In this document: positions 1 to 64,000 of the stretch, one piece after another | Layout: the number at the start of each line of letters is the position of its first letter | Numbering within the stretch: the stretch's first letter is position 1 | Source of the DNA: Minisyncoccota bacterium | Lineage (GTDB): Bacteria > Patescibacteriota > Minisyncoccia > Phycocordibacterales > Phycocordibacteraceae | Reading direction: 5' to 3' | Length of the DNA: 64,000 bases | NCBI GenBank assembly: GCA_041664265.1 | Contig: JBAYLD010000002.1 | Location: 35,505-99,504 of the forward strand | Notes under the pieces: model-generated | What the model was told of the DNA's origin: nothing | Databases searched by the model: none | What the model saw: only the letters and a program-made list of their open reading frames with translations | Program-made: the position numbers and the translations under genes

Positions 1-87
1 CTTTGTATCTTCGCCACTGCTCATTTATTTATCAGTCGGATCAGCCATACAAGTACCTAGTTAATCTAGCAGATACCCCAGAAATCG

Positions 88-1299
88 TCAACGCGCTTCG
101 TCAACCACGACCGAGATCGAGGAAGGGTCCTGGGGGAAGGTCTGCCGCCAGAAGGGCCGGAGGATGATAATCGCCCGCTTCACCTCCGGATAGTTGGTGA
201 GCGCCACCTCGGCGGATGAGCGGGTCTCTCCGGCGATGGCAGCCGCGATACGCGCCGAATCGACCGTGTAGATAAGCGACGCGGTGCCAGAGAGGGTAAA
301 CGAAAACGACGGCGCGTCCGGGTCGAGTGTGCCATCGGGAGTGAGCTGGAGGCTATCCGTTGAAGCAAGCGTCAGCGGCTCGCCCTGATAGTTGAGGCCA
401 GCGACCGAGGAGGCGATCGCCTTGGCGAGGGCAGCATTAGGGAAGACGACTGCCGTGATGGTCCCCTGCTCTTTTATATCCGCCTGACCTGTCGTCTCGG
501 AGGGAGTCGTAGAAAGTTCCTGATAGGTAGTGACGGATGCGCCGGGCACGAGTACGTATCCTGCTGGAATCCGCTCCTCTATGCTCGCGACGAGATCGGT
601 ACCGAGAGCAGCGGTGAGAGCCTCCCTCGTCTTTGTTTCAGTCGCGGCATCTACTACCGGCACCGAGCCAGAAGCGCCACCCGTCATCGCTGCCGAGGAG
701 CGAGCATATACCTGGCTCGCTTGCGGCGTTCCGGCGAATCCGGGAACAGTGAAAGAGGTCGGGCCGACGTTATATGAATCCCCCGGCTGGTCGGCAAACG
801 CCTTCGCTGTTATGCTGCCGGGCTTCGCCGTCGTACCGCCCGGTATAGTGACCGGCGCGTGGATGCGGAAGATAAGCCCCGCAGAAGTCGCGAAGCGCGT
901 GTTCGTGACCAGCTTCTGTGCCTGTGTTTGTGTGTTGTAGATAGTGATGTTCCCTGAGGCAGAGGAGGTTACTGTTTTGGTGCCGCTCCCTGTCACGCTC
1001 TGTGACGCGGTCTTCTCCGCGGTGATTATCTCGAACGGCAGCGCACCGGCGCTCTGGCTCGCCGTGAAGGAACTCTGTACCGCAGCAGAGACAGTGTTCG
1101 GCGTGACCTCGACCTTGGCGTTAGAGAAGTAGAAGAGCGCGCCTACCGAGGCGGCGATAACGAGGACAATAACGATGAATGTTAGATAAGGGAACTGGGA
1201 CTTTTGCCGCGGCTCGCGGCCGCTGGGCGGGTTATTGGCTGGTGCTGGTGAGGTCTCTTTACGCCGAGAAGGCGGGACAATGTCATCAAGTGTGCGCAT
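88..1299 (-). CDS. hypothetical membrane-anchored extracytoplasmic protein (N-terminal TM helix, Thr/Ser/Ala-rich)
   Basis: 403-aa ORF; basic N-terminus followed by hydrophobic helix FPYLTFIVIVLVIAASVGALFYF; no recognisable catalytic motif. Confidence 0.45.
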   Translation of the reverse strand: MRTLDDIVPPSRRKETSPAPANNPPSGREPRQKSQFPYLTFIVIVLVIAASVGALFYFSNAKVEVTPNTVSAAVQSSFTASQSAGALPFEIITAEKTASQSVTGSGTKTVTSSASGNITIYNTQTQAQKLVTNTRFATSAGLIFRIHAPVTIPGGTTAKPGSITAKAFADQPGDSYNVGPTSFTVPGFAGTPQASQVYARSSAAMTGGASGSVPVVDAATETKTREALTAALGTDLVASIEERIPAGYVLVPGASVTTYQELSTTPSETTGQADIKEQGTITAVVFPNAALAKAIASSVAGLNYQGEPLTLASTDSLQLTPDGTLDPDAPSFSFTLSGTASLIYTVDSARIAAAIAGETRSSAEVALTNYPEVKRAIIILRPFWRQTFPQDPSSISVVVDEAR

Positions 1300-1350
1300 G
1301 TCTGGGATTATACCACCTCACCCCGCCCTGCAACCCCGCTGTGTAAAAAT

Positions 1351-1373
1351 TCCGTAAGGTGACACCTTACGGA
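1351..1373. repeat. palindrome TCCGTAAGGTGACACCTTACGGA (family B copy) overlapping 3' end of downstream ORF
   Basis: perfect inverted repeat; same GGTGACACC/CCGTAAGG core recurs at 18014-18056 and 60282-60328. Confidence 0.7.
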
Positions 1374-2401
1374 GTGCGATGCTGGAAGTAGAGCGACATG
1401 AGGAGGAGTTCGAGATCGGGAGGCATGGCAGTTGTTTGGCGGACAATGCCGCCGAGATGGCTCGCGAGAACGGGGACGATCTTTGGCGGATCGTCTGAGA
1501 GCCAGAGCTTGCCAAGATCTCCCGCTTCAAGCGCCTGTCGAAAAGCGGCGATCTCTGAATCGCGCGCGAGTAAGAAGATGACGCGCGGCAAGGGGTGCTT
1601 CTCCGCGATAGAGGTGAATTCGCTTATAACCTTGTCTACCCATGAGCGATCGTCGGCATCGTTCGCTATTTCGGCCAAGGCGATAAAAAGGCCCTTGTGT
1701 ACCACCGAGATAGAAATGATGGATCCCGTCGCGTCGAGGATCAGCGCGTCGCGCTCGTGCGGGAAGGCGATGCGCATCGCCTGATACCGCAACGAGCTGC
1801 CGACGATCGAGAGGATGTGCTTGGTATGGAAAATGCCGCGAAGCGTTGCGTTGATACTGCCAGCTATCCTTTCGTCAATGAGCGATGTGAGGACGATAAC
1901 CGAGGCGCGGTGCGCCTTTCTGCCATATGGATCACGCGTCTCATATCCGTTTAAGATGGTGCCGATGATGCTCTCATTAGCGAGTATCTTCCTTGGCGTT
2001 GATGCCCTCGTTTTCTCGAGTGCCGTGGCAACCATGCTTTTGGTGAAGGTGAAGGGGTGATTCCGCTCGAAATTCTCTGTGCGTACGCTGGTCTCTTGCC
2101 AAGGAGTATCGATCGAGACGAGAATAGTGTCGCTGCGGCCGGTCCCGATGGCGCGCATGAGGATCGGCGTGCCCTCGCGGATCATCTCATTGCCAAGTAT
2201 CGCGAGGGCACGCAGCATCGCCTTCTCGTGCAATTCATCCTTTCGAACCTCTATAGGGAGACGGCGGGTGTAGAGCAGTGTCGGCGCTCCCTTCTCTGTA
2301 TAGTGCGCATACGCACCCGCGACCGACCCCACACCGATATTGATCAGTACGACCGGCTCCACGCCTCTCTCATTGTGGAATAGCTTTTGCAAAAAACTCA
2401 T
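1367..2401 (-). CDS. hypothetical protein, possibly actin/ASKHA-fold ATPase (FtsA/PilM-like); assignment weak
   Basis: 344-aa ORF; N-terminal VVLINIGVGSVAGAY resembles phosphate-1 loop of actin-like ATPases; no Walker motifs. Confidence 0.35.
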   Translation of the reverse strand: MSFLQKLFHNERGVEPVVLINIGVGSVAGAYAHYTEKGAPTLLYTRRLPIEVRKDELHEKAMLRALAILGNEMIREGTPILMRAIGTGRSDTILVSIDTPWQETSVRTENFERNHPFTFTKSMVATALEKTRASTPRKILANESIIGTILNGYETRDPYGRKAHRASVIVLTSLIDERIAGSINATLRGIFHTKHILSIVGSSLRYQAMRIAFPHERDALILDATGSIISISVVHKGLFIALAEIANDADDRSWVDKVISEFTSIAEKHPLPRVIFLLARDSEIAAFRQALEAGDLGKLWLSDDPPKIVPVLASHLGGIVRQTTAMPPDLELLLMSLYFQHRTP

Positions 2402-2405
2402 TCAC

Positions 2406-4154
2406 TTATTCTAACACTGCCTTGATACGCCGGACGCCGGCAGAGGACGCTTCTTCTTTCATAATCTTGAAATGACCAAGCTCAGCAGTGTTGTGCACAT
2501 GCGGCCCGCCGCAAAATTCTAGAGATGAACCGATGCGATAGACCGACACCATGTCGGGATATTTTGCACCAAACTCATGCTCAGCCCCGAGTTTCTCAGC
2601 CTCTTCTTTCGGTAGGGTAAGGTGTTCGACCGGCAGTGCCTGCTCAATCTGCTCGTTCACGATCTTCTCCACTTCTGCAATTTGCTCCGGAACCATCTTC
2701 TGTCCGTAGGAGAAATCAATGCGCAGGCGCTCGCCGGTGATATTGCTCCCCCGCTGGTGCACCTCGCTCCCAAGCACTCTTTGGAGCGCATTAAGGAGCA
2801 GGTGGTGCGCGGTGTGGAGCTTGGTGGTCGCCTCGCTCGCATCGGCGAGCCCGCCGGTAAACTTCTGTGCGGCGCCCGATCGCGAGAGCGCCTGATGCTC
2901 CGCCATCTTTGCCCGCACGACATCTATATCAATCGTGATACCGCGTTCTCTGGCGATTTCTTCAGTGAGTTCGATCGGGAATCCGTAGGTGGTGAAGAGC
3001 ATGAATGCATCAACGTTACTTCCCATCTTCTCCAGCTCGCGGAGGCCGTGTGAGAGCGTTTTCCTAAACTGCATTTCTTCTGCACGGAACTCGTCTTCAT
3101 GTCCTCCGGCAATCTCGCCGAGTATCGCCTCTTTAATACTGAGACGATCCATTTCGCGTATTGCGCGACGGATAAGGCGGCGCAGAACATATCCTTGCTC
3201 TGTGTTTGTAGGATGAAGTCCTGCATCAAACATGACGGAAGCCGCACGCACATGGTCCAAAATGATCCTGAACGCCCGAAGTTTGGACATCGTAAGTCCC
3301 GTATCTGATACGGGACTTACGATGTCCCTATATTGCATGCCCGAATGTTTTTCAAGCACCGCGCGCGCGGCATCAAAGGTGTCAATCAGAAAGACGTCAG
3401 AATTATCTCGTGTCGCCGCAGTCAGTCGCTCAAGGCCGCCGCCGAAATCGACGTTTTGTTGCGGGAGTTTGTCGAACGAGCCGCTCCCATTTTTCACATA
3501 CTCCATAAAGACCGAATTGCCGATCTCCATGAAGCGCCCACAATCGCAGTTCGGGTGGCACGTTTCTCCAAAGGCTGGGTCATGTGGCGTACCAAAATCA
3601 AAAAATATTTCAGAATCAGGACCGCCCAGCTCCCCTGCTGGCATCTTGTCAGGCGTACCGGAACGGCTCCACCAATTCTTCTTCGCATCATAAAAATGAA
3701 TGTGATCTTCAGGCACTCCTAATTTTTTCCAAATCTCTGCCGATTCGGTATCTCTTGGTAGATTAAACACTTCATCTCCGGCAAAGCAGGTCACCCAGAG
3801 CCGGTCCTTCGGGAGTTCGAGTTCTGTCGTTAAAAATTCGTAGAGCCACGGCAACTGCTCTTGTTTGAAATAATCCCCGAGCGACCAATTGCCGAGCATT
3901 TCAAAAAAAGTCGTGTGGCGATTGTCACCCACTTCTTCAATATCCTGTGCGCGGAAGCAGGTTTGTGAATTCGCTAATCGCTTCCCCGCCGAGTGCGGCT
4001 GGCCGAGAAGATATGGCACCAGGGGCTGCATGCCGCTGCTAGTGAAGAGCGTCGTCGGGTCGTTCTCGGGCACGATCGGTGCCGAGGGGATAATCGTGTG
4101 CCCTCGCTTGGCGAAAAACTCCAGATAGCGCCTGCGCACCTCGTTGACGGTCAT
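2406..4154 (-). CDS. alaS: alanyl-tRNA synthetase, short form (catalytic + tRNA-recognition + editing domains, lacks C-terminal C-Ala domain)
   Basis: N-terminus FFAKRGHTIIPSAPIVP...TLFTSSGMQ...FRAQDIEEVG; editing HTAHHLL and CGGPHV motifs; 582 aa vs ~870 typical. Confidence 0.85.
   Translation of the reverse strand: MTVNEVRRRYLEFFAKRGHTIIPSAPIVPENDPTTLFTSSGMQPLVPYLLGQPHSAGKRLANSQTCFRAQDIEEVGDNRHTTFFEMLGNWSLGDYFKQEQLPWLYEFLTTELELPKDRLWVTCFAGDEVFNLPRDTESAEIWKKLGVPEDHIHFYDAKKNWWSRSGTPDKMPAGELGGPDSEIFFDFGTPHDPAFGETCHPNCDCGRFMEIGNSVFMEYVKNGSGSFDKLPQQNVDFGGGLERLTAATRDNSDVFLIDTFDAARAVLEKHSGMQYRDIVSPVSDTGLTMSKLRAFRIILDHVRAASVMFDAGLHPTNTEQGYVLRRLIRRAIREMDRLSIKEAILGEIAGGHEDEFRAEEMQFRKTLSHGLRELEKMGSNVDAFMLFTTYGFPIELTEEIARERGITIDIDVVRAKMAEHQALSRSGAAQKFTGGLADASEATTKLHTAHHLLLNALQRVLGSEVHQRGSNITGERLRIDFSYGQKMVPEQIAEVEKIVNEQIEQALPVEHLTLPKEEAEKLGAEHEFGAKYPDMVSVYRIGSSLEFCGGPHVHNTAELGHFKIMKEEASSAGVRRIKAVLE
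3285..3327. repeat. 43-bp palindromic element (family A) inserted in frame in alaS, translated as DIVSPVSDTGLTMSK
   Basis: GGACATCGTAAGTCCCGTATC|GATACGGGACTTACGATGTCC; core also in leuS, uvrA, uvrC. Confidence 0.8.
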
Positions 4155-4216
4155 ATGACCAAAGTATCGTGCCCTGGCATTTTACGCAATGCAAAATAAA
4201 GCGTATATTGCGCATA

Positions 4217-5488
4217 ATGAAATACGACATCCACACACTTAAAAACGGTCTTCGAGTCATCCTTGTGCCCATGAAGGAGGCGGCTACGGCAACCGCGATC
4301 ATTATGACCGGCACGGGCTCACGGTATGAAAATAAGAAAGAAAATGGGCTCGCCCACTTTCTCGAACACATGTTCTTCAAGGGCACAAAAAAACGACCAA
4401 ACGCACAGACTATCAGCAGCGAGCTCGAGGCGATCGGGAGCGTCTATAATGCTTTTACCGCAAAGGATCATACCGCTTATTGGGCTAAGGTGTCGAAACA
4501 GTACCTCGATACGGCGATCGATGTGTTGAGCGATATGTTCCTCAACTCGACACTGGCATCGAAGGAAATCACGAAAGAACGCGGCACCATTATCCAAGAG
4601 ATCGACATGTATGAAGACATGCCGATGAACAACGTGGACAATGTGTTCGAGGAGCTCATCTTCGGTGCGGAGCATCCGCTCGGGCGAACGATTCTTGGGC
4701 CGAAGGAAAATATTCGTACGTTCAGCCGAAAAGATTTTGCAGAATATTTGAAAAGGAACTACACCTCCGAGAACACGGTCGTCTGCATCGCAGGGTCATT
4801 CTCCACCCCGAAGGTGCTTGCAAAAATTCGCCGGGGGTTCGGGCAAATTAAACAAATCAAACAGCCGGCACTCGTGCCGTTTACCGGCGCACAATCTGCG
4901 CCGCGTATCGCGATTAAAGAAAAGAAAACAGACCAAACGCACCTTATGCTTGGCGTGCCCAGTTATCCGTATCTGCATAAAGACGAATATGCGCTCGCGG
5001 TGCTCGCGACTATCCTCGGACAAGGCATGAGCAGTCGCATCTTTATTGAAGTACGTGAAAAACGCGGGCTCGCGTATTCTGTGCGCGCATGGGCGGAGAA
5101 ATATCCCGATACCGGCTATTTCGTCGTGCAGGCAGGTATAGACCACAAGAAGGTACAAAAAGTAGTCGAGACGATCCTTGCTGAATTCAGGAAAATAAAA
5201 CGCGAAAATGTTTCGGCGGCAGAGCTGAAGAAAGCGAAGTCATTTATCAAAGGCACCCTGACGATTTCGCTTGAAACGAGCGACGGAGTTGCCGGCAACG
5301 CGGCTTCATCGCTTATAGCCATCGGCAAGATCCGCACGCTAGAAGAGAGCTTAAGAAATATCGACAAGGTTACCGCCGCTGACATTAAACGCGTTGCGAA
5401 TGACATTTTCCGCACCGAAAAACTGAACCTCGCCATAATCGGCCCGCAATCGCAGAAAGAAAAATTCCTTTCCCTTTTGCGCATCTAG
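4217..5488 (+). CDS. M16-family zinc peptidase (insulinase/pitrilysin-like)
   Basis: HFLEHM inverted zinc-binding HxxEH motif; start chosen at MKYDIHTLKNG (ORF track starts 48 nt earlier). Confidence 0.8.
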   Translation: MKYDIHTLKNGLRVILVPMKEAATATAIIMTGTGSRYENKKENGLAHFLEHMFFKGTKKRPNAQTISSELEAIGSVYNAFTAKDHTAYWAKVSKQYLDTAIDVLSDMFLNSTLASKEITKERGTIIQEIDMYEDMPMNNVDNVFEELIFGAEHPLGRTILGPKENIRTFSRKDFAEYLKRNYTSENTVVCIAGSFSTPKVLAKIRRGFGQIKQIKQPALVPFTGAQSAPRIAIKEKKTDQTHLMLGVPSYPYLHKDEYALAVLATILGQGMSSRIFIEVREKRGLAYSVRAWAEKYPDTGYFVVQAGIDHKKVQKVVETILAEFRKIKRENVSAAELKKAKSFIKGTLTISLETSDGVAGNAASSLIAIGKIRTLEESLRNIDKVTAADIKRVANDIFRTEKLNLAIIGPQSQKEKFLSLLRI

Positions 5489-5533
5489 ATATCCTCTATT
5501 ATCTACGACCGTTACAAATAAGTGAGATTCATT

Positions 5534-6205
5534 CTATATCCAATTGATTGGCGTTTGGCCGCGAGAAGCGAGGTAGGCGTTCGCCTTAGAGAAGTGCTTA
5601 GAGCCGAAGAAGCCAGAGGCGGCGGAGAAGGGCGAGGGGTGCGGCGCTTCGAGGACGAGATGTTTGGTGCGATCAATATGCGCTCCCTTCGCCTTCGCGT
5701 AGTTGCCCCAGAGCATGAAGACGAGATGCTCGCTCTCATCTCCGAGCGTGCGGATTACAGCGTCGGTAAATTGCTCCCAGCCGTGATTTTGATGCGAACC
5801 AGCGTTATGAGCACGAACAGTGAGCGTCGCGTTGAGCAACAAAACGCCCTGTTTTGCCCATCGCGATAGATCGCCGTTATTTTTTGTAGACACCGGGTGT
5901 CCACAATCACTTTCGATCTCTTTGAAGATGTTTTGTAGAGATGGAGGTACGGCAATTTTTTCATCCACTGCAAAAGCCAATCCATTCGCCTGCCCTATTC
6001 CGTGATACGGGTCCTGACCAAGAATCACCACTTTTACCTTATCAAAAGGACACAAGTCGAATGCGCGAAAAATGTTCTTAGGCGCGGGGTACACCTTCCC
6101 TTCTTTGTATTCACTCTTCACAAAGGCCGTGAGCTTTACGAAATATTCCTTTTCAAACTCGCCTCCCAAATGCTTCGCCCATAATGATTCTATCTTTACG
6201 GTCAT
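5534..6205 (-). CDS. ung: uracil-DNA glycosylase, family 1
   Basis: GQDPYH water-activating motif, HPSPFS, WAKQGVLLLN; start at MTVKIESLW with RBS AAAGGAG upstream. Confidence 0.85.
   Translation of the reverse strand: MTVKIESLWAKHLGGEFEKEYFVKLTAFVKSEYKEGKVYPAPKNIFRAFDLCPFDKVKVVILGQDPYHGIGQANGLAFAVDEKIAVPPSLQNIFKEIESDCGHPVSTKNNGDLSRWAKQGVLLLNATLTVRAHNAGSHQNHGWEQFTDAVIRTLGDESEHLVFMLWGNYAKAKGAHIDRTKHLVLEAPHPSPFSAASGFFGSKHFSKANAYLASRGQTPINWI
5885..5905. repeat. palindrome TGTAGACACCGGGTGTCCACA (family C) inside ung
   Basis: near-identical 20-mer at 48831-48851 (intergenic); variant GATGGACACTCCGTGTCCATC at 6215-6235. Confidence 0.7.
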
Positions 6206-6214
6206 ACTCCTTTT

Positions 6215-6235
6215 GATGGACACTCCGTGTCCATC
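6215..6235. repeat. palindrome GATGGACACTCCGTGTCCATC immediately upstream of ung RBS
   Basis: perfect 9-bp arms; lies between nuclease stop (6246) and ung start (6205). Confidence 0.6.
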
Positions 6236-6245
6236 ATTTTTTCGT

Positions 6246-7034
6246 TCATGTTCCTGCATTTTTCTTCTTATTTTCAGTATGTAGAGCGAGCAGTTTCTTC
6301 CCCGCCATGTCGCGGTACTGGCAATAGTCGCAGTCCGGATGTGCGTCGGGTATCGCGTCGCTGTCGAGGCATTTTTTTATATTCAAGAGCGTACGCTCTA
6401 TCCAAGAATCATCGCCCTCGTAGGGTATAAGCGTCAATTCAAAATTAAGGACACCGTCAAACGCCCCCCTGTCTTTGTCGGCATTCGCATAAACGAAATA
6501 GCCGGTGTTAGAAACCTTGAAGCCGCTTCTCCGGAAGAGCCATTGGTAGGTCTCCATCTGGCGCTTGTATCCCTCATGCCAGTCTTCGTCGAGGGATTCT
6601 ATCCGCGCGTCCTTACTGGTCGATTTGTAATCAACAATGATGAGCTCGCCGTCAGGCTTGACCCACACGTCATCTATCGCTCCCGATATCCGGAACCCTG
6701 TCGGCTCATGCGTAATTTCTATGCCTTTAAAGTTCTCGCGCCAGACATTCAGGTTCGCGTGTTCGAAAGGAATAGCGTCGAGCCCATAGGCCTGCATGAG
6801 CGGATGAGTCGTCGCCTCAGCTCGGTGGATATCAAACTCCTTTTTTAGCAGTGCATCAACGGCAGAGTTCAGGCTGAAGGGATAGCCGGGCGGTCGGGCG
6901 GTGCCGAGCTTGTTATCCAGATAAAAGCAACGCGGGCAGTCAATGAATAAGCTTATCTTCGACCGTGAGAGTCGCCAATTACTGCCGCCATAATTCCATC
7001 CGGGATTCCGATCCGGCTTGTAGTATTTGCTCAT
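6246..7034 (-). CDS. Cas4-like / RecB-family PD-(D/E)xK nuclease with 4 Cys (Fe-S), no CRISPR context
   Basis: motifs GAIDDVW, IVDYKST, QMETYQWL; N-terminal CPRC and C-terminal CDYC cysteine pairs. Confidence 0.6.
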   Translation of the reverse strand: MSKYYKPDRNPGWNYGGSNWRLSRSKISLFIDCPRCFYLDNKLGTARPPGYPFSLNSAVDALLKKEFDIHRAEATTHPLMQAYGLDAIPFEHANLNVWRENFKGIEITHEPTGFRISGAIDDVWVKPDGELIIVDYKSTSKDARIESLDEDWHEGYKRQMETYQWLFRRSGFKVSNTGYFVYANADKDRGAFDGVLNFELTLIPYEGDDSWIERTLLNIKKCLDSDAIPDAHPDCDYCQYRDMAGKKLLALHTENKKKNAGT

Positions 7035-7552
7035 GGCGTGGTTTTGAAATACGCGACCACGGATGCGCCGGTGTCAAAATCGACGTAGACGCTATTGACG
7101 GCGAAATCAAAGGTACCGTTTCCGTCATCGCGATACAGTTCAACGGCATATGATCGGCCCGGCTCGGTCGCCCGCAGAAGCTGCACAGGCACGGAGCTAC
7201 GAGGGCCATCTACGCGCGCGGCGCCAAGCACGTTCCCGAGGTTGCCGCTGGTTACCTCGCGCACGGCGACCCAGACACCCGGTGGCGGCACCGTGATCGA
7301 CTCGACCATAACCACGCTACCGGAGGATTGGTCTGCCACGGATACTGCGCCGCTCTTTTCTGTACCAAGGTTGGCGTCTTGTGTGCCGGAAAGAGGAGAG
7401 TCTGCTCCCCGCTGGTCGATAGGCAAAACAGGGAGAGAGAAGTTGCCGCTGAGGAAATAGGAGCCCGCGAGCAAGGCGCCGAGCATGATTCCGGCAACGA
7501 AGGAACCGACCGAGAAGCCGAAGGTACTGGTAGAGAAAGTGTTGCGCGTCAT
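7031..7552 (-). CDS. hypothetical membrane-anchored protein
   Basis: 173-aa ORF, N-terminal TM helix; 4-nt overlaps with both neighbours. Confidence 0.45.
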   Translation of the reverse strand: MTRNTFSTSTFGFSVGSFVAGIMLGALLAGSYFLSGNFSLPVLPIDQRGADSPLSGTQDANLGTEKSGAVSVADQSSGSVVMVESITVPPPGVWVAVREVTSGNLGNVLGAARVDGPRSSVPVQLLRATEPGRSYAVELYRDDGNGTFDFAVNSVYVDFDTGASVVAYFKTTP

Positions 7553-8418
7553 AGAGAAGAGCTGTTGTCCGCAGCACCAGGGAGCTCAAGGAGCCCATCG
7601 GCCTCTGCGAGGAGTTCGCCGATCCTCTCAGGTGACAAATGCAGCACGTCAAGTGCACGACGATCTTTCATAATAGTGTCGACCGCGATCACTCCCTGTT
7701 CGATAAGGAGCCGCTTCTCGGCGTGGGAAATACCGGTCAAGGTGGTGATCGGATACACTTTCGCGCGGCTCATGCGCATGAAGAGGCTGTTATCCGTCGG
7801 ATAGCCCCATCCGAGGAGTTCGACGCCCGCGCATTCGCCATACGCGATGGCTTCAGAGGTGAACTTAGTGTTCGTCACCAAGAGTCCACGGTCGATTGGA
7901 CACACGCGAGCTCCCTCGTTGCAGGAAAAAATGTCCTCGAAGCGGCTCTTCACATACAGGGCGACTTTCAGGTCAGTCTTGTAACTCGGGTCGTTATGAT
8001 ACTTCAACTCGGCGGCGAGATGGACGCCTTGTTCCGGATGCGATGCGTAGAGATCGATCTCGTGCATCACGCATCTTCCTTGCAGCAATTTGCGTGTCTC
8101 GACCTGCCATCCTTCTGCGCGATAGAGGTGTGAGACGAAGTCTTCAAATGGGTGACCGGTAGGCCCGAGCTCAAGAAGCGCACGTCGGAGCGCATAGCGG
8201 GCAGCGATCGGACGAGCCTCTTTGCGCAAGAGTGCGAAGGCGCGTGCATAAATCTCTCGCGAGGGAGCTCCCGGCACGACGGTGCTCGTGATTGCCTCGG
8301 CTATGCGTGCCGCGGTGTGTTCGCCTGCTCCTGCTCGTTTCAGAGAGATACCGAGGCGCACAGGATCAAAGATCTCGCTCGACCCATCGGCCTTAACGAT
8401 AGTTGGGAGAGGCGTCAT
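7549..8418 (-). CDS. ATP-cone domain fused to Mrr-like restriction-endonuclease (PD-(D/E)xK) domain
   Basis: IVKADGSSEIFDPVRLGISLKRAG ATP-cone start; HEIDLYA...AELKYH catalytic D...ExK; GLLVTNTKFTSEA Mrr C-terminal motif; start at MTPLPTIVK gives 4-nt overlap with upstream gene. Confidence 0.55.
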   Translation of the reverse strand: MTPLPTIVKADGSSEIFDPVRLGISLKRAGAGEHTAARIAEAITSTVVPGAPSREIYARAFALLRKEARPIAARYALRRALLELGPTGHPFEDFVSHLYRAEGWQVETRKLLQGRCVMHEIDLYASHPEQGVHLAAELKYHNDPSYKTDLKVALYVKSRFEDIFSCNEGARVCPIDRGLLVTNTKFTSEAIAYGECAGVELLGWGYPTDNSLFMRMSRAKVYPITTLTGISHAEKRLLIEQGVIAVDTIMKDRRALDVLHLSPERIGELLAEADGLLELPGAADNSSSL

Positions 8419-8825
8419 AGTCTGCTTGTCGTCGCTATACTCCCGTTCACTGTCGCGAATATCGGCAAATCGACAGGTGCAGAGATTGTTGCAGAGAATG
8501 TCGCGCGCGTTGGCACCTGCAAGCATACTCCTCCGTCATCTACAAGCGTGAGTGCGACTAAAATGCCGCTCTCTGATCCTTCGCCCGCCAGAGAAGCCTC
8601 GGCACCTACGCTTGTGCAGGCATTTGGGGCCTCGAGTGATCCGGTAATCGTGTGCACCCCTTTTTTAAAAGAATCGCGCAGGGCAACGGATGGCGTGTGT
8701 GTCACTTCGGCGCGCGAGAGTGGCGCCTGGGCAACGTCGCCCGTCCGCGGTACCGAGAATACGAAACTCACGATGAGAAAAAAAACGATGATGGCCGCGG
8801 CGATCCAGAGGCGTGTATGGCTCAT
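8415..8825 (-). CDS. hypothetical small secreted/membrane-anchored protein
   Basis: 136 aa, N-terminal hydrophobic segment LWIAAAIIVFFLIVSFVF. Confidence 0.4.
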   Translation of the reverse strand: MSHTRLWIAAAIIVFFLIVSFVFSVPRTGDVAQAPLSRAEVTHTPSVALRDSFKKGVHTITGSLEAPNACTSVGAEASLAGEGSESGILVALTLVDDGGVCLQVPTRATFSATISAPVDLPIFATVNGSIATTSRL

Positions 8826-9802
8826 GCGACAATAATACCACCACCGGCCAACTCGCCGCTATGACTTGCTTCGCCGGAAGCGCTGACGCGAGGCGAGTAA
8901 AAAACGATCGACTGGCCGGGCGCAGGGATATCGGGCAGCGACTGTGCGGGGATGAAGCAATCCCCTTCAACCCTTCCTTGTATGTGCGGACCGCGATAAC
9001 GGTACTGAGCCTCGGTGACGCGCGCCGACGCGGCAAACCAATTTGCATCGGTGAAGGAGATCTCATGCATCGGCGCGGATCGCGTCCTTGCGGTTCTGAT
9101 CTCTTTTTTTTCAACGTCCTTCCCGATTACATACCACACGTCATTCGATCCTTCTTTTCCGATGCGTTGGCCGATAGTGTACAAAAGCGCCGGGTTAGCA
9201 CTCCCCAATTCACGCAATAAAAATTCTTTGATGGAGACCGCACCGAGGAAGCAGACGCCCTGGCTGTCTTTCTTCTCTGCGACCGGCAGGTTGAATTTTT
9301 TTGCGAGCTTGCGTACGTCTTCTTTCTTCATGTTCCCTACCGGAAACAGTGTTGCGTCCACTATATCCTTGGGCACGGCCCAGAGGAAGTAGCTCTGGTC
9401 CTTTTCGCCCGCGCGATAATGCCCCATCGCGATCGCATCAGCGCCGGCATCCATCGCGAAGCGATAACATGCGCCGAACTTTACCTCCTTATTGCACATC
9501 ACATCGGGATTTGGTGTCCGACCGGAGCGATATTCTTCGAGCAGATATTCAACAACGCTTTTTTTATACTCCGCACTTGCGTCAAAAGTAAGGAATGGGA
9601 TCCGGAGCCGCGCCGCCACCCGCATCGCATCGCGGCGCTCTGTGGCCCAGGTACACGGCATCCCAGGCGGATACCAGCCTTTGATAAACACGCCTGTCAC
9701 GCGTGCGCCAGCCCTCTGCAAGAGCGCGGCAGACACCGCGGAGTCCACGCCTCCAGACAGGCCAACAAACACTTTTTTCCCGCGCACCTCTTTCATCTCC
9801 AT
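8822..9802 (-). CDS. mnmA: tRNA-specific 2-thiouridylase MnmA
   Basis: VFVGLSGGVDSAVSA PP-loop; FIKGWYP; CNKEVKFG; 326 aa. Confidence 0.85.
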   Translation of the reverse strand: MEMKEVRGKKVFVGLSGGVDSAVSAALLQRAGARVTGVFIKGWYPPGMPCTWATERRDAMRVAARLRIPFLTFDASAEYKKSVVEYLLEEYRSGRTPNPDVMCNKEVKFGACYRFAMDAGADAIAMGHYRAGEKDQSYFLWAVPKDIVDATLFPVGNMKKEDVRKLAKKFNLPVAEKKDSQGVCFLGAVSIKEFLLRELGSANPALLYTIGQRIGKEGSNDVWYVIGKDVEKKEIRTARTRSAPMHEISFTDANWFAASARVTEAQYRYRGPHIQGRVEGDCFIPAQSLPDIPAPGQSIVFYSPRVSASGEASHSGELAGGGIIVA

Positions 9803-9825
9803 GCGTGTATGTAACCATGATTTGA

Positions 9826-9854
9826 CTTTATTCGATAGTGTTGATAAGCTATAT
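9826..9854 (+). promoter_or_regulatory. candidate sigma70-type promoter TTGACT-N17-TAAGCT for the NUDIX gene
   Basis: same TTGACT-N17-TAAGCT architecture recurs at 51347-51375. Confidence 0.35.
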
Positions 9855-9895
9855 CCGGATTGAAATAAAAATAAAGATGGAGAAAGGAGGTTCGC

Positions 9896-10330
9896 ATGTC
9901 CGGACCACTGCGAGTAACTCTCGTGATGCGGTGTTTTGTCGTAAATGAGGCGGGGAGGCTTCTCCTCATGAAGCGGTCATTGTCTGATCCCTACAAAAAA
10001 GGGTTATGGGAATGTCCGGGAGGAAAAGTCGATACCGCAGAAGATCTGTGGTGTGCGGGTATACGGGAGGTCGAGCAAGAAACAGGGTTCCTAGTGGAGC
10101 CAGTCGCACCTCTCACCTATGTCGACAATCATGTGATTCGTGAAGGAAAATACAAAGGAAACCTTTATGTTCAGGTGATTGGCGTCGCGCGCGTTATAGC
10201 CGGAACACTGCGGTTAAGTACAGAACACGAAGCTGGGGTGTGGATCTCGTACGATAACGTGTTCCTCTACGATCTTGCTCCCAAGATTAAAGAAGCCGCT
10301 ATCGCACTCAAAGAATACCTCACGAAGTAA
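9896..10330 (+). CDS. NUDIX hydrolase
   Basis: Nudix box GGKVDTAEDLWCAGIREVEQETG; RBS AAAGGAGG upstream. Confidence 0.75.
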   Translation: MSGPLRVTLVMRCFVVNEAGRLLLMKRSLSDPYKKGLWECPGGKVDTAEDLWCAGIREVEQETGFLVEPVAPLTYVDNHVIREGKYKGNLYVQVIGVARVIAGTLRLSTEHEAGVWISYDNVFLYDLAPKIKEAAIALKEYLTK

Positions 10331-10333
10331 CCG

Positions 10334-10377
10334 AATCGCAGGAAGAGGCCGTATGCCCTCCTGCGATTTTTTATTTT
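10334..10377 (+). terminator. rho-independent terminator
   Basis: AATCGCAGGA...TCCTGCGATT stem followed by TTTTTATTTTG. Confidence 0.7.
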
Positions 10378-10395
10378 GCGAGTCTGACTCGCAAC

Positions 10396-11292
10396 CTAAT
10401 TCAAAAACTTCCGGATGTTTGATTGGTGAGTGGTAAACGTTTTTGCATAATGCATGAGGCCATCGTTGCCGGTGAGGTAGTAGAAATAGTCGGTCTGGGC
10501 GGGGTGGAGCGCCGCTTCAAGCGATTCAAGACCGGGATTCGCGATCGGCACTGCCGGGAACCCTTTATGCTCGTACGTCTCGCGCGCGGCGTCGACTTGA
10601 AGCGGCATGTCGCGCTCGAGGCGGTTCCAAAGGATGCCGGACACGAGGCGCTTGTCGGTAATGCCACGGGCCTCTTTCTCGATAAGGGACGCCATCATGA
10701 CAATTTCAGAGAGCGAATGCCCTGACGCTCGTGTCTCCTCAGCAAGAGGCGCCGTCTGAGCGTTGAAATTATCACGCATGTCCCTCACGATTGATTCTGC
10801 ATCTGCCGAAGGCGAGAAGAAATAAGTATCGGGGAAGAGGTACCCCTCGTGAGGCTCCCCGATCGATGCAAAGTCCGCCGCGGATATTCCGGGGAACGCC
10901 TCTTCGACTTGCGCCGCAATCTCTCGCACCGTCACCCCTTCGATGAAGGTAATCCGCGTTAAAGGGAGTCCGAATGCGCCCGTCACGAGCCGACGTGCGA
11001 TGGTAAATACGTTTTGAGGTGACTCGAACCGGTACGCGCCCGCTTGTATGCGGGTGCTCTTTGCACCAAGGCGCACCAACAACTCCAAGGACATCGGGTG
11101 AGCGATCACACGCGCATCAGCAAGCCCTCGCGCGACTTGGGGTGCGGACAGTCCTTGTGCGACGACTACAATGCTCCCCGAAGGAAAATCGGCTGGTGGC
11201 GAAATGAACGAACGATATCCGCCTATGGAGACCGCAGCGAACGCCAGCATCGCGATCCACGGCCAATTCGTTTTAAAGAAAGCAAGATACAT
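10396..11292 (-). CDS. mltG: endolytic murein transglycosylase MltG (YceG-like)
   Basis: N-terminal TM, YceG-like domain with conserved LIEKEA and catalytic-region motifs. Confidence 0.75.
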   Translation of the reverse strand: MYLAFFKTNWPWIAMLAFAAVSIGGYRSFISPPADFPSGSIVVVAQGLSAPQVARGLADARVIAHPMSLELLVRLGAKSTRIQAGAYRFESPQNVFTIARRLVTGAFGLPLTRITFIEGVTVREIAAQVEEAFPGISAADFASIGEPHEGYLFPDTYFFSPSADAESIVRDMRDNFNAQTAPLAEETRASGHSLSEIVMMASLIEKEARGITDKRLVSGILWNRLERDMPLQVDAARETYEHKGFPAVPIANPGLESLEAALHPAQTDYFYYLTGNDGLMHYAKTFTTHQSNIRKFLN

Positions 11293-12671
11293 TACACCGG
11301 CAGGTTAACAGGTGCTTCGCTCGTTGCCGACTGGATGCGCCCGAGGCTCGGTGTCTCGATCGCACGCGACGGGATATGGAAGATCGTCGCGAGCTCCTCG
11401 GTGCTCATCACCATCGCCTTGTCGGGGTGGAAGCCGAAGGTAAACGGCGGATGGAAGTATTGGCGGCGGCGATACGCTTCTACGAGCGCGGTGCGGATTT
11501 TATTTTTTAATTTATCGGTGCCGATCTCCCAAGGATAATCATCAAACTGCATCATCCAGCTGCCGGCACCCGCCTTGATCCCATTCCACCCTTCTGAAGA
11601 GAATTGTTTGAAGATATTCATGAGGGCAAAGAGATTTACCACTCTGAATTTCTGGTCTGCGTTGACGAGATATATGCCGCGTATGCCGACATCAAAGGCG
11701 GGTTTGGTGACATTGCGCTCAATGGCGGCGATTTTCTCCATCTGACCCTTGGTCGGGTTGGGGAACCCAGGGACCTCCTTCCCCGATACAGGATCGGTAT
11801 ACGGCATACGTGTCTCCTCCCGCATTTTCTTCACAAGATCCTTTGCCTCATCCTTCCAATCAAAGGGCTTTCCATTATCTTTTAATTTGTGATACTTCTC
11901 GCCCTTATGCACACGGATCATAATCTGGAGCCACAACTGTTCACCCTTGCCCATTGAGCCCATAAACTCAATAAGGTTGGCGAGCGGGTCGGTCTGCTCC
12001 TCCTCCTTTTGTATCTTGTCCAAGCCGTATTCAACATAGGTTTTGATCGGGAGCGGGTCAGGGTCGGTATGGATGAAGTCACACCCCCAGATTCCTGAGC
12101 CCCATTTCTCAAGACTTAAATCAGCAAATCGCGTGTAGTCGGGTGCTTCAGTTATCTGTATGCTCGGATACTGCGCATAGAGCTGAGTCTCAATGACGGA
12201 GCGAAAGAATGTCCGCGTCCAGATGAAGAAGTGCACCTGACCCTCTATAGAGGCGATCTCAAGCGACCACCAGGGGCGCACTCCCCCTTTGATCCAACGA
12301 ACATACCAGGTACCCTCGCCCGGAGAGAGATGGATACCCGAGAAGAAAGTCTCCATCGCAAGCGGCGTCTTGATAAGGTTGCGCGGCGGTTTGATCTCAA
12401 GGAGTATCATCTCTTGTGCTGCGATAAACTCTGATCGCCGCCACGCGATCCAGAGCCCCCACGCGCCGCCGAGGAGCAGAGCTGGTAGCCACAAGGGCGC
12501 GATAAAGAGCGCGAGCGAGAGCGCGAGTGAGACCACTTTGGGCATGAAGATGAACGAGACCAGCAGGATCATCGCCCCGAGGATGAGGATCGGCCACTCC
12601 GGAAGGCGGAAGCCGGATTGCGCGGTGGACTTGCTCGTTAACTTTTCAAGTTTGTCTAAGAACGGAAGCAT
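11292..12671 (-). CDS. hypothetical membrane protein (two N-terminal TM helices + ~380-aa soluble domain), function unknown
   Basis: 459 aa; no ATPase or enzymatic motifs recognised. Confidence 0.45.
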   Translation of the reverse strand: MLPFLDKLEKLTSKSTAQSGFRLPEWPILILGAMILLVSFIFMPKVVSLALSLALFIAPLWLPALLLGGAWGLWIAWRRSEFIAAQEMILLEIKPPRNLIKTPLAMETFFSGIHLSPGEGTWYVRWIKGGVRPWWSLEIASIEGQVHFFIWTRTFFRSVIETQLYAQYPSIQITEAPDYTRFADLSLEKWGSGIWGCDFIHTDPDPLPIKTYVEYGLDKIQKEEEQTDPLANLIEFMGSMGKGEQLWLQIMIRVHKGEKYHKLKDNGKPFDWKDEAKDLVKKMREETRMPYTDPVSGKEVPGFPNPTKGQMEKIAAIERNVTKPAFDVGIRGIYLVNADQKFRVVNLFALMNIFKQFSSEGWNGIKAGAGSWMMQFDDYPWEIGTDKLKNKIRTALVEAYRRRQYFHPPFTFGFHPDKAMVMSTEELATIFHIPSRAIETPSLGRIQSATSEAPVNLPV

Positions 12672-12681
12672 ATGACAAGTA

Positions 12682-12714
12682 TAGCAACAAAAAGCGGCGC
12701 CAGAAGCGCCGCTT
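12682..12714 (-). terminator. rho-independent terminator after sigma-like gene
   Basis: AAGCGGCGC-TTCTG-GCGCCGCTT stem then TTTTGTTG on minus strand. Confidence 0.65.
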
Positions 12715-12717
12715 TGT

Positions 12718-13788
12718 TTATACTGCCGCGTAGCGGCCGTCTTTCATCCGTTTGAAGTAGCGCGAATCGTTCAAATTCACCAAGATGGTGTTGTCCTTCA
12801 CAAAACGAGCTTTCTTGACGTGCTTGATGATCTCGTCTTTCTTCATCGGGCCTTTCTCCTCAAGCGTCTCGCGAATAACGTCGCGCACAACGCCCGGCGT
12901 ATAGCCCCACTCGGTGAGCGCGTAGAGTCCGCGGCCGACGAGTACGAAACGAGGATCCTTGATGAGCTCGTTGTGCGTTGTCGCGACGTGCGCCTTCTTG
13001 GAGAAGAGGTTGCTGATCGCCTTCGAGACTTCAGAGAAGTGCATCGGAGCGCCGTGGCGCTTGATAGCGAGATAGGCGTAATCGCGGATGCCCTTGATAC
13101 GGATGGCAGGTGCGCTCATCTTGCCCCACTGGGCAAGCGGGTTCCTGCCGATATGCTTAGAGAGCGAGAGCCAGCGCTTCAAGACCTCCTCGTTCTTGTA
13201 GGCGTCGTTGACCGACTTGAGCTCATCAAGAAAGCGATCGAGGATCTCGGCTTCAGAGACGACCTCGTCATCCGGGAGCGACGCATACAGCTTCGAGAGC
13301 GCGTCATGGATATGTTTTGCGGCCGTGGCATCGACATGCCAGCGCGCGAGGAAGTCGTTTGTCTCGCGCTCGCGGAAGAACGCCGAGTCAACCATGAGGA
13401 GGAAGCGGAATCGGTTGCGGCTCTTCTCATCCTTCCCGAGTGCGGAAAGAAGCGTTTCTTCGGGCACGATGGCGCCGAGCGAGTCAATGTAGCGTGCGAG
13501 ATCCTCAAACGCTCCCTGCGATTCTTTAAAAATCTTGCTCGCGCGAATCGCGTCGAGTCCGGCAGCCTCGATCTGGCGCACGCGCTCGCGGGTGATGCTC
13601 GAGCGATCGCCGATCGCTTCAAGTGTCTCGCGTTCGGCGTTCGTGCCGAGGCCAAAACGGCGCACCAAAACGTCGCGCGCGCGTTCTGGAGCGGCGGCGA
13701 GGAGCCGCTTCACCAGCGCAGCGCTATCAAAGGAAAAGGAGGCTGCGGCAATAGCCGAAGATTTCCCGATCTTTTTAGTTTTGGTCAT
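12718..13788 (-). CDS. sigma-70 region-4-like HTH DNA-binding protein
   Basis: RARDVLVRRFGL...ETLEAIGDRSSITRERVRQIEAAGL is a sigma region 4 HTH; start taken at MTKTKKIG (alternative MKKMTK at 13797). Confidence 0.5.
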   Translation of the reverse strand: MTKTKKIGKSSAIAAASFSFDSAALVKRLLAAAPERARDVLVRRFGLGTNAERETLEAIGDRSSITRERVRQIEAAGLDAIRASKIFKESQGAFEDLARYIDSLGAIVPEETLLSALGKDEKSRNRFRFLLMVDSAFFRERETNDFLARWHVDATAAKHIHDALSKLYASLPDDEVVSEAEILDRFLDELKSVNDAYKNEEVLKRWLSLSKHIGRNPLAQWGKMSAPAIRIKGIRDYAYLAIKRHGAPMHFSEVSKAISNLFSKKAHVATTHNELIKDPRFVLVGRGLYALTEWGYTPGVVRDVIRETLEEKGPMKKDEIIKHVKKARFVKDNTILVNLNDSRYFKRMKDGRYAAV

Positions 13789-13855
13789 TTTTTTCATGTG
13801 GTGTAATTTATAGCAAACGCTTAATAAAGAGTCAACCCCTCTGTCAATAGCTGGA

Positions 13856-16228
13856 CTATACCACAAGATTCAGGATCTTACCCGGGACGTAGACGACCCG
13901 CTTTGGCTCCTGCCCGCCGAGTGCTGCAGCGACTGTCGGGATCTTCAGTGCCTCAGCCGTTACTGCCTCCTCAGAGGCGTCCTGTGCGAGCGTGACCGAG
14001 CCACGACGCTTGCCGTTCACCTGTACGATGACTTCTTTTTCGCTCGCTACTATTACAACGGCTGCTGGCCATACCTGTTTGTGCACGCTCCCTTCCCCAC
14101 CGAGTTTTTCCCACAAATCTTCTGCGAGGTGCGGGGCGAAGGGCGCGAGCATAATCACTAGCTGAGCGAGAGTATCTTTGGAAATACTCTCCTGTTTCTC
14201 CAATTCGTTTACAAGAATCATGAGCGTTGAAATGCTGGTATTGAATTTAAAGCGATCACCGTCCTGCGCGACCTTCACGCTCGTGCGTGCGAGTGCTTGC
14301 TGTATTTCTGGACTTACGAAGTCCTTACATTCGGTTCCCGTATCTAGGGACTTCGTAAGTCCCTCTATATTCCGGTCCACGAGGCGATCAATTCGTTCCA
14401 AAAACTTCCGCATCGCAGCAACACCGTCGAGATTCCAGGGGTAGCTCCCTGGCTCGTTGTAAGGACCGATGAAGGCGAGATAGATTCGCACCGCATCGGC
14501 GCCATGCTTCTGCACAAACTCATCCGGATTAATGACATTCCCTTTTGACTTGCTCATCTTAGCTCCGTCGGGACCCATAATGAGCCCGCGATTAAAGCGC
14601 TCGGTGAATGGCTCTTCGACCGGCACGAGTGCGAGATCATAGAGCGCCTGCGTGAAGAAGCGCGCATAGAGTAGGTGCATCGTGGTGTGTTCGCTCCCGC
14701 CCGAATAGCGATTGATCGGCAGCCACTTTTTCATCAACTCAGTATCAGAAAAAGCATTTGAATCTTTGGGGTCAAGATAGCGCAAGAAATACCACGAAGA
14801 ATCCACGAACGTATCGAGCGTGTCATACTCTGGCGTCCAACCCTCGCCGAAGATGCGCGTGACGCGCTCCTGCAATTCTTTAGATGAGGCGAGGGGCGAC
14901 TTGCCGGTGGGAGTGAAGTCCGCATCAGTCGGCAGGAGCCAGGGCAGGTGTTCGGCCGGTATCGCGTGTGGAGTACCCTCCGGATCGTAGACAATCGGTA
15001 TCGGGCATCCCCAATATCTCTGCCGGCTCACGAGCCAATCGCGCAGGCGATATTGTGTCGCCTTCTCGCCCCCGATGCTCGCGACGGTATCCCAATCAAC
15101 AAATTCAGCCTCACGTATCGGCAGATTGAACTTCTCCGCGAATTCACGGTCCCGTTCATCATATGCAGGGACAGCCATGATACCACCGGTGCCATACGAA
15201 CCTAGGACGTAGTCGGCGACGTAAATTGGAATCTCTTCTTTTGTCGCTGGATTGACTGCCATGACACCCTCCAACTTCACGCCCGTCTTCTCTTTATTCT
15301 CACTCCGCTCCCGCTCAGTCTTCTTCTTGGTCGCTTCCACATATGCCTCAACTTCTTTCGCATTCATGAGGGGTTTACGAAACCCTTCATCTTGAAGCAG
15401 TGAATGCTCCGGAGCAAGCACGAGGTACGTCGCGCCGAAGATCGTATCGGGTCTAGTTGTAAACACTTCGATATACGGACTTACGATGTCCGTAGATTCA
15501 GAATCGGATGTTCTAACATTGAATTTTATCTTCGCACCTTCTGACTTCCCTATCCAGGCTCTCTGCGCCTCTTTAATCTCTTCGCGCCACGGGAGCGTGT
15601 CGAGCCCTGTGAGGAGCCGCTCAGCATGCTGGGTTATTTTTAAGAACCACTGCGTCAAACGTTTTTCTTCAACCTCTGTGCCGCAGCGCTCGCAGCAGCC
15701 GTCAAGTACCTGTTCATTAGCGAGTACGGTCAAACACTTCGGACACCATTTCACCGCTGCCTCTCGTCGCTCAGCGAGTCCGTGCTCAAAGAGCTTCGCG
15801 AAGAGCCACTGCGTCCACTGGTAATAGCTCGGCTCACAGGTCACCACTTCTTTACTCCAATCAAACGATGCGCCCATAGAGGCAAGCTGCTCGCGCATGC
15901 GTGTCATATTGGCGTAGGTCCACGCCTTAGGGTCCTCGCCATGCTTCATCGCCGCGTTCTCAGCCGGGAGTCCGAAGGCGTCAAAGCCGATCGGGAAGAG
16001 GACATTCTTCCCTTGTGCGCGCAGGAGGCGCGCATAGATATCGGTTACCGCGAAGGCATACCAATGGCCGATGTGCAGATCTCCCGATGGGTACGGGAAT
16101 TCAACAAGGAGGTAATACGGCTCCTTACCGCCAGCTGGCGGATCATCAGAGAGATCGGCACGATATAGATCAAGCTCCGCCCACTTCGCTTGGACTTTTT
16201 TTTCTATTTCTCGGTGGTCATACGCCAT
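13856..16228 (-). CDS. leuS: leucyl-tRNA synthetase
   Basis: HIGH motif PYPSGDLHIGHW, KMSKS, editing and anticodon-binding regions; 790 aa. Confidence 0.9.
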   Translation of the reverse strand: MAYDHREIEKKVQAKWAELDLYRADLSDDPPAGGKEPYYLLVEFPYPSGDLHIGHWYAFAVTDIYARLLRAQGKNVLFPIGFDAFGLPAENAAMKHGEDPKAWTYANMTRMREQLASMGASFDWSKEVVTCEPSYYQWTQWLFAKLFEHGLAERREAAVKWCPKCLTVLANEQVLDGCCERCGTEVEEKRLTQWFLKITQHAERLLTGLDTLPWREEIKEAQRAWIGKSEGAKIKFNVRTSDSESTDIVSPYIEVFTTRPDTIFGATYLVLAPEHSLLQDEGFRKPLMNAKEVEAYVEATKKKTERERSENKEKTGVKLEGVMAVNPATKEEIPIYVADYVLGSYGTGGIMAVPAYDERDREFAEKFNLPIREAEFVDWDTVASIGGEKATQYRLRDWLVSRQRYWGCPIPIVYDPEGTPHAIPAEHLPWLLPTDADFTPTGKSPLASSKELQERVTRIFGEGWTPEYDTLDTFVDSSWYFLRYLDPKDSNAFSDTELMKKWLPINRYSGGSEHTTMHLLYARFFTQALYDLALVPVEEPFTERFNRGLIMGPDGAKMSKSKGNVINPDEFVQKHGADAVRIYLAFIGPYNEPGSYPWNLDGVAAMRKFLERIDRLVDRNIEGLTKSLDTGTECKDFVSPEIQQALARTSVKVAQDGDRFKFNTSISTLMILVNELEKQESISKDTLAQLVIMLAPFAPHLAEDLWEKLGGEGSVHKQVWPAAVVIVASEKEVIVQVNGKRRGSVTLAQDASEEAVTAEALKIPTVAAALGGQEPKRVVYVPGKILNLVV
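14310..14363. repeat. 54-bp family-A palindromic element in frame in leuS (translated GLTKSLDTGTECKDFVSP)
   Basis: GGACTTACGAAGTCC...GGACTTCGTAAGTCCC; shares GAATGTAAGGACTTCG with uvrA copy at 63855-63876. Confidence 0.8.
15475..15493. repeat. 19-bp family-A half element ACGGACTTACGATGTCCGT in frame in leuS (translated TDIVSPY)
   Basis: same GGACATCGTAAGTCC core and same DIVSP peptide as alaS copy. Confidence 0.75.
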
Positions 16229-16264
16229 GAGGGTTCAACAAGATTCAACTTTCGGAATTCGGAT

Positions 16265-17236
16265 TTAAGGTTGAACCTTGGTATTGAACGGCGGAAAGAA
16301 CGCGGGATCAATCGTCCGGTCGAAGCATACCTGCCCCGCGCCGTGCTGCCAGTTGTCTTGCAACGAACCCTTTATGCCCGCCGGCGTAGGTACCGAGGAA
16401 AATTCGCGGCCCTCGAACGAGATGGTTTGATTCCCGCGGCTTTCTGCATTGAACACCGCGCAAAGCTTGAATGAGAGCCCCTCGCCTGGCTGATAAACAT
16501 AAGGCTCTCCTGTTTGAGGATCGACCGGCAGCGGGCCGAACGAGAGCGAGTTGTTGAGGTCGGCAATCGTTCCCGGCAATTTTTGTTTCGCTTGGTAATA
16601 GGTGGTGATTTGGGATTGGATATTCTGTAAGTCGCCCACCTTCTGTGCATCAAAGCGCGCAAGGCGCGCTTGGCCCGGAGTGCCGACGATAAAGAATCCT
16701 GAAATTATCGTGGCAGCCGCGAGAATCGCGACGCCGATACGTACCCAATTTCTCCGGTTGGGGAACGCATCCCAGTACCCCTTCAGGTCTGCGCTGAAGT
16801 GCATGAAGACTCCCGCCGCAACCAGCAAGATGACCAGCACCTTGAGCAAAAAGGCGGTCGTGAGCGTCTCGCCGTTTAAGAAGGTGGTGAGGAGCGTAAT
16901 AAGATCTATCGCGATGGTGATCCCGGCGACAAAGAGCGTCAATATAAGCGCCCACCGACGCACCCAGATATCTTTGCGGGAAGGATCGCGAGAAATGTCT
17001 TGGTGTATGAGCTTCATGAGGAATAGATAGGCCGGAAGCAGGACAATAAGCGACGCCATCTCGTAGCTGATGCCGCTCTGGTAGGGGTCGGCCGGGAAGA
17101 AGGAAAGCGCGTCAGGAAACGAATAGTTAATGTAATCGAAGATAAGGAAGATGAATGCGATCACGCTCCAATAAAAAGAGACCATCGCTCCTGCCCACAA
17201 GAAGAAATCCTTCGGTGTTATTTTGGTGGTGTTCAT
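16265..17236 (-). CDS. hypothetical polytopic membrane protein with C-terminal soluble domain
   Basis: 323 aa, about 6 TM helices then a Gly/Pro-rich domain. Confidence 0.45.
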   Translation of the reverse strand: MNTTKITPKDFFLWAGAMVSFYWSVIAFIFLIFDYINYSFPDALSFFPADPYQSGISYEMASLIVLLPAYLFLMKLIHQDISRDPSRKDIWVRRWALILTLFVAGITIAIDLITLLTTFLNGETLTTAFLLKVLVILLVAAGVFMHFSADLKGYWDAFPNRRNWVRIGVAILAAATIISGFFIVGTPGQARLARFDAQKVGDLQNIQSQITTYYQAKQKLPGTIADLNNSLSFGPLPVDPQTGEPYVYQPGEGLSFKLCAVFNAESRGNQTISFEGREFSSVPTPAGIKGSLQDNWQHGAGQVCFDRTIDPAFFPPFNTKVQP

Positions 17237-17244
17237 AGAGGCGC

Positions 17245-17253
17245 ATTATACCA
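17245..17253 (-). promoter_or_regulatory. extended -10 element TGGTATAAT 8 nt upstream of ATG (leaderless-type)
   Basis: minus-strand TTTATGGTATAAT; same motif at 33904, 35393, 43066, 45874, 48524/48541, 63940. Confidence 0.45.
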
Positions 17254-17254
17254 T

Positions 17255-17320
17255 AAAAACAGAAACCCCCGCGCAAGCTCTGCAAGCGCGGGGGTCGATT
17301 GTGCATACCGGGTATGCACA
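17255..17320 (-). terminator. terminator hairpin CCCCCGCGC...GCGCGGGGG + T-tract, preceded by perfect palindrome TGTGCATACCGGGTATGCACA
   Basis: minus-strand stem followed by TTTCTGTTTTT; second 21-bp palindrome at 17300-17320. Confidence 0.6.
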
Positions 17321-17323
17321 TGA

Positions 17324-17875
17324 TTAGGTCGGTTCGGGAACAGGTTCTGCTTCGGGCTTCTGACTTCTCAACCATTGAAGCCCCTTCTTGAGCCACTCCA
17401 GCACCTTGTTTTTGCCGGGAGGTCGCGGGATGCAGATTGAAAAGTATACCCACGCGATCCAACATATTACCGAGGCGAACAAAAATAATGGAATCATCAA
17501 GCTAGCCTTATTCCTCAAAGGTGAGGCCAACACGCCTAACAGTATGGACCAAATGAGTCCGCAAACCAATATTGTGAATATTCGCAAGGGCGTCCGATGA
17601 AAGATAGAAAGCCAGAGTCTGTTGTTTACCAGAAACTCAGTCTCCTCGTACTCCACTCTTCGGATAAGGACTCCTACAACAACTGTAGTAATCGAGACGT
17701 ACCCTACGATTAGAGGAATGAATTTGATCACCAAAGCCGCCCAGAGAAATACAAAAGCCAGAACCAGTGACCACTTCTCGAACTTAAACTTTGTTACTTC
17801 TCCGATGAGCTCTTGGGTGCTATCACACACCCACTGTGCCGCGCTCAACAACTTGCCATCTATCCATCTGAGCAT
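17324..17875 (-). CDS. hypothetical membrane protein
   Basis: 183 aa, 4 predicted TM helices. Confidence 0.4.
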   Translation of the reverse strand: MLRWIDGKLLSAAQWVCDSTQELIGEVTKFKFEKWSLVLAFVFLWAALVIKFIPLIVGYVSITTVVVGVLIRRVEYEETEFLVNNRLWLSIFHRTPLRIFTILVCGLIWSILLGVLASPLRNKASLMIPLFLFASVICWIAWVYFSICIPRPPGKNKVLEWLKKGLQWLRSQKPEAEPVPEPT

Positions 17876-18013
17876 TTCAATTCCCTCCTTCCTTTTCTCG
17901 TTAGTAGTTAGTACATCCGGCGCTTAGCATACCGGATCTAATATATCCGTCAACTATCCAAAACAGAATGCGGTCGCATCATGTTGTGGATACCTGTTGC
18001 GAGCGTTTGAGAC

Positions 18014-18056
18014 CGCGAGGTGACACCTTACGGTTGCCGTAAGGTGTCACCTCGCG
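18014..18056. repeat. 43-bp family-B palindrome just downstream of ychF (terminator-like)
   Basis: CGCGAGGTGACACCTTACGG-TTG-CCGTAAGGTGTCACCTCGCG; same sequence occurs in frame in uvrC at 60282-60328. Confidence 0.75.
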
Positions 18057-18061
18057 TCCCG

Positions 18062-19159
18062 CTAGCCGTGGAGGAATACCATCACATCGCCGTCCTTGAC
18101 GATGTAATCCTTCCCTTCTGTTCGCACTTTTGCAGTCTCGCGCGCGGCGGCCCACGAGCCGGCAGAGAGGAGATCGTCGGTCGAGACGACTTCAGCGCGG
18201 ATAAACTTATCCAAAAAGTCGTTGTGGATAGCGGCGCCGGCAACCGGCGCCGTACTCCCCGCTTGAATCGTCCACGCGCGCGTCTCGTCGGTGCCGGTGG
18301 TAAAAAATGAGATCAGCCCGAGCGTGTCATAGGCGCTGCGAATCAGACTCGCAAGCCCGTCTTCTTGGGCGCCGAATTCTTGGCGGAAGGTGTGGCGGTC
18401 TTCATCAGCGACGTCATTCAACTCACGCTCGATCGCGGCGTCGACGCGTACGTAGCGCGACCCGAGCGCTTTAATGAGCTCATACGCCCGCTCCGCGCGG
18501 CCATCTGCGAGTTCATCGAGATTGTGCCCGCCATTTTTTGTATTAAGCGCATAGAGGATCGGCTTCATGGTGAGCAGGTTTAAGGTCGCGATGCGCTTCT
18601 TCTCATCGTCGGTGATCCCCGCGTGGAGAGCGAGCTTCCCTGCAGCAAAAGTTTGTTCGAGTTTGGCAAGCACAGCATCCTCCTCGATCGCATCCTTGCG
18701 TCCGGCCTTGATGTCGCCTGCGATCTTGTCGCGGCGCTTACGCACCTGTTCGGCATCGGCGAGCGCGAGTTCCACATTGATGATCTCGATATCCTTATAG
18801 GGCTCGATAGCCTCTTCGACGTGGGTGATGTTTGGATCGTCAAAGAAGCGCACCACTTCGAGTATCGCATCTGTCTCGCGGATATTCGCGAGGAATTGGT
18901 TCCCGAGCCCCTCTCCGTCTGCGGCACCCTTCACCAGCCCCGCGATGTCTACGAACTCGATCGCCGCCGGGATCGTTTTTGCCGATTTTGACAGGTCCGC
19001 GAGCTTCTCGAGCCGCGCATCCGGCACACCGACCACACCCACTGATGGGTCGATGGTGCAGAATGGATAATTCTCCGCCGGCACCGACGCCTTCGTGAGC
19101 GCGTTAAAGAGCGTGGACTTCCCCACGTTCGGCAATCCGACAATGCCTATCTTCAGCAT
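18062..19159 (-). CDS. ychF: ribosome-binding ATPase YchF (Obg-family GTPase)
   Basis: GIVGLPNVGKSTLFNALT G1 motif, NxxE, TGS-like C-terminus; start at MLKIGIVG. Confidence 0.85.
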   Translation of the reverse strand: MLKIGIVGLPNVGKSTLFNALTKASVPAENYPFCTIDPSVGVVGVPDARLEKLADLSKSAKTIPAAIEFVDIAGLVKGAADGEGLGNQFLANIRETDAILEVVRFFDDPNITHVEEAIEPYKDIEIINVELALADAEQVRKRRDKIAGDIKAGRKDAIEEDAVLAKLEQTFAAGKLALHAGITDDEKKRIATLNLLTMKPILYALNTKNGGHNLDELADGRAERAYELIKALGSRYVRVDAAIERELNDVADEDRHTFRQEFGAQEDGLASLIRSAYDTLGLISFFTTGTDETRAWTIQAGSTAPVAGAAIHNDFLDKFIRAEVVSTDDLLSAGSWAAARETAKVRTEGKDYIVKDGDVMVFLHG

Positions 19160-19216
19160 GTTACCCACTATTGCCTTTTTCTATTCAAATTTCAAGCCCA
19201 AGAATATTCAACTTAT

Positions 19217-19261
19217 GACAAAAAAGAAAGGACCTAACAAGTTTTAAGCTTGTCAGGTCCT
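19217..19261 (-). terminator. rho-independent terminator closing the AT-rich operon
   Basis: AGGACCTGACAAG-CTTAAAAC-TTGTTAGGTCCT then TTCTTTTTTGT on minus strand. Confidence 0.6.
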
Positions 19262-19301
19262 GTGTTTGCTACAACAACTTAATCAACTTTGATTTGTACA
19301 A

Positions 19302-20111
19302 TCACACCTGTGTCTTCCTTACCAAGGCGAAACCATCGGTCTGAAGCAGGATGCCTTTCTTTCGTTCGATGTAACTTAAGATATCTTCTTGAATGTCCTT
19401 GGGGTATTCTCCCCATCGCTTATTCAAGAAAAATTCGACGATTGAAATTACGTCTCGCATATTGCCCGCTATTGGCAAGTGTAATTCTGAATTGGCACTG
19501 CATGTTGATACTTCTATCGATCTGGTTTTGGCCAATTCATAGAATATATCGAGTGCGCTATCGATGGTTAAAGAATGATAACTTTCTTTCATTAACCGGG
19601 ATTTGAATGTAGATCTGAATTCGTGAATGTCATCATTTTTTCTTAAAACAACAACTAGACAACCATCAGAATTCAGCATGTCCAACATCCTCTTGTAAAT
19701 TCGCGGCAACACATCTCGTGCAAACGGAAGATGCGATACCAAGATTACATCGAATGAATTACTCGGCACAAAATCATCAAAAGTAGAGGGATTAATTTCT
19801 ACTTCAGCATACGGAGGAAATTGCTTTGCAATCAATCGCAATCGTTTTATTAAATCCTTGCTCGGCTCAAGCAAAGTTATGCTTACTCTTTTAAGTCGCC
19901 GAGCTCTGATTTTATTTAACGACAACCGAAGATATTCGCCATTTCCTGAACCAATGTCCAAAAGATTCAAATTATCTCGATTGAGTAATTTCCTTAGCAG
20001 ATTCGCTAGCACCGCTGATGATTTTTCCTTTTCGCTGGTGTACTTCAAGAATGTTTCGAAGACCGACTCTTCTTGTTTATCAAGATATTCGAATCCAACG
20101 TCTTTCCCCAT
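19302..20111 (-). CDS. class I SAM-dependent methyltransferase
   Basis: motif I LLDIGSGNGEY; AT-rich codon usage unlike flanks. Confidence 0.65.
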   Translation of the reverse strand: MGKDVGFEYLDKQEESVFETFLKYTSEKEKSSAVLANLLRKLLNRDNLNLLDIGSGNGEYLRLSLNKIRARRLKRVSITLLEPSKDLIKRLRLIAKQFPPYAEVEINPSTFDDFVPSNSFDVILVSHLPFARDVLPRIYKRMLDMLNSDGCLVVVLRKNDDIHEFRSTFKSRLMKESYHSLTIDSALDIFYELAKTRSIEVSTCSANSELHLPIAGNMRDVISIVEFFLNKRWGEYPKDIQEDILSYIERKKGILLQTDGFALVRKTQV

Positions 20112-20221
20112 GACATTTCACCTCCTTCCATTTTATTTAACCCAACTAATTACAAGTTATGGATGGGCGTAAAATAGAAAGGGTGCACCATTACTGATGC
20201 ACCCCACTTAATCCAATAAGA

Positions 20222-21316
20222 TCATGGCGTTCGGATTCCGCGAAGCGGTTCCTCCCCAAAGGTTAGGAACCACAGACTTCGATAATCCTCCCAAACCAAT
20301 GGTCTCATGCTTGTTCCGACAAACAGCTGTTCCAGAATCTGCCTTGCCTCAAGATAATACTCAAGGCGATTGGCTTCTGGATCTTTAAGAGTTGCCTCAT
20401 GGTACTTATGCATTTGCAGAGTATTGATGGTAGGGAACTTGTTAATGTGATCCTTGAAGCAACCGAAGTGGTACTCCATCACATCCAATGGTTCCGTCCC
20501 GACAATGTAGGCGAAATTCACTTCGTACCCTAATCCTCGCGCGAAATCCATGGATTCGCAGGCGTCTCGGAGACTGACCGCCCTCTTCTCCTTTCGCAAC
20601 AGACCTCGACGTTCGAACGTTTCTAATGAGAAGCAGATGCCAAATGGCTGAATCTCGGCGATACTTCTCAACCAATCTTTGCTTATGATCTGCGAACCGA
20701 GATAAAAGATCTTGCCAACAAACTTGTATTCCATCGAGACCTTCTTTAAGGTACGAAGAAATCGGCAAAGATCTTCGCTATTTTCATAGCAACCGGTCAC
20801 AATCGAGATCTGCACCAGATGAGACAAGTCGGTCAATCCGTACTTGGACATCCACCCTTCAAAGAATTCTCTCAGATCGAAGTCGGTTATCAGTTTCTTC
20901 CTATCATAAGGAACCTGATATGCCGCATAACAGAACTTGCAGCCGTGGCATGAAGTTCTGGAATTCGGATTGATATTGAGCGATGTCCCTTTCCTCCGTG
21001 GATAGTGGGAATCGCAAATATCTTCAGTCGGTCCTATCGCCTGTCCGATAACCGTATTCTGCAAAAGCAGAATATTATTGTCGACTACAGTGAAGGGACT
21101 CTCCTGATTAATCGGCAACGCGAAGTAATAATCAAGTTCCTCTCGCTGTTTAGCGTAATTAAACAGATTGCTGTCGGCCAAATGAAGGGCCATCCGCATC
21201 CTGTTGTAATCACACTCGAAGTTAACACCGTTGATGTTAAGAGCGATGAACAATACATCTTCCAGAGGTATGTTATACCTCTCCGCAAGCCGCACAACCG
21301 TGTTGATTTCTAACAT
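20222..21316 (-). CDS. hypothetical protein with CxxCxxC motif (possible Fe-S enzyme), unknown family
   Basis: 364 aa; SCHGCKFCY is not the canonical radical-SAM CxxxCxxC; no other motif recognised. Confidence 0.45.
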   Translation of the reverse strand: MLEINTVVRLAERYNIPLEDVLFIALNINGVNFECDYNRMRMALHLADSNLFNYAKQREELDYYFALPINQESPFTVVDNNILLLQNTVIGQAIGPTEDICDSHYPRRKGTSLNINPNSRTSCHGCKFCYAAYQVPYDRKKLITDFDLREFFEGWMSKYGLTDLSHLVQISIVTGCYENSEDLCRFLRTLKKVSMEYKFVGKIFYLGSQIISKDWLRSIAEIQPFGICFSLETFERRGLLRKEKRAVSLRDACESMDFARGLGYEVNFAYIVGTEPLDVMEYHFGCFKDHINKFPTINTLQMHKYHEATLKDPEANRLEYYLEARQILEQLFVGTSMRPLVWEDYRSLWFLTFGEEPLRGIRTP

Positions 21317-21319
21317 GAC

Positions 21320-22168
21320 TCATAATCCTCCTTTTGAATTTGTCACTACCTCGAGGAAATGATTCCTTCTTTGACAGATGATTAGAGTAGTCAGTACCGG
21401 TACCGAGATAGCGCCGTGCCGTTTAACGATTTCTGAGATGTGTCCAAAGAATCTTGAACGCTTCTCTTCCTCGACTTCAACGATCTTGGGAAAGGTATTG
21501 AGTAGTTTCGGATATGTCTGATCGTCATAGTTGTACACGGTCAGATATTTCCTCAAGTAAATCGGGTAGAACAAGGGATTTGCGACAACCTCTTGTTCTC
21601 TGTGATTTAACTTCAATAACACACCCTCATTCACGTTGTTTACAGTCGATTCATCGGGATAGACATCCGGTAGAAACTCATGATAGGCGTTGTTGATTTC
21701 AGCAGTAACCGATGAATCGTCCTGAAAGAAACTATTCCAGACCAGGATGAGATGACCCGACTTATTGAGCACATCGGAAACTTGTTTGAACTTGTCCCCC
21801 TCGCTCAACCAATGAAATGCTGTGAAGGCCAGAATCGCGTCAAACTTTTCCGCAACCCGGAAATTCTCGAATGTATCCTCGATAATCTCGACATTCTTGA
21901 ACGAACTCGTCTGTTCCCTGGCAATTGCTGCCAGACGTGCGCCCGGTTCGATAGCAACAATATGACAACCGAGCTTAGCAAGCTCGATGGTCGCAATGCC
22001 ACTGCCAGCTCCGATTTCCATTAAACGAGAACTACCATCAATCCCACATTGCTCTTTGATATCTGAGAACAGCGCAACCGGATATCCCGGACGAACTGAA
22101 TGATAATTGTCAGCATATACGTCAAATGACGCATTGAAGATATTTTTCCCTTTGAACATCATAGTCAT
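21320..22168 (-). CDS. class I SAM-dependent methyltransferase
   Basis: motif I LMEIGAGSGIAT; 4-nt overlap with upstream gene. Confidence 0.7.
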   Translation of the reverse strand: MTMMFKGKNIFNASFDVYADNYHSVRPGYPVALFSDIKEQCGIDGSSRLMEIGAGSGIATIELAKLGCHIVAIEPGARLAAIAREQTSSFKNVEIIEDTFENFRVAEKFDAILAFTAFHWLSEGDKFKQVSDVLNKSGHLILVWNSFFQDDSSVTAEINNAYHEFLPDVYPDESTVNNVNEGVLLKLNHREQEVVANPLFYPIYLRKYLTVYNYDDQTYPKLLNTFPKIVEVEEEKRSRFFGHISEIVKRHGAISVPVLTTLIICQRRNHFLEVVTNSKGGL

Positions 22169-22749
22169 TCTCCTTTTATGGTTGATTGATGTAAGAACTG
22201 CATGAACCGATCTTTAACATCGACCAATTCTAATGGCCGACGGAAGTCACGGCGTCCACCGAGTTCAATTTTTGCAACAATGAATCCCGGTCCTTGCCTG
22301 AAATGCAATATAGCACGCCTTAGATCTTTCTGATTATTTACCACCTGTACATACCGATAACCAACAGTAAGTGCTAGTTGATCGAGATGAGCGGAATCAG
22401 ACATTGATTTTTCTTCGTTACAAGAACCATAAGCACTATTATCAATAACGATATGAAGCAAATTTTCAGGTTGCTTATTGCCTATCGTTACAATAGAGCC
22501 AAGATTCATCAACAAACTTGCATCACCATCAATTATTACCACCCGCTTAGTGGGGCACGAGATAGCTAATCCCAACCCAATTGATGATGCGAGTCCCAAT
22601 GAACCGGGAACATAGATATTTCTGACTGAGTCGAATTTTTCGAAAACCTCTCGAGAAATCAACCCCGTTGTTGAAATATTGACTGTATCCGCCGGATCAA
22701 TCACTCTCATAATGGTTTCAATTGCTTCTTTTCTTTTCATCTTTGCCAC
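22165..22749 (-). CDS. TPP-dependent 2-oxoacid decarboxylase, beta subunit (ComE / phosphonopyruvate decarboxylase C-half-like)
   Basis: TPP-binding IDGDASLLMNLGS...N motif. Confidence 0.65.
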   Translation of the reverse strand: MAKMKRKEAIETIMRVIDPADTVNISTTGLISREVFEKFDSVRNIYVPGSLGLASSIGLGLAISCPTKRVVIIDGDASLLMNLGSIVTIGNKQPENLLHIVIDNSAYGSCNEEKSMSDSAHLDQLALTVGYRYVQVVNNQKDLRRAILHFRQGPGFIVAKIELGGRRDFRRPLELVDVKDRFMQFLHQSTIKGE

Positions 22750-23276
22750 CCCCTCTTTAGTAACAAGAATGTAGGAAGTTTGACCTTACGCATTTTTTGG
22801 AACATTGAAGTGACAAGTATCGGTATGTCTTGCCCTCCAAAAACCACAAATGGTAAACCAAATGACCGAAGCAAAGCTTCAGTTGCCCCACCTGTTGTTA
22901 AGTGTTGCACCGCATCTTCACCCTCGCATCCACGATAAGATACCGTAAAAAAGACCGGGATCTTATAAGGAACAAGTAGAGACGCAATGTCGTTTGAAGC
23001 AGCGAAAAGACCGGAGTTTTGCATATAGACGATGGGAGTTTTGCCAGCAAAGTATGCGCCAGCCACTAACCCAACGGCTTCAGACTCGCGGTTAGCAGAC
23101 ACATGAAGCATCTTAGGCTCATCAATAAAATTCTTAATGATATGCCTTAACACTCCACATGGAACTCCAGATACAAAATCGACACCAAATTTTAAGAACT
23201 GCTGGTGCATTTGATCTGCTTTTTCGCTACGTCTTCCATCCAGCACATTGAATACACTTCCTTCATCTGTGTTCAC
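22737..23276 (-). CDS. TPP-dependent 2-oxoacid decarboxylase, alpha subunit (ComD / Ppd N-half-like)
   Basis: GVDFVSGVPCGVL pyrimidine-binding domain; GTG start with RBS AAAGGAGGAAAT. Confidence 0.65.
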   Translation of the reverse strand: MNTDEGSVFNVLDGRRSEKADQMHQQFLKFGVDFVSGVPCGVLRHIIKNFIDEPKMLHVSANRESEAVGLVAGAYFAGKTPIVYMQNSGLFAASNDIASLLVPYKIPVFFTVSYRGCEGEDAVQHLTTGGATEALLRSFGLPFVVFGGQDIPILVTSMFQKMRKVKLPTFLLLKRGWQR

Positions 23277-23329
23277 GTTTATTTCCTCCTTTTTATTTTA
23301 TTTAGTATGTCAAAGAGCCCCTGTCTTCC

Positions 23330-23365
23330 TTGAGAACATCTCAAGGGCGGTTGCATTTTATCATT
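23330..23365 (-). promoter_or_regulatory. candidate promoter TTGACA-N17-ATAAAA (with TG) for the decarboxylase/MT sub-operon
   Basis: minus-strand TTGACAAATCTAATAATTAAATGATAAAAT in the 141-nt gap after the ABC gene. Confidence 0.35.
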
Positions 23366-23418
23366 TAATTATTAGATTTGTCAATACATTGCTCTGTTAT
23401 ACAAAATGTGTTGATATT

Positions 23419-25239
23419 TTATTCATGCAATCCTATATGCAACTCATAGAGATGACGATAGATGCCTCCTTCGATCAGCACGAGATCATCGTGGCTACCG
23501 CTTTCAGCAATATGACCTTCCTTTAGAACGAGTATCTTCCCCGCCTTGCGTACCGTCGAGAGTCGATGCGCGATGATGAATGTTGTGCGATTGTGCATGA
23601 GCTTCTCGAGTGCACTCGTAACGAAACGTTCGGTTTCTGAATCAAGTGCCGAGGTCGGCTCGTCAAGAATGAGAATCTCTGGATCACGTAAAATTGCGCG
23701 CGCAATGGCGATTCTTTGCTTTTGCCCCACCGAGAGTTTAATACCGCGCTCGCCGACGAGTGTCTGATATCCATTCGGCAAATCTGTGATGTACTCATCT
23801 ATGTGTGCCTCGCGTGCGGCGTGTGCAATTTGTTCTTCTGTTGCATCAAACATCCCGTAGCAAATGTTGTTACGAATAGTATCATTGAAAAGCGCAACTT
23901 CTTGCGGGACGACAGCGATGCGTGTACGCAAGTCAGTAAGGTCCCAATGGCGTGTATCGAGACCATCAACCATCACACTGCCTGCACTTGGGAAATAATA
24001 TCCAGACACTAGCGAGACGGTCGTACTCTTCCCTCCGCCGGACTCGCCGACGAGTGCGATGACTTCACCTGGGTTAACAGTAAATGACATGTTAGAGAGC
24101 ACCTCGGCCTGATCGGCGTCATAATGAAACGAAACATGATCAAACGCGATTCGCCCTGAATGTTCAGTCGGTACTGTGGCGGTAATGGGGTGATAATTTT
24201 CTTCTTTCTCGTTAAAAACTCTTTCGAGTTGGCCAGCTGCGGTCAAACCATTCTGGACCATCTGCCAACTTTGACCGAGAGCGACAAAAGGCCCAAAGAA
24301 CATGAGAGCATACCCATTCAGAGCGATAAGCTCTCCAACGGTCATTGAGCCATTCGCTACTGAGCTCGCCGAAGCAACAAAAACGGTAAGCTGTGTGAGA
24401 AATACAATAGTACGTTGAAAGAATCCCGCATTGCTCCATATTCGGTCAAGGGAATGCCAAAGCTGGCCAGTTTTCCCTGCGAGATTTTTCTGCACCTTGG
24501 CAATCTCGTACTTTTCTGCGGCTGCCTGCTTTACTGAAGCAACTTGTTGTACTGCTGCCGCTGCATCGTCCCAATATTCATTCCACGATTCATGAGCGAT
24601 GTGATCAATTGTGGCAACCGGTCGTAACATAAATACGAGTACCACGCCATAGAAAAGAACACCGGCTGCTAGCACACCAGCCATCGGAAGACTTATTGTT
24701 GCCGCAAGAATAATGCCGATTGCAACCGAGAGGAGTTGCGGCCCAATCTGAATTGCGTTCTGCATGATCGACGAAATGCGCCATCCTGCCATACTAATCT
24801 TAGAAAGTACCCCGTTTATGTGTTCATTGGAGTGATATGTAAGCGGAAGTTTGAAAAGATGAGCGAATCCTTCGGTCTGAATAGCAAGATGGGACTGCAC
24901 ATCAATCGTGCGACGTTTGCGATCCATCACCCAGTCGATGCTATTTGCCACAACCTGAATGACCGCCCAAATAGCGAGCATGAGTGCCCAAAATGGAAAT
25001 GTGCCGCCGTTTGTTTTTCCTTGCGAAAGACTGATGAGCGCATCAAAAAATCGCCCAGTGATGTAAGGTACTGCGCCATTAGCAACTGCAGAAATAAAAC
25101 CAAGAAAACCAAGTACAAAAAATTCGTTACGATAACGGCGAGTGTGCCGCCAGATACCTCGTATACCCTCGCGCATAGACACCGGCTCTGTCCTTATTTC
25201 TTCAACTGCATCCTCGTCGGAATCCTTAATATCGATCAT
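23419..25239 (-). CDS. ABC exporter, fused permease + ATPase (MsbA-like type I)
   Basis: six N-terminal TM helices; Walker A GESGGGKST; signature LSVGQKQRIAIARA; Walker B ILILDEPTSALD. Confidence 0.85.
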   Translation of the reverse strand: MIDIKDSDEDAVEEIRTEPVSMREGIRGIWRHTRRYRNEFFVLGFLGFISAVANGAVPYITGRFFDALISLSQGKTNGGTFPFWALMLAIWAVIQVVANSIDWVMDRKRRTIDVQSHLAIQTEGFAHLFKLPLTYHSNEHINGVLSKISMAGWRISSIMQNAIQIGPQLLSVAIGIILAATISLPMAGVLAAGVLFYGVVLVFMLRPVATIDHIAHESWNEYWDDAAAAVQQVASVKQAAAEKYEIAKVQKNLAGKTGQLWHSLDRIWSNAGFFQRTIVFLTQLTVFVASASSVANGSMTVGELIALNGYALMFFGPFVALGQSWQMVQNGLTAAGQLERVFNEKEENYHPITATVPTEHSGRIAFDHVSFHYDADQAEVLSNMSFTVNPGEVIALVGESGGGKSTTVSLVSGYYFPSAGSVMVDGLDTRHWDLTDLRTRIAVVPQEVALFNDTIRNNICYGMFDATEEQIAHAAREAHIDEYITDLPNGYQTLVGERGIKLSVGQKQRIAIARAILRDPEILILDEPTSALDSETERFVTSALEKLMHNRTTFIIAHRLSTVRKAGKILVLKEGHIAESGSHDDLVLIEGGIYRHLYELHIGLHE

Positions 25240-25283
25240 CTAGGCAGTATACACCTCGGTTCTTCGAGCAGAAACGAAGAATA

Positions 25284-25769
25284 TTATAGCGTTTCCTTCA
25301 GCGCCAACGCCCGTTCAATATAGCGTTCGCCATCCTCTCCCCAATCAAAATATTGCTTGATGTCTTTCGGGTCTATGAGTTTTATTTCGGTAACATCGCC
25401 GTCGGGATCTGAGACGAATTCCCCTATCGGTTCAACAATACAGACGGAACGGGTTTGTAGGGTTCGATCCGGCTCGAAGGCCTCCAAATAACCAAAAACC
25501 TTTTGCTTTAGGACGCGCATATTTGTCTCTTCAAACACCTCGCGCACAACTGCTTCTTCAAAGGTTTCGCGGGGTTCTACTCCACCTCCGGGCGGTCCCC
25601 AGGATTTTTTCTCTTCAGCGTACACAACAACGAGCTTGTCGCCACAAAAACAATAGGCGTGTACTCCCTTTATTTTTTCTCCATTCAGCTCTTCAGGCGA
25701 ATCAATATCGCGGTACACAAATGGTATGGTTTGTTTGTCGCGGTTGGTTAGTGTTGAGTGAATTTCCAT
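25284..25769 (-). CDS. NUDIX hydrolase (paralog of 45200-45697)
   Basis: GPPGGGVEPRETFEEAVVREVFEETN Nudix box; ~75% identical to second copy. Confidence 0.75.
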   Translation of the reverse strand: MEIHSTLTNRDKQTIPFVYRDIDSPEELNGEKIKGVHAYCFCGDKLVVVYAEEKKSWGPPGGGVEPRETFEEAVVREVFEETNMRVLKQKVFGYLEAFEPDRTLQTRSVCIVEPIGEFVSDPDGDVTEIKLIDPKDIKQYFDWGEDGERYIERALALKETL

Positions 25770-25953
25770 TTTGCGAATGATTATACTTGATAACTATAAC
25801 GGTAGCGATTTAAGAGCCGGCCGCTTAGTTTTCCTCTTTCGGCCACCTCGCGGGACTGTTCGACGGTCCGGCGGCGGAAGTTCAATAGTGAATGTAAAAG
25901 GAATACCTTTACCCCTGTCTCCAAAATATTGGTTCATATGGGACAAACGATTC

Positions 25954-26541
25954 CTATTTTGAGCATATGATATGGGCATTTTCGCTTGTTTCGGGTAAGA
26001 AATCAACTACGCGCCGTATGAAATTGAATCCGGCATCATTCGTGTATTCAATTTCAAAAATGTCCGGATACGAAACCGTAAAGAAAAAATCCTTTGGGAA
26101 ACCGAATTGCTGGACACAAAACTCACTCAGCACCGTCCCGTGTGTACTAACCGCGACCGCACTCGCAGGATGTCTCTCGGCTATTTTCTTTAGCGTCGAA
26201 AAAAAGCGATGATTCGCTTCATCGATACTCTCACCGCCTTTGAATTTAAAATCTCTGTTCCCAACAATTTCTGTATGGAAGAGCGCTGCGTCGCCACGGT
26301 AGTCGAGCTCAACAAGCCCACTGTCTTCTATGGCAGGGAGCGATACCTTCGCGGATAATGGGGCGATCGTCTGTAACGCTCTCGGTAAGCGAGAACTATA
26401 CAGACAATCAATCGGTTGTTCCCAGAGATCGGCCATCTGTACGGCTTGAGTCGTGCCGCGCGACGAAAGATCGATATATCTGTTGGTGGCAGAGTCCCGA
26501 GTGTATTCAACGGACGCATGCCGTATGAGAAACAGCCGCAT
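25954..26541 (-). CDS. histidine phosphatase family protein (phosphoglycerate-mutase-like)
   Basis: LIRHAS catalytic RHG-type motif near N-terminus. Confidence 0.6.
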   Translation of the reverse strand: MRLFLIRHASVEYTRDSATNRYIDLSSRGTTQAVQMADLWEQPIDCLYSSRLPRALQTIAPLSAKVSLPAIEDSGLVELDYRGDAALFHTEIVGNRDFKFKGGESIDEANHRFFSTLKKIAERHPASAVAVSTHGTVLSEFCVQQFGFPKDFFFTVSYPDIFEIEYTNDAGFNFIRRVVDFLPETSENAHIICSK

Positions 26542-26604
26542 AAGGTAATTATACTATGATATTGAATAGATGTCGAGTCTGCGAGATGTGCTAGGCTTCA
26601 GGCT

Positions 26605-27798
26605 ATGAGTCGCCGCATTCTACTGGTGGCAGACTACGGCGCCCCGTATATCGGCGGCATGGAAATTCATGCCGAAGAGTGCGCCCGACATTTTGAGCAG
26701 CGCGGCGATCTCGCTGGAGTATGTCTCATGCCTCTTGCCGACAGTGTCGACGCGCTCCCCCACTTTCAAAAAAGTACATCGCTCTGTGCGCCGATCACGA
26801 AGCTCTCACTGTCCTCGATCTTCACGCCTGAAGAACTCGAACACGTTATCACGGATAACGGAACTATGGACGACACCGTTCTTTTTTTTAACAGTGTGTA
26901 TTGGGTGCGCATTCTTGGGGATTTGAAACAACGATTCCCTTCTTTAAAGATTTTCGTCCGTTCGGGTGGCAACGATATCTTCCAAGCTCGCGTCGAAGGC
27001 ACGGGCGACACTCTGAAAGAACGCCAAGCGTACATTGTTCAGCAGATCACGTCGTATGCCGATGGCCTCATTGTCAACAGTGCGTTTAGCCGGCAACGCC
27101 TCGCCATCCTCGGTATTCCGGAAGAACACATGTGCGTTGTTTCTGGAGGCGTAGACACTTCACGATTCACCCCAGCCGGCCAAGAAGAAAGAAATGCCGT
27201 AAGAGAAACCCTCGGATTACCGAAGAATCACGTTATTGTTCTCGCTGTATGCCGCTTAGTGCCCTTTAAGGGCATGGAGCAAACGCTCTCGATCCTGAGT
27301 CGCCTGCAAACGCAAGCTACTTTCCTTTATCTGATAATCGGAGACGGCCCAGAACGCGCATCGCTTGAACGCCACGCACAGCAAATCGGGATAGAAAAAC
27401 AGGTTCGATTCCTTGGTGTAGTACCTCATCAAACCATACCGGACTATTTTCGAGCCGCAGATGTCTACGGTTATTTCCCAAGGCTGGAAACTATGCACGA
27501 GTCAGGAGGCACGTACGTGCACACCGAGACGATGGGTCGCAGTTTCTGTGAAGCGATGGCGGCAGCGCTGCCGATAGTTTCTTCGCATGTGGGCGGCATA
27601 GAAGAGATCGTGCGCACGGGCGAGCACGGTTTCTTGACTCAAGACGTGCGCACGGGCGAAGAAGAACGAGCGCTCGCGCAGCTTATAGACGATCCACTTC
27701 TCCGCAAGCAGTTCGGTGAACGGGCACGCCAGCATGCTACGGAACACTATTCATGGGAAGCCGTCTGTTCAAGCTACCTAAGCTTTTTCTCACTATGA
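26605..27798 (+). CDS. glycosyltransferase family 1 (GT4-like)
   Basis: C-terminal E-x7-E region HESGGTYVHTETMGRSFCEAMAAALPIV. Confidence 0.7.
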   Translation: MSRRILLVADYGAPYIGGMEIHAEECARHFEQRGDLAGVCLMPLADSVDALPHFQKSTSLCAPITKLSLSSIFTPEELEHVITDNGTMDDTVLFFNSVYWVRILGDLKQRFPSLKIFVRSGGNDIFQARVEGTGDTLKERQAYIVQQITSYADGLIVNSAFSRQRLAILGIPEEHMCVVSGGVDTSRFTPAGQEERNAVRETLGLPKNHVIVLAVCRLVPFKGMEQTLSILSRLQTQATFLYLIIGDGPERASLERHAQQIGIEKQVRFLGVVPHQTIPDYFRAADVYGYFPRLETMHESGGTYVHTETMGRSFCEAMAAALPIVSSHVGGIEEIVRTGEHGFLTQDVRTGEEERALAQLIDDPLLRKQFGERARQHATEHYSWEAVCSSYLSFFSL

Positions 27799-28910
27799 AG
27801 ATTGCCATTGTCTGTGGAAGAGATATCGAACGGGCGCGCGATACTGATGGAGGTTCAATACTTATTCGGAACCTAGCACATGAACTGCGTCGACAAGGAC
27901 ACGGTATCACGATATACACACCCTCACATGCCTCCTATGGGGGATCCGAGCAATACTTTTTAGACCGCATAGCAATCAGTCAACGCTGGGGCGCATATTT
28001 TGACGACGGGAAGCTCCACAAGTACGACCGCGTGTATATATTCCACGTCGCGAACACATTCGGCCTCTTCGAAGGAAATCGTTGCCCTCTCTCGCGCACG
28101 GTGCTCTTCCCCATGCTCTTGGGAGCGTTTTACCGCCTCTTTCAGAGCGTTCCCCCAGAATATATACGGGCTGAAAAGGAGGCGCTGAAAGCGGCTCATT
28201 ATATCGCCACTCCATCTGCCGCCGAACAGGATGTATTAAGGGATTTTTACCATGTCCCTAAGGAGAAGATCTTCATCACGCGCCGCGGCTATGACCCCTC
28301 GATTTTTAAACCGCTTCTGCGGACACATATTCCCAAAGACCGACTCGATATCGTGTGTGCCAATGCACTCAAACCGCAAAAAGATCAGCGATTCTTTGTT
28401 GACCTTGTCGCAACGGCACGCGAATACATACCGGAAATAGTCATACACCTTGCCGGCATCGGCGAGATGAATGGCAACGCAGGGTACGGAAACTACGCAC
28501 GAGCATTGAAACGAGAAGTGGCCGAGCGCGGCCTTACGCCGCACTTCATCTTCCATGAACTTTTGTCCCAGTCTGCAGTGAATAGGCTCATGCAGGAGTG
28601 TCACCTCGCGTTCTATCCCTCTCGCACAGAAACGTTTGGCAAGTCCGTTCTCGAAAGCGTCGTGACGGGGCTCCCCACTATCGTGCTCAACGACGTTCCG
28701 GCTTATGACGAATTCCTCGAACATGCTTATACCTGCATAAAAATCACGCGGTCAGCGACGGCGGCATTCGAAGCTATTGAGACGTTGCGTACTGATCCGA
28801 AGCGCTATCGCGCGCTAAGCGAGAATGGCATCGCCATTGCGCCCCGATTCACTTGGGAGCGGGTGGTTGCAGATTTCCTACACGACTCTGAAGCGCGTAT
28901 AGGCTCCTGA
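27795..28910 (+). CDS. glycosyltransferase family 1
   Basis: ETFGKSVLESVVTGLPTIV; start MKIAIVCG overlaps upstream stop (ATGA). Confidence 0.7.
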   Translation: MKIAIVCGRDIERARDTDGGSILIRNLAHELRRQGHGITIYTPSHASYGGSEQYFLDRIAISQRWGAYFDDGKLHKYDRVYIFHVANTFGLFEGNRCPLSRTVLFPMLLGAFYRLFQSVPPEYIRAEKEALKAAHYIATPSAAEQDVLRDFYHVPKEKIFITRRGYDPSIFKPLLRTHIPKDRLDIVCANALKPQKDQRFFVDLVATAREYIPEIVIHLAGIGEMNGNAGYGNYARALKREVAERGLTPHFIFHELLSQSAVNRLMQECHLAFYPSRTETFGKSVLESVVTGLPTIVLNDVPAYDEFLEHAYTCIKITRSATAAFEAIETLRTDPKRYRALSENGIAIAPRFTWERVVADFLHDSEARIGS

Positions 28911-28983
28911 CCGCCGAATTGCATTTGCCGCCTGCGGGCGTATTATCGCGATAGAAAACTAAAACGACAAAAGGAGGTGTCCC

Positions 28984-29898
28984 ATGTGTTCTTTGAAAGT
29001 TCTGAAGATTGATCTCATCAACCGTTGTAACGCAGCTTGTCCCTTCTGCCCGTATCACGCCGCACGAGTGCATCAAGCACCGCTCTCGCGATTGTCTATA
29101 ACCGACGTGCAAGGAATCGTTCTCGGTTGCAGGCGATTGGGGATCACCCCCCAGTTTAAATTCTCGGGGCGAGGCGAGGCGACGGTCCATCCGGATTTTC
29201 CTGAGATGGTACGACTCGCTAGTGCAGAAGGGTTCCAGACAAGACTCATCACCAACGGCCTTCTGCTCCGTACGCACGCTTCGGTACTCGCCGAGTGCGG
29301 TACCGACGTCGTCGTATCGATCCACGGCAATGAAGCAACTCATGATGCGGTGATCGGTAAGCGCGGAGCGCTCTGCCTCGCGGAGGCCGGTATCGAAGCA
29401 GTGGCGGCTCGCGGTGCATCAGTGACCGTCGGGATCATCCTCACGCCGGATACCATCGAGGATCTGGAGGAGATCGGAGCACGCTATGCATCTCAAGAAA
29501 AAGTGCGCGTGCGCGTTCATCACAACTTCGACACGCACGTTCGAGAGTCGCTGTCACCGCACGCGGTACAAGCGGCACTTGCCCGACTCAAAGAGCGGTT
29601 TCCGAACATCCGTACCGTTCCCCATGTACCTGAAGAGTTGTTGGATCGTTATTACAGCACGAACGGGTTCGTACTCCAGCCGCACGCTTGTACGCATTTT
29701 ATCGAGGAGGTAGAGATCTCTTCTGACGGTATGGTGAGCGTGTGCGGAGCCGCTCCCTTCGGCAACATACGCAACGAGCCGTTCGAGCATCTTGTAGCAA
29801 GCAACTCACGCACGTCCTTTATGGCGACTATCGCAGGCGAGCTGCGATCTGCCGATGGGCTCGCAGCGACGCGCTGCGATCGCTGCTGCTACCAGTAA
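28984..29898 (+). CDS. radical SAM protein with C-terminal Cys-rich auxiliary-cluster domain
   Basis: CNAACPFCPY CxxxCxxC; C-terminal Cys cluster ending CDRCCYQ; RBS AAAGGAGG. Confidence 0.75.
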   Translation: MCSLKVLKIDLINRCNAACPFCPYHAARVHQAPLSRLSITDVQGIVLGCRRLGITPQFKFSGRGEATVHPDFPEMVRLASAEGFQTRLITNGLLLRTHASVLAECGTDVVVSIHGNEATHDAVIGKRGALCLAEAGIEAVAARGASVTVGIILTPDTIEDLEEIGARYASQEKVRVRVHHNFDTHVRESLSPHAVQAALARLKERFPNIRTVPHVPEELLDRYYSTNGFVLQPHACTHFIEEVEISSDGMVSVCGAAPFGNIRNEPFEHLVASNSRTSFMATIAGELRSADGLAATRCDRCCYQ

Positions 29899-29900
29899 CC

Positions 29901-29938
29901 ACACTTCCCCGCGCACCACGGGGAAGTGTTTTTCGTTT
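29901..29938 (+). terminator. rho-independent terminator
   Basis: ACACTTCCCC-GCGCACCAC-GGGGAAGTGT then TTTTTCGTTT. Confidence 0.75.
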
Positions 29939-29966
29939 GACGCGTGCGCACCTTCCTCGTACTGTA
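29938..29966 (+). promoter_or_regulatory. candidate promoter TTGACG-N17-TACTGT for rel-like gene
   Basis: located between terminator and ATG at 29975. Confidence 0.35.
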
Positions 29967-29974
29967 TCTACTAT

Positions 29975-31042
29975 ATGAGCAGCGGCACGTACACAGAAGC
30001 TGATATCGAGAGACTCATACCCCCGCGAGTCAGCGTCGATCCTACCGCCGTCACCTGCATCAAACAAGCATGGGCATTCGCACAAAGGGTGCATGCCGGG
30101 CAACGCCGCCGTTCGGGCGAGCCGTATACTGAACACCTTTTTCAAACAACGAAGATGCTTGGCGCGCTCGACATGGGCGCACCGACACTCATCGCAGGTA
30201 TCCTGCACGACACGCTTGAAGACACGCAAACGTGCGAGGCGGATCTCGCCGAAGCCTTTGGGACTGATGTCGCCTTCCTCGTTGCTGGCCTGACAAAATT
30301 GAAGCGGGAGAAATCAAAACAAGGACGGCACGAAGGGACGCCCTATTATGCAAACAATTTGCGCAAGCTCCTTCTCGCAGCAGCACAGGATGTGCGGATC
30401 CTTATCATCAAGCTCTGCGACCGGCTGCACAATATGCAAACGCTCTCTCATATGCCTGCCGAAACACAAAAGCGCGTCTCACTCGAGACGCGCAATGTGT
30501 ATGTGCCGGTTGCTGAACGGCTCGGCATGCATACCATCAAGCGAGAACTTGAGGATCTGGCCTTTGCCTATCTTGAGCCGGACTCGTTTAAAAAGGCTTG
30601 TCGTCTCTTCAAGAAGTGTAAATCGGAACACGAAATAAGCATCATCGAGGCGACCGCCACGCTCCAATTAGAGCAGGCGATACACGCACGCATACCCTTC
30701 CGTATCGAACAGCGAGACAAAGGCATTTGCAGTTTTTATCAGAAACTTGAACGGAAGGAATGGGAACTTTCACAGATAAACGACATCATCACGCTGCAGG
30801 TCATCGTCCCTAACGCCGATGATTGCTATATCATGCTCGGGAAGATTCACGGCCTCTGGCATCCTATTCATGGCAAGTTTAAAGACTATATCGCCTTCCC
30901 CAAGCCAAACGGATTCCAATGTCTGCGTACGACAGTCGGTGCGGAATCGTTGGGTATTCTCGAAATACAGATTTATTCAGACGATATGTATGAACGCGCG
31001 AAGTACGGATTCGCGGTTCTCCTCGCCCGCAACGAATACTAA
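29975..31042 (+). CDS. small RelA/SpoT-family (p)ppGpp hydrolase/synthetase (HD + synthetase domains, no TGS/ACT)
   Basis: HD motif ILHDTLEDT; synthetase motif KDYIAFPKPNGFQCLRTTV; start at MSSGTYTE. Confidence 0.65.
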   Translation: MSSGTYTEADIERLIPPRVSVDPTAVTCIKQAWAFAQRVHAGQRRRSGEPYTEHLFQTTKMLGALDMGAPTLIAGILHDTLEDTQTCEADLAEAFGTDVAFLVAGLTKLKREKSKQGRHEGTPYYANNLRKLLLAAAQDVRILIIKLCDRLHNMQTLSHMPAETQKRVSLETRNVYVPVAERLGMHTIKRELEDLAFAYLEPDSFKKACRLFKKCKSEHEISIIEATATLQLEQAIHARIPFRIEQRDKGICSFYQKLERKEWELSQINDIITLQVIVPNADDCYIMLGKIHGLWHPIHGKFKDYIAFPKPNGFQCLRTTVGAESLGILEIQIYSDDMYERAKYGFAVLLARNEY

Positions 31043-31046
31043 CGTT

Positions 31047-31238
31047 TCAGCTCGTGGGCAACTCAACAAAGAAGGTTGACCCCTTATCTCTCCCCTCTGA
31101 CTCGGCGCGGATCGTGCCGCCATGCGCCTCGGCGATCTGCTTCGCGATATAGAGGCCGTCATCGCGAGCGCCGAGAGATGCTTTATGCTCATAGTATATG
31201 CTATATTTCCGCATATATGACTGAAGTTCTGTTCGCAA
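31047..31238 (-). pseudogene. chimeric fragment carrying duplicated last 32 codons of the histidine kinase gene
   Basis: C-terminal [31 protein letters not shown] identical to HK 32072-33727. Confidence 0.5.
31063..31159. repeat. 97-bp direct repeat copy 1 (HK 3' end)
   Basis: matches 32088-32184 with one mismatch (31079 c / 32104 g). Confidence 0.85.
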
Positions 31239-31771
31239 TTGGCATGTCTATTATCTTTATATTCAGTCTCTTCGCTTTATTGTTTACGCTTTTGAGACTC
31301 AGAGATTCTCTTTTTGTAGAAATCCCATTTATTTCAACACGAAGACGGGCTGTTGAATCAGTGGTAAACGCTCTTTCTCTCTCAGACAAATCAGTACTTT
31401 ATGATCTTGGCTGTGGCAATGCCGAGGTTCTTAAAACGGCAATACAAAAAACGCCTAGAGCGCGGGGTGTTGGTATTGAACAAGGCTATATTCCTTTCAT
31501 TCTTTCAAAGGTCAAAACGAGAAAAATGCCAATTATTATTCACCACCAAGACATATTTGATACTGACCTATCCAATGCGTCGCACATTTATTGCTATTTG
31601 TCAGATTCAATGATGCAAAAACTATCGCACAAGTTTTTGCATGAATGTAAGAAAGGAGCGCGTATCGTTTCTTGCGATTTTCAGGTACCCAACATACCAC
31701 TAATTCAAACTATTTCGTTAGAAGCCAAGAATGATACACTGGCCCGTTCTCTATACATTTATCAGATATAA
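31217..31771 (+). CDS. membrane-anchored class I SAM-dependent methyltransferase
   Basis: TM helix [20 protein letters not shown] then motif [13 protein letters not shown]; start uncertain (alternative 31178). Confidence 0.5.
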
Positions 31772-31774
31772 AGT

Positions 31775-31803
31775 AACAGCCACACTTGGTTGCGTGTGGC
31801 TGT
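31775..31803. terminator. bidirectional hairpin between convergent genes
   Basis: AACAGCCACAC-TTGGTTGC-GTGTGGCTGTT. Confidence 0.55.
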
Positions 31804-31813
31804 TAATGAGCTG

Positions 31814-31987
31814 TTATTCACTATCTACATAACCTATGTTTTTCATGTGTCTACCCTCACATGCAGGACATATCCCACCGTCTGGGTCACATTCCTCGCA
31901 ATGAACACAGCCACAATCCCTGCACACCCAAATCCTCGCACTATCTTCGTTATTGCCACACCTTGGACACCGATCGAATGTCGCCAT
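31814..31987 (-). CDS. small zinc-ribbon protein with four CxxC pairs
   Basis: MATFDRCPRCG...CRDCGCVHCEECDPDGGICPACEG; RBS GGGAGGAAAG upstream of ATG. Confidence 0.5.
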   Translation of the reverse strand: MATFDRCPRCGNNEDSARIWVCRDCGCVHCEECDPDGGICPACEGRHMKNIGYVDSE

Positions 31988-32071
31988 TTTCTTTCCTCCC
32001 ATTTCAAAATTGTTAAAACAACACACAAACCCTCTAACACTATCTACTTACAGTATAACATGTCCGCCCTG

Positions 32072-33727
32072 TTATACAACAGGAAATTCAACAAAGAAGG
32101 TTGAGCCCTTATCTCTCCCCTCTGACTCGGCGCGGATCGTGCCGCCATGCGCCTCGGCGATCTGCTTCGCGATATAGAGGCCGTAGCCCGTAGAGTGGAC
32201 GTTTACCCGCTGCGAATCCTTACCGTGCCCGCCCTCGGTGAAGAGGTGCTTCTTGTCGTCTTCATCGATCCCGATGCCGGTATCCTTCACCGCAAACACA
32301 AGCTTGCCGTCATCGCGCTTGAGTGAGACGGCGATAGAGCCTGACGACGTGTAATTGATCGAGTTGTCAATAATATTGCGTAGCACGTGGTCGCTCAACT
32401 GCGCTTTATCCCCCGTCATCTGATACGAAGCACCATCGGCAACAAACGTGAGTGTGAGTCCCTTCCGCTCTGCGGCCGCCCTCGCCTTCTCGACTGCCTC
32501 TCTCGCGAGCGCTTCCAGATCAAACGGCTCCTTCACATACGTCACAGCGCCCTTCTTCAAGTTTGACGCTTTGAGGATGTTGGACACCGAATCAGCGCCC
32601 TGGCGCGACTCGATGAGTGCTTGATCCACAAATGGCTTCATCCCGTCTGGCGGCGTGCCAAAATCTCCCTGCGAGATCGCGGCGAACGCTCCCGCATCCT
32701 TCGTCAAGAATCCCTTAACCTCGTGCCCAATGAAGTGCAGCAGCCCCTCCTGTCGCTCGTTGGTGTCTTGGAGCTCTTCTGCAAGCTTTTGGATCTTCTC
32801 ACGCTGAGCAATCTCGCGCTTAACACCGCGCACCAACAAAATGCCGGCGATAAGCACGAAAATGAGGGTTACCGAGGTGATAATTCGAACATCCTCAACC
32901 GTGCGTATAAAGAGGAGTGAGAGTACCGAGAGCCAGAACGCTGCCACTAATGCTTGTGCGCCAATCAAGCGCACGTTGAAAGCTCGATACTGCACGATAA
33001 GGTAGGCGAGGAACGCAACAAATACAGGCGCCCCGAAGAGTCCGTATCTTCCTATAGACCAATCTTGAGAGAACACTTCGACAATGTTCCCGATAGAAAA
33101 ACTGAGTAAAAATAAAACGATACCGACCGCGAGCAGAGCAGTTCGCTTTTTTACTACAGATTCTTTTGCCTTTATTAAGACAAAGATGGCGAAACCGATA
33201 ATGAGCAGCGTATATAGAATTTCTATTGCGTATCCGTACGTTGCAAGTATTCCTTCAGAGGCCGCGCGATCACAATTCGATATGTCATATCCCAACAAAC
33301 CAAGTCTCGTTGAAGCGAAAACAAATGTCGGTAAAAGTGGGAAGAGAAAAAGAATCTTTTGTAAGACTGAAAGATCTTTTTTAAAGACATATACATAAAA
33401 GAAGTAGAACGAGAAGAAATATACGAGTGGTTCACACACTATCTCCAGAGCCCAAAAGAACATTGTGTAAGAAGGAAATTCCGTCGCCCAAAGTACCAAG
33501 TCACTAAAAACCCAGAGCGAAAAGAAGATTGAGGTAAGCAATAGAAGGATACTCGAAAATTCCTTCCGGCCATAGATAAAGATAAAGAGCGCGATTAGTA
33601 GTGTCGGGATGATCGAACCAAGGTGTGAGTAATAAATAAAAGACTCAAAGACGTTGTCCGAAAATACGAGAAATTGGGATGGCGCCCATTCGCACGCTTG
33701 TATGAGGTTGAAGACTTCGGGTGTCAT
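32072..33727 (-). CDS. sensor histidine kinase with polytopic N-terminal membrane domain
   Basis: H-box LLHFIGHEVKGF; HATPase_c G-boxes [16 protein letters not shown]. Confidence 0.8.
   Translation of the reverse strand: MTPEVFNLIQACEWAPSQFLVFSDNVFESFIYYSHLGSIIPTLLIALFIFIYGRKEFSSILLLLTSIFFSLWVFSDLVLWATEFPSYTMFFWALEIVCEPLVYFFSFYFFYVYVFKKDLSVLQKILFLFPLLPTFVFASTRLGLLGYDISNCDRAASEGILATYGYAIEILYTLLIIGFAIFVLIKAKESVVKKRTALLAVGIVLFLLSFSIGNIVEVFSQDWSIGRYGLFGAPVFVAFLAYLIVQYRAFNVRLIGAQALVAAFWLSVLSLLFIRTVEDVRIITSVTLIFVLIAGILLVRGVKREIAQREKIQKLAEELQDTNERQEGLLHFIGHEVKGFLTKDAGAFAAISQGDFGTPPDGMKPFVDQALIESRQGADSVSNILKASNLKKGAVTYVKEPFDLEALAREAVEKARAAAERKGLTLTFVADGASYQMTGDKAQLSDHVLRNIIDNSINYTSSGSIAVSLKRDDGKLVFAVKDTGIGIDEDDKKHLFTEGGHGKDSQRVNVHSTGYGLYIAKQIAEAHGGTIRAESEGRDKGSTFFVEFPVV
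32088..32184. repeat. 97-bp direct repeat copy 2 (native 3' end of HK gene)
   Basis: see 31063-31159. Confidence 0.85.
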
Positions 33728-33894
33728 AGTTGGGAGTATGCAGAAGGATCAAACTGGTCAGGAATCTCATCTTCAGTCTGAAAATAGGTGAAATCCTGCC
33801 GCACCATATATCGGTAATAAGCCGCACCAACAGAGAGCCCTACAAGCACAAAAAGAACCACTGTGTAGATAATGCTCGATCTGCCTATTTGCAT
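33724..33894 (-). CDS. 56-aa single-TM protein, stop overlaps HK start (ATGA)
   Basis: MQIGRSSIIYTVVLFVLVGLSVGAAYYRYMVRQDF...; own TGGTATACT -10 at 33904-33912; not in ORF track (<60 aa). Confidence 0.4.
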   Translation of the reverse strand: MQIGRSSIIYTVVLFVLVGLSVGAAYYRYMVRQDFTYFQTEDEIPDQFDPSAYSQL

Positions 33895-33916
33895 ATGCTA
33901 ATTAGTATACCACTAC

Positions 33917-33960
33917 AGAAAAGTAAAGGGCCCAGCAAGTTTTACAACTTGCCAGGCCCC
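33917..33960 (-). terminator. rho-independent terminator after Hsp70-like gene
   Basis: GGGGCCTGGCAAG-TTGTAAAAC-TTGCTGGGCCC then TTTACTTTTCTG on minus strand. Confidence 0.6.
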
Positions 33961-33979
33961 ATTTCAACATTTCGCAGTT

Positions 33980-35260
33980 TTAGTATCTCGAGGCACTCAG
34001 TCCGAGGCCGTAGGCTACGCTTGTGAATGCATCGATTGAAAGAAGCTTCTCCTCTCCGAATCGGCTTGAAAAGATCTTGCGGATTCTCGGTATGAACGAG
34101 GACCCGCCGGTTAAAAGAACTGAATCAATGTCTGATGCAGAAACCCCAGAGCGAGAGAGCACATCATCCACGCACTCCTCGATCTTTTGGAATTTGTCTT
34201 CCGCCAGCGTCTCGAACTCCTCCCGCGTAATTGTTTCGTGAATCTCTATACCTCTTTCGCAAAAATCGATGACTGACGAACTTTCGTTGGATAATTCGCA
34301 TTTCGCCTTCTCGATAACACGGAATAACTTGTACCCGAGATTCTCTACAACGAGAGTACGGAGATTTTCCAAGGCACGCTGGTCCTCCACACCAACTCCG
34401 GGGAGAGACCGCATGAATTGGAGTGTCTTTCGATCGCGAAGCAGTGGAATCCTATGCCACTGACATAGGGTATGCGGAATCCACGATGGGAAATCGAGAA
34501 TCTGACCCCCGGGCATCGGATTCAGAGTTCGTACCCCTCTGCCAAAATGCTTTGCCAACTTCTCCCACATAATGGAAGCATCTAAGGCATCGCCCGCAAC
34601 ATAAACACCGCCTGTGGCGAGAATGTCACTTTTCCGATTCTCATTCGGATCATGTTTCCCCCCACGAAGTCGCATTACTACGAAATCGGACGTTCCTCCC
34701 CCAAAATCACCCATGAGCACTAGTTTCTCTTCTCCCTCTCGAAGATGTGATTCATGCGCCATGGTCGCCGCAATCGGTTCATACATGAAGTGAACATTGG
34801 TAAATCCGGATCGTAATACTGCATCCCTCAACCTTTCTTCGGCAAGGAGATCTAATTCCTTATCCTCAGAAAAGACAACCGGGCGTCCAATAATGACCGT
34901 ATCCACTACATGTCCAGCATGAAGCTCTCCGCGATGTTTAACAGCCTTCAGAATCAGAGCAATTAAGTCTTCAATCTGGTAGCGCTTGCCAAAAACATAC
35001 GTCTCGACAAAACTTCTGTCTGGCAAGAATGCCTTAATAGACTGCATGAAGCGTCCATACGTCCCACCATAGTCTAAATACTGATCTATGGCGTCCTGTC
35101 CGATACTGATGCTGTTCTCCTCATCGAAGAAAAGCACCGACTTGAGAGATTCTCTAGAACTACTGGTTGGATCAATGTCTACTATCTCCACATTCCCATC
35201 TTGCGCAATGGCAAGTATGGAATTTGTGGTTCCGAAATCAAGACCAAAGGTTATACTCAT
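33980..35260 (-). CDS. Hsp70-family ATPase, nucleotide-binding domain only (no substrate-binding domain)
   Basis: GLDFGTTNS, DFGGGTSD, VLLTGGSSFIP phosphate/adenosine motifs; 426 aa. Confidence 0.75.
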   Translation of the reverse strand: MSITFGLDFGTTNSILAIAQDGNVEIVDIDPTSSSRESLKSVLFFDEENSISIGQDAIDQYLDYGGTYGRFMQSIKAFLPDRSFVETYVFGKRYQIEDLIALILKAVKHRGELHAGHVVDTVIIGRPVVFSEDKELDLLAEERLRDAVLRSGFTNVHFMYEPIAATMAHESHLREGEEKLVLMGDFGGGTSDFVVMRLRGGKHDPNENRKSDILATGGVYVAGDALDASIMWEKLAKHFGRGVRTLNPMPGGQILDFPSWIPHTLCQWHRIPLLRDRKTLQFMRSLPGVGVEDQRALENLRTLVVENLGYKLFRVIEKAKCELSNESSSVIDFCERGIEIHETITREEFETLAEDKFQKIEECVDDVLSRSGVSASDIDSVLLTGGSSFIPRIRKIFSSRFGEEKLLSIDAFTSVAYGLGLSASRY

Positions 35261-35387
35261 TCCATTCTCCTTTCTTTTACGTTATTGAGTTATTCAAGGT
35301 TCAATTGTCCTGTCCTCACTGCATCCAAAGAGAGCGTATCATAGAATGTGCATGTTGGCAAGACCCGTCCTTGCGTATCAAATATAA

Positions 35388-35402
35388 ATATGGTATAAAC
35401 TA
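35388..35402 (+). promoter_or_regulatory. extended -10-like TATGGTATAAA upstream of B12-radical SAM operon
   Basis: about 65 nt upstream of ATG 35467; RBS GGGAAGGAG. Confidence 0.35.
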
Positions 35403-35466
35403 TACAGTCTAGTTCGTTCTTTGAAAGCCCAATAAACGTCAAATAAAATTAGGGAAGGAGTCAGCA

Positions 35467-37026
35467 ATGTCAGCAAAAACAATAGCACTGGTTACACCGC
35501 GCACCTTGTCACACCGAACCGCCGAAGAAACCCTGGCCCTGGGATATCTTGCCAGCGTCTTACGTGAAAACGGCTATTTGGTCACTATCGTGGATGGCTG
35601 GCTTCGCGGCATCAGCTCGTCTGAAATCGTCAACATCATCGCCAAAGATGTCCCGGACATCATCTGCATGTCCAGCTACCGTTCGAACCTCGAACAAGCA
35701 AAGGAACTTCTTGGAGCCATAACCGGAAGATTTGGGAACATCCCCACAATATGTGGCGGATATGGCCCAACCTTCCATGACAAAGATTTCTTAGACGCTG
35801 GATTCTCCGTGGTTGTTCGTGGTGAAGCGGAGCACATGATTGTGTCTCTTATTGACGAAATTGTATCGCACCGCAGTTTGTCCAGTGTCCCTGGAATTAC
35901 CTTCAATAATTGCAATGCCACAATTCGCACAAAACGCGTCGAGTCGATTCGAAACATCGACTCAATACCGTTCCCTGCACGCGATGAAATCGGATTTGCA
36001 ATCAAAAGGAAAAACCCAGTCCACGTTTGTACCTCTCGTGGTTGCGAAGCTCATTGTTCATTCTGTTCAATCTTTGCATTCGCGAGTGGTGCTTCTAAAA
36101 TGCACCGCTGGCGAGGGAGAGTAGTTCAGAACATCATTGATGAACTTCGCTACTTGTACGAGGAATTCGGCGTCACCCATATTAAATTTGTGGATGACAG
36201 TTTTCTCGAACCCCCACGAGATAGTCACTGGGTTGCTGAGTTCGTGGAGGCATTGTTGAGACATAATCTACCGTTGCGTTTTAGAACGCAGGTTCGTGCC
36301 GACAGACTCAACGATGATATCGTTAGAGGTTTGAAACAGGCCGGATGGTTCGCGACAAGTGTCGGGATAGAGAATGCCTCAGCATCCGCTCTCAAGCGAA
36401 TGGGGAAAACATCCTCGTCAGAGGATAATTGGAAGGCTCTGGAATTGCTACGCCGACACGGGATCTATGTGCAGATGGGAATGATTCTCTTTGACGATGC
36501 AACAACTATCGACGAACTTGAGACAAATTACCGCTTTCTTGTGCATCACGATTGGGTTGTCACAAAAGGGATCTTCTCGGAGATGTTTGCTGCGACGGGA
36601 ACGCTCTACACCGAGAGATTGTCTCGCGACGGACTTCTTGTGACCAACAAAGAACAAAACCACAGTTACCTAGTGAGGGACATTCGAGCAATGCGTGTGT
36701 ATCAAATGCTTAAGGCATGGCACAAATCACACGCGAGTCTTTATGACTGGGTCATTGACCCAATCACGGCTCCCAAGGTATTGCCGGATGAGGGTTATGT
36801 CTGTGTTCATGAAATCTGTAAGGAAATTATTACCTGTGACACACAAATGTTCCGCCGCGTTCTCGACCACGTGACATCTAGTGCGCCTGAAAGTGACGTT
36901 GATGTTGTAACATCCGCAATAACTGAGCAATCCCGTTTCTACGCTTGCATACAGTCGCAGATACAAGAGATTTACGATTGTTATGATCTCGTGTATGACG
37001 GGGTTCCAAACCAGTTCCTAAATTGA
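35467..37026 (+). CDS. B12-binding (class B) radical SAM enzyme
   Basis: N-terminal cobalamin-binding Rossmann region; CEAHCSFCS CxxxCxxC; 519 aa. Confidence 0.8.
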   Translation: MSAKTIALVTPRTLSHRTAEETLALGYLASVLRENGYLVTIVDGWLRGISSSEIVNIIAKDVPDIICMSSYRSNLEQAKELLGAITGRFGNIPTICGGYGPTFHDKDFLDAGFSVVVRGEAEHMIVSLIDEIVSHRSLSSVPGITFNNCNATIRTKRVESIRNIDSIPFPARDEIGFAIKRKNPVHVCTSRGCEAHCSFCSIFAFASGASKMHRWRGRVVQNIIDELRYLYEEFGVTHIKFVDDSFLEPPRDSHWVAEFVEALLRHNLPLRFRTQVRADRLNDDIVRGLKQAGWFATSVGIENASASALKRMGKTSSSEDNWKALELLRRHGIYVQMGMILFDDATTIDELETNYRFLVHHDWVVTKGIFSEMFAATGTLYTERLSRDGLLVTNKEQNHSYLVRDIRAMRVYQMLKAWHKSHASLYDWVIDPITAPKVLPDEGYVCVHEICKEIITCDTQMFRRVLDHVTSSAPESDVDVVTSAITEQSRFYACIQSQIQEIYDCYDLVYDGVPNQFLN

Positions 37027-37039
37027 AGGAGGTATTGAA

Positions 37040-38176
37040 GTGAAAATAGAAAATATAGGATGGACACTCGGAAACGATTGTCCATATAGATGTATACATT
37101 GTTACTCAACCATTGTCCGAAACAAGGGACGGAATCTGACGGTGCGGGACATCGAACGTATTGTCGGGCAAATTGCCTCTGTGAACGTGCGAACGGTAAA
37201 CCTTGGAGGAAATGAGCCAATCTTCACGAACGGCCTTAGCCTGAAAGACACCCTCCTGCCACACGTCGTCCGGTCTCTGTATGACGCGCACGTCATGGTT
37301 GGCCTCACGACGGCAGGAATTAGTTTGAACCATTTGGAACGGTTCTACCCAGAATCACTCTCGTTCCTTAACGACGTGGATGTTAGCCTAGATAGCCCCT
37401 TCTTCGAAGAGCATAACGCTAATCGTGGGGCACTACTCTTCAACCATGCACTCAAGGCATTGAGGATTTGTAACGAGTACGGAATCAACAAAACGATCGT
37501 GATGTGCGGAATGAATTGGAATTTGAGCAATCGACACATTGATGAACTAGTTCGGCTAGCGCGAAAATTTCGTGCTTTCATCAGAATAAATTTCATCAAG
37601 CCGACCGAGCCAGAACACATGGAGAAAGTACCTGACGCTACGACATATTACCGTGCGACAAACCGACTGCTCTCACAGTGCCATTCAGTCGAGATAGATG
37701 AGCCTTTGATTGCAGTCGCCGCAAATCTGCCTCACAAGAAGGGCTGTCCGTGTGGTTCGAAATCATTTCGGATTCACTCGATTACCCCTGACGGTACTGT
37801 GCCAGTTAGTCCATGCGTATTCGCGCATGATTACAAGGTCGGTGACATTCTTGTTGACGAACTCATCGATATTGTCGCTTTCGAGCAGTTCCGAGCTTTC
37901 ATTGACCGGTGTGCGAAACCAAGTTCCATCGAAGGGTGCCAGGACTGCCAGCACATTGAAACCTGCCGTGGGGGATGTGCGTCTCGCGCTTACCTCACCG
38001 AGAAGTTCAAAACTGGTAAAATTAATCTTCTTGTGCGTGACCCATATTGTATTCGGGATATGGAAAAAAATGGTTCGAAAAAGCCAACGATCAATAGTGT
38101 CGAGGAATTGTCACAACAAGGACTAACACTCGTGCATCGAGACTATCTTTGTACCATTATCGCAAAACCGAAATAG
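37040..38176 (+). CDS. radical SAM enzyme with C-terminal SPASM domain
   Basis: CPYRCIHCY CxxxCxxC; C-terminal Cys clusters GCPCGS...CQDCQHIETCRGGC; GTG start with RBS GGAGG. Confidence 0.8.
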   Translation: MKIENIGWTLGNDCPYRCIHCYSTIVRNKGRNLTVRDIERIVGQIASVNVRTVNLGGNEPIFTNGLSLKDTLLPHVVRSLYDAHVMVGLTTAGISLNHLERFYPESLSFLNDVDVSLDSPFFEEHNANRGALLFNHALKALRICNEYGINKTIVMCGMNWNLSNRHIDELVRLARKFRAFIRINFIKPTEPEHMEKVPDATTYYRATNRLLSQCHSVEIDEPLIAVAANLPHKKGCPCGSKSFRIHSITPDGTVPVSPCVFAHDYKVGDILVDELIDIVAFEQFRAFIDRCAKPSSIEGCQDCQHIETCRGGCASRAYLTEKFKTGKINLLVRDPYCIRDMEKNGSKKPTINSVEELSQQGLTLVHRDYLCTIIAKPK

Positions 38177-38198
38177 CTCATTGGTTCTTACATCAAAA

Positions 38199-38238
38199 AG
38201 GTTAGGCAATGTTATATGTTGCCTAGCCTTTTTTGTTT
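38199..38238 (+). terminator. rho-independent terminator
   Basis: AGGTTAGGCAA-TGTTATATG-TTGCCTAGCCT then TTTTTTG. Confidence 0.7.
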
Positions 38239-38246
38239 GTGATAAT

Positions 38247-38663
38247 ATGAATTCAGTTTATTTAGAATTAATTAATGAAAATATGCAGGATGATACAGTT
38301 AAGTCGACTGACTACGCTACAAAATTTATCGGCAGTGAAGTGGAAATAAAGATTGATCGCGCACTTCACTCAAAGCACCCTAAGTACGACTGGTCCTATG
38401 AGTTAAACTATGGCTTCGTTCCTGGCACGGCTTCCCCAGACGGCGAAGAGATTGACGCTTATCTACTTGGAGTAAATGAACCAGTGGAATCCTATAAAGG
38501 GAAATGCATCGCTGTTATTCATCGCCTTAACGATAATGATGACAAGCTCGTAGTTATCCCGACGACCATGGATAACGTGAGTGACGAAGATATTCAGAAG
38601 GCAACGAATTTCCAAGAACAGTTTTTCAAGTCTGAAATTACTCGTGGGTCTGAGAAGAAGTAG
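38247..38663 (+). CDS. inorganic pyrophosphatase-like small protein (weak assignment)
   Basis: SPDGEEIDAYLLGV resembles the PPase DGDPLDVLV region; start taken after terminator. Confidence 0.35.
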   Translation: MNSVYLELINENMQDDTVKSTDYATKFIGSEVEIKIDRALHSKHPKYDWSYELNYGFVPGTASPDGEEIDAYLLGVNEPVESYKGKCIAVIHRLNDNDDKLVVIPTTMDNVSDEDIQKATNFQEQFFKSEITRGSEKK

Positions 38664-39945
38664 TGCGTGCAATATCTGACCTGACTTTCTCAGTCACATA
38701 GGCAAAATCGTCGATTATTTTCTGCTCGTCTCCTACGAGAAGGTTGTCCTGCCATAACAGTTTCTTACCGCCTACGATTACTCCCTCGACGACTATTGAG
38801 TCGTTTGTGATTAAGCTGTCCACTGGATTGGTTCTCGAGAAATGACTCCCGCGAAGGAGTGTAATATCCGCCTTCTTTCCGGGCTCTATACTGCCAACCT
38901 CGGTAAACATCCTGAGTGACTTTGCTGGGCTTATTGTAATCATATCCAGTATATCTTGAGCTGAGACATGACATTCCTCCGGACAAAAACGGTTATGAAA
39001 AAAATAACAACGTCTCGCTTCAGAGAGGACGCTGAAAGTCCCAGCTGTAGCAACGCCGTCTGTAGCTATGCTCACTGAGATGTTGTTCTGTAACAATGAC
39101 CAAATATCGGCTGTATTATCGGCAACACGCAAATTTGAAGAAAGACAGTGAACGAGAGACGAGTTTGATCGGTTAATCAACGAAGCATCCTCTGAAGAGA
39201 GATTGTTCCCATGGATGAGAAGTGTTTGTTTACCTAAAAGGTTGTATTTTTGAAGTACGTGGACCGACGTCAATCCAAACGCATCCTTAGATTCAGCCTC
39301 GGTCTTTGCCGTCTCCGCGATATGAGCCATAATTAATATGTCAGAATATTTAGTCTTTAAATCTCGCGCTAAAGACAACATCTCTTCGCTCACTGTCCCA
39401 AGAGAGTGCACAAACAATGCTGGACGCGAAATGGACTGGTTCAGTCCCAAATAGAATTTTTCAAATTGTTCTTCAATATTCTCACCAAACTTACCAAGTT
39501 TCGGGCTTTGCATAAGCATATAGGCAGACACATTGCGCAGTCCAAACGGCTCAGAAGACTCGTTTGTCCTCCCTCCAGCAATTGTTGTCGCGCCGCTTCT
39601 AATAAGTTGTAACAATGAATAGTCACATATCAATCGCCGAGCATCCTCAATTGTACTGGAAACAGTGGATAGTCTATTTGTAAATTCTATATATTTCTCA
39701 AGATCATACCAACCGTTCATAAAGCCGGTGTAAATAGTCTCCCCGAGATGTACGTGCGCGTTTATAAATCCCGGAGAAACAATGAGCCCAGAAGCATCGA
39801 TTGTCTCTTCCCCCGCCCTCAAATCGCCTTCATAATCGCCCTTGCCGACCACTGCGATAGAATCATCTACAATGTAAATATAACCGTGAGGGATAATCTC
39901 ACGATTTGCATTTTGGGTGATAATTGTTGCATTTTGTATCAGCAT
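38638..39945 (-). CDS. amidohydrolase-family metal-dependent deaminase (MTA/SAH or guanine deaminase-like)
   Basis: GFINAHVHL metal-binding motif; start at MLIQNATIITQ. Confidence 0.65.
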   Translation of the reverse strand: MLIQNATIITQNANREIIPHGYIYIVDDSIAVVGKGDYEGDLRAGEETIDASGLIVSPGFINAHVHLGETIYTGFMNGWYDLEKYIEFTNRLSTVSSTIEDARRLICDYSLLQLIRSGATTIAGGRTNESSEPFGLRNVSAYMLMQSPKLGKFGENIEEQFEKFYLGLNQSISRPALFVHSLGTVSEEMLSLARDLKTKYSDILIMAHIAETAKTEAESKDAFGLTSVHVLQKYNLLGKQTLLIHGNNLSSEDASLINRSNSSLVHCLSSNLRVADNTADIWSLLQNNISVSIATDGVATAGTFSVLSEARRCYFFHNRFCPEECHVSAQDILDMITISPAKSLRMFTEVGSIEPGKKADITLLRGSHFSRTNPVDSLITNDSIVVEGVIVGGKKLLWQDNLLVGDEQKIIDDFAYVTEKVRSDIARTTSSQTHE

Positions 39946-39951
39946 CTTAAT

Positions 39952-39986
39952 ATAAAAAATAAGGAGCGGCTTTCGCCTGCTCCTTA
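39952..39986 (-). terminator. rho-independent terminator after tmk
   Basis: ATAAGGAGC-AGGCGAAAGCC-GCTCCTTAT then TTTTTTAT on minus strand. Confidence 0.6.
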
Positions 39987-40580
39987 TGATAAAACACTTT
40001 CCACGTGGTGGGAAATAAGTGCGCTGATTCCCTCTACCGACAGAGAACCATCGACTACCACCCATGAAGCTTCTTTTGAGAGATCGAGAAAAACTTCTCT
40101 CTGCTTTCGGAAGAACTCGTTGCTCATCAGATCGAACTTGCTTTGCTCCAATTTCTTGTCCTTTCGGTGAGCCGCCTCCTCAATGTCAACATCAAGAAGC
40201 AATGTTAACTTTGGTCTCAAGCCGTTAATGGCAAGCGTAATGGCATTGAGGAGAAACGACCTAGAAAACCCGAGTGATTCGAAATAACTTACAAACGACC
40301 CGACTCCGCGATCACAGATGACGATTCCATTGCTTGAGATGAATGGAACGATTACCTGCGAAAAGAGTTGCGCTTTGCAAGCTAGGAAAGAAAAGAGTTC
40401 GACTTCCGGTGGCCTAGATTCTCCGCTGGTTAACACCTTCCGTATTCCTCTCCCAAGCTCCGTGCTTCCGAGGTCTTTTACTACGATCACATCTTTCCCT
40501 TGTTGTTGCAGATACTCCTTGAGAAGCTCGCACTGCGTTGTCTTTCCAACACCATCAACACCTTCGATTTCGATAATCAT
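39984..40580 (-). CDS. tmk: thymidylate kinase
   Basis: P-loop IEGVDGVGKTTQ; start at MIIEIEG with RBS GGAGGG. Confidence 0.8.
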   Translation of the reverse strand: MIIEIEGVDGVGKTTQCELLKEYLQQQGKDVIVVKDLGSTELGRGIRKVLTSGESRPPEVELFSFLACKAQLFSQVIVPFISSNGIVICDRGVGSFVSYFESLGFSRSFLLNAITLAINGLRPKLTLLLDVDIEEAAHRKDKKLEQSKFDLMSNEFFRKQREVFLDLSKEASWVVVDGSLSVEGISALISHHVESVLS

Positions 40581-40639
40581 TTTACCCTCCAATCTGATTT
40601 CCATGTTAAGAACAATGCTTCGGCACCATCCGAACGCTC

Positions 40640-40672
40640 TGTTTATATTGTAGCATACCTTTACAGATAATG
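40640..40672 (-). promoter_or_regulatory. candidate promoter TTGCAT-N17-TACAAT for tmk
   Basis: minus-strand TTGCATTATCTGTAAAGGTATGCTACAAT about 60 nt upstream of start. Confidence 0.35.
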
Positions 40673-40708
40673 CAAGCCCCCCCAGTTTGCAACGTATTTT
40701 AAGCCTTC

Positions 40709-42493
40709 TTATGGCTGGTATTCGCTCAGCTTTATAGCACCGAGAACGTACAGCCTCGTCATTGCTCGCGTTAGCGCAACATACAAGAGATCTTTCTGAA
40801 TTCGCTTTTTCTCCTCTTCATGTTCATCAATATTGTCACTTATTCTCCCGTTTCTGAATGAATGCCCGTCTATACCTACAATGAATACTGTGTCGAACTC
40901 GACACCCTGGGATTCCGCCATGGTTAATACATGAACCCGTGGATCATTCTGGAAGTGGAGTCTGAACGGCTCGAGATATTCAGCGCGTCTTGCAATAATA
41001 CCAACAGTGGGATCAGCCGCGGCGTTGAACGTCTTTTGTATATAATGAACCTGCTCCTCTTGTGTGTGCAGAATTTGTTCTTCAACCATTGGGCCATCTT
41101 TACTACTGCTCGGGACTGATATTGCATATCCTAGATCTCGAATATATGAGAGTATTTGTCGTGTACTTCGATAGACTCTTCCCAACTCAACGTGCTTATC
41201 TCCTGTTATGTTTTCTCCGATATCGTCCCAAGTGCGAATAGTCCCCACATTAATCTGCTGAGCCATATCGCCCACATATAATATTGACTTCGTATCAGTC
41301 GACAGACACCGTTTCAACAGTATCAATTGTTCCGGTAGGTAGTTCTGAAATTCATCGACAAGAATAAGTGAATACGCAAGCGCTGATTTTATGTAGCGCT
41401 CCTTTGGGACACCAAATTTTTCAAAAAATGCCAGCAAAAGAAACGTCAGATCAAACCTGTCGAGTACACCATGGGCTTTCTGCCGATCGAACGTCTTCAG
41501 AGCAGCTGGACTAAGATGTTGAGCATAGAGAGATTTTAACGCAACAAATGAACGGCGGCCAAATACGCATTTCAGTCCTTTTCTAAGCAACTTTAATTTC
41601 TCGTATTCATAAGCATCCCGTTCCTCATCATTGTCGCCGAATCTAAATGTGAACTCATGACCAGATATGTTGAGTATTTCAAATGCCCACTCCCAGAACG
41701 TGGTGATGCACACCCCTTTAATACCGAGATCGGGAAGGATCTCGGAAAAGTATTCTTTGGTAGCGGAATCTTGCACAAAGACAATAACTGAACCTCTATA
41801 GAAAAGCGAAGATGTATCAATTGACTGCATCAAAAATGCAATCCTGTGGAACGCGAGTGTTGTTTTGCCTGAACCTGCGGGACCGGATATTACCAGAGAT
41901 CCTTTGTGATGTGCTCGAATAATTTGATCCTGGGCTTTCTCCATTTGGGCCACTATTTCAGGGAGCGCAAACCCTGATTTCCGCTGGGTGAAAGGTTCTC
42001 GATATATGACTTCCCACAGGGCGTTCAGAGTTTCGCGAGTGTAGGAAAGAATTTTCTGGTCAATTATTGTAAACTTCTCCTTAGAGAGAAGCTGCGCCAT
42101 CTTTTTCTCCCCGCTCGGGAGTGTGTACGCGACGTCCCCAAGATTCTCAAAACGTATTGACGATATGGGTGCAACCCACGAATATATAGCCTCTTCTGAT
42201 AGGTTAAAGGTCGCGAAGTAAACAGTCACGATTTCTGGTGAAGATTCATATACCAATTCACATTTTATGAAGTAAGGAGTCTTATTGAGAAAAGTCAATT
42301 CTTCAATCCTTTGACTAAGATAGTAGAGCCGATTCGAATGCACGCCCAGATCGTCACTTCGAATACGGAAAGTCTCACTTTCCGCCTTTTCTTTCTGAGC
42401 AGTAATTACTTCGCGTGAATTGACGATTGTCTTACGCACTGCAATTAAATGCTTTCTCAAGCCAGATAGTAACTGTTCTTTGGTGGCTTCCAT
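40709..42493 (-). CDS. UvrD/HelD-family (helicase IV-like) superfamily-1 helicase
   Basis: Walker A GPAGSGKTT; LILVDEFQNY; YRSTRQIL; LYVALTRAM. Confidence 0.75.
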   Translation of the reverse strand: MEATKEQLLSGLRKHLIAVRKTIVNSREVITAQKEKAESETFRIRSDDLGVHSNRLYYLSQRIEELTFLNKTPYFIKCELVYESSPEIVTVYFATFNLSEEAIYSWVAPISSIRFENLGDVAYTLPSGEKKMAQLLSKEKFTIIDQKILSYTRETLNALWEVIYREPFTQRKSGFALPEIVAQMEKAQDQIIRAHHKGSLVISGPAGSGKTTLAFHRIAFLMQSIDTSSLFYRGSVIVFVQDSATKEYFSEILPDLGIKGVCITTFWEWAFEILNISGHEFTFRFGDNDEERDAYEYEKLKLLRKGLKCVFGRRSFVALKSLYAQHLSPAALKTFDRQKAHGVLDRFDLTFLLLAFFEKFGVPKERYIKSALAYSLILVDEFQNYLPEQLILLKRCLSTDTKSILYVGDMAQQINVGTIRTWDDIGENITGDKHVELGRVYRSTRQILSYIRDLGYAISVPSSSKDGPMVEEQILHTQEEQVHYIQKTFNAAADPTVGIIARRAEYLEPFRLHFQNDPRVHVLTMAESQGVEFDTVFIVGIDGHSFRNGRISDNIDEHEEEKKRIQKDLLYVALTRAMTRLYVLGAIKLSEYQP

Positions 42494-42514
42494 GAATGAG
42501 ACTCGGATTTTTGT

Positions 42515-43048
42515 TTACGCCTTCGCAAGTCCTTGGTTTTTACGCTGTTTGAGATACAGATTTTTGAAGTAGGTAGGGACATCGGGAAAATACTTCTTGA
42601 ACTGCTTTTCCGGCAAATATTGGATGGAGCGTATGATCTTCCGGCAGCCCTTTTGTCCGCACGCGCATTTCATTTCCCAGAAATCATCACCTTCTATAAT
42701 AGAGTAATCTATAGTTACCTCCTCGCCCTCTTTGATAGGCTTGAGGGCGACGATAACATACTTTCCTTTTACGCTCTTGTCCGACTTGTTAACAATGATA
42801 GTCCCATTGATTCCCGCATTAGGATTACACGAATGATTAAGATATTGATTAGGGTATTCAGGATCTATCCACTTATCTTTTCCCACACCTATCCAATTCG
42901 GATAAGAAAGGGACTCTTCTTTGTTGGTGACCGTAAGAAATCTTGCCTCACCACGTATTTCTTGAATGGCTTCACCCTTCTTAATTTTCTCTCCGGCAGA
43001 AACTCCCTTGCCTTCGATAGGACTTGAGCAAATATAAATATGCTTCAT
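42515..43048 (-). CDS. SET-domain protein-lysine methyltransferase-like
   Basis: NHSCNPN, EEVTIDY, post-SET CACGQKGCRKI; start at MKHIYICSS. Confidence 0.7.
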   Translation of the reverse strand: MKHIYICSSPIEGKGVSAGEKIKKGEAIQEIRGEARFLTVTNKEESLSYPNWIGVGKDKWIDPEYPNQYLNHSCNPNAGINGTIIVNKSDKSVKGKYVIVALKPIKEGEEVTIDYSIIEGDDFWEMKCACGQKGCRKIIRSIQYLPEKQFKKYFPDVPTYFKNLYLKQRKNQGLAKA

Positions 43049-43065
43049 GTTTTTCGGTGCCGCGA

Positions 43066-43074
43066 TTATACCAT
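43066..43074 (-). promoter_or_regulatory. extended -10 TGGTATAAT upstream of SET/helicase operon
   Basis: minus-strand CTTTATGGTATAAT, 18 nt before ATG, no RBS. Confidence 0.45.
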
Positions 43075-43108
43075 AAAGAAAGCCCCTCGTGGATATCCAC
43101 AAAGGGCT

Positions 43109-43681
43109 TTAACTCTTTCGTCTTGCGATCAAGAAGGTTGCCAGATGCACCGCCAGATGACTTGTCGGATATGCCAACTCTTCCCATCGTTTAAGTCTCA
43201 GAAGGACTGAGACGAGAAGGAGAGAGTACGCGAGTGTCCAGATGAGCCACGGCAACGGCCTTTCGACCTCCCTACCCGCAAGCTGTCCACGGAACATGGG
43301 CAGGAATGACAAGACGGTACTGACCTGGTAGAGCAAACTCGCAATCACGACATTGGTAAAAGCCCAGATGACCGTAACCGCTCCGTCTGCACCTACAAAA
43401 GCCCAGTCCGTTTTGTCTGGCCAACTGAACCGCTTCTTCACAATCGCGTAGCAGAAGGTGCTAATGGCCGCTACCGCACAAGCCGCCGGAAGAATGTTCT
43501 TCACCCAGTCGCCGGTGAGCACGGAGTACGACGCAAGGTCAACTATCCCTCCGAGCGCCCAGATGCTCCACGAGCCGGTGTTTATCTTCTCGCCAGCGCC
43601 TCTGTTGTAAATGAAGTAGCCGACCAGCTGCACCGCTCCGGCCGCAAAGCCGAGAACGACTGAAATCTCTGTGATGCCCAT
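43109..43681 (-). CDS. hypothetical polytopic membrane protein
   Basis: 190 aa, about 6 TM helices. Confidence 0.4.
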   Translation of the reverse strand: MGITEISVVLGFAAGAVQLVGYFIYNRGAGEKINTGSWSIWALGGIVDLASYSVLTGDWVKNILPAACAVAAISTFCYAIVKKRFSWPDKTDWAFVGADGAVTVIWAFTNVVIASLLYQVSTVLSFLPMFRGQLAGREVERPLPWLIWTLAYSLLLVSVLLRLKRWEELAYPTSHLAVHLATFLIARRKS

Positions 43682-43834
43682 CTGGCACCTCCTTTCTGTT
43701 TATTTGTCTGACGTTAAAAGACCAAGGTATCTGACACCTCGTCACCCTGTCGAGGGCGAGGAAACCTCCCAAATACCACCTCTTTATATCATAGCACATC
43801 TTCCTAAAAAATGCAAGAGGTGCGTAGGACAGCC

Positions 43835-44488
43835 CTATTTAATTAGGTTGTTGAACGCGTCATATGTTGGCTCGAATCCGTACACCGCTTTAAATAAAGC
43901 GTTAAACTTGTCTTTTGTTGGATTTCCGCCTGATTTCTTGATGTTCCGTAAAAGATCAAGAATTTTCTCTTTACCAAACGCCTTAACAAGGGCTTCTACG
44001 GCAAAGCCCGATTCTTTATAGACTCCAGCACCGCCAGTATCGAAGAATTCTAGAAAACTAGAAAATGATGCTGGTTTCTTTTTGAACTGAATATCGCCAG
44101 AAACATACCCGCTCAACCCCTCGGTCAGCCATATAGGAGTATGGCCGCCGTTAGTACTCGCGCTGAAAAATAGATGGCAGAGCTCGTGGGTGAGAAGCGC
44201 ATTATATTCTTCAACAGAATGCGCCCTATCTGATTCTGTCCCCATTTTTTCCCTTGCGAGCAGGAATACTTTGCGGTGCTCAGACCACCCGACTACCCAG
44301 GACTCCGTATTTTTAGTTCGCAGACAATCAATCGTCGCTCGATCTTCAACAATAAATACAGGAGGTAGATGCTGAGTCCAACCAATATCAAAGAAATCAT
44401 TGAGCCGCTTCATCGCGGCTACGTACGATTCTTCCAATTCATTATGAACGGGTTTGACGGTCAGGTTGAATAGGTGGTCCATACACAT
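43835..44488 (-). CDS. HExxH metallopeptidase-like protein
   Basis: THELCHLFF HExxH motif. Confidence 0.5.
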   Translation of the reverse strand: MCMDHLFNLTVKPVHNELEESYVAAMKRLNDFFDIGWTQHLPPVFIVEDRATIDCLRTKNTESWVVGWSEHRKVFLLAREKMGTESDRAHSVEEYNALLTHELCHLFFSASTNGGHTPIWLTEGLSGYVSGDIQFKKKPASFSSFLEFFDTGGAGVYKESGFAVEALVKAFGKEKILDLLRNIKKSGGNPTKDKFNALFKAVYGFEPTYDAFNNLIK

Positions 44489-44489
44489 T

Positions 44490-45104
44490 TTATTCTCCTA
44501 TTGCCTTAGCCACCGCCTCCATATTTGGGAAGAATTTTTCAAATGCAGGGTCAACCATTGAAATATCCTCCCTCATAATCTGCATCTTTGTGAGCCCCGG
44601 AAAATAACGCTCCAGAAGCAGCCCCACCAGTCGCTCTTTGCGCCAATGTCGCACCTGATACTGATCAATAAGATACTGGATAGTCATATGCACTATTTCG
44701 TGCACGACAGTGCCCGTTATGCCTCCTTGTAACTTGATAGTGATACGAACTATCACCTCATTTATATTTGCATTGTAACTTCCCCCTGAGCCGTACTTCG
44801 TCAGGACAACGCTATATTCATTTCCCAGATGGAACGACGGCTCATTCCTCATTTTTTCAAATCCATCGGGGATAGCCTGCCACTCGCGTTGTAACGCGGC
44901 GGCGCACTCGGCATAATCAGTCTCAACATATTCGCGTTTCACCGCATGTATCACCTCGTCCTCGTTTGAGTCTTTATGTATTCCTTCAGGAAGCTTGGCA
45001 AAGCCTGCAGGATATCCCTGTTCCAAATACCACGGAATTCTTTTTATAGCCTCCAGTACGCGCCGCACTTCCTGTTCAACGCCATATGAAATAGTGAGCT
45101 TCAT
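44490..45104 (-). CDS. HExxH metallopeptidase-like protein (paralogous architecture)
   Basis: VVHEIVHMTI HExxH motif. Confidence 0.5.
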   Translation of the reverse strand: MKLTISYGVEQEVRRVLEAIKRIPWYLEQGYPAGFAKLPEGIHKDSNEDEVIHAVKREYVETDYAECAAALQREWQAIPDGFEKMRNEPSFHLGNEYSVVLTKYGSGGSYNANINEVIVRITIKLQGGITGTVVHEIVHMTIQYLIDQYQVRHWRKERLVGLLLERYFPGLTKMQIMREDISMVDPAFEKFFPNMEAVAKAIGE

Positions 45105-45199
45105 AACTAATTTTTAGTAAACAATGGTGACTGCCTCCTTTTTTCCTGTCCCCTTTTTCCCAGTAACAACGTATTGTCCCACTACTTTTCCAATAATGT

Positions 45200-45697
45200 T
45201 CATAACGTCTCTTTTAGCAAAAGCGCACGCTCAAGCTGAGCATCACCACTCTCGCCCCAGTCAAAATACTTTTTCGCATCTTGCGGGTCAATGAGCTTTA
45301 TTTCTGTAACATCGCCATCAGGATCTGAAATGAATTCGCCTATCGGTTCAACGATGCACACCGAGCGAGCGCCCAGAGTCCGTTCTGGTTCTAAAATTTC
45401 CATATACCCGATCGCCTGTTGCTTCAGGACGCGCATATTCGTCTCTTCAAATACTTCGCGCACAACGGCTTCTTCAATCGTCTCACCAGGTTCTATTCCT
45501 CCCCCGGGTGGTCCCCAACTCCCCTTATTTTCTGCATACACAATGACGAGTTTATCACCGCAGAAGCAGAATCCATGCACCCCCTTCACTTTGGTTCCCT
45601 TCAGTTCATCAAATGCATCAAGATCACGATAGATAAAGGGTATCGTCTGCCCACTCGTGCGACTAACAAACGTCGAGCAGATTTCTTTGTGTGACAT
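45200..45697 (-). CDS. NUDIX hydrolase (paralog of 25284-25769)
   Basis: GPPGGGIEPGETIEEAVVREVFEETN. Confidence 0.75.
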   Translation of the reverse strand: MSHKEICSTFVSRTSGQTIPFIYRDLDAFDELKGTKVKGVHGFCFCGDKLVIVYAENKGSWGPPGGGIEPGETIEEAVVREVFEETNMRVLKQQAIGYMEILEPERTLGARSVCIVEPIGEFISDPDGDVTEIKLIDPQDAKKYFDWGESGDAQLERALLLKETL

Positions 45698-45708
45698 GTA
45701 TATATCAG

Positions 45709-45885
45709 TCAGAATAAAAATGCTCCATATAACCCAACCGCCTCGCGGATATTCGCGGTAAGTTCATCAAGGGTCTCTCCTTGCGTCACAATAGGTACAC
45801 TCACACCCTCCGCGACATAGCCACCATCGCTCTCGGAGATTTGAAAGATGATATGATACTTTTCATACTCAATAGTATACCACAA
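45709..45885 (-). CDS. HicB-like (UPF0150) antitoxin-domain small protein, non-AUG (TTG/ATT) start, no HicA partner seen
   Basis: translation ...YHIIFQISESDGGYVAEGVSVPIVTQGETLDELTANIREAVGLYGAFLF; TGGTATACT -10 at 45874-45882 overlaps the start region. Confidence 0.3.
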   Translation of the reverse strand: MWYTIEYEKYHIIFQISESDGGYVAEGVSVPIVTQGETLDELTANIREAVGLYGAFLF

Positions 45886-45895
45886 CGCACAGGAA

Positions 45896-46588
45896 TTATT
45901 CAGCTACCGCGAAGCAATAGAAGAGGCCGCCGCTGCCGGTCGTTGCCAGCTCCTCTAAGCTGCAGCCGCGTGAGAGATGGGACGAGTTCCATGACCTGGC
46001 TGCATCAGTATCGCTGGTGCCCTGCCGGTCATGATGCCCAACCATGGCACCGCCGCGGCGGTCTTCAGTCCAGTTGTCGCAGGTGACGTCTGTCGAGGTG
46101 GCGATAGCCCGGCCGTCGGGGCCCGAGCCAGTCAAGATGTCGTGCCAATTCGGCGTGTCGCCGCGGCCGTTTACTACCACACCCCTCTCGTCGAGCGCCG
46201 TCTGCTTGGTGATGAAGTTACCGTTGTGAAGCTGCTCTAAGCTCGAGGCGATCAACTCGCCGTTAAAGTTATTCCAGGGGCCGTTACCGATGCGGTCGCG
46301 TGCGTTTGTAGCCGACGTGTTCGAGGTTGCTTGCGTGCTCAAGTATGCGTGCCACGTCTTGTCGCCCGCGCCAGCCGAGCTCGCGAGCGTCTGACAATAG
46401 GCATCTGCACCCGCGAGCCCGCCCAAGTCACCGCCCCGGCCGGGATTCCTGCTCGTCACGAAGAAGGTCATCTCAGCTTGATTTTGCGATTGCGAGGGTA
46501 ACCCGGGCTGTCGCGAAGCGGCGAGGTACCAAATGCTTATGATCACGATCAGGCCGATGCCCAAACCAACGAGATATGGCGTCCGCAT
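45896..46588 (-). CDS. hypothetical secreted protein (signal anchor, Trp/Asn-rich domain)
   Basis: N-terminal TM LVGLGIGLIVIISIWYL; no known motif. Confidence 0.4.
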   Translation of the reverse strand: MRTPYLVGLGIGLIVIISIWYLAASRQPGLPSQSQNQAEMTFFVTSRNPGRGGDLGGLAGADAYCQTLASSAGAGDKTWHAYLSTQATSNTSATNARDRIGNGPWNNFNGELIASSLEQLHNGNFITKQTALDERGVVVNGRGDTPNWHDILTGSGPDGRAIATSTDVTCDNWTEDRRGGAMVGHHDRQGTSDTDAARSWNSSHLSRGCSLEELATTGSGGLFYCFAVAE

Positions 46589-46599
46589 ATTGTTTTATG

Positions 46600-47709
46600 T
46601 TAGGGGCTAACCGTGGTAATACTGACGGTCACTGGTGCTCCCGGGACTTGCGCTGATTCAACGATAGTCATCTCATAGGTGCCCTCTGCCACCAGCCCGG
46701 CGAAGATGCCGGTCGTCTTCGCGGTCTTGAAGGTGCCCTTTGAGGTGATCGTCGAACCAACGACGGTCGCCGTGCCGTTGTACGCGAGCGTGACATGCCC
46801 GGCCGGGATCGTGTCGATATCAATGTCGATCGTGCCTTGGTGCTGGCCTACACCATTTTTCGTCTTCAGGTTAGTGATAACCTTCAGCTGCGTGGCGGTG
46901 TTGGCGACGCCGTTAATCGTGATCGGGAACGCGCCCATGGTCGGCGGGATAGTCTCGAGCGGCGCTTCATACTGCCGATCCTTCACCTGGCCTTGGCCCA
47001 CCTGGCCAACGCGATCGAACAAGAGTTGCGTAGCGGGCAACGCGATATTCAGCGGGCCGGTCGGATAGCCGGGGCCAGAGACGCCGCCGGTGATAATCAC
47101 GCCCGCTCTCGCCTGCGCTTCGGGGGTCACATCCGCTCGCGCGGTCTCTGTCTGCCCAAACGCCATCAGGCTTTTAATCTTGGCCTCCAGCTCCTTGATC
47201 TTCGCTGTCAGCTCTTGGATCTTCTTTGTAGCGTCTGCCGCAGGCGTCTGTGCTACTTCTTCTTGTGCCTGAGCTTGTTCTTCAGGAGCGGCAATCGGCT
47301 TGGTAATCGCCTCTTCATTAGAATCTACAAGTGCTTTGTTAAGCTCCTTCCGCGTGAGCTCGCCCACGAATCCGGTCGCCGGGATGCCGTGTGCCTTTTG
47401 GAACTCGACAACCGCCTTCTTGGTCAGATCCATGAAGTTGCCCGTGATAATGATGTTCTTGTCGAAGAATCCTTCATCTTGCAATTCTTTTTGCAGACGA
47501 GCGACCTCGTCATCCTTTATCCCGAACCCGAGATTTTTTTCAAAATGGTTCCGCTCTGAAGATCCGGGGTTTGAAACTTCTCCGCCACTTCCCTCGCTGC
47601 CGTCCTCGCGCGCAAAAGCGGGAGAGACAATCATGAGTGCGAGAACCGTAATAAGAGCTATCACACCTGCCGAATAAACTTGTGGGATATGTATTGCGTG
47701 TGTTTTCAT
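46600..47709 (-). CDS. secreted protein with peptidoglycan-binding (PG_binding_1-like) domain, coiled coil and beta-rich C-terminus
   Basis: DDEVARLQKELQDEGFF...AVVEFQKAHGIPATGFVG. Confidence 0.5.
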   Translation of the reverse strand: MKTHAIHIPQVYSAGVIALITVLALMIVSPAFAREDGSEGSGGEVSNPGSSERNHFEKNLGFGIKDDEVARLQKELQDEGFFDKNIIITGNFMDLTKKAVVEFQKAHGIPATGFVGELTRKELNKALVDSNEEAITKPIAAPEEQAQAQEEVAQTPAADATKKIQELTAKIKELEAKIKSLMAFGQTETARADVTPEAQARAGVIITGGVSGPGYPTGPLNIALPATQLLFDRVGQVGQGQVKDRQYEAPLETIPPTMGAFPITINGVANTATQLKVITNLKTKNGVGQHQGTIDIDIDTIPAGHVTLAYNGTATVVGSTITSKGTFKTAKTTGIFAGLVAEGTYEMTIVESAQVPGAPVTVSITTVSP

Positions 47710-47765
47710 ATCCCGCCACCATACGAGGTAGCGCGTTAACTTTTCATTAAGAAAGATTCAAGGAA

Positions 47766-48266
47766 TTACCGCTTGTGCACGGCAAAGATGCGGATGGTGC
47801 GGAGCAACCCGTAAATGACTGCGGTGAGCACGACGTAGAGCGCAACTGCCGAGCCAAAAGGGATCGTCAGCCGGCCAAGCGTGAGATAGGCGAGGAGCCA
47901 CCACGCCGTTAGGGCGGCGGCGGAGCCGAAGGTAAAGGAGACGCGCCGGCGCGCGAGCGCCCACGAGAAGCCGATGACCAGCAGCGTGAGCAGAGTGAAG
48001 ATCCAATAGTTCGCGGTAAGTGCAGGCTGCAATGTTTCGTGGAGCGCGTACGCGACAACGGCGAGTGCCAGAGAAGAAAGGAGGAGGAGCGTCATGCCGA
48101 AGCGTAGTCCATGCGCGATAACGCGCAGGTGCGCGCGCTCGGCAGTATCGATCTCCCCGTCACGCATCGCGCGAATGTGCGCAAGCTCGCCCCAGATCGC
48201 CGTGCAGGCGCCGGTGAATGCGCCGAGCACTTGGCAGAAGAATAAGAAGAGGATCAGTTTTGTCAT
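47766..48266 (-). CDS. hypothetical membrane protein
   Basis: 166 aa, 4-5 TM helices. Confidence 0.4.
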   Translation of the reverse strand: MTKLILFLFFCQVLGAFTGACTAIWGELAHIRAMRDGEIDTAERAHLRVIAHGLRFGMTLLLLSSLALAVVAYALHETLQPALTANYWIFTLLTLLVIGFSWALARRRVSFTFGSAAALTAWWLLAYLTLGRLTIPFGSAVALYVVLTAVIYGLLRTIRIFAVHKR

Positions 48267-48291
48267 GGGTATGTATAGTGAACGTATCGAA

Positions 48292-48522
48292 CTATTTCTG
48301 CATCAGCGCCCCGAGCTCGGCGCGATATTTCTTCATCACCTCCATGCTTGCCTTCATCTCGTCTTCGCCGCCCTTCTTCCGCCGTTCGATCTCCTCGCCG
48401 ATCTTTTTGAAAAGCTGCGGATCCTTCGCCACAAGCTCAGTCATCTGCTCGCGCTGCGCCGCCGGCATATCCTTCAGCTTCCACTTGGCATATTGGTTGA
48501 TGAGAAAACTCTGGACGGACAT
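48292..48522 (-). CDS. hypothetical small charged protein
   Basis: start at MSVQSF; TGGTATACT directly upstream. Confidence 0.4.
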   Translation of the reverse strand: MSVQSFLINQYAKWKLKDMPAAQREQMTELVAKDPQLFKKIGEEIERRKKGGEDEMKASMEVMKKYRAELGALMQK

Positions 48523-48537
48523 ATGGTATAGTATACC
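48523..48537. promoter_or_regulatory. perfect palindrome TGGTATAGTATACCA = back-to-back extended -10 elements (bidirectional)
   Basis: reads TGGTATAGT on plus and TGGTATACT on minus. Confidence 0.45.
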
Positions 48538-48570
48538 AGTCAACTTATCATGTAGACAATAATATTCACT

Positions 48571-48822
48571 ATGGCAATAAACGCAGCATTATCAAAGCCC
48601 CTCAACCTCTCTCCTGAATTGGAGGCGGTTGTCGGCGCAGGCCCGATGCCGAGAACCGAAGTGGTTAAGCAGCTTTGGGTCTACATCAAGAAGCATGACC
48701 TGCAGAATCCCTCGAACAAGCGCAACATCCTCGCGGATGACAAGCTGAAGGCGATCTTCGGCGGCAAAGGCGAAGTGACGATGTTCGAGATGACCAAGCT
48801 CGTCTCGGCGCATTTGAAGTAA
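48571..48822 (+). CDS. SWIB/MDM2-domain protein
   Basis: LSPELEAVVG...RTEVVKQLWVYIKKHDLQNP...ILADDKLKAIFG typical SWIB. Confidence 0.7.
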   Translation: MAINAALSKPLNLSPELEAVVGAGPMPRTEVVKQLWVYIKKHDLQNPSNKRNILADDKLKAIFGGKGEVTMFEMTKLVSAHLK

Positions 48823-48830
48823 CGCATCGT

Positions 48831-48851
48831 TGTGGACACCGGGTGTCCACA
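48831..48851. repeat. palindrome TGTGGACACCGGGTGTCCACA (family C)
   Basis: copy of element inside ung (5885-5905). Confidence 0.7.
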
Positions 48852-48858
48852 GAATTAG

Positions 48859-48895
48859 AAAAAGGCGGCACCTAGGTGCCGCCTTTTGTCGTTTA
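48859..48895. terminator. bidirectional rho-independent terminator
   Basis: AAAAAGGCGGCACC-TAG-GTGCCGCCTTTTGTCGTTT. Confidence 0.75.
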
Positions 48896-48935
48896 GAGTC
48901 CAAGTTTCTGTTTCCAGTTTTCCTCGGCCTTTTGT

Positions 48936-50264
48936 TTACCCACCAAACACCCTGTTGAAGATGTAATCTACATTCTTAAGCTTCGCATCCAGATTGAAGC
49001 AGGCACGAAGTTCATCGCGTGTTACATACGCCATCACTTCTGCTTCTTCGCAGAGCGCGTCGAAGAAATCCGTTTCGTCCCCCCAACACTTGAGTGCGAC
49101 ACTGCGCACAATAGTGTGCGCATCCTCTCGCGGGAAGTTGCTCTTTTCTGCAACGAGCATCATGACGTCCTGAGAGAAGATAAGCCCCTTGGTCACGTCA
49201 AGATTACGCATCATTTTATTCGGGAAAACGCGCATGTTCTCGATGATTCCGGTCAGTCGAGCCAGTGCATAATCCACCAAGATCGACGAATCCGCGAAAA
49301 TCACACGCTCGGCCCCCGAATTATCCAGGCTTCGCTCGTGCCAGCAATTGGCCAGATTCTCAAGCGCCACCAGATAATTGACGCCCGGTACCCGCATCAA
49401 TCCCGAAATGTTCTCACTTCCGACGGGATTCTTCTTGTGCGGCATGGCGCTCGACCCCTTCTGAGTTGTACCAAACGGCTCCATCACTTCTCTGATTTCA
49501 GTTTGCGACAGGAGCCGAAGGTTGACCGAGATCTTCCCGATTGATGCAGCGAGGTTCGCGAGAGTAGACATATAGACAGCCGCAACGTCGCGCGAGATGA
49601 TCTGCGTAGCGATGATGGGCTTGAGGCCCAGTCTCGCACAAACCAGCTCCTCAATTTTCGGGTCGATGGTATACATGCCGACAGCTCCGCTCAACTTACC
49701 GACTGACACTTCTTCGCGCGCTTGGACAAGTCGCCAGCTATGACGAACGAGTTCTGCGTACCAGTTGGCGAGCTTCACACCAAATGTTATCGGCTCGGCA
49801 TGAATACCGTGAGTACGGCCGATTTCAGGAGTGTACTTGAACTCATACGCGCGCCTTTTTAAAACGCCCATGAGTCTCCCCACTCCCATGGTAATGACAT
49901 CAATACTGTCGCGCATCTGTAACGCAAGTGCCGTATCGACAATATCGTAGGACGTAAGCCCCCGGTGTAGCCACGATCGCAGTCCTTCAGGGATCTGCGG
50001 CGAGACGTGCATAAGAAATGCAATCACGTCATGTCCAATTCCTTCCTTTTTAACACCTCTCTCAATCCATCCTTTCTCGAGCCGGTTAATCTCCCTCGGG
50101 TCAATCACGATTTTATCGATCATGTCGGGCGGCACAGGGTATTTGAATTCCCCCCTGTCGCGTCTGACCCCTAACACTGTGGTTTCAACACGAAACCACG
50201 TAAGAAACTTATTCAACTCAGACCAGATAAACTCCATTTCACTCTGACTGTAACGCTTTAACAT
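48936..50264 (-). CDS. purB: adenylosuccinate lyase
   Basis: fumarate-lyase signature GSSAMPHKKNP; 442 aa. Confidence 0.9.
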   Translation of the reverse strand: MLKRYSQSEMEFIWSELNKFLTWFRVETTVLGVRRDRGEFKYPVPPDMIDKIVIDPREINRLEKGWIERGVKKEGIGHDVIAFLMHVSPQIPEGLRSWLHRGLTSYDIVDTALALQMRDSIDVITMGVGRLMGVLKRRAYEFKYTPEIGRTHGIHAEPITFGVKLANWYAELVRHSWRLVQAREEVSVGKLSGAVGMYTIDPKIEELVCARLGLKPIIATQIISRDVAAVYMSTLANLAASIGKISVNLRLLSQTEIREVMEPFGTTQKGSSAMPHKKNPVGSENISGLMRVPGVNYLVALENLANCWHERSLDNSGAERVIFADSSILVDYALARLTGIIENMRVFPNKMMRNLDVTKGLIFSQDVMMLVAEKSNFPREDAHTIVRSVALKCWGDETDFFDALCEEAEVMAYVTRDELRACFNLDAKLKNVDYIFNRVFGG

Positions 50265-50353
50265 GATTATTTCCTCCTTTCAAAGACCTATTTTAGGGTT
50301 AGAAAACTAAGCCATTCTGGACGCACCTTACCACACCTCTTCAATTCTTCAAT

Positions 50354-50424
50354 GTGGACCTACGGGGAGTCGGACCCCGACCTCGTGCATGCCATGCGCG
50401 CGTTCTACCGCTGAACTATAGGCC
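50354..50424 (-). tRNA. tRNA-Ala(GGC), atypical T-loop UCCGACU
   Basis: manual fold: acceptor GGGCCUA/UAGGUCC with G3:U70, D-stem GUUC/GAAC, anticodon loop AUGGCAU, T-stem CGGGG/CCCCG; one C-A mismatch in anticodon stem. Confidence 0.55.
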
Positions 50425-50539
50425 CGCTTTGTTTTTATATCTTACTTCCCTTTCCTCGCTTGCTCAAGCCGCGTTTGACTTTATTATACACTCATGCTAC
50501 TCTGCAAACAGAAAATAACCTGAATGAGGAGGTGTAGAA

Positions 50540-50980
50540 ATGAGAAAAGTTCTTTGCGTATGTATGACCAACACAGCCCGGAGCGTGATGCTGGCCGCCC
50601 TGCTCCGAAAAGTGCTCGGCGACGAGTCCCGGGTGGAGAGTGCTGGCGCTTCAAAAAAGGCCCGTGAGGGATCGCTGGCCAACGTCTATACCGACCATCT
50701 CATGCGGCATCGAGGGTTCAACCTCTCCGGTCACCAGAGCCGCTGGTTTGGGGATCTTGATCTCACTCAATTCACGCACATCGTGTGCGTGGATGAGAAG
50801 ACGGAGGAACAGGTTGTCTCACTCCTCGGTGGATACCGGATGATCGAGGTCCTCGTCGCCAATGAACGCGGCGGCGGGATACCCCTCGCACAGGGGGCGG
50901 GCTGGCAAGAACACCGAGCCGCTCTCTCTATAATGGAAAGAGTGGCTCCCGACATCGCGCGGCAAGTCCGTGGCGAATGA
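50540..50980 (+). CDS. low-molecular-weight protein-tyrosine phosphatase / ArsC-family protein
   Basis: P-loop CVCMTNTARS (CX5R); RBS GAGGAGG. Confidence 0.6.
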   Translation: MRKVLCVCMTNTARSVMLAALLRKVLGDESRVESAGASKKAREGSLANVYTDHLMRHRGFNLSGHQSRWFGDLDLTQFTHIVCVDEKTEEQVVSLLGGYRMIEVLVANERGGGIPLAQGAGWQEHRAALSIMERVAPDIARQVRGE

Positions 50981-50992
50981 GAAGGGCGGCTA

Positions 50993-51024
50993 AGCCCGGC
51001 GTACTAGGTACGCTGGGCTTTTTC
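50993..51024 (+). terminator. rho-independent terminator
   Basis: GCCCGGCGTAC-TAG-GTACGCTGGGC then TTTTTCT. Confidence 0.65.
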
Positions 51025-51129
51025 TATAACGCGCACGATTCCCCTTCTCATGCATCTGCTTCTTCCAAATAATACGTTATAATCAAATGGGTGTTCTTGG
51101 GCTTAAAAATCAGTTAGAAAGGAGAATCT

Positions 51130-51261
51130 CGTGAAAGATAAAAAATACGAAAAACCGGTTTTTATCAAGATGACCAAGATGACGTTCCTGCTCAACAGCA
51201 TCAAAACGAAGGGAAAAGGCGTCGTTTGTAGGCAGTGTTCTGGATGCCACGGCTGTCGATA
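51130..51261 (+). CDS. 43-aa Lys-rich peptide with Cys-rich C-terminus (CRQCSGCHGCR); candidate precursor peptide or metal-binding peptide
   Basis: GTG start 6 nt after RBS AGAAAGGAGAA; TATAAT at 51077-51082; terminator follows; not in ORF track. Confidence 0.4.
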
Positions 51262-51295
51262 AACCTCAAAACTCGGCGAGAACACCTCCCTTACC

Positions 51296-51327
51296 AAGCC
51301 TTCGGTTACTCCGAAGGCTTTTATTAT
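51296..51327 (+). terminator. rho-independent terminator
   Basis: AAGCCTTCGG-TTACT-CCGAAGGCTT then TTTATTATTG. Confidence 0.7.
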
Positions 51328-51423
51328 TGAACCATTACGGGAGCTTGACTTTTTCATGGTGGTATGCTAAGCTTTATCAAGGCAATTTGATCTCTCAAAT
51401 GAACGTGAGAAGGAGGTGCGGAA

Positions 51424-51861
51424 GTGAAGAAAAAAGTTCTTTGTGTTTGCGCTGGTAATACCTGCCGGAGTCCTATGATGGCAGCCTTGCTCCAAAAGGA
51501 ACTCGGTAACGAGTTCCAGATGGAGAGCGCGGGTTGGTTCAGGAATCAAGTTGGCGAGCCAGCGAGCGAAAATGCTGTATTTTTTATGAGGGTCAGAGGT
51601 ATCGATATCAGTGAACATAAAGCTCGCTGGATCAGAGATCTCGATCTCAAAGCATTCTCGCATATTGTGTGTGTGAATCCTGACATGGCATACAACATCC
51701 GGTCCAATCTCGAAAACGATCAGACAATGGTTCTCATCGCTGGAGTAGAGGTCGGAGGAGTGCCGGACCCGTATGGAAAAGGAAGAGACGCCTATCGTGA
51801 GTGTGCAAACCTTCTAGATAAGGCCATGCACGAAATCGCCGCGATAATCCGCAACTCTTAA
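51424..51861 (+). CDS. low-molecular-weight protein-tyrosine phosphatase
   Basis: canonical CVCAGNTCRS P-loop; GTG start with RBS AAGGAGG. Confidence 0.7.
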   Translation: MKKKVLCVCAGNTCRSPMMAALLQKELGNEFQMESAGWFRNQVGEPASENAVFFMRVRGIDISEHKARWIRDLDLKAFSHIVCVNPDMAYNIRSNLENDQTMVLIAGVEVGGVPDPYGKGRDAYRECANLLDKAMHEIAAIIRNS

Positions 51862-53744
51862 ACAACTGAAGCCCGACGTGATGAACGTCGGGCTTTCTTT
51901 ATTACACGGACTATTCCGTTGGTGGCATCCACTTCGATAAGATCTCCTGTTTTCAAAATCTGCGTCGCAACTTTGGTCCCCACGATGCAAGGAATTTTGA
52001 ACTCTCGTGAGAGAATCGCCGCATGCGAGACAATACCCCCTTCGTCAGTCACGATGGCTACAGATCTCTTACACGCCGCTATCATATCCGGTTTCGTCAT
52101 ATCGGTAACTAAAACTTCTCCAGACTGCACCGCGTACACATCGCCCCGCCGCGTATGTTTCTCGAAAATCACTCGCGCCTTTCCTGTCACTTTCCCGGGA
52201 TATGCAATCGACCCGACGATGATCGCTTTATCTTTTGGAGACGTTAATTCCTTGACTCGATGCCAAAGCTGGTCTGCGTCCTTTTTCAAAAAGATTTCCG
52301 ATTGTTTCTTTTTCCTTAGAACAGCATGACCTCGAGTCCGTTCAGCGATTATTTGTGCAGGAACCTTCTTCCCCTCTTTTGCAAGAGCGGTGAGCTCGTC
52401 AAAATCGTAGAAAAAGAGCTCTCCAGCAACGCGTATTTTATTTCTTCTGGCGATCTCGCCTAGCAATTGCCCTATGTATAGAAAGAAAAATTCTTTGGAG
52501 CAGCGCCTGAGCTTTAAGCGAATTTCTCCTATTTTTTTGAATGTCCGGTGGTTTGCCTTAACTCTCTCGAATTTCTTCATCCGCGACGCTTCGGTTTTCG
52601 TATATATCGCGCTGAATTTTTCCATCACACAAGTTAATGAAACGAGGGTCTTACGCATTTTCTCATCACTCAGTTTCTTGAAGTCGACATTCTTAAATTC
52701 TTGAGTAATTCGCTTCACTGTCGCTGCTATATCCTCGGCACGTTCCAAATATCTCTCACGGTTTTTCTGTTTCGAGAAAAAGGCATACCCCTTTTTCTCC
52801 TCATTGTCATGAGAACCGTTCAGATAAAAACAGTGACACATCTTCTTTTTGTAGAAGAAGATACTGGAGTTGCCCAGGTCGTGATTCGGGTTGGTAAGCC
52901 AAAAGAGCGGCATGGAGTTCTCTCTTGCCCAAAATTCAGCACTCCTTATTTCCGGCAAGAATGGAGATTCTTGCCCTTCACGAAGAGTTGTAATCGGGCG
53001 GCTCTGCACAATCCAAAACTTTCCTTCGGCATATGCCCACTCGACGTCGACCGGGAAGCCGTAATGATTTTCTATTTTTATGACTAACTTTGCGAGCTCC
53101 TTAATCTGTTGTTCCGAAAGTTTTTGCTCTCCTTGTGCGGTAACATCAATCAACGTGAGGTTATTCTTCGCTACCACGTAGCTATCCGGCGTTACCTGCC
53201 CGGACACCAGCTTCTCTCCAAGGCCGGAGACTGCCTCGATGATCATCTGATTATGGTCTTCGGTTACTGGATGCACCGAGAAGGCGACACCGGCAGTCTC
53301 AGCTTCAACCATCTCCTGTACTACCACCGCAACTGAGATGTTCGCAGTGTCGAGTCCTTGTTCAGAACGGTAGGAGACAGCACGAATAGTGAAGAGGGAC
53401 TCCCAACATTTCTCTACGTTCTCGAGCAGGTTTTCTTCCGTGGTGTTCAAATAACTCTCCAGCTGCCCCGCCCACGACGCACTCTTCGAATCTTCTGCAG
53501 TCGCGCTCGAGCGCACCGCGACCCGCTTCACACCGAGTTCTTTAAAAGCCTTTTTAATTTCTCCTGCCACATCCTCTGACATTTTCCCCTCCCCTTTAAA
53601 CTTCTCATAAGCACTTGAGAGAATCACAAACCCAGGCGGGACCGGTATCCCCGCCCACGTCATCTCGCCCAAGGACGCGCCCTTCCCGCCCGCGATCGCA
53701 GTGTCGTCTTTGGTTATGTCTTCAAACCACCGTATCCATTCCAT
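51858..53744 (-). CDS. PEP-utilizing enzyme (PpsA/PPDK-like ATP-grasp + phosphohistidine swivel domain, no C-terminal PEP/pyruvate TIM barrel)
   Basis: N-terminal nucleotide-binding region; C-terminal GGIVSHAAILSREFKIPCIVG mobile-His domain. Confidence 0.7.
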   Translation of the reverse strand: MEWIRWFEDITKDDTAIAGGKGASLGEMTWAGIPVPPGFVILSSAYEKFKGEGKMSEDVAGEIKKAFKELGVKRVAVRSSATAEDSKSASWAGQLESYLNTTEENLLENVEKCWESLFTIRAVSYRSEQGLDTANISVAVVVQEMVEAETAGVAFSVHPVTEDHNQMIIEAVSGLGEKLVSGQVTPDSYVVAKNNLTLIDVTAQGEQKLSEQQIKELAKLVIKIENHYGFPVDVEWAYAEGKFWIVQSRPITTLREGQESPFLPEIRSAEFWARENSMPLFWLTNPNHDLGNSSIFFYKKKMCHCFYLNGSHDNEEKKGYAFFSKQKNRERYLERAEDIAATVKRITQEFKNVDFKKLSDEKMRKTLVSLTCVMEKFSAIYTKTEASRMKKFERVKANHRTFKKIGEIRLKLRRCSKEFFFLYIGQLLGEIARRNKIRVAGELFFYDFDELTALAKEGKKVPAQIIAERTRGHAVLRKKKQSEIFLKKDADQLWHRVKELTSPKDKAIIVGSIAYPGKVTGKARVIFEKHTRRGDVYAVQSGEVLVTDMTKPDMIAACKRSVAIVTDEGGIVSHAAILSREFKIPCIVGTKVATQILKTGDLIEVDATNGIVRVIKKARRSSRRASVV

Positions 53745-53765
53745 TTCTCAAGTATATACCGTTTG

Positions 53766-53838
53766 TGGACCCTAGCGGACTTGAACCGCTTACCTCGTCA
53801 ATGCGAATGACGCGCTCTACCAGATGAGCTAAGGGCCC
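53766..53838 (-). tRNA. tRNA-Ala(CGC)
   Basis: GGGCCCU acceptor with G3:U70, D-arm UAGCUCAUCUGGUAGAGC, anticodon loop UUCGCAU, T-loop UUCAAGU. Confidence 0.8.
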
Positions 53839-53968
53839 TGCACGAGCGATTCTACCACGACCCCCGATTATTTTCATCGCCCTGTCCCACCACAGTATGC
53901 ACCCGCCGGGGTTGCATCTTCACAGAAACTTCATGTTAGACTGCCGACAGAATAGTTATTTTGACATC

Positions 53969-53984
53969 GGCCGCTTCGGCGGCC
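53969..53984 (+). promoter_or_regulatory. GGCCGC-UUCG-GCGGCC tetraloop hairpin in 5' leader of hydrolase gene
   Basis: perfect 6-bp GC stem with UUCG loop, 33 nt upstream of ATG. Confidence 0.4.
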
Positions 53985-54016
53985 TTAACCTGAAGAGGAG
54001 AGAAAGGAGGAGAAAT

Positions 54017-55084
54017 ATGCGTAGAAAAATATTGGTCCCGAAAAGAACCCCTGTTGCACCCCTATTGCGGCCGTGGATAGCCTCAATGGAGTACTGGGCG
54101 ACAATGATGAACCTGCCCCAGCACGACTGGAGTACGCCGCATCGGGTTGTCGCCGAGTGTGCCAATGCCAAACTCTTATATTTTGGCGGCAAGAAAACTG
54201 GGCGAGTGATGCTTATTAACCCGCCACAGGCGAGCCATAGCTCAAGCGGTTGCGACTTCGGTCCCGGTCGCTCGCTGGTACAAACGGCGGTCGCGTCCGG
54301 TATCGGCGAAGTTTATGCCATTGACTGGAAGAGCGCCGGCTTCGACCGACGAAATGAAGATATCGGCGATTTCGTCACCACCATGTACTCGTTCATCGAC
54401 GGACTCGATCGTGATGTCGATCTCAACGGCGTGTGTCAGGGCGGATGGCAGGCGGCAATCTATGCCGCATTGTATCCGGAAAGGGTTAGAACTCTCACGC
54501 TCGTCGCCTCGCCCATAGATTTCCATGGCGGGGAGAGCAAAATATCTGAATGGGTCAACGCCCTGCCGGACATCTGGTTCCAGAATCTGGTCGCGATGGG
54601 AAATGGCGTTCTCGACGGACGTTATATCCTGTTGGCATTTAAGATGATGCATCCGACAGAGCGGTTTGTCGAAGACAATTGGAAGCTCTATCTGAGCATT
54701 CTGGAAGGGAGATGGGAGGAAGTGCAACAGCAAGTTCATTTTAGGTCCTGGTATGACCGGGCCGTACAGAACCTGCCGGGTTCCTTCTACCTCCAAGTGG
54801 TTCGCGAGCTGTTTAAGAAGAATTCGCTGGTCAGGGGCGAACTAGAGATCCTCGGGCAGCGGGTAGATCTGAAAAAGATAACCTGCCCGACATTTCTCGT
54901 AACGGGTGATACCGACGATATCACCCCAGATCCACAGGCCTGTGCAATGAAGGACTGTGTGAGCACAAGCTGTTCCTGCCGGCACTTTGAAGTCGAGGGC
55001 GGGCATTTCGCCACCTTCGCCGGAAGTGGCGCAATGGGAAGATGGAAGGAAGAGATCTTCCCCGCCATCAAAACGGCGGGGTAG
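54017..55084 (+). CDS. alpha/beta-fold hydrolase, PhaC/PhaZ-like (GxCxGG nucleophile elbow)
   Basis: GVCQGGW lipase-box-like motif; start at MRRKILVPK after RBS AAAGGAGGAG. Confidence 0.55.
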   Translation: MRRKILVPKRTPVAPLLRPWIASMEYWATMMNLPQHDWSTPHRVVAECANAKLLYFGGKKTGRVMLINPPQASHSSSGCDFGPGRSLVQTAVASGIGEVYAIDWKSAGFDRRNEDIGDFVTTMYSFIDGLDRDVDLNGVCQGGWQAAIYAALYPERVRTLTLVASPIDFHGGESKISEWVNALPDIWFQNLVAMGNGVLDGRYILLAFKMMHPTERFVEDNWKLYLSILEGRWEEVQQQVHFRSWYDRAVQNLPGSFYLQVVRELFKKNSLVRGELEILGQRVDLKKITCPTFLVTGDTDDITPDPQACAMKDCVSTSCSCRHFEVEGGHFATFAGSGAMGRWKEEIFPAIKTAG

Positions 55085-55141
55085 GATACGAAAAAAGCAG
55101 ATAAGGAGGAAAAGTGTACACAGAAGACGAGCGCACAGGGC

Positions 55142-55178
55142 GGTGATTGCAAGAACTACGCAATCACCGCTTTTTTGT
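55142..55178 (+). terminator. rho-independent terminator
   Basis: GGTGATTGC-AAGAACTAC-GCAATCACC then TTTTTTG. Confidence 0.75.
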
Positions 55179-55197
55179 ATTCTCACCTCTCTTTCAG

Positions 55198-55268
55198 TCG
55201 GGCCGCCGGGAATCGAACCCGGTTCTTGCGCACCCCATGCGCAAATACTGCCGGTATACTACGGCCCG
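55198..55268 (-). tRNA. tRNA-Pro(GGG)
   Basis: C1:G72 acceptor CGGGCCG, anticodon loop AUGGGGU, T-arm CCGGGUUCGAUUCCCGG. Confidence 0.8.
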
Positions 55269-55286
55269 TTATGGAGATGTCCTCTG

Positions 55287-55357
55287 TCGGGCCGCCGGGA
55301 ATTGAACCCGGTCTACACGCACCCGAAGCGTGCGTACTACCGACATACTCCGGCCCG
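55287..55357 (-). tRNA. tRNA-Pro(CGG)
   Basis: C1:G72 acceptor, anticodon stem CACGC/GCGUG, loop UUCGGGU, T-loop UUCAAUU. Confidence 0.8.
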
Positions 55358-55375
55358 ACACAGAACACCTCCCGA

Positions 55376-55393
55376 GTGCGCCCTGCAGGATTC
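55376..55393. repeat. 18-bp duplicate of tRNA-Val 3' end (GTGCGCCCTGCAGGATTC)
   Basis: identical to 55526-55543. Confidence 0.7.
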
Positions 55394-55526
55394 TTTCCTT
55401 ACAGGAACAGTATACCTTGCGGATTTTTTGTTCACATTCGTTCCAAAAAATGCTCGCAAGGTCTTCTCATCCTGCACGCACGCCCCCCAGGCGTGCTAGA
55501 GCGCACTACGCCTGAAGACATGCTTG

Positions 55527-55600
55527 TGCGCCCTGCAGGATTCGAACCTGCGACCTTACGCGTGTGAAGCGTACGCTCTAACCAACTGAGCTAAGAGCGC
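55527..55600 (-). tRNA. tRNA-Val(CAC)
   Basis: D-arm UAGCUCAGUUGGUUAGAGC, anticodon stem UACGC/GCGUA, loop UUCACAC, T-arm GCAGGUUCGAAUCCUGC. Confidence 0.8.
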
Positions 55601-55629
55601 GCACACGACGTACCATACCAGACATTTGC

Positions 55630-56589
55630 TTAGATTCCCAGATTCGCGAGCGCGCTCCTCACTCTGCCGATCGGCAGGGCGAAGCCGATGTTCTGCGAAC
55701 CCTGCACCATCGCGACGTTGACGCCGACGGCTTCGCCCGTAAGGTTGACCAAGGGGCCGCCCGAATTGCCGGGGTTGATAGCGGCATCGGTCTGAATGAT
55801 GCCGGTCAAGGTCTCGGTGTTGCCTTGGCTATCTGAAGCGGTAATGCTCCGATCGAGCCCCGAGACGACCCCGACAGAGACCGAGTTGCTATATTGTCCA
55901 AGCGCATTCCCCACCGCGAATACTGACTGTGCGAGCCGGAGCGCCGAGGAGTCGCCAAGCGGGACAACCGGATACCCGCTCCCAGGGATCTTCACAACGG
56001 CGAGATCCTCGCTCGAGGAGCGCCACACGACCGTGCCCGACTGCTGGGCGCCGCTTGAGAGCAAGACGGTATACGTCGCGTTCGGCACATTCGGCACGAC
56101 GTGCTTGTTGGTGACGATATACCCGCTTGAGCGCACGAGGAATCCGGTCCCGGCCGAGATGCGTTCGGTCGTCGTGCCGACCTGCTCATACACCGGCACC
56201 CGTATTCCAAAATCGCGGAAGAAGGGATCATTACCAAACGGGTTCTCGTACGTTACTTGTAGCTTCGGCACTTCTCGGCTCTCGACGATCGAGACGACTG
56301 CTGGCGTCACCCTCGCCACGGCATCTTGGAGCGATAGCGTCTCCTCCTTCTGCACCACAATCTCACGCCGCACGGTCTCGGTAATGTTCGCGGCGGTGTT
56401 CGGTGCCGTCGAGCTCGCGAGCTCGGCGAGCTGGATGACTGAACCTTGGAGCATCGCAATGGAGTCTTCGAGCGTCGCTACCGAACGCGCGAGCTGCCCC
56501 CTCTCCTGATTCTCGTACACGAGCCCGCCCGCGAGTGCCACTATCGCTAGTAACGCCGCGAGCCAGAGATAATCAATGGTATCCTTCAT
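55630..56589 (-). CDS. trypsin-like serine protease (HtrA/DegP-family S1C, no PDZ)
   Basis: GNSGGPLV catalytic Ser motif, TNKHVV His region, N-terminal TM. Confidence 0.75.
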   Translation of the reverse strand: MKDTIDYLWLAALLAIVALAGGLVYENQERGQLARSVATLEDSIAMLQGSVIQLAELASSTAPNTAANITETVRREIVVQKEETLSLQDAVARVTPAVVSIVESREVPKLQVTYENPFGNDPFFRDFGIRVPVYEQVGTTTERISAGTGFLVRSSGYIVTNKHVVPNVPNATYTVLLSSGAQQSGTVVWRSSSEDLAVVKIPGSGYPVVPLGDSSALRLAQSVFAVGNALGQYSNSVSVGVVSGLDRSITASDSQGNTETLTGIIQTDAAINPGNSGGPLVNLTGEAVGVNVAMVQGSQNIGFALPIGRVRSALANLGI

Positions 56590-56714
56590 TTTTCCTATTA
56601 TACCGGATGCCGGGAGAATCGGTGCCTCACGATCGTGAGTGCCCCCTTATCCGCATTTATGGGGTGCGTTACCACTATGAACTCATGCGTACGCCGCATA
56701 GATGATGGGGAGCT

Positions 56715-58265
56715 TCATTTTGAAACGGTGAAGAACTTTTGCGGGATCTCATGCGCCGCGACAATAGATTCATTCTGGCTGTTCCTCTTGAGGAGAATGA
56801 TCATGTCGGTATCGAGGTATACAGGAGCCCATTCCGGATCGAACACTTTGGTAGTGATAAATGCTTGGCCCCACGGCGTATAGTCCCGGTAATAAAATAA
56901 AATTGCGTTAAATGCATAGGTTTTTTCCAATTCTTTGAAGAGAGCGGGATTCTCCATTGCGGCGATATATTCCCCATCAACAAATCGTTTGGTGTACGCC
57001 TCTGGGCGATTGTCGAAAAAGACCTTCTCACCTGGGAAAAGGCCGAAAATGGCGTATCCACCACTATCGTAGTTATTAAAGAGCGGCCCCTTGATTTCAT
57101 TTGCCTTGAAGAATTCAATGGCGTCATGAGCCCCCTCTTTGACGCCAATCCCGAAGTCGCTGCTCCGTTGTACCACCAGCCCCAGGGCGAGCACCATACC
57201 AGCCATTGCGAGAAGAAAAAAGAGCGGGAATGCCAGCATTTCTTTTGTGAGGAACTTGAACCTGCCGACCCCGTGCTCGCGAATTATTTCTATATTCGTT
57301 ACGGTTGCGGCAACGCCAACCAAGCCGAAAAGAGGAAAGTCCCGTATGGCAAACCAGCCCATGACACCATAGACCGCACTCACGATGAGGAGTGGCGCTG
57401 ATATTTTCCTCCACTGGACAAACGCGGCCACGATAGAGCTTACGAGCACCAACGCGACCAAAATCTTGTATGCAGAGAACGTATACGGATTCCCCATGTC
57501 CAAATGCTCCAAAAAGCTGATTGATTGGTTTTCAAATACTCGGTAGCTATATGAATCAAAGATATGAAAGGGGTATAGTGCGCCGCGTATAAACGAAGGG
57601 TTTGCCAACATCACCAGACAGGCAGCCAGCAACACGCGACCGAGCGCAACAGCTTTCGAAAAATGCTTGCGCACGAGAGACGATAAGAAGAAAACGCCGA
57701 TGATGAATGGGCCGAGGATAAACCCGACGTGCAGGTTTACCCAGAGGAGCTGTACGGCCGGCATGAGCCAGAGCCATTTTTTATCTATACTCCCTTCATC
57801 ATATCGCAGACACACCCACAGGAAGAACGCGGCAAAGAGGTAGGTGAATACTTCTGGCCGTACTTCTGCGCGAGAGGCTATCACCACGATGCCAACACAC
57901 GAGATGGTAAATAGTATCCACGGATGCGCCCTGTCTCGAATGAGGTCAAAGATAAGCCAAAAGGCAGCCACCATGCCGGCAATATAGAGAATGGATAACC
58001 CGGAAAAACCAACGACGGTGAAGAATAGAAAAAAGATAACACCCGACAACCAATGATGATTAACGAAGGGTGTACCGCCTTCGGTATACGAATAATAATT
58101 TGTCGTTACTACCGCGGTTCTCTCCGCGGCGCTCCCGGTCAATACTATTTCCCCATTCTTAATATGCCGACCGAGATCCGCGGTAAAAAGGTCGATCTTG
58201 ACCATGAGAGAAACAGTAAGGACGCTTGCCAATGCCAAAAACAATATCTTCTGGTTGGTCGTCAT
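56715..58265 (-). CDS. polytopic membrane protein with C-terminal soluble domain (possible GT-C-type glycosyltransferase)
   Basis: more than 10 TM helices; start at MTTNQKILF to avoid overlap with tRNA-Ala. Confidence 0.45.
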   Translation of the reverse strand: MTTNQKILFLALASVLTVSLMVKIDLFTADLGRHIKNGEIVLTGSAAERTAVVTTNYYSYTEGGTPFVNHHWLSGVIFFLFFTVVGFSGLSILYIAGMVAAFWLIFDLIRDRAHPWILFTISCVGIVVIASRAEVRPEVFTYLFAAFFLWVCLRYDEGSIDKKWLWLMPAVQLLWVNLHVGFILGPFIIGVFFLSSLVRKHFSKAVALGRVLLAACLVMLANPSFIRGALYPFHIFDSYSYRVFENQSISFLEHLDMGNPYTFSAYKILVALVLVSSIVAAFVQWRKISAPLLIVSAVYGVMGWFAIRDFPLFGLVGVAATVTNIEIIREHGVGRFKFLTKEMLAFPLFFLLAMAGMVLALGLVVQRSSDFGIGVKEGAHDAIEFFKANEIKGPLFNNYDSGGYAIFGLFPGEKVFFDNRPEAYTKRFVDGEYIAAMENPALFKELEKTYAFNAILFYYRDYTPWGQAFITTKVFDPEWAPVYLDTDMIILLKRNSQNESIVAAHEIPQKFFTVSK

Positions 58266-58277
58266 GACAATTACGAG

Positions 58278-58350
58278 TGGACCGTACAGGATTCGAACCT
58301 GCGACCCCCGCATTGCAAATGCGGTGCTCTACCAACTGAGCTAACGGCCC
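58278..58350 (-). tRNA. tRNA-Ala(UGC)
   Basis: GGGCCGU acceptor with G3:U70, anticodon loop UUUGCAA, T-arm GCAGGUUCGAAUCCUGU. Confidence 0.85.
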
Positions 58351-58365
58351 AACTTTTCTATCCTA

Positions 58366-58803
58366 TCATTCCTTGAAGTATTTCTCCAACACCGGAAGAT
58401 ACCCGGAAACAAATTCATGCTGATGCAATTCTTCAGCAGTTATCCAGGCAAAATCATTGTTTTCGAAACTAAGTTCGATCTTTCCTTCTTGGTACCGACA
58501 TTTAAAAACGACCAACATAACCTGATTCGCAGCCGCTCCTGGGTTATTCCAAGGACGTCGCATGATATCAATCATGTCTCCAATTTCAACTCGAAAGGCC
58601 TCCCCTAATTCCTCCCTTATTTCTCTCTTGAGAATTTCTTCAAGCGGAGTTTCTTCTTCTCCTTCGGCGATCTTTCCACCAGGTAATTCCCATTTCCCTC
58701 CATCGAAAAAATGCGTGGGTTCTTGCGTGATAAGCACCTTGCCGTCATTGTTTACGATAAGACCTTTTACTCCCACGTACGATATTTTGTTTTTATTACC
58801 CAT
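58366..58803 (-). CDS. NUDIX hydrolase
   Basis: GGKIAEGEEETPLEEILKREIREELG Nudix box. Confidence 0.7.
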   Translation of the reverse strand: MGNKNKISYVGVKGLIVNNDGKVLITQEPTHFFDGGKWELPGGKIAEGEEETPLEEILKREIREELGEAFRVEIGDMIDIMRRPWNNPGAAANQVMLVVFKCRYQEGKIELSFENNDFAWITAEELHQHEFVSGYLPVLEKYFKE

Positions 58804-58813
58804 GTTTTAAATA

Positions 58814-59776
58814 TCATCGTCCCAACGCGAGATTGACCAGATGCGAAAGGAATTCAGAGAACGAGACGCCGACCGCGGCGAGAGATTTGGGCATGAGCGA
58901 GCCCGCGGTGAGCCCCGGGAGCGTGTTCGTCTCGAGATAATAGACGCCCTTGGGCGTGACGATAAAGTCGCTCCGCGAATAGTGACGAAGGCCCAAGGCG
59001 CGATGCATCACCTTCGCTGCCCGTCGCAACTCCTCGGCGTTCACACGCGAGAAATTGCCGGGACAGACTTCATGCGTCTTGCCCGAATACTTCGCGGCAT
59101 ACGAGAAGAAGTCGCCGCCCTGCGGAATAATCTCGACCGGCGGTAAGGTATAGAGCACCTCGCCGCGCAGGCCTTCGACCACGCCCGCCGCCGCCTCCTT
59201 GCCTCGTATGTATTCTTCAACTAAGACGCCCGCCGCGCCCTCTGCAAAGAGCTGTTCGATAGCGGCAAGAACCGGCGCATAGCCGCCGACGACAGAAACA
59301 CCCACTGAAGAACCCCACCCGACCGGCTTCACGACAACCGGCTGATGGAAAGATCGAATAATCTCATGCGCTTCTCGTTCGCTCTCTTCGGCACGTTCGA
59401 TGTAATGGAACTTTGGGGTGAGCAATCCCGCCTCCTGCGCCCGCATCTTCGCCATCAACTTGTGCATCGCGAGATATGAACCGAATGAATCTGCGCCCGT
59501 ATACGGAATGCCAAAACGTTCGAGCAGTTTCTGTACTTCGCCGTCTTCGCCGTATTCGCCATGGAGACCGATGAGGACGAGATCGACTTGCCGCAACACG
59601 CGCTCGGGCGGCGTCGGGCGGCCACGGTCGTGCCACACGCCTTGTTTATCAATATAAATATCACGCGCGATGTAACGCTCCTCGCTTAGATTCGCGAGCA
59701 TCATCGCACCCGTCTGGAGCGAGACTTCATGCTCGCGGCTGGGCCCGCCGCGCAACACCCCGATGATGGTCTGCAT
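58814..59776 (-). CDS. ddl: D-alanine--D-alanine ligase
   Basis: ATP-grasp Ddl motifs, C-terminal LETNTLPGLT. Confidence 0.85.
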   Translation of the reverse strand: MQTIIGVLRGGPSREHEVSLQTGAMMLANLSEERYIARDIYIDKQGVWHDRGRPTPPERVLRQVDLVLIGLHGEYGEDGEVQKLLERFGIPYTGADSFGSYLAMHKLMAKMRAQEAGLLTPKFHYIERAEESEREAHEIIRSFHQPVVVKPVGWGSSVGVSVVGGYAPVLAAIEQLFAEGAAGVLVEEYIRGKEAAAGVVEGLRGEVLYTLPPVEIIPQGGDFFSYAAKYSGKTHEVCPGNFSRVNAEELRRAAKVMHRALGLRHYSRSDFIVTPKGVYYLETNTLPGLTAGSLMPKSLAAVGVSFSEFLSHLVNLALGR

Positions 59777-59795
59777 AGAAATAGTATACCAGGCC

Positions 59796-61127
59796 TCAAA
59801 TCAAAATTTGCACTCGCATCTCGCGCAAGTTTCTGCTTCTCGCTCTGCGATGACGTGCGAGAGAAAACCGATGTGCTTCAGAATTCGCCAGAACCGCGTC
59901 TGCTTCGCTTATTCCTGAAGTACGCGCTCCGATAACCTCGCGCGGGCGGTGCCGCTCGTCTTTCACCACAGCAACCACGGAGATCTTCATGCCAAACTCG
60001 ACAAGTACCGCCTCGGCCGCACGCTTCTGCGTGCGGCCGCCGTCTACGACGATCACTCGCGGAAACGGCCACTCGGGATGATTCAGTCGCCGTGTCAGAA
60101 TTTCCTTTAGCGAGGCAATATCATCATTTTTCATGTGGGACTTCGGAAGTCCCACATTCCCACGGATGCGGAATGTCCGATATTCTTTTTTCGCGGGAAC
60201 GCCATCTATGACCACCGTCATCACCCCAATCGCATTCGTACCCGAGAGGTGTGCAACGTCATATGCCTCAATCCGCAAGGTCCCGCGAGGTGTCACCTTA
60301 CGGCAACCGTAAGGTGACACCTCGCGGGACTCGTCCTTAATGAGCGAGACATCCTGGACATGATCGAGCGCGAAGAGCTCGCGGCGCCGCGCGGACGCGT
60401 CTTCGAAACGTTCTTCTTTAGCCGCGTGGCGCATTTCTTTTTCAAGCGCCAGACGCAACTCTTTGCCGCGCCCACTTAAAAAGAGCATCACATGACGAAT
60501 CGTGCGTCGATATTTTTTTGCATCAAACTCGCGCGGATATTGTTTGATTTGTTTATTGAATTCTATTTTTGCCTGATGATGTTTCCCGGGCGCTGTAACG
60601 GGCTTGGCTGTGTCAAAGAACGGAAATATCTTACGGATAAGCCGCAGAGCCTCTTTCAGCTGCGCCCCGCTCGGGAACGGCCCGTATATCGCGCGCAAGG
60701 TGACTCCTCGCAACAAGGTGACTCCTCGCCGCGAGGTGTCTCCTTGTTGCCCTTGTTGCTCTAAATCTTTGCCGCGCACGACAAGCACGCGCGGAATGTC
60801 TTCTTCGGTAATCACTGCATAAAGAAATGTCTTATCGTCCTTCCCTTCTGCATTCGCCGCCGGGTGATACTGCTTGATCAGCGCCGCCTCGCGCACGAGA
60901 GCCTCAAGCACCGTTGGGGTCGTCTCAAAGGCGACGCGATCGGCTTTGGTCACCATATCTACCACGCGCGGCCCGCGTGTTGCGATCAGGTCGTCATCAA
61001 AATAACTCCGCACCCGATCGCGGAGCGAAGTCGCCTTGCCAACATACAAGACTTTTCTGCCCTGCTTAAAGAGATACACCCCCGGGACATCCAGCAGATC
61101 AAACTTTTTTAGCTCGTTTCGTTGCAT
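59796..61127 (-). CDS. uvrC: excinuclease ABC subunit C, short form with in-frame repeat insertions
   Basis: GIY-YIG VPGVYLFKQGRKVLYVGKATSLRDRV; 443 aa; 29-nt overlap with uvrA. Confidence 0.8.
   Translation of the reverse strand: MQRNELKKFDLLDVPGVYLFKQGRKVLYVGKATSLRDRVRSYFDDDLIATRGPRVVDMVTKADRVAFETTPTVLEALVREAALIKQYHPAANAEGKDDKTFLYAVITEEDIPRVLVVRGKDLEQQGQQGDTSRRGVTLLRGVTLRAIYGPFPSGAQLKEALRLIRKIFPFFDTAKPVTAPGKHHQAKIEFNKQIKQYPREFDAKKYRRTIRHVMLFLSGRGKELRLALEKEMRHAAKEERFEDASARRRELFALDHVQDVSLIKDESREVSPYGCRKVTPRGTLRIEAYDVAHLSGTNAIGVMTVVIDGVPAKKEYRTFRIRGNVGLPKSHMKNDDIASLKEILTRRLNHPEWPFPRVIVVDGGRTQKRAAEAVLVEFGMKISVVAVVKDERHRPREVIGARTSGISEADAVLANSEAHRFSLARHRRARSRNLREMRVQILI
60134..60156. repeat. family-A palindrome TGTGGGACTTCGGAAGTCCCACA in frame in uvrC (VGLPKSH)
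   Basis: identical core to uvrA copy at 63822-63844. Confidence 0.8.
60282..60328. repeat. 47-bp family-B palindrome in frame in uvrC (REVSPYGCRKVTPRG)
   Basis: CCCGCGAGGTGTCACCTTACGG-CAA-CCGTAAGGTGACACCTCGCGGG. Confidence 0.8.
60696..60759. repeat. degenerate tandem/inverted family-B-like repeats in uvrC (QGDTSRRGVTLLRGVTL)
   Basis: CAAGGTGACTCCTCGC twice in tandem, then CGCGAGGTGTCTCCTTG. Confidence 0.6.
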
Positions 61128-63900
61128 GGCGTTTCAAGGCGTTGGCGAGATACTCGCCCGTATACGAACCCTGGGTGTCGGCAACCTCTTCGGGCGTACC
61201 CTTGGCGATAATCTTACCCCCGCCCGCCCCGCCCTCAGGGCCGAAGTCGATGACATAATCAGCACTCTTGATGATATCGAGATTGTGCTCAATGACAACG
61301 ACGGAGTTGCCGCGCCGCACGAGCTCCTGCAAGATCTCGATAAGCTTCTTCACATCCTCATAATGGAGACCGACCGTGGGCTCATCGAGGAGATAGATCG
61401 TCTTCATCGGCATAGGACGATAGAGCTCGCTCGCGATCTTGACCCTTTGAGCCTCGCCGCCGGAGAGCGTTGTCGCGCTCTGACCGAGAGTGAGGTATTC
61501 GAGCCCGGTCGCGTTGAGACTCGCGAGGCGGTCGGCAATCGCAGGGATGTCGCCGAAAAATTTCTCTGCCTCTTCGATGGTCATCTGGAGCACCTCATAA
61601 ATATTTTTGCCGCGATAGGTCACTTCGAGCGTCTCCTTCATAAAGCGTTTCCCTTCGCAGATATCGCAGGTGACATATACCGTCGGGAGGAAGTGCATCT
61701 CAACGGCGACCGAGCCATTGCCCTGGCACGCCTCGCAGCGGCCGCCAGGAACGTTGAAGGAGAATCGACCCGGCTTCCAGCCACGCGCACGTGCAGCGGC
61801 GGTCGAAGCGAAGAGATCGCGAATGTGCGTAAATGCGCCAGTGTAGGTCGCGGGGTTGCTGCGTGGCGTGCGGCCGATCGGCGATTGATCGATAAGCACG
61901 GCACGCCCGAGATATTCGGTACCGGTGAGTGATGCAACATGCTCAAGCTTCGTCTCGCGGCGAGTGAAGCGCGCGGCGATGTTGCGATGGAGAATATCGT
62001 AAAGGAACGTGGACTTCCCGCTCCCCGATACGCCAGTGATGCACACGAGCTTACCGAGCGGTACGTCAATATTCTGATTCACAAGATTGTGCAAAGTCGC
62101 GCCGCGCACCTTCAACCAGCCCTTCTCACTGATGCGGCGTTCTTCGGGCACGGGGATTTCTTTTTCTTGCCGCAGGTACGCGAGCGTGAGCGACTCCGCG
62201 GCGGAAGTCAGACTTCCTGACTTCTTCGCGGAGAGCAAATCATCGAGCCATCCGGCCGCGACAACCTTGCCGCCATGCACGCCTGCACCCGGTCCGATAT
62301 CCACGAGATAATCAGAAGAAAAGATAGTTTCTTCATCATGCTCGACCACAATGATCGTGTTGCCGAGCTCTTTGAGCGTAAGGAGCGTTTTGATGAGACG
62401 ATCATTGTCGCGCTGGTGCAGACCGATAGTTGGCTCATCAAGCACATAAAGGGCGCCTGTGAGTCCAGATCCAAGCTGGGACGCGAGGCGAATCCGCTGA
62501 GCTTCGCCTCCAGAAAGAGTAGCCGCCGAGCGGTTGAGTGTGAGGTAGTCGAGGCCGACATTCAGCATAAAGGTGAGGCGGCTCTCGATCTCCTTCAATA
62601 TCGGCATCGCGATATCGAATTTCATATCTGAGAGCTCGATAGTGTCTATAAAATCTTTTGCTTCTCTGATGGACATATTTGTAAAATCCACAATGTTCAC
62701 TCCGAGCCCATGTTTGGACTTCGTAAGTCTGGATTCAGAGGAGGACTTACGAGGTCCTTTCATTCCTGTGCTTTGCAGATACACGCGCAGCGACTCCGGC
62801 CTCAGGCGCTTCCCCTCGCACACCGGACACGGCTCTTCAGAGAAGAGCGACGCGGTACCGAGCCCGTGGCACTCCGGACACGCGCCATAGGGCGAGTTGA
62901 ATGAGAAGAGGCGCGGCTCCACCTCGGGGAATGACGCGCCATCTTCGGGACAAATAAATTTTGAAGAAAGAGTTTCCAACGTTCCATCAGCATGCTTTAT
63001 CTTCACCAAACCATTCGCCTCTTTGAGCGCGAGTTCGAGCGCCTCAGAGAGGCGCTCGCGCGCATTCGCCGTCGCGCGGGAGAATTCAGAGACGAAGATG
63101 GTGTCAACGACCGCGTCAATGTCGTGGCGCTTGTTCCGATCAAGCTCGATCTTCTCACGAAGCGACTGCGACTTGCCGTCGATCACGACGCGCTCATAGC
63201 CCTTGCCGAGAAGATCGTAGAGCAGTTGATAGTATTCACCCTTGCGCCCCACAACGACCGGCGCATAAATAGTCACAGCAGTCTTATCAACCGCGACACC
63301 CATCACTACAGGCGCTCCACAAGTCAGACTTCCAGAATCCGTATGTGAAGTCTGACTTCCTAAGTGCCTTTTTGCTTCCACTCTCTCAAACACCATTTTA
63401 ATCATCTCCTCCTTCGAGAGCCGCACGATCGGCACATCGTGGTGGATGCAGTAGGGCTGGCCCGCGCGCGCATAGAGCACGCGCAAATAATCATAAATCT
63501 CGGTCACCGTCGCAACCGTCGAACGCGGATTATTCGAGCGGCTCTTCTGGTCAATCGAGATGGCCGGCGAGAGGCCGGTGATCTCGTCGACGTCCGGCTT
63601 CGCCATTTGGTTCAAAAATTGCCGGGCATAGGCCGAGAGCGACTCGACGTAGCGTCGCTGGCCTTCTGCAAAAATAGTGTCGAAAGCGAGCGAACTCTTC
63701 CCCGAGCCCGAGAGCCCCGTAATAACCGTCATCGCCCCGCGCGGCATCGCGACATCGATATTCTTTAAATTATGGGTACGCGCGCCCTTCACGACGAGCC
63801 AGTCGCTCCCGTGCTTTGACGTGTGGGACTTCGGAAGTCCCACATCTGATGTGTGACTTCCGAAGTCCTTACATTCTTTGGTTTTGGTTGATTTCTTCAT
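61099..63900 (-). CDS. uvrA: excinuclease ABC subunit A
   Basis: two ABC ATPase modules (Walker [10 protein letters not shown] and GVSGSGKST), zinc-finger Cys pairs; 933 aa. Confidence 0.9.
62716..62757. repeat. family-A palindromic element in frame in uvrA ([16 protein letters not shown])
   Basis: GGACTTCGTAAGTC...GGACTTACGAGGTCC. Confidence 0.75.
63321..63366. repeat. family-A-related inverted/direct repeat in uvrA ([15 protein letters not shown])
   Basis: AGTCAGACTTCC...GAAGTCTGACTTCC. Confidence 0.6.
63822..63876. repeat. 55-bp family-A palindromic element in frame near uvrA N-terminus ([18 protein letters not shown])
   Basis: TGTGGGACTTCGGAAGTCCCACA + GACTTCCGAAGTCCTTACATTC. Confidence 0.8.
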
Positions 63901-63939
63901 GCAAAACCCCTGCCCGTGGAGGGGCAGGTACGGTATGAG

Positions 63940-63948
63940 TATACCACA
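63940..63948 (-). promoter_or_regulatory. extended -10 TGGTATACT upstream of uvrA
   Basis: minus-strand AATGTGGTATACT; palindromes CCCTGCCC..GGGCAGG and AGCAGGGGTACCCCTGCT nearby. Confidence 0.4.
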
Positions 63949-64000
63949 TTTCGAGTAGTTTTGACTGTAGCAGGGGTACCCCTGCTATTAAGATAGGAGT

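What the first reader, a model, noticed from the sequence alone, without database searches (positions are those of the whole stretch)
31063..32184. 928-bp cassette flanked by 97-bp direct repeats that duplicate the 3' end of the histidine kinase gene
The HK 3' terminus (last about 28 codons, stop and 12 nt beyond) is present twice, at 31063-31159 and 32088-32184, with one mismatch. Between the copies lie a membrane-anchored SAM methyltransferase gene and an eight-Cys zinc-ribbon gene with a shared hairpin terminator. The upstream copy forms a chimeric 63-aa pseudo-ORF. Reconstituting the target gene 3' end with long direct repeats is typical of site-specific integration of genomic islets at gene 3' ends, but no integrase is present, so this may be a remnant or a tandem duplication.
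Basis: seen in the sequence. Interest (0 to 1): 0.65.

Follow-up and report, generated by a model that had tools for sequence, protein, structure and literature searches.

The report
Gene cassette inserted in kinase gene's tail
A two-gene cassette sits between two copies of the last ~100 bases of a sensor-kinase gene in an uncultured groundwater-type bacterium, and related genomes show that this gene end repeatedly collects foreign genes with no integrase nearby.

Summary
Positions 31063-31159 and 32088-32184 are a 97-nt direct repeat with one mismatch, flanking a 928-bp, lower-GC module. One detail is wrong: the repeat lies wholly inside coding sequence. Each copy has its own last four codons and stop (kinase-attached ...VEFPVV*, displaced ...VELPTS*).

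The organism is a Candidatus Paceibacterota (CPR) bacterium. The architecture recurs in at least 9 of about 28 related kinase loci and in three kinase families. There the kinase gene is followed by one to three co-oriented partial tails separating unrelated cassettes (toxin-antitoxin pairs, hydrolases, methyltransferases). None of these cassettes encodes a recombinase.

Differences between tail copies fall mostly at third codon positions (26/15/86), so the copies come from different working kinase genes. One sister-strain pair gives an empty and an occupied site. The foreign tract there runs from inside the kinase end, through a 5.8-kb island, to the middle of the distal tail, and the flanks are at most 0.2% divergent.

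Best reading: 3'-end displacement by homologous recombination, with the conserved tail serving as the homology arm. This resembles rhs C-terminal displacement. An integrase acting in trans is not excluded. I rate it a new variant of a known kind.

The parts
32072..33727 (-). Intact sensor histidine kinase gene (551 aa), the target of the insertion.
   Evidence: ORF. HATPase_c match at E 5.8e-24 covers residues 446-550, profile positions 7-109 of 111. Orthologues in Paceibacterota/Kaiserbacteria.
32088..32184 (-). Proximal (kinase-attached) copy of the 97-nt repeat, T1. It encodes residues about 516-547.
32072..32087 (-). Kinase end supplied with the cassette: the last base of the E547 codon, then F-P-V-V and the stop. 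It is not part of the repeat.
   Evidence: Read from the sequence. Homology between the two copies decays here.
31814..31987 (-). 57-aa eight-Cys (four CxxC-type pairs) zinc-ribbon-like protein gene, co-oriented with the kinase. Cassette cargo.
   Evidence: ORF. 96% aa identity to the partner gene in L021. No Pfam, NCBIfam or PADLOC family at threshold.
31774..31805 (.). Hairpin with a 12-bp stem between the convergent cassette genes, probably a shared terminator.
   Evidence: The stem is kept through changes on both sides in L109 and L021 (alignment, read by eye).
31217..31771 (+). 184-aa class I SAM methyltransferase with a hydrophobic N-terminus. Cassette cargo.
   Evidence: Weak DOT1 match. 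Resembles the archaeal protein-lysine methyltransferase model NF041081 at E 3e-14, below the curated cutoff. Homologues at 36-78% identity in other CPR contigs.
31160..31216 (.). Junction between the cassette and the displaced tail, upstream of the methyltransferase gene. Positions 31160-31183 are GC-rich and may be a scrap of another kinase tail (unproven).
   Evidence: Homology to L109/L021 starts only at about 31190. An 11-nt match, TCTCTCGGCGC, to ESLGA-type tails was seen by eye.
31063..31159 (-). Distal (displaced) copy of the 97-nt repeat, T2.
31047..31062 (-). Separate kinase end (L-P-T-S and stop) attached to the displaced copy. Its stop lies 4 nt from the RelA/SpoT-like stop codon.
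   Evidence: An ELPT- ending also occurs in the closest orthologues P0017, P0018 and P0031.
31047..31238 (-). 63-aa chimeric pseudo-ORF made of cassette-edge sequence plus the displaced kinase tail.
   Evidence: Weak HATPase_c match covering profile positions 76-109 only. Gene callers annotate a 55-aa product.
29855..31042 (+). RelA/SpoT-like gene (HD_4 plus RelA_SpoT domains), the convergent neighbour on the far side of the insertion.
33724..33894 (-). 56-aa ORF overlapping the kinase start. A 56-aa ORF occupies the same position in related loci, marking the conserved upstream side.
   Evidence: A 56-aa gene sits directly upstream of the kinase in L105, L106 and L107.

Best explanation
The cassette entered by recombination inside the conserved last ~100-160 bases of the kinase gene.

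Incoming DNA from another Paceibacterota lineage carried, in order:
1. a kinase 3' end;
2. the zinc-ribbon and methyltransferase genes;
3. a partial kinase tail.

Homologous exchange between these tails and the resident tail attached the incoming end (...VEFPVV*) to the kinase. It pushed the resident end (...VELPTS*) 1,025 bp downstream, where it survives as a dead fragment next to the original neighbour.

The conserved tail therefore serves as the homology arm on both sides. Cassettes flanked by tails can be passed between genomes, stacked into arrays, or lost again by recombination between the direct repeats, all without an integrase of their own.

Shown:
- the anatomy in the window;
- its recurrence in related genomes;
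- the co-orientation of all displaced tails;
- the coding-type divergence between tail copies;
- one empty/occupied pair whose foreign tract begins and ends inside tail sequence.

Inferred:
- that the window's event followed the same route;
- that DNA arrived by uptake or transformation;
- how the first partial tail downstream of any cassette arose (illegitimate joining or a circular intermediate).
For: 1. Recurrence. Extra co-oriented partial tails lie downstream of the kinase in L004 (2, plus one weak), L007, L033/L059, L036 (2), L105, L107 and L108. The same holds for two other kinase families in L023/L054. That is about 9-10 of about 28 distinct loci with at least 1.3 kb of downstream sequence.

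2. Polarity. All 13 or more fragments are downstream and on the kinase strand. None were found in 222 kb of upstream sequence or on the other strand. Random placement would give P of about 2e-9.

3. Cargo. Cassettes are unrelated to one another: AbiEii+DUF6922, HicA with a HicB-like partner, PemK, alpha/beta hydrolase, CYTH, methyltransferases, a glycosyltransferase, an S66 peptidase and others. No recombinase was found among those scanned. The AbiEii cassette is tail-flanked in two genomes, L033 and L004.

4. Divergence pattern. Differences between attached and displaced tails fall 26/15/86 on codon positions 1/2/3, with 74 synonymous and 31 non-synonymous codon changes (chi-square P of about 1e-15). 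The copies therefore evolved as working genes in different lineages.

5. Empty versus occupied site. L108 is empty and L105 is occupied.
- The flanks differ by 0.18% and 0.09%.
- T1 diverges from L108 position 3272 onward.
- T2 diverges only over 3274-3392.
- The foreign tract is therefore tail-island-tail, with two exchange points about 120 nt or more apart.
- L108 is not a T1 x T2 recombinant.

6. Conserved versus variable side. The upstream side (SET gene, then a 56-aa ORF where one is called, then the kinase) is conserved. The downstream side differs in every relative.

7. Independent module. The methyltransferase/zinc-ribbon pair exists as a module in other contexts without kinase tails (L021, L109).

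8. Not kinase-specific. A 200-nt duplication (199/200 identical) of the 3' end of a uridine-kinase-like gene flanks a 2.6-kb insert in L036.
Against: - No empty-site relative of the window itself was found; the closest kinase is 75-76% identical. The window's route is therefore inferred by analogy.
- The 5' limits of displaced tails cluster at codons 24-26, 30 and 36-38 of the last 63, with unrelated cassettes upstream. Independent illegitimate events do not obviously predict this, and it could hint at preferred cut sites.
- Recent events share an identical block around GGCACCATCCGCGCCGAG. This could be a recombinase core as easily as the longest stretch of identity.
- How the first tail-cassette-tail unit forms is unexplained.
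- Whole genomes could not be searched for recombinases acting in trans.
Confidence: 0.6

Rival explanations
1. Site-specific integration by a recombinase encoded elsewhere in the genome. The kinase tail would be the attachment site, and the cassettes would be integrase-less, cis-mobilisable islets or integron-like cassettes that excise as circles and re-insert.
For: - Direct repeats rebuild the target gene end, and arrays form with the newest unit next to the kinase.
- All well-preserved displaced tails that are not cut by a contig end keep the segment around ATCCGNGCCGAG through to the stop.
- The right-hand exchange in L105 maps next to this segment.
- The 5' limits of the tails fall into a few classes.
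Against: - No recombinase was found within about 56 kb of the window or in any cassette scanned.
- In L105/L108 the two exchange points are about 120 nt or more apart.
- The tail has no consistent hairpin or attC-like fold; the window copy gives z-scores of +0.4 and +0.9.
- No peak of synonymous-site constraint is unique to the putative core.
- A similar duplication occurs at a non-kinase gene with unrelated sequence.
- No viral contig carries a kinase tail.
Confidence: 0.2
2. The distal copy is the remnant of a tandemly duplicated second kinase gene whose body was later deleted or replaced by the cassette.
For: Tandem full-length kinase paralogues do exist in a relative (L029/L030, two complete kinase ends 1,785 nt apart).
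Against: - It needs two events.
- The window copies are 96/97 identical with sharp limits.
- In L105/L108 the island is plainly an insertion relative to a near-identical strain.
- Arrays of three to four tails with unrelated cargo would need repeated duplication and replacement.
Confidence: 0.07
3. A long target-site duplication produced when foreign DNA was ligated into a staggered double-strand break, or by an unknown transposition-like event.
For: The two most recent cases are almost perfect duplications: the window at 96/97, and the L036 uridine-kinase-like gene at 199/200.
Against: - The attached copy ends differently from the displaced one (FPVV* versus LPTS*), so it is not a plain copy of resident sequence.
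- Older pairs differ mainly at synonymous sites.
- There are no terminal inverted repeats at the cassette ends and no transposase.
- To my knowledge (not tested here), no transposon family makes 80-200-nt duplications.
Confidence: 0.05
4. Assembly artefact that duplicated the kinase end.
For: Metagenome assemblies can mis-join at repeats. L059 is a loop contig ending in the repeat on both sides, with a 54-nt terminal overlap.
Against: - Two assemblies give the same structure.
- The repeat (97 nt) is shorter than the k of 141 suggested by the contig name.
- The copies differ by one base and have different continuations.
- The same architecture appears in many independent assemblies.
Confidence: 0.02

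Closest known systems
C-terminal displacement in rhs genes, with the related orphan cdiA-CT/cdiI and T6SS effector-immunity arrays (Jackson et al. 2009, PMC2935791; Kirchberger et al. 2017, PMC5361080)
   Same: - A full-length gene is followed by co-oriented orphan pieces, each starting with a fragment of the conserved part of the gene.
- New units sit next to the gene and older ones are pushed downstream.
- No integrase is involved.
- The cited authors propose homologous recombination, through a circular intermediate or with one illegitimate end.
   Different: - The conserved 'core' here is the extreme 3' end of a sensor kinase, not a toxin scaffold.
- What is swapped in the protein is only 4-8 terminal codons.
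- The payload is whole independent genes in either orientation, with their own regulatory signals, not a toxin tip plus its immunity gene.
- The hosts are CPR bacteria.
Integrase-less islets flanked by att repeats at a gene 3' end. Examples from my own knowledge: cis-mobilisable elements derived from ICESt-type elements at fda, and tRNA-fragment-flanked island arrays in Prochlorococcus.
   Same: - Direct repeats duplicate the 3' end of the target gene.
- Units accrete in tandem.
- The islets themselves carry no recombinase.
   Different: - Those systems depend on a known integrase with a fixed crossover core, supplied by a related autonomous element.
- No autonomous element or integrase was found here.
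- The exchange points in the one informative pair are not at a single position.
Integron cassette arrays, including clusters of attC sites that lack an integrase
   Same: - Small cassettes of 0.5-5 kb are separated by a repeated element of about 100 nt.
- Toxin-antitoxin genes are common cargo.
- The newest cassette lies closest to the entry point.
   Different: - The repeat is coding sequence with no attC-type fold.
- Cassettes are in either orientation and often hold several genes.
- There is no IntI gene and no attI site.
Homology-facilitated illegitimate recombination after natural transformation, and 'minimal mobile elements' exchanged between conserved flanking genes (from my own knowledge, and as cited in PMC5361080)
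   Same: A conserved stretch anchors foreign DNA. Cassettes are exchanged by ordinary recombination without mobile-element machinery.
   Different: As I recall them, those events delete or replace recipient DNA and do not leave a duplicated anchor. Here the anchor is duplicated and then reused as the second arm.

Membership tests
Integrase-mediated integrative element or genomic islet at a gene 3' end | Flanking direct repeats that rebuild the 3' end of the target gene. | tested here: met
   A 97-nt repeat; the kinase ORF stays intact through to HATPase_c profile position 109 of 111.
Integrase-mediated integrative element or genomic islet at a gene 3' end | A tyrosine or serine recombinase gene in the element or next to it. 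| tested here: not met
   The cassette holds only a methyltransferase and a zinc-ribbon protein. No recombinase family was found among called genes over window positions about 1.3-57.7 kb, nor in the cassettes scanned in relatives.
Integrase-mediated integrative element or genomic islet at a gene 3' end | Crossover at one fixed short core shared by attL and attR. | tested here: inconclusive
   In L105/L108 the foreign tract starts at or before position 3272 on one side and ends at about 3392 on the other. Only one informative pair was available.
Integrase-mediated integrative element or genomic islet at a gene 3' end | A cognate integrase elsewhere in the same genome. | not testable with these tools
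   Only a 126-kb contig of the genome is accessible, and only the window and its flanks could be read.
Integron cassette array or attC cluster | Repeats fold as imperfect attC hairpins. | tested here: not met
   The window repeat gives z-scores of +0.41 and +0.90 on its two strands. There is no consistent structure across four loci.
Integron cassette array or attC cluster | An IntI integrase and attI site at the head of the array. | tested here: not met
   The head of the array is the kinase gene. Its upstream neighbours are a 56-aa ORF and an Hsp70-like or SET-domain gene.
C-terminal displacement arrays (rhs, CDI, T6SS type) | A full-length gene followed by co-oriented orphan fragments that start with a piece of the conserved region. 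| tested here: met
   Seen in the window and in L004, L007, L033, L036, L105, L107, L108 and L023/L054. All fragments are downstream and co-oriented.
C-terminal displacement arrays (rhs, CDI, T6SS type) | The swapped 3' part encodes a variable toxin domain with a cognate immunity gene. | tested here: not met
   Only 4-8 terminal codons differ between copies. The cargo genes are separate and varied.
C-terminal displacement arrays (rhs, CDI, T6SS type) | Gain and loss by homologous recombination in the conserved region. | tested here: met
   The L105/L108 mismatch map shows near-identical flanks and a foreign tract bounded inside tail sequence on both sides. Differences between copies are of the coding type.
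Transposon with target-site duplication | Terminal inverted repeats, a transposase, and a short identical duplication. | tested here: not met
   No inverted repeats at 31160 or 32087, no transposase, and a 97-nt duplication whose two copies end differently.

The most novel reading that the evidence does not exclude
The kinase tail is the recombination site of an unrecognised cassette-capture system in CPR bacteria, comparable in function to an integron. A recombinase acting in trans would excise and insert tail-bearing cassette circles at the 3' end of sensor-kinase genes. This would build arrays enriched in toxin-antitoxin and modification genes in lineages otherwise poor in mobile elements.
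Probability: 0.12. Interest if true: 0.85.

Novelty: new variant of a known kind. Interest (0 to 1): 0.6.

Why it matters
From my own knowledge, CPR/Patescibacteria genomes are small and carry few recognisable mobile elements, so how they gain accessory genes is poorly understood. Here the conserved 3' end of a sensor-kinase gene marks a recurrent entry point. Toxin-antitoxin pairs and small enzyme modules are added there, stacked and exchanged between lineages, apparently by recombination alone.

If this holds, two things follow. First, displaced gene tails could be used as sequence tags to find flexible regions and recent gene flow in uncultured bacteria. Second, the 'displacement array' logic known from polymorphic toxin genes would extend to an ordinary housekeeping-type gene.

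For annotation, short 'HATPase_c' ORFs such as 31047-31238 should be read as displaced gene ends, not as genes.

Tried and rejected
- Viral origin. Scans of viral contigs with the tail alignment, the methyltransferase and the zinc-ribbon protein found no relatives.
- attC-like or hairpin recombination site. Folding both strands of four tails gave no consistent structure. Only ESLGA-type tails carry a local 9-10-bp palindrome.
- DNA-level constraint on a core. Synonymous-site entropy over 31 kinase ends is low around GGTIRA, but equally low at several other codons.
- Terminal inverted repeats at the cassette ends: none.
- RNA families in 30500-32700: only sub-threshold chance matches.
- Defence-system models for the cassette proteins: none.
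- Circular cassette. L059 has a 54-nt terminal overlap, but both ends lie in the 74-nt identical block of the repeat. A de Bruijn loop explains it, so it is not evidence for a circle.
- Strain-level empty site for the window. The nearest kinases are only 75-76% identical and have different downstream genes.
- GC content as proof of foreign origin. The cassette is about 0.40 GC against about 0.55-0.60 nearby. However, the genome is patchy (0.41-0.60) and the kinase's own membrane-domain region is equally low, so this is weak evidence.
- The ELPT- ending as a marker of the resident copy. It is shared with the closest orthologues. In L105, though, that ending lies on the imported side, so it does not give reliable polarity.
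- Further empty/occupied pairs. An all-against-all comparison of the fetched loci found only L105/L108.
Full report
**Observation**

The window holds a direct repeat at 31063-31159 and 32088-32184: 97 nt with one mismatch (31080 C versus 32105 G). It extends to 103 nt at 97% identity. No other repeat of this kind occurs in the 64 kb.

The right-hand copy is the in-frame 3' part of a 551-aa histidine kinase gene on the minus strand (32072-33727). Its HATPase_c domain is complete to profile position 109 of 111.

The 928 bp between the copies hold three features:
- a 184-aa methyltransferase gene (31217-31771, +);
- a 57-aa eight-Cys protein gene (31814-31987, -);
- a hairpin with a 12-bp stem between them (31774-31805).

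The left-hand copy lies in a 63-aa ORF (31047-31238, -) that matches only the last third of HATPase_c.

The repeat does not include the stop codon or sequence beyond it. It covers residues about 516-547 (GLYIAKQ...STFFVE). After that the kinase reads FPVV-stop, while the other copy reads LPTS-stop, 4 nt from the stop of the convergent RelA/SpoT-like gene at 29855-31042.

**Not an artefact**

An ENA assembly and a JGI assembly carry the same arrangement and differ by one base in 12.5 kb. The contig name (k141_...) suggests a final k-mer longer than the repeat, though I did not verify this. The two copies differ by one base and continue differently.

**Organism and cassette**

Source names for the proteins, and the related genomes, place the contig in Candidatus Paceibacterota, close to Kaiserbacteria, within the CPR.

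The methyltransferase has a hydrophobic N-terminus. It resembles the archaeal protein-lysine methyltransferase model (E 3e-14, below the curated cutoff) and weakly resembles DOT1.

The methyltransferase and the zinc-ribbon protein form a conserved convergent pair in other contigs:
- L021 has them at 73% and 96% aa identity.
- L109 has the methyltransferase at 78% aa identity, with an aligned zinc-ribbon region.
- L023 has them at 41% and 51%.

The hairpin stem is kept through paired changes in L109 and L021. In L021 and L109 the pair is not next to a kinase tail, so the pair is a module that was captured here. I could not assign it a function; there are no defence-model or RNA-family matches.

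The cassette is lower in GC (about 0.40 against 0.55-0.60 nearby). The genome is patchy, however, so this is weak evidence.

**The same architecture recurs**

Kinase orthologues in species-representative genomes and metagenome contigs often carry extra partial kinase tails downstream, on the same strand, with unrelated genes between them.

| Locus | Tail copies | Cargo between them |
|---|---|---|
| L004 | 7508-7617, 9210-9319, 11807-11916, plus a decayed fourth near 12902-12934 | alpha/beta hydrolases; CYTH plus a HEAT-repeat methyltransferase; a DUF6922+AbiEii pair |
| L033/L059 | two copies | a homologous DUF6922+AbiEii pair |
| L036 | three copies | glycosyltransferase plus nucleotidyltransferase-DHQ-synthase; HicA with a HicB-like partner |
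| L007 | two copies | a 4.7-kb five-gene island |
| L107 | two copies | a 1.4-kb cassette |
| L023/L054 | two more distant kinase families, each with a displaced tail | PemK; ABC-ATPase plus radical-SAM/PqqD |

About 9-10 of about 28 distinct loci with at least 1.3 kb of downstream sequence show a displaced tail. All 13 or more fragments are downstream and co-oriented, and none lie in 222 kb of upstream sequence. None of the cassette proteins I scanned is a recombinase. No recombinase family appears among called genes across about 56 kb of the window.

The upstream side is conserved (SET gene, then a 56-aa ORF where one is called, then the kinase). The downstream side differs in every relative.

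**Where the copies come from**

Across 12 attached/displaced pairs, differences fall 26/15/86 on codon positions 1/2/3. There are 74 synonymous and 31 non-synonymous codon changes. Decay of a dead duplicate would spread changes evenly. The copies therefore diverged while they were parts of working kinase genes in different lineages, and each cassette brought a foreign kinase end with it.

**Empty and occupied site**

L108 and L105 are sister strains. L108 reads 203aa-SET-kinase-NUDIX-... L105 has the same flanks, but a 5.77-kb island lies between two copies of the last 157 nt of the kinase.

The mismatch map is sharp:
- The flanks differ by 0.18% (L108 positions 1-3271) and 0.09% (3393-4490).
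- The attached copy diverges from position 3272 onward: about 5% up to 3386, then about 34%.
- The distal copy diverges only over 3274-3392 (about 9%) and is identical afterwards.

The foreign tract therefore runs from inside the kinase end, through the island, to the middle of the distal tail. The two exchange points are about 120 nt or more apart. L108 is not a recombinant of the two L105 copies, because at several positions the L105 copies agree with each other and differ from L108.

This is what ordinary homologous recombination would give if it imported a pre-existing tail-island-tail unit. The distal tail would then serve as the right-hand homology arm. L108 also carries an older displaced tail further downstream (5672-5782), so new units are added next to the kinase.

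**Mechanism for the window**

By analogy, incoming DNA carried a kinase end (...VEFPVV*), the zinc-ribbon and methyltransferase genes, and a partial tail. It recombined with the resident tail, and the resident end (...VELPTS*) was displaced 1,025 bp. The single mismatch and the decay of identity after ...VE fit an exchange close to the 3' end of the tail.

The 97-nt direct repeats should also allow loss of the cassette by recombination between them.

I put 0.6 on this recombination-based reading. How the first partial tail downstream of a cassette arises is unexplained. An illegitimate join or a circular intermediate is possible, as proposed for rhs genes (PMC2935791) and T6SS arrays (PMC5361080).

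**Rivals**

*A recombinase acting in trans (0.2).* This remains possible.
- For it: the 5' limits of displaced tails cluster at codons 24-26, 30 and 36-38 of the last 63, with unrelated cassettes upstream. Recent events also share an identical block around GGCACCATCCGCGCCGAG.
- Against it: the exchange points in L105 are separated. The tail has no consistent fold and no unique synonymous-site constraint. No viral contig carries a tail. In L036 a 200-nt duplication (199/200) of the end of a uridine-kinase-like gene flanks a 2.6-kb insert, so the process is not tied to kinase sequence.

*The other rivals.* A decayed tandem kinase copy, a long target-site duplication and an assembly artefact are each unlikely, for the reasons listed under the rival explanations.

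**Comparison with known systems**

The closest analogue is C-terminal displacement in rhs genes and related toxin loci: a full gene, then co-oriented orphan pieces that each start with a fragment of the conserved region, with no integrase. The difference is that the conserved part here is the extreme end of a sensor kinase, only a few codons of protein change, and the payload is independent genes.

The architecture also resembles integrase-less islets flanked by att repeats, and integron arrays. It fails their defining tests: no recombinase, no attC fold, no fixed core. Four full-text searches of the held paper library found no description of this at kinase genes or in CPR bacteria.

**Verdict**

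The finding is real and is an insertion. The integrase-type interpretation is only partly right. It is one case of a recurrent, apparently recombination-driven cassette hot spot at the 3' end of kinase genes in Paceibacterota. I rate it a new variant of a known kind, with interest 0.6.

Noticed in passing
L036:1805-2004 and L036:4567-4766: A 200-nt direct repeat (199/200 identical) made of the last ~127 nt of a PRK/uridine-kinase-like gene plus 73 nt downstream. It flanks a 2.56-kb insert holding an alpha/beta-hydrolase-like gene and ORFs of unknown function, with no integrase. This is the same type of structure at a non-kinase gene.
   Followed up: partly
window 31160-31183: The GC-rich 24 nt between the cassette and the displaced tail read ...ASLGARDD in the kinase frame. 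They share an 11-nt match (TCTCTCGGCGC) with ESLGA-type kinase tails of other lineages. This may be a scrap of yet another tail joined out of register, or it may be chance.
   Followed up: partly
window 31814-31987 versus L021:2580-2753: The 57-aa eight-Cys protein is 96% identical between two contigs whose neighbouring methyltransferases are only 73% identical. That is unusually strong conservation for a small protein with no known family.
   Followed up: no
L004:8540-9322: The second kinase-tail copy is fused in frame to the end of an alpha/beta-hydrolase ORF (...KAHGGTIRVESEGQGKGSTFVVEFPA*). Its differences from the kinase's own tail are almost all synonymous.
   Followed up: no
L029/L030 (L030:9811-10117 and 11575-11902): Two complete kinase paralogues lie in tandem, with ends 1,785 nt apart. 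This arrangement could seed tail repeats.
   Followed up: partly
L033:1710-1730 and L007 tail: In tails that encode RAESLGA, the DNA forms a perfect 9-10-bp palindrome (CGCGCCGAG-TCT-CTCGGCGCG). It is absent from ESEG-type tails such as the window's.
   Followed up: partly
L026:3197-3255: An isolated 5' part of a kinase tail (NVH..GYGLYIAKQ) without the 3' part lies 2.7 kb downstream of the kinase, beyond an isoprenoid-type gene set. This is the opposite polarity of fragment from all the others.
   Followed up: no
window 28984-29898 and 35467-38176: Three radical-SAM genes (one with SPASM, one B12-binding, one with SPASM/Fer4_12) lie on either side of the RelA/SpoT-kinase-Hsp70-like block. They could belong to a peptide-modification cluster.
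   Followed up: no
window 60127-60157 and 63815-63845; 18013-18056 and 60284-60327: Short repeated hairpin-like elements (TGTGGGACTTCGGAAGTCCCACA) and a 44-nt inverted repeat at 95% identity lie far apart in the window.
   Followed up: no
window 25277-25733 and 45192-45649: A 72-74% identical direct repeat of about 460 nt, corresponding to two NUDIX-family paralogues.
   Followed up: no
L005:7079-7158 and 7224-7303: Two perfect 80-nt copies 145 nt apart lie just after a tRNA-Met gene, which itself directly follows the kinase gene in this relative.
   Followed up: no
L059 (1,107 nt): The contig has a 54-nt terminal overlap and consists of the AbiEii cassette plus one tail. It looks circular, but a de Bruijn loop at the 74-nt identical block of the repeat explains it.
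   Followed up: yes

Follow-up and report, generated by a model that had tools for sequence, protein, structure and literature searches.

The stretch of DNA analyzed here, 64,000 nucleotides long and referred to throughout as the window, carries between two phosphatase genes a 43-codon open reading frame (ORF) that is probably a functional, unannotated gene, and an orphan member, standing by itself, of a large and undescribed family of precursor-type peptides. This single flagged ORF leads to at least 243 protein clusters and to about 2,400 relatives of the cognate radical-SAM/SPASM enzyme. The enzyme combination that accompanies the peptide elsewhere (radical-SAM/SPASM, PqqD, Asn-synthetase homologue, toroid, MBL-domain protein and glycosyltransferase) is new, and provides natural-product chemists with a defined and easily testable system.

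A conserved gene that escapes annotation

The ORF lies exactly where the earlier note had placed it, and encodes the very peptide that was quoted there; the features of the locus are collected in Table 1. Its conservation indicates that it is a genuine protein-coding gene. In a tblastn comparison with the window, an unrelated metagenomic homologue matched at the ORF with E = 1.7e-14. Relatives were found at more than 119 loci, in bacteria, archaea and viral contigs. A profile search returned 243 representative protein clusters at E <= 1e-3 (clusters at 50% identity). Among 90 distinct DNA tails, several synonymous codons are used at every conserved residue and all three stop codons are represented; the family is under protein-level selection. 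A non-coding RNA or a spurious ORF was considered and rejected, as Rfam detects only tRNAs in the window and the codon-level conservation is that of a protein-coding sequence.

Table 1. Features of the peptide locus and radical-SAM genes of the window
Feature	Position	Strand	Remarks
B12-binding radical-SAM	35467-37026		
Radical-SAM/SPASM	37040-38176		
tRNA-Ala(GGC)	50354..50425	-	ARAGORN; Rfam tRNA 55.2 bits
-35-like box 5' of PTP1 TTGACTTTATTAT	50475..50487	+	direct repeat D4
PTP1, divergent LMW-PTP-fold paralogue, 146 aa	50540..50980	+	P-loop C8-X5-R14-S (CVCMTNTARS)
Terminator-like hairpin 3' of PTP1	50992..51020	+	13-bp stem, then T run
Promoter-like site, peptide gene	51045..51073	+	TTCTCA, 17 nt, AATAAT; consensus scan, 9/12 matches
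Shine-Dalgarno-like AAAGGAG	51118..51124	+	6 nt 5' of peptide GTG start; direct sequence reading
43-aa peptide gene MKDKKYEKPVFIKMTKMTFLLNSIKTKGKGVVCRQCSGCHGCR	51131..51262	+	GTG start; public records without annotation
Leader motif Y6-E-K-P9-V-F11	51146..51163	+	family consensus Y-x-x-P-x-[LFI]
C-terminal core C33-R-Q-C36-S-G-C39-H40-G-C42-R43	51227..51259	+	includes CXXCH motif
Terminator-like hairpin 3' of peptide gene	51296..51320	+	10-bp stem, then T run
-35-like box 5' of PTP2 TTGACTTTTTCAT	51345..51357	+	direct repeat D4, second copy
PTP2, canonical LMW-PTP / YwlE-like, 145 aa	51424..51861	+	GTG start; C9-AGNTC-R15-S (CVCAGNTCRS), D114-P-Y-G
Bidirectional terminator-like hairpin	51868..51896	.	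detected on both strands

The description of the gene as a stand-alone transcription unit, with promoter, RBS, ORF and terminator, agrees with what consensus scans recover, AAAGGAG having been read directly. Since one promoter-like site was found where 1.9 are expected, this site is weak taken alone. Public annotation does not contain the gene: the flanking NCBI protein accessions have space for PTP2 alone between PTP1 and the next gene, the peptide ORF is uncalled at the same locus in a Logan assembly, and no record matches the exact sequence of either the peptide or PTP2. The start called for PTP2 is a shorter one, giving 127-128 aa. Annotation can therefore overlook a conserved gene of 43 codons, here and in other genomes. 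No model of Pfam or NCBIfam matches any of the 124 family members scanned, PHROGs gave no match for the three members scanned, and a PDB profile search with the peptide gave nothing beyond chance matches to cytochrome c and to superantigen. In the literature searched, the core motif string CSGCHGC was not found, publications mentioning ACGX were not relevant, and those that deal with phage RiPPs or with ranthipeptide/Asn synthase do not describe this peptide family. The genome that hosts the window copy belongs to Candidatus Paceibacterota (CPR).

A leader and a near-invariant core

Among the 124 family members, the invariant residues are P9 in the leader and C36, H40 and C42 in the core; those shared by 90% or more are Y6 in the leader and C33, Q35, S37, C39 and R43 in the core. 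A profile-based sample, independent of any search pattern, gave C-x-Q-C-[SA]-x-C-H-x-C-[RK] as the family core consensus, which is devoid of Asp and Glu and always forms the protein's end. Where five Cys had been counted in the last 11 residues of the window peptide, CRQCSGCHGCR contains four Cys and one His. The Tyr-to-Cys spacing is 26 to 28 residues both in copies linked to gene clusters (see below) and in orphan copies, and the leader motif is identical in type between the two. Within 43 residues, the window peptide thus combines what is expected of a RiPP precursor, that is, short length, an N-terminal leader (YEKPVF...MTF) and a Cys-containing core (CRQCSGCHGCR). The AlphaFold model built from the 124-sequence alignment (pTM 0.37) consists of one short helix, the remainder being extended; the lack of a compact fold fits a precursor. 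A near-invariant core is unusual among RiPP precursors, and that it hardly varies between bacterial, archaeal and viral copies suggests that its target, metal or cofactor is conserved as well.

Gene clusters with radical-SAM/SPASM enzymes

A search for homologous Cys-rich peptides beside radical-SAM/SPASM genes had been proposed as a check, and such neighbors were found from both directions. Starting from the peptide, a radical-SAM/SPASM enzyme is encoded one or two genes upstream in 33 loci and a discrete PqqD-type protein in 22 homologous loci, the conserved order being radical-SAM/SPASM, PqqD, peptide. Starting from the enzyme, the gene that follows PqqD was this peptide again in two further loci, L125 and L126, and in L125 it is uncalled in the annotation. 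The genes usually found after the peptide encode a toroid (SQHop/prenyltransferase-like), an Asn-synthetase homologue, an MBL-domain protein of about 1000 aa and a glycosyltransferase (GT1); B12-radical-SAM and MatE exporter genes, and sometimes that of an N6_N4 methyltransferase, were also identified in clusters. Some of them (L075, L083 and L011) hold a B12-radical-SAM together with a second SPASM radical-SAM. The best match of the PqqD protein, a weak one, is to lasso PqqD chaperones. Judged by their gene content, these are RiPP-type gene clusters.

Full clusters are hosted by free-living anaerobes, for example Desulfobacterales, KSB1 and Firmicutes. CPR genomes, being small, as a rule have few RiPP-type clusters, which counts against maturation of the window copy in trans; the one cluster-bearing contig assigned to a CPR lineage (L125, in a Candidatus Levybacteria bin) is 8.6 kb long and could be misbinned.

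Comparison with known peptide classes

Like the precursors of sactipeptides and ranthipeptides (for class background, see PMC10114670), the peptide is short, its leader rich in Lys and its C-terminal core rich in Cys, and in many genomes it adjoins a radical-SAM/SPASM enzyme and a PqqD-type recognition element. Unlike in these systems, its core hardly varies, its four Cys being evenly spaced and its Gln and His conserved, its clusters add the Asn-synthetase homologue, toroid, large MBL protein and glycosyltransferase, and more than half of the family copies are orphans. Known sactipeptide and ranthipeptide classes have variable cores. The earlier note had likened the peptide to SCIFF/ranthipeptide-type precursors or to metal-binding peptides: the family is of the radical-SAM/SPASM precursor type, as its 33 loci indicate, but SCIFF is rejected, because no SCIFF model hits the window peptide at E <= 1 or the 124 members at E <= 0.01 and the peptide contains only four Cys, where SCIFF has six in about 45 residues. 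Nor is the model of the SCIFF maturase among the best 25 matches of the cognate enzyme.

The curated models that best match the cognate enzyme are TIGR04340 (ACGX; 188-208 bits), AhbD (161-188 bits) and NirJ2 (138-160 bits), which are SPASM enzymes of the haem pathway, and SbtM (150-164 bits). These scores are well under the curated cut-offs of 350 to 500 bits, which places the enzyme outside the ACGX, AhbD, NirJ and SbtM families. The ACGX system is further rejected in its own right, since the model's cut-off is 400 bits and the peptide has no ACGX repeat.

Lasso systems resemble the present one in three respects: a Y-x-x-P-x-[LFI] leader, the YxxPxL motif being conserved in lasso-peptide leaders (PMC10368454), a discrete PqqD whose best match is to the PqqD-like B1 chaperones of lasso systems, and an Asn-synthetase homologue. 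Unlike a lasso cyclase, this homologue passes the asparagine synthase model (TIGR01536; 334.7 bits versus a cut-off of 267) and fails the lasso cyclase model (149 versus 525), and the family core has no Asp or Glu as macrolactam acceptor. No B2-like protease was found among the recurrent neighbors of the peptide loci. A lasso peptide is thus rejected, the leader motif alone being in keeping with it.

Proposed maturation and the orphan copies

In the scheme that we propose for the clusters, the leader (Y-x-x-P-x-[LFI], then M/L-x-F) would be bound by the small PqqD-type protein, which would present the core C-x-Q-C-S-x-C-H-x-C-[RK] to the radical-SAM/SPASM enzyme; the latter most likely makes Cys-based cross-links. 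Because the core lacks Asp and Glu and always lies at the protein's end, the Asn-synthetase homologue would probably activate the C-terminal carboxylate. The toroid, MBL-domain protein, glycosyltransferase and, sometimes, methyltransferase may then tailor the product further.

Sixty non-redundant loci, each with at least 1.5 kb of upstream sequence, were taken as informative. A cognate radical-SAM gene lies at most 2 kb upstream in 21 of them, or about one third, and about 60% are orphans, many in phages; these proportions are rough, as the locus sample, a viral collection plus pattern-based scans, is biased. Many orphan copies reside in phage head/packaging modules, where terminase and portal genes flank or adjoin them, an unexpected place for a radical-SAM-linked precursor family; some are found in Woesearchaeota, and one in the present Paceibacterota genome. 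Of the four peptide subtypes, three include cluster-linked as well as orphan copies, a sign that genes have been exchanged repeatedly. On some viral contigs (L030 and L035) an Asn-synthetase homologue adjoins or lies near the peptide gene, suggesting that the peptide is modified in phages too.

The window copy is such an orphan. Neither the window nor the 10 kb past either end (about 84 kb in total) contains the cognate enzymes, as judged by tblastn with the radical-SAM and PqqD proteins of one cluster (L001) and by profile HMMs of seven cluster families; the only match of the window to these families is a generic SPASM similarity of 56 bits, in the radical-SAM/SPASM gene of Table 1. Nor does the window contain any PqqD-like ORF when searched with a profile built from the PqqD proteins of the clusters. 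An adjacent maturase and a PqqD/RRE thus accompany many homologues, but not this copy, and from the lack of cluster enzymes it follows that the peptide is either matured in trans or acts unmodified. Because orphans keep the leader motif and its spacing, we slightly favor the first option: maturation of the window peptide by enzymes encoded elsewhere appears a little more likely on sequence grounds.

Alternative readings of the peptide

As so many copies are orphans, and so many of these are found in phages, a function free of modification is a serious alternative, even though we hold it to be unlikely. The peptide would then be the product of a self-contained accessory gene acquired from phage DNA, its C-x2-C-x2-C-H-x-C tail holding Zn, an Fe-S cluster or haem. 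Such a role would agree with most informative loci having no maturase at all, with the many orphans within phage head/packaging modules, with a window gene that has a promoter-like site, an RBS and a terminator to itself, and with a core whose four Cys are invariant or nearly so and whose His never varies. The core also includes CXXCH, and this motif accounts for the weak cytochrome c matches, which are at chance level (E 0.006-1.4). Attachment of haem in the periplasm requires a signal peptide, and inspection of the window peptide reveals no hydrophobic signal sequence, which speaks against haem attachment of this kind. AlphaFold predicts no compact fold around the Cys cluster, where pLDDT is lowest (64-71). 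Moreover, orphans keep the leader motif at a fixed distance from the core, as cluster-linked copies do, and the simplest explanation is that a leader-binding protein recognizes it; the Asn-synthetase homologue of the two viral contigs also hints at modification.

A second alternative, which we regard as rather improbable, is that the orphan copies of phages, CPR and DPANN are precursor look-alikes of parasites or symbionts, either matured by the radical-SAM/PqqD machinery of their hosts or jamming it. Every well-resolved orphan context is phage or mobile DNA, Woesearchaeota or the present Paceibacterota, the full clusters being in free-living anaerobes, and both the exchange implied by three of four subtypes and the preservation of the recognition motif in orphans are in line with this idea. 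Against it, no host-parasite pair was identified and no known route would bring a CPR-encoded peptide to the enzymes of a host; a cluster also lies on one contig that was binned to a CPR lineage, and the orphan genomes are incomplete, so that a cluster may lie elsewhere in the same genome. If true, it would mean that viruses and symbionts encode a RiPP precursor in a host-parasite conflict. The intact, leader-bearing copies in phage packaging modules and in the reduced genomes of CPR and DPANN raise the question of whether parasites borrow or sabotage the peptide maturation of their hosts. In a further reading, likewise rather improbable, the invariant CXXCH core and an AhbD/NirJ-like radical-SAM enzyme would together be the mark of a cytoplasmic peptide-tetrapyrrole conjugate.

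The radical-SAM enzymes at 35 to 38 kb of the window, whose missing substrate the peptide could be according to the earlier note, are very doubtful candidates. Both are of peptide-modifying types, and a B12-radical-SAM with a second SPASM radical-SAM is also found in the three family clusters mentioned above; in addition, the best cognate matches of the window SPASM protein (L041 to L044) pair with the peptide subgroup nearest to the window peptide. The resemblance is nevertheless at the generic superfamily level (22-26% identity), and the window enzymes are not orthologues of the cognate ones, the B12-radical-SAM of the window being only 21-22% identical to those of some clusters. With the profile of the cognate family the SPASM protein reaches 56 bits, less than with the mycofactocin maturase model (84.8 bits), whereas members of the cognate family score 353 to 796 bits in pairwise phmmer with one member. 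Finally, a PqqD/RRE gene or domain is absent from the window, and the two genes are 13 kb from the peptide gene, with unrelated housekeeping genes between them.

That the peptide should be a thiol- or metal-handling partner of the flanking LMW-PTP/ArsC-like proteins, as the earlier note had also envisaged, or their substrate, is scarcely credible: the sole evidence is its position between both genes in one genome, and against this stand the absence of a phosphatase beside the peptide in all of about 118 other loci (phmmer of both PTPs against all neighbors), the occurrence of the closest PTP2 relatives as single genes without peptide, the separate terminator-like hairpin of each of the three genes, and scores of 15 to 37 bits for the two PTPs where the NCBIfam cut-offs for ArsC, the thioredoxin- or glutaredoxin-coupled arsenate reductase, are 157 to 215.

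The flanking phosphatase genes

On these comparisons, the PTP genes are neighbors of the peptide gene and not its partners. They had been described as two CX5R phosphatases of 145 aa; their positions and P-loops stand, and the length holds for PTP2, PTP1 having one residue more. Both pass the Pfam LMWPc model (PF01451; 37.8 bits for PTP1 and 73.0 for PTP2, cut-off 23.2), the alignment of PTP1 covering its N-terminal half only (residues 4-97). PTP1 has neither the second P-loop Cys nor the DP general-acid motif, so that the Pfam match, P-loop and DP loop of an LMW-PTP are all present in PTP2, and the first two in PTP1. The best PDB match of PTP1 is YwlE, at 26.6 bits; PTP2 matches 4egs at 62 bits and YwlE (4pic) at 49 bits, with the DPYG motif aligned.

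The two proteins are 39.6% identical. The D4 copies upstream of their genes are 870 nt apart, promoter and RBS repeats being overall 870 to 887 nt apart, and a further direct repeat, D1 (50522-50562 and 51409-51449, 73% identical), spans the RBS and the start codon of each gene. Judging by these repeats, PTP1 and PTP2 go back to a local duplication, in tandem, of a promoter together with its gene. The tRNA-Ala(GGC) gene marks the left edge of the small island formed by PTP1, the peptide gene and PTP2. At the other side, the bidirectional hairpin is common to PTP2 and to the convergent gene of a PEP-utilising enzyme (51858-53744, minus strand).

A cysteine-rich gene between two phosphatase genes

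The 43-codon open reading frame (ORF) between the phosphatase genes PTP1 and PTP2 is a real gene and, judged by its sequence relationships, probably an orphan copy (one without cluster genes nearby) of the precursor from a new RiPP-type family. The earlier note was thus essentially right in its observation, and right in kind when it proposed a SCIFF/ranthipeptide-like radical-SAM precursor, while three specifics are judged wrong: the SCIFF identity, the link to the enzymes at 35-38 kb and the phosphatase partnership. The positions of all three ORFs and the motifs of the phosphatases stood as it had given them, as did the length of 145 aa for PTP2 but not for PTP1; the peptide's final 11 residues hold four Cys and one His rather than five Cys; and in the proposed stand-alone unit of promoter, ribosome-binding site (RBS), ORF and terminator, the ORF holds and the signals are consensus matches only. 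The window belongs to a Candidatus Paceibacterota (CPR) metagenome-assembled genome. The accessions of neighbouring NCBI proteins leave room for one protein only between PTP1 and the PEP-utilising-enzyme gene, and a Logan assembly that covers this locus has no small gene called there; the peptide ORF is therefore unannotated.

Features of the peptide locus and of other regions of the window
Feature	Position	Remarks
Divergent HSP70/MreB-like ATPase	33980-35260	Minus strand; upstream of the 35-38 kb pair
B12-binding radical-SAM enzyme	35467-37026	First gene of the 35-38 kb pair
SPASM protein	37040-38176	Second gene of the pair
Pyrophosphatase-like ORF	Within 33980-38663	160 aa; after the pair
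SET-domain protein	42518-43102	195 aa; Pfam SET, 52.5 bits; beside UvrD-like helicase
Six tRNA genes	50354-58350	Minus strand
tRNA-Ala(GGC)	50354-50425	Directly precedes the phosphatase/peptide region
PTP1	50540-50980	146 aa; P-loop CVCMTNTARS
PTP1 P-loop with NTARS	50555-50584
Terminator-like hairpin after PTP1	50992-51020	Consensus match only
Promoter-like site	51045-51073	Consensus match only
AAAGGAG		6 nt 5' of the peptide's GTG; consensus match only
Peptide gene	51131-51262	GTG start; 43 aa; MKDKKYEKPVFIKMTKMTFLLNSIKTKGKGVVCRQCSGCHGCR
Peptide core with CXXCH	51227-51259	C-S-G-C-H
Terminator-like hairpin after peptide gene	51296-51320	Consensus match only
PTP2	51424-51861	GTG start; 145 aa; P-loop CVCAGNTCRS
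PTP2 P-loop with NTCRS	51442-51471
Terminator-like hairpin after PTP2	51868-51896	Consensus match only
PTP2 and PPDK_N/PEP-utiliser pair	51424-53744

Conservation of the peptide family

A word-indexed protein search gave two relatives of the peptide, one encoded directly 3' of radical-SAM/SPASM and PqqD genes, and further loci were gathered by tblastn and by scans with a DNA pattern (QCSGCHGC) that caught only a subset of the family. Species-representative genomes hold 8 confirmed loci, 7 with the full-length peptide (in Woesearchaeota, another archaeon, KSB1, Desulfobacterales and 'Proteobacteria') and one, L014, with a core match only; pattern and tblastn also yielded 24 viral contigs in IMG/VR and 235 confirmed matches in metagenomes, 80 of which were kept. 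Conservation of the small ORF was borne out by a profile search of every sequence of a 1.84-billion-protein library: 243 representative clusters matched at E <= 1e-3, and 73 did so even at E <= 1e-10.

Invariant positions in an alignment of 124 members are P9, C36, H40 and C42, and Y6, F19, C33, Q35, S37, C39 and R43 are conserved in at least 90% of them. The profile-based sample, which is independent of the DNA pattern, places the core consensus C-[RKVHLMI]-Q-C-[SA]-x-C-H-x-C-[RK] at the extreme C-terminus, most frequently as CRQCSSCHGCR. Several synonymous codons occur at every conserved residue in 90 distinct DNA tails (all six Ser, all four Gly, all six Arg and both Cys codons), and all three stop codons are present, the mark of purifying selection on the protein and not on an RNA or DNA site. 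As modelled by AlphaFold from the 124-sequence alignment, the peptide is an extended chain with one short helix at residues 19-27 (pTM 0.37), not a compact mini-protein. No Pfam or NCBIfam model matches any of the 124 members scanned, PHROGs gave no match for the three members tested, and the string CSGCHGC is absent from the literature searched. The family is under-annotated, in the window and also in places where its enzymes have been called. In locus L125 (MFNH01000009.1, 3942-4062) the peptide gene is uncalled in the public NCBI annotation though it lies inside a complete cluster.

Variant forms include a locus that lacks a start codon close to the leader and is read as a fusion of 76 aa (L006, 1128-1358), and members with a tandemly duplicated leader (P0164), a GCGGGN extension beyond the core (P0218) or N-terminal extensions of about 60 aa (P0249 and P0260). 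CXXCH is the haem c attachment signature, and its presence in the invariant core explains weak cytochrome c matches in several searches.

A radical-SAM/SPASM cluster around homologous peptides

Clustering the neighbours of 119 peptide-bearing loci to find recurrent gene order revealed the series radical-SAM/SPASM enzyme (33 loci, always one or two genes upstream of the peptide), discrete PqqD protein (22), peptide, optional N6_N4-type methyltransferase (15), protein of about 1000 aa with a metallo-beta-lactamase domain (24), squalene-cyclase/prenyltransferase-like toroid of about 270 aa (19), Asn-synthetase homologue (28) and GT1 glycosyltransferase (14); some clusters also hold a B12-binding radical-SAM enzyme, a second SPASM radical-SAM enzyme or a MatE exporter. 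A search started from the cluster's own radical-SAM/SPASM enzyme (hereafter cognate enzyme) gave about 2,400 relatives at E <= 1e-40, from named sources that include Deltaproteobacteria, Desulfobacteraceae, Firmicutes, Ca. Aquicultor and one Ca. Levybacteria bin. At both enzyme-first loci inspected, the ORF directly after PqqD is the peptide (uncalled in L125, a CSSCHGCR variant in L126); since these loci were reached from the enzyme side, they confirm the linkage without circularity. Cys-rich homologues beside radical-SAM/SPASM genes, which it had been proposed to seek in relatives, are thus present in 33 of the 119 loci and in these two.

The best curated match of the cognate enzyme is TIGR04340 of the ACGX system (188-208 bits), with AhbD, NirJ2 and SbtM also among the best, all far below cut-offs; the enzyme's similarity to haem-pathway AhbD and NirJ about equals that to any peptide maturase model. 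Tested against curated models, the Asn-synthetase homologue passes as a true asparagine synthase and fails as a lasso cyclase, and in one peptide subtype it is cut down to a synthetase domain of about 270 aa. Because Asp and Glu are absent from the core and the protein always ends with it, this homologue would activate the core's C-terminal carboxylate. The motif Y-x-x-P-x-[LFI] of the peptide leader is similar to YxxPxL, which is conserved in the leaders of lasso peptides (PMC10368454), and lasso PqqD chaperones are the best, albeit weak, match of the cluster PqqD. Taken together, gene order, enzyme matches, leader likeness and the non-compact model suggest a RiPP system that is radical-SAM/SPASM and RRE-dependent by anatomy, and in which precursor family and enzyme set are both new.

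The N6_N4-type amino-methyltransferase, directly 3' of the peptide gene in its 15 loci, has an atypical DGPY in place of DPPY/NPPY (L001 2251-2991, L009, L010, L012 and L065 are examples), and its substrate might be the peptide (for example the invariant Gln) and not DNA. At the phage orphan loci L021 and L022 an unrelated methyltransferase occupies the corresponding place.

Orphan copies

Only about a third of informative loci carry the cluster. Among 60 non-redundant ones whose upstream sequence extends for 1.5 kb or more, a cognate radical-SAM gene lies within 2 kb in 21, another cluster gene only in 2, and none in 37. The cognate radical-SAM gene is missing from all 24 IMG/VR contigs with the peptide, whose gene lies in many of them between or beside terminase and portal genes. 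The order is gpA-type terminase, peptide, lambda-type portal and protease in L018; terminase, peptide and portal/adaptor in L015; small terminase, peptide, large terminase and portal in L028; and peptide then portal in L016, while L021 has terminase and tail sheath upstream and a methyltransferase downstream. Phage or mobile families came up again among 63 large neighbours from 21 further loci without a cognate radical-SAM gene (portal, terminase, major head, tape-measure, baseplate, integrase, transposase and DNA-methyltransferase). Besides phage or mobile DNA, orphans occur in Woesearchaeota, where they adjoin a TrmB-type regulator (L007, L008, L052 and L054), and in the CPR window; a few viral or short contigs (L030, L035, L045 and L074) have the Asn-synthetase homologue as the peptide's sole cluster partner.

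The main rival reading, a phage-derived mini-peptide that binds a metal or cofactor without being modified, we consider unlikely. Three of the four peptide subtypes are found both in clusters and as orphans, and the fourth, FNGGRFC[VILM]QC..., in phage-like contexts only. The leader motif is kept in 32 of 33 orphans against 36 of 36 cluster-linked copies, with the same Tyr-to-Cys spacing of 26-28 residues; such retention is difficult to account for unless recognition of the leader persists or the leader contributes to the function in its own right. Look-alike precursors, with which parasites such as phages, CPR bacteria and DPANN archaea would exploit or obstruct the maturation machinery of their hosts, seem less probable still. 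As an orphan RiPP-type precursor, the peptide would be either matured in trans or active unmodified.

The FNGGRFC[VILM]QCSGCHGCR subtype (L018, L024-L027, L030, L032, L035, L080 and L113) has a hydrophobic residue at the position held by Arg/Lys in other subtypes, and in L018, L024 and L025 it is located in the gap between the large terminase and portal genes.

The window copy and the 35-38 kb enzymes

The nearest relatives of the window peptide are those of the GKG[VI]VC subgroup, both cluster-linked (L041-L044) and phage-like orphan (L006). Neither tblastn with the radical-SAM enzyme and PqqD of L001 nor profile HMMs for seven cluster families found the cognate enzyme in the window; their single match was the SPASM protein at 56 bits (profile), versus 353-796 bits among cognate-family members (pairwise phmmer). 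No PqqD-like ORF exists anywhere in the window, and the 10 kb past each end contain housekeeping genes, ribosomal, chaperone and UvrABC genes among them, but none of the cluster, so that there is nothing cognate within about 84 kb.

The suggestion that the peptide is the substrate of the 35-38 kb enzymes fails on this generic match, on 22-26% identity between the SPASM protein and cognate enzymes, and on the lack of PqqD. We rejected the pair as cognate enzymes, the SPASM protein being nearer to the mycofactocin maturase model (84.8 bits) and the B12-binding enzyme only 21-22% identical to its counterparts in some clusters. The two genes are 14 nt apart and non-overlapping, and no precursor peptide or PqqD gene was recognised near them.

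The two phosphatases

PTP2 is a canonical LMW-PTP/YwlE-like protein (CxGNTCRS P-loop and DPYG motif); among solved structures its best matches are 4egs and 4pic, the latter being the arginine phosphatase YwlE. PTP1, a divergent paralogue with 39.6% identity to PTP2, retains neither the second P-loop Cys nor the DP loop. A -35-like box and an RBS/start segment are common to both upstream regions, 870-887 nt apart, which indicates tandem duplication of a promoter-plus-gene unit. Neither protein reaches the ArsC model cut-offs. Since PTP2 relatives on other CPR-like contigs occur singly, with no peptide gene beside them, and phosphatase genes adjoin none of the other peptide loci, the juxtaposition is specific to this genome, and the peptide is judged not to be a partner of the phosphatases.

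Unlike the peptide, the adjacency of PTP2 to the gene for a PPDK_N plus PEP-utiliser (swivel-His) protein looks conserved, with the same pairing in Parcubacteria GW2011_GWA2_51_10 (comparison loci L123 and L124, 4001-6631). The pair may unite a kinase-like enzyme and its phosphatase. Thr just before (C/A)RS in the P-loop marks arginine phosphatases (YwlE, CTGNTCRS) as against tyrosine phosphatases (CLGNICRS); both proteins have it, and YwlE is among the best PDB matches of each. Six tRNA genes lie within 8 kb (Ala-GGC, Ala-CGC, Pro-GGG, Pro-CGG, Val-CAC and Ala-UGC), with protein-coding genes interspersed; the first of these tRNA genes borders the peptide island.
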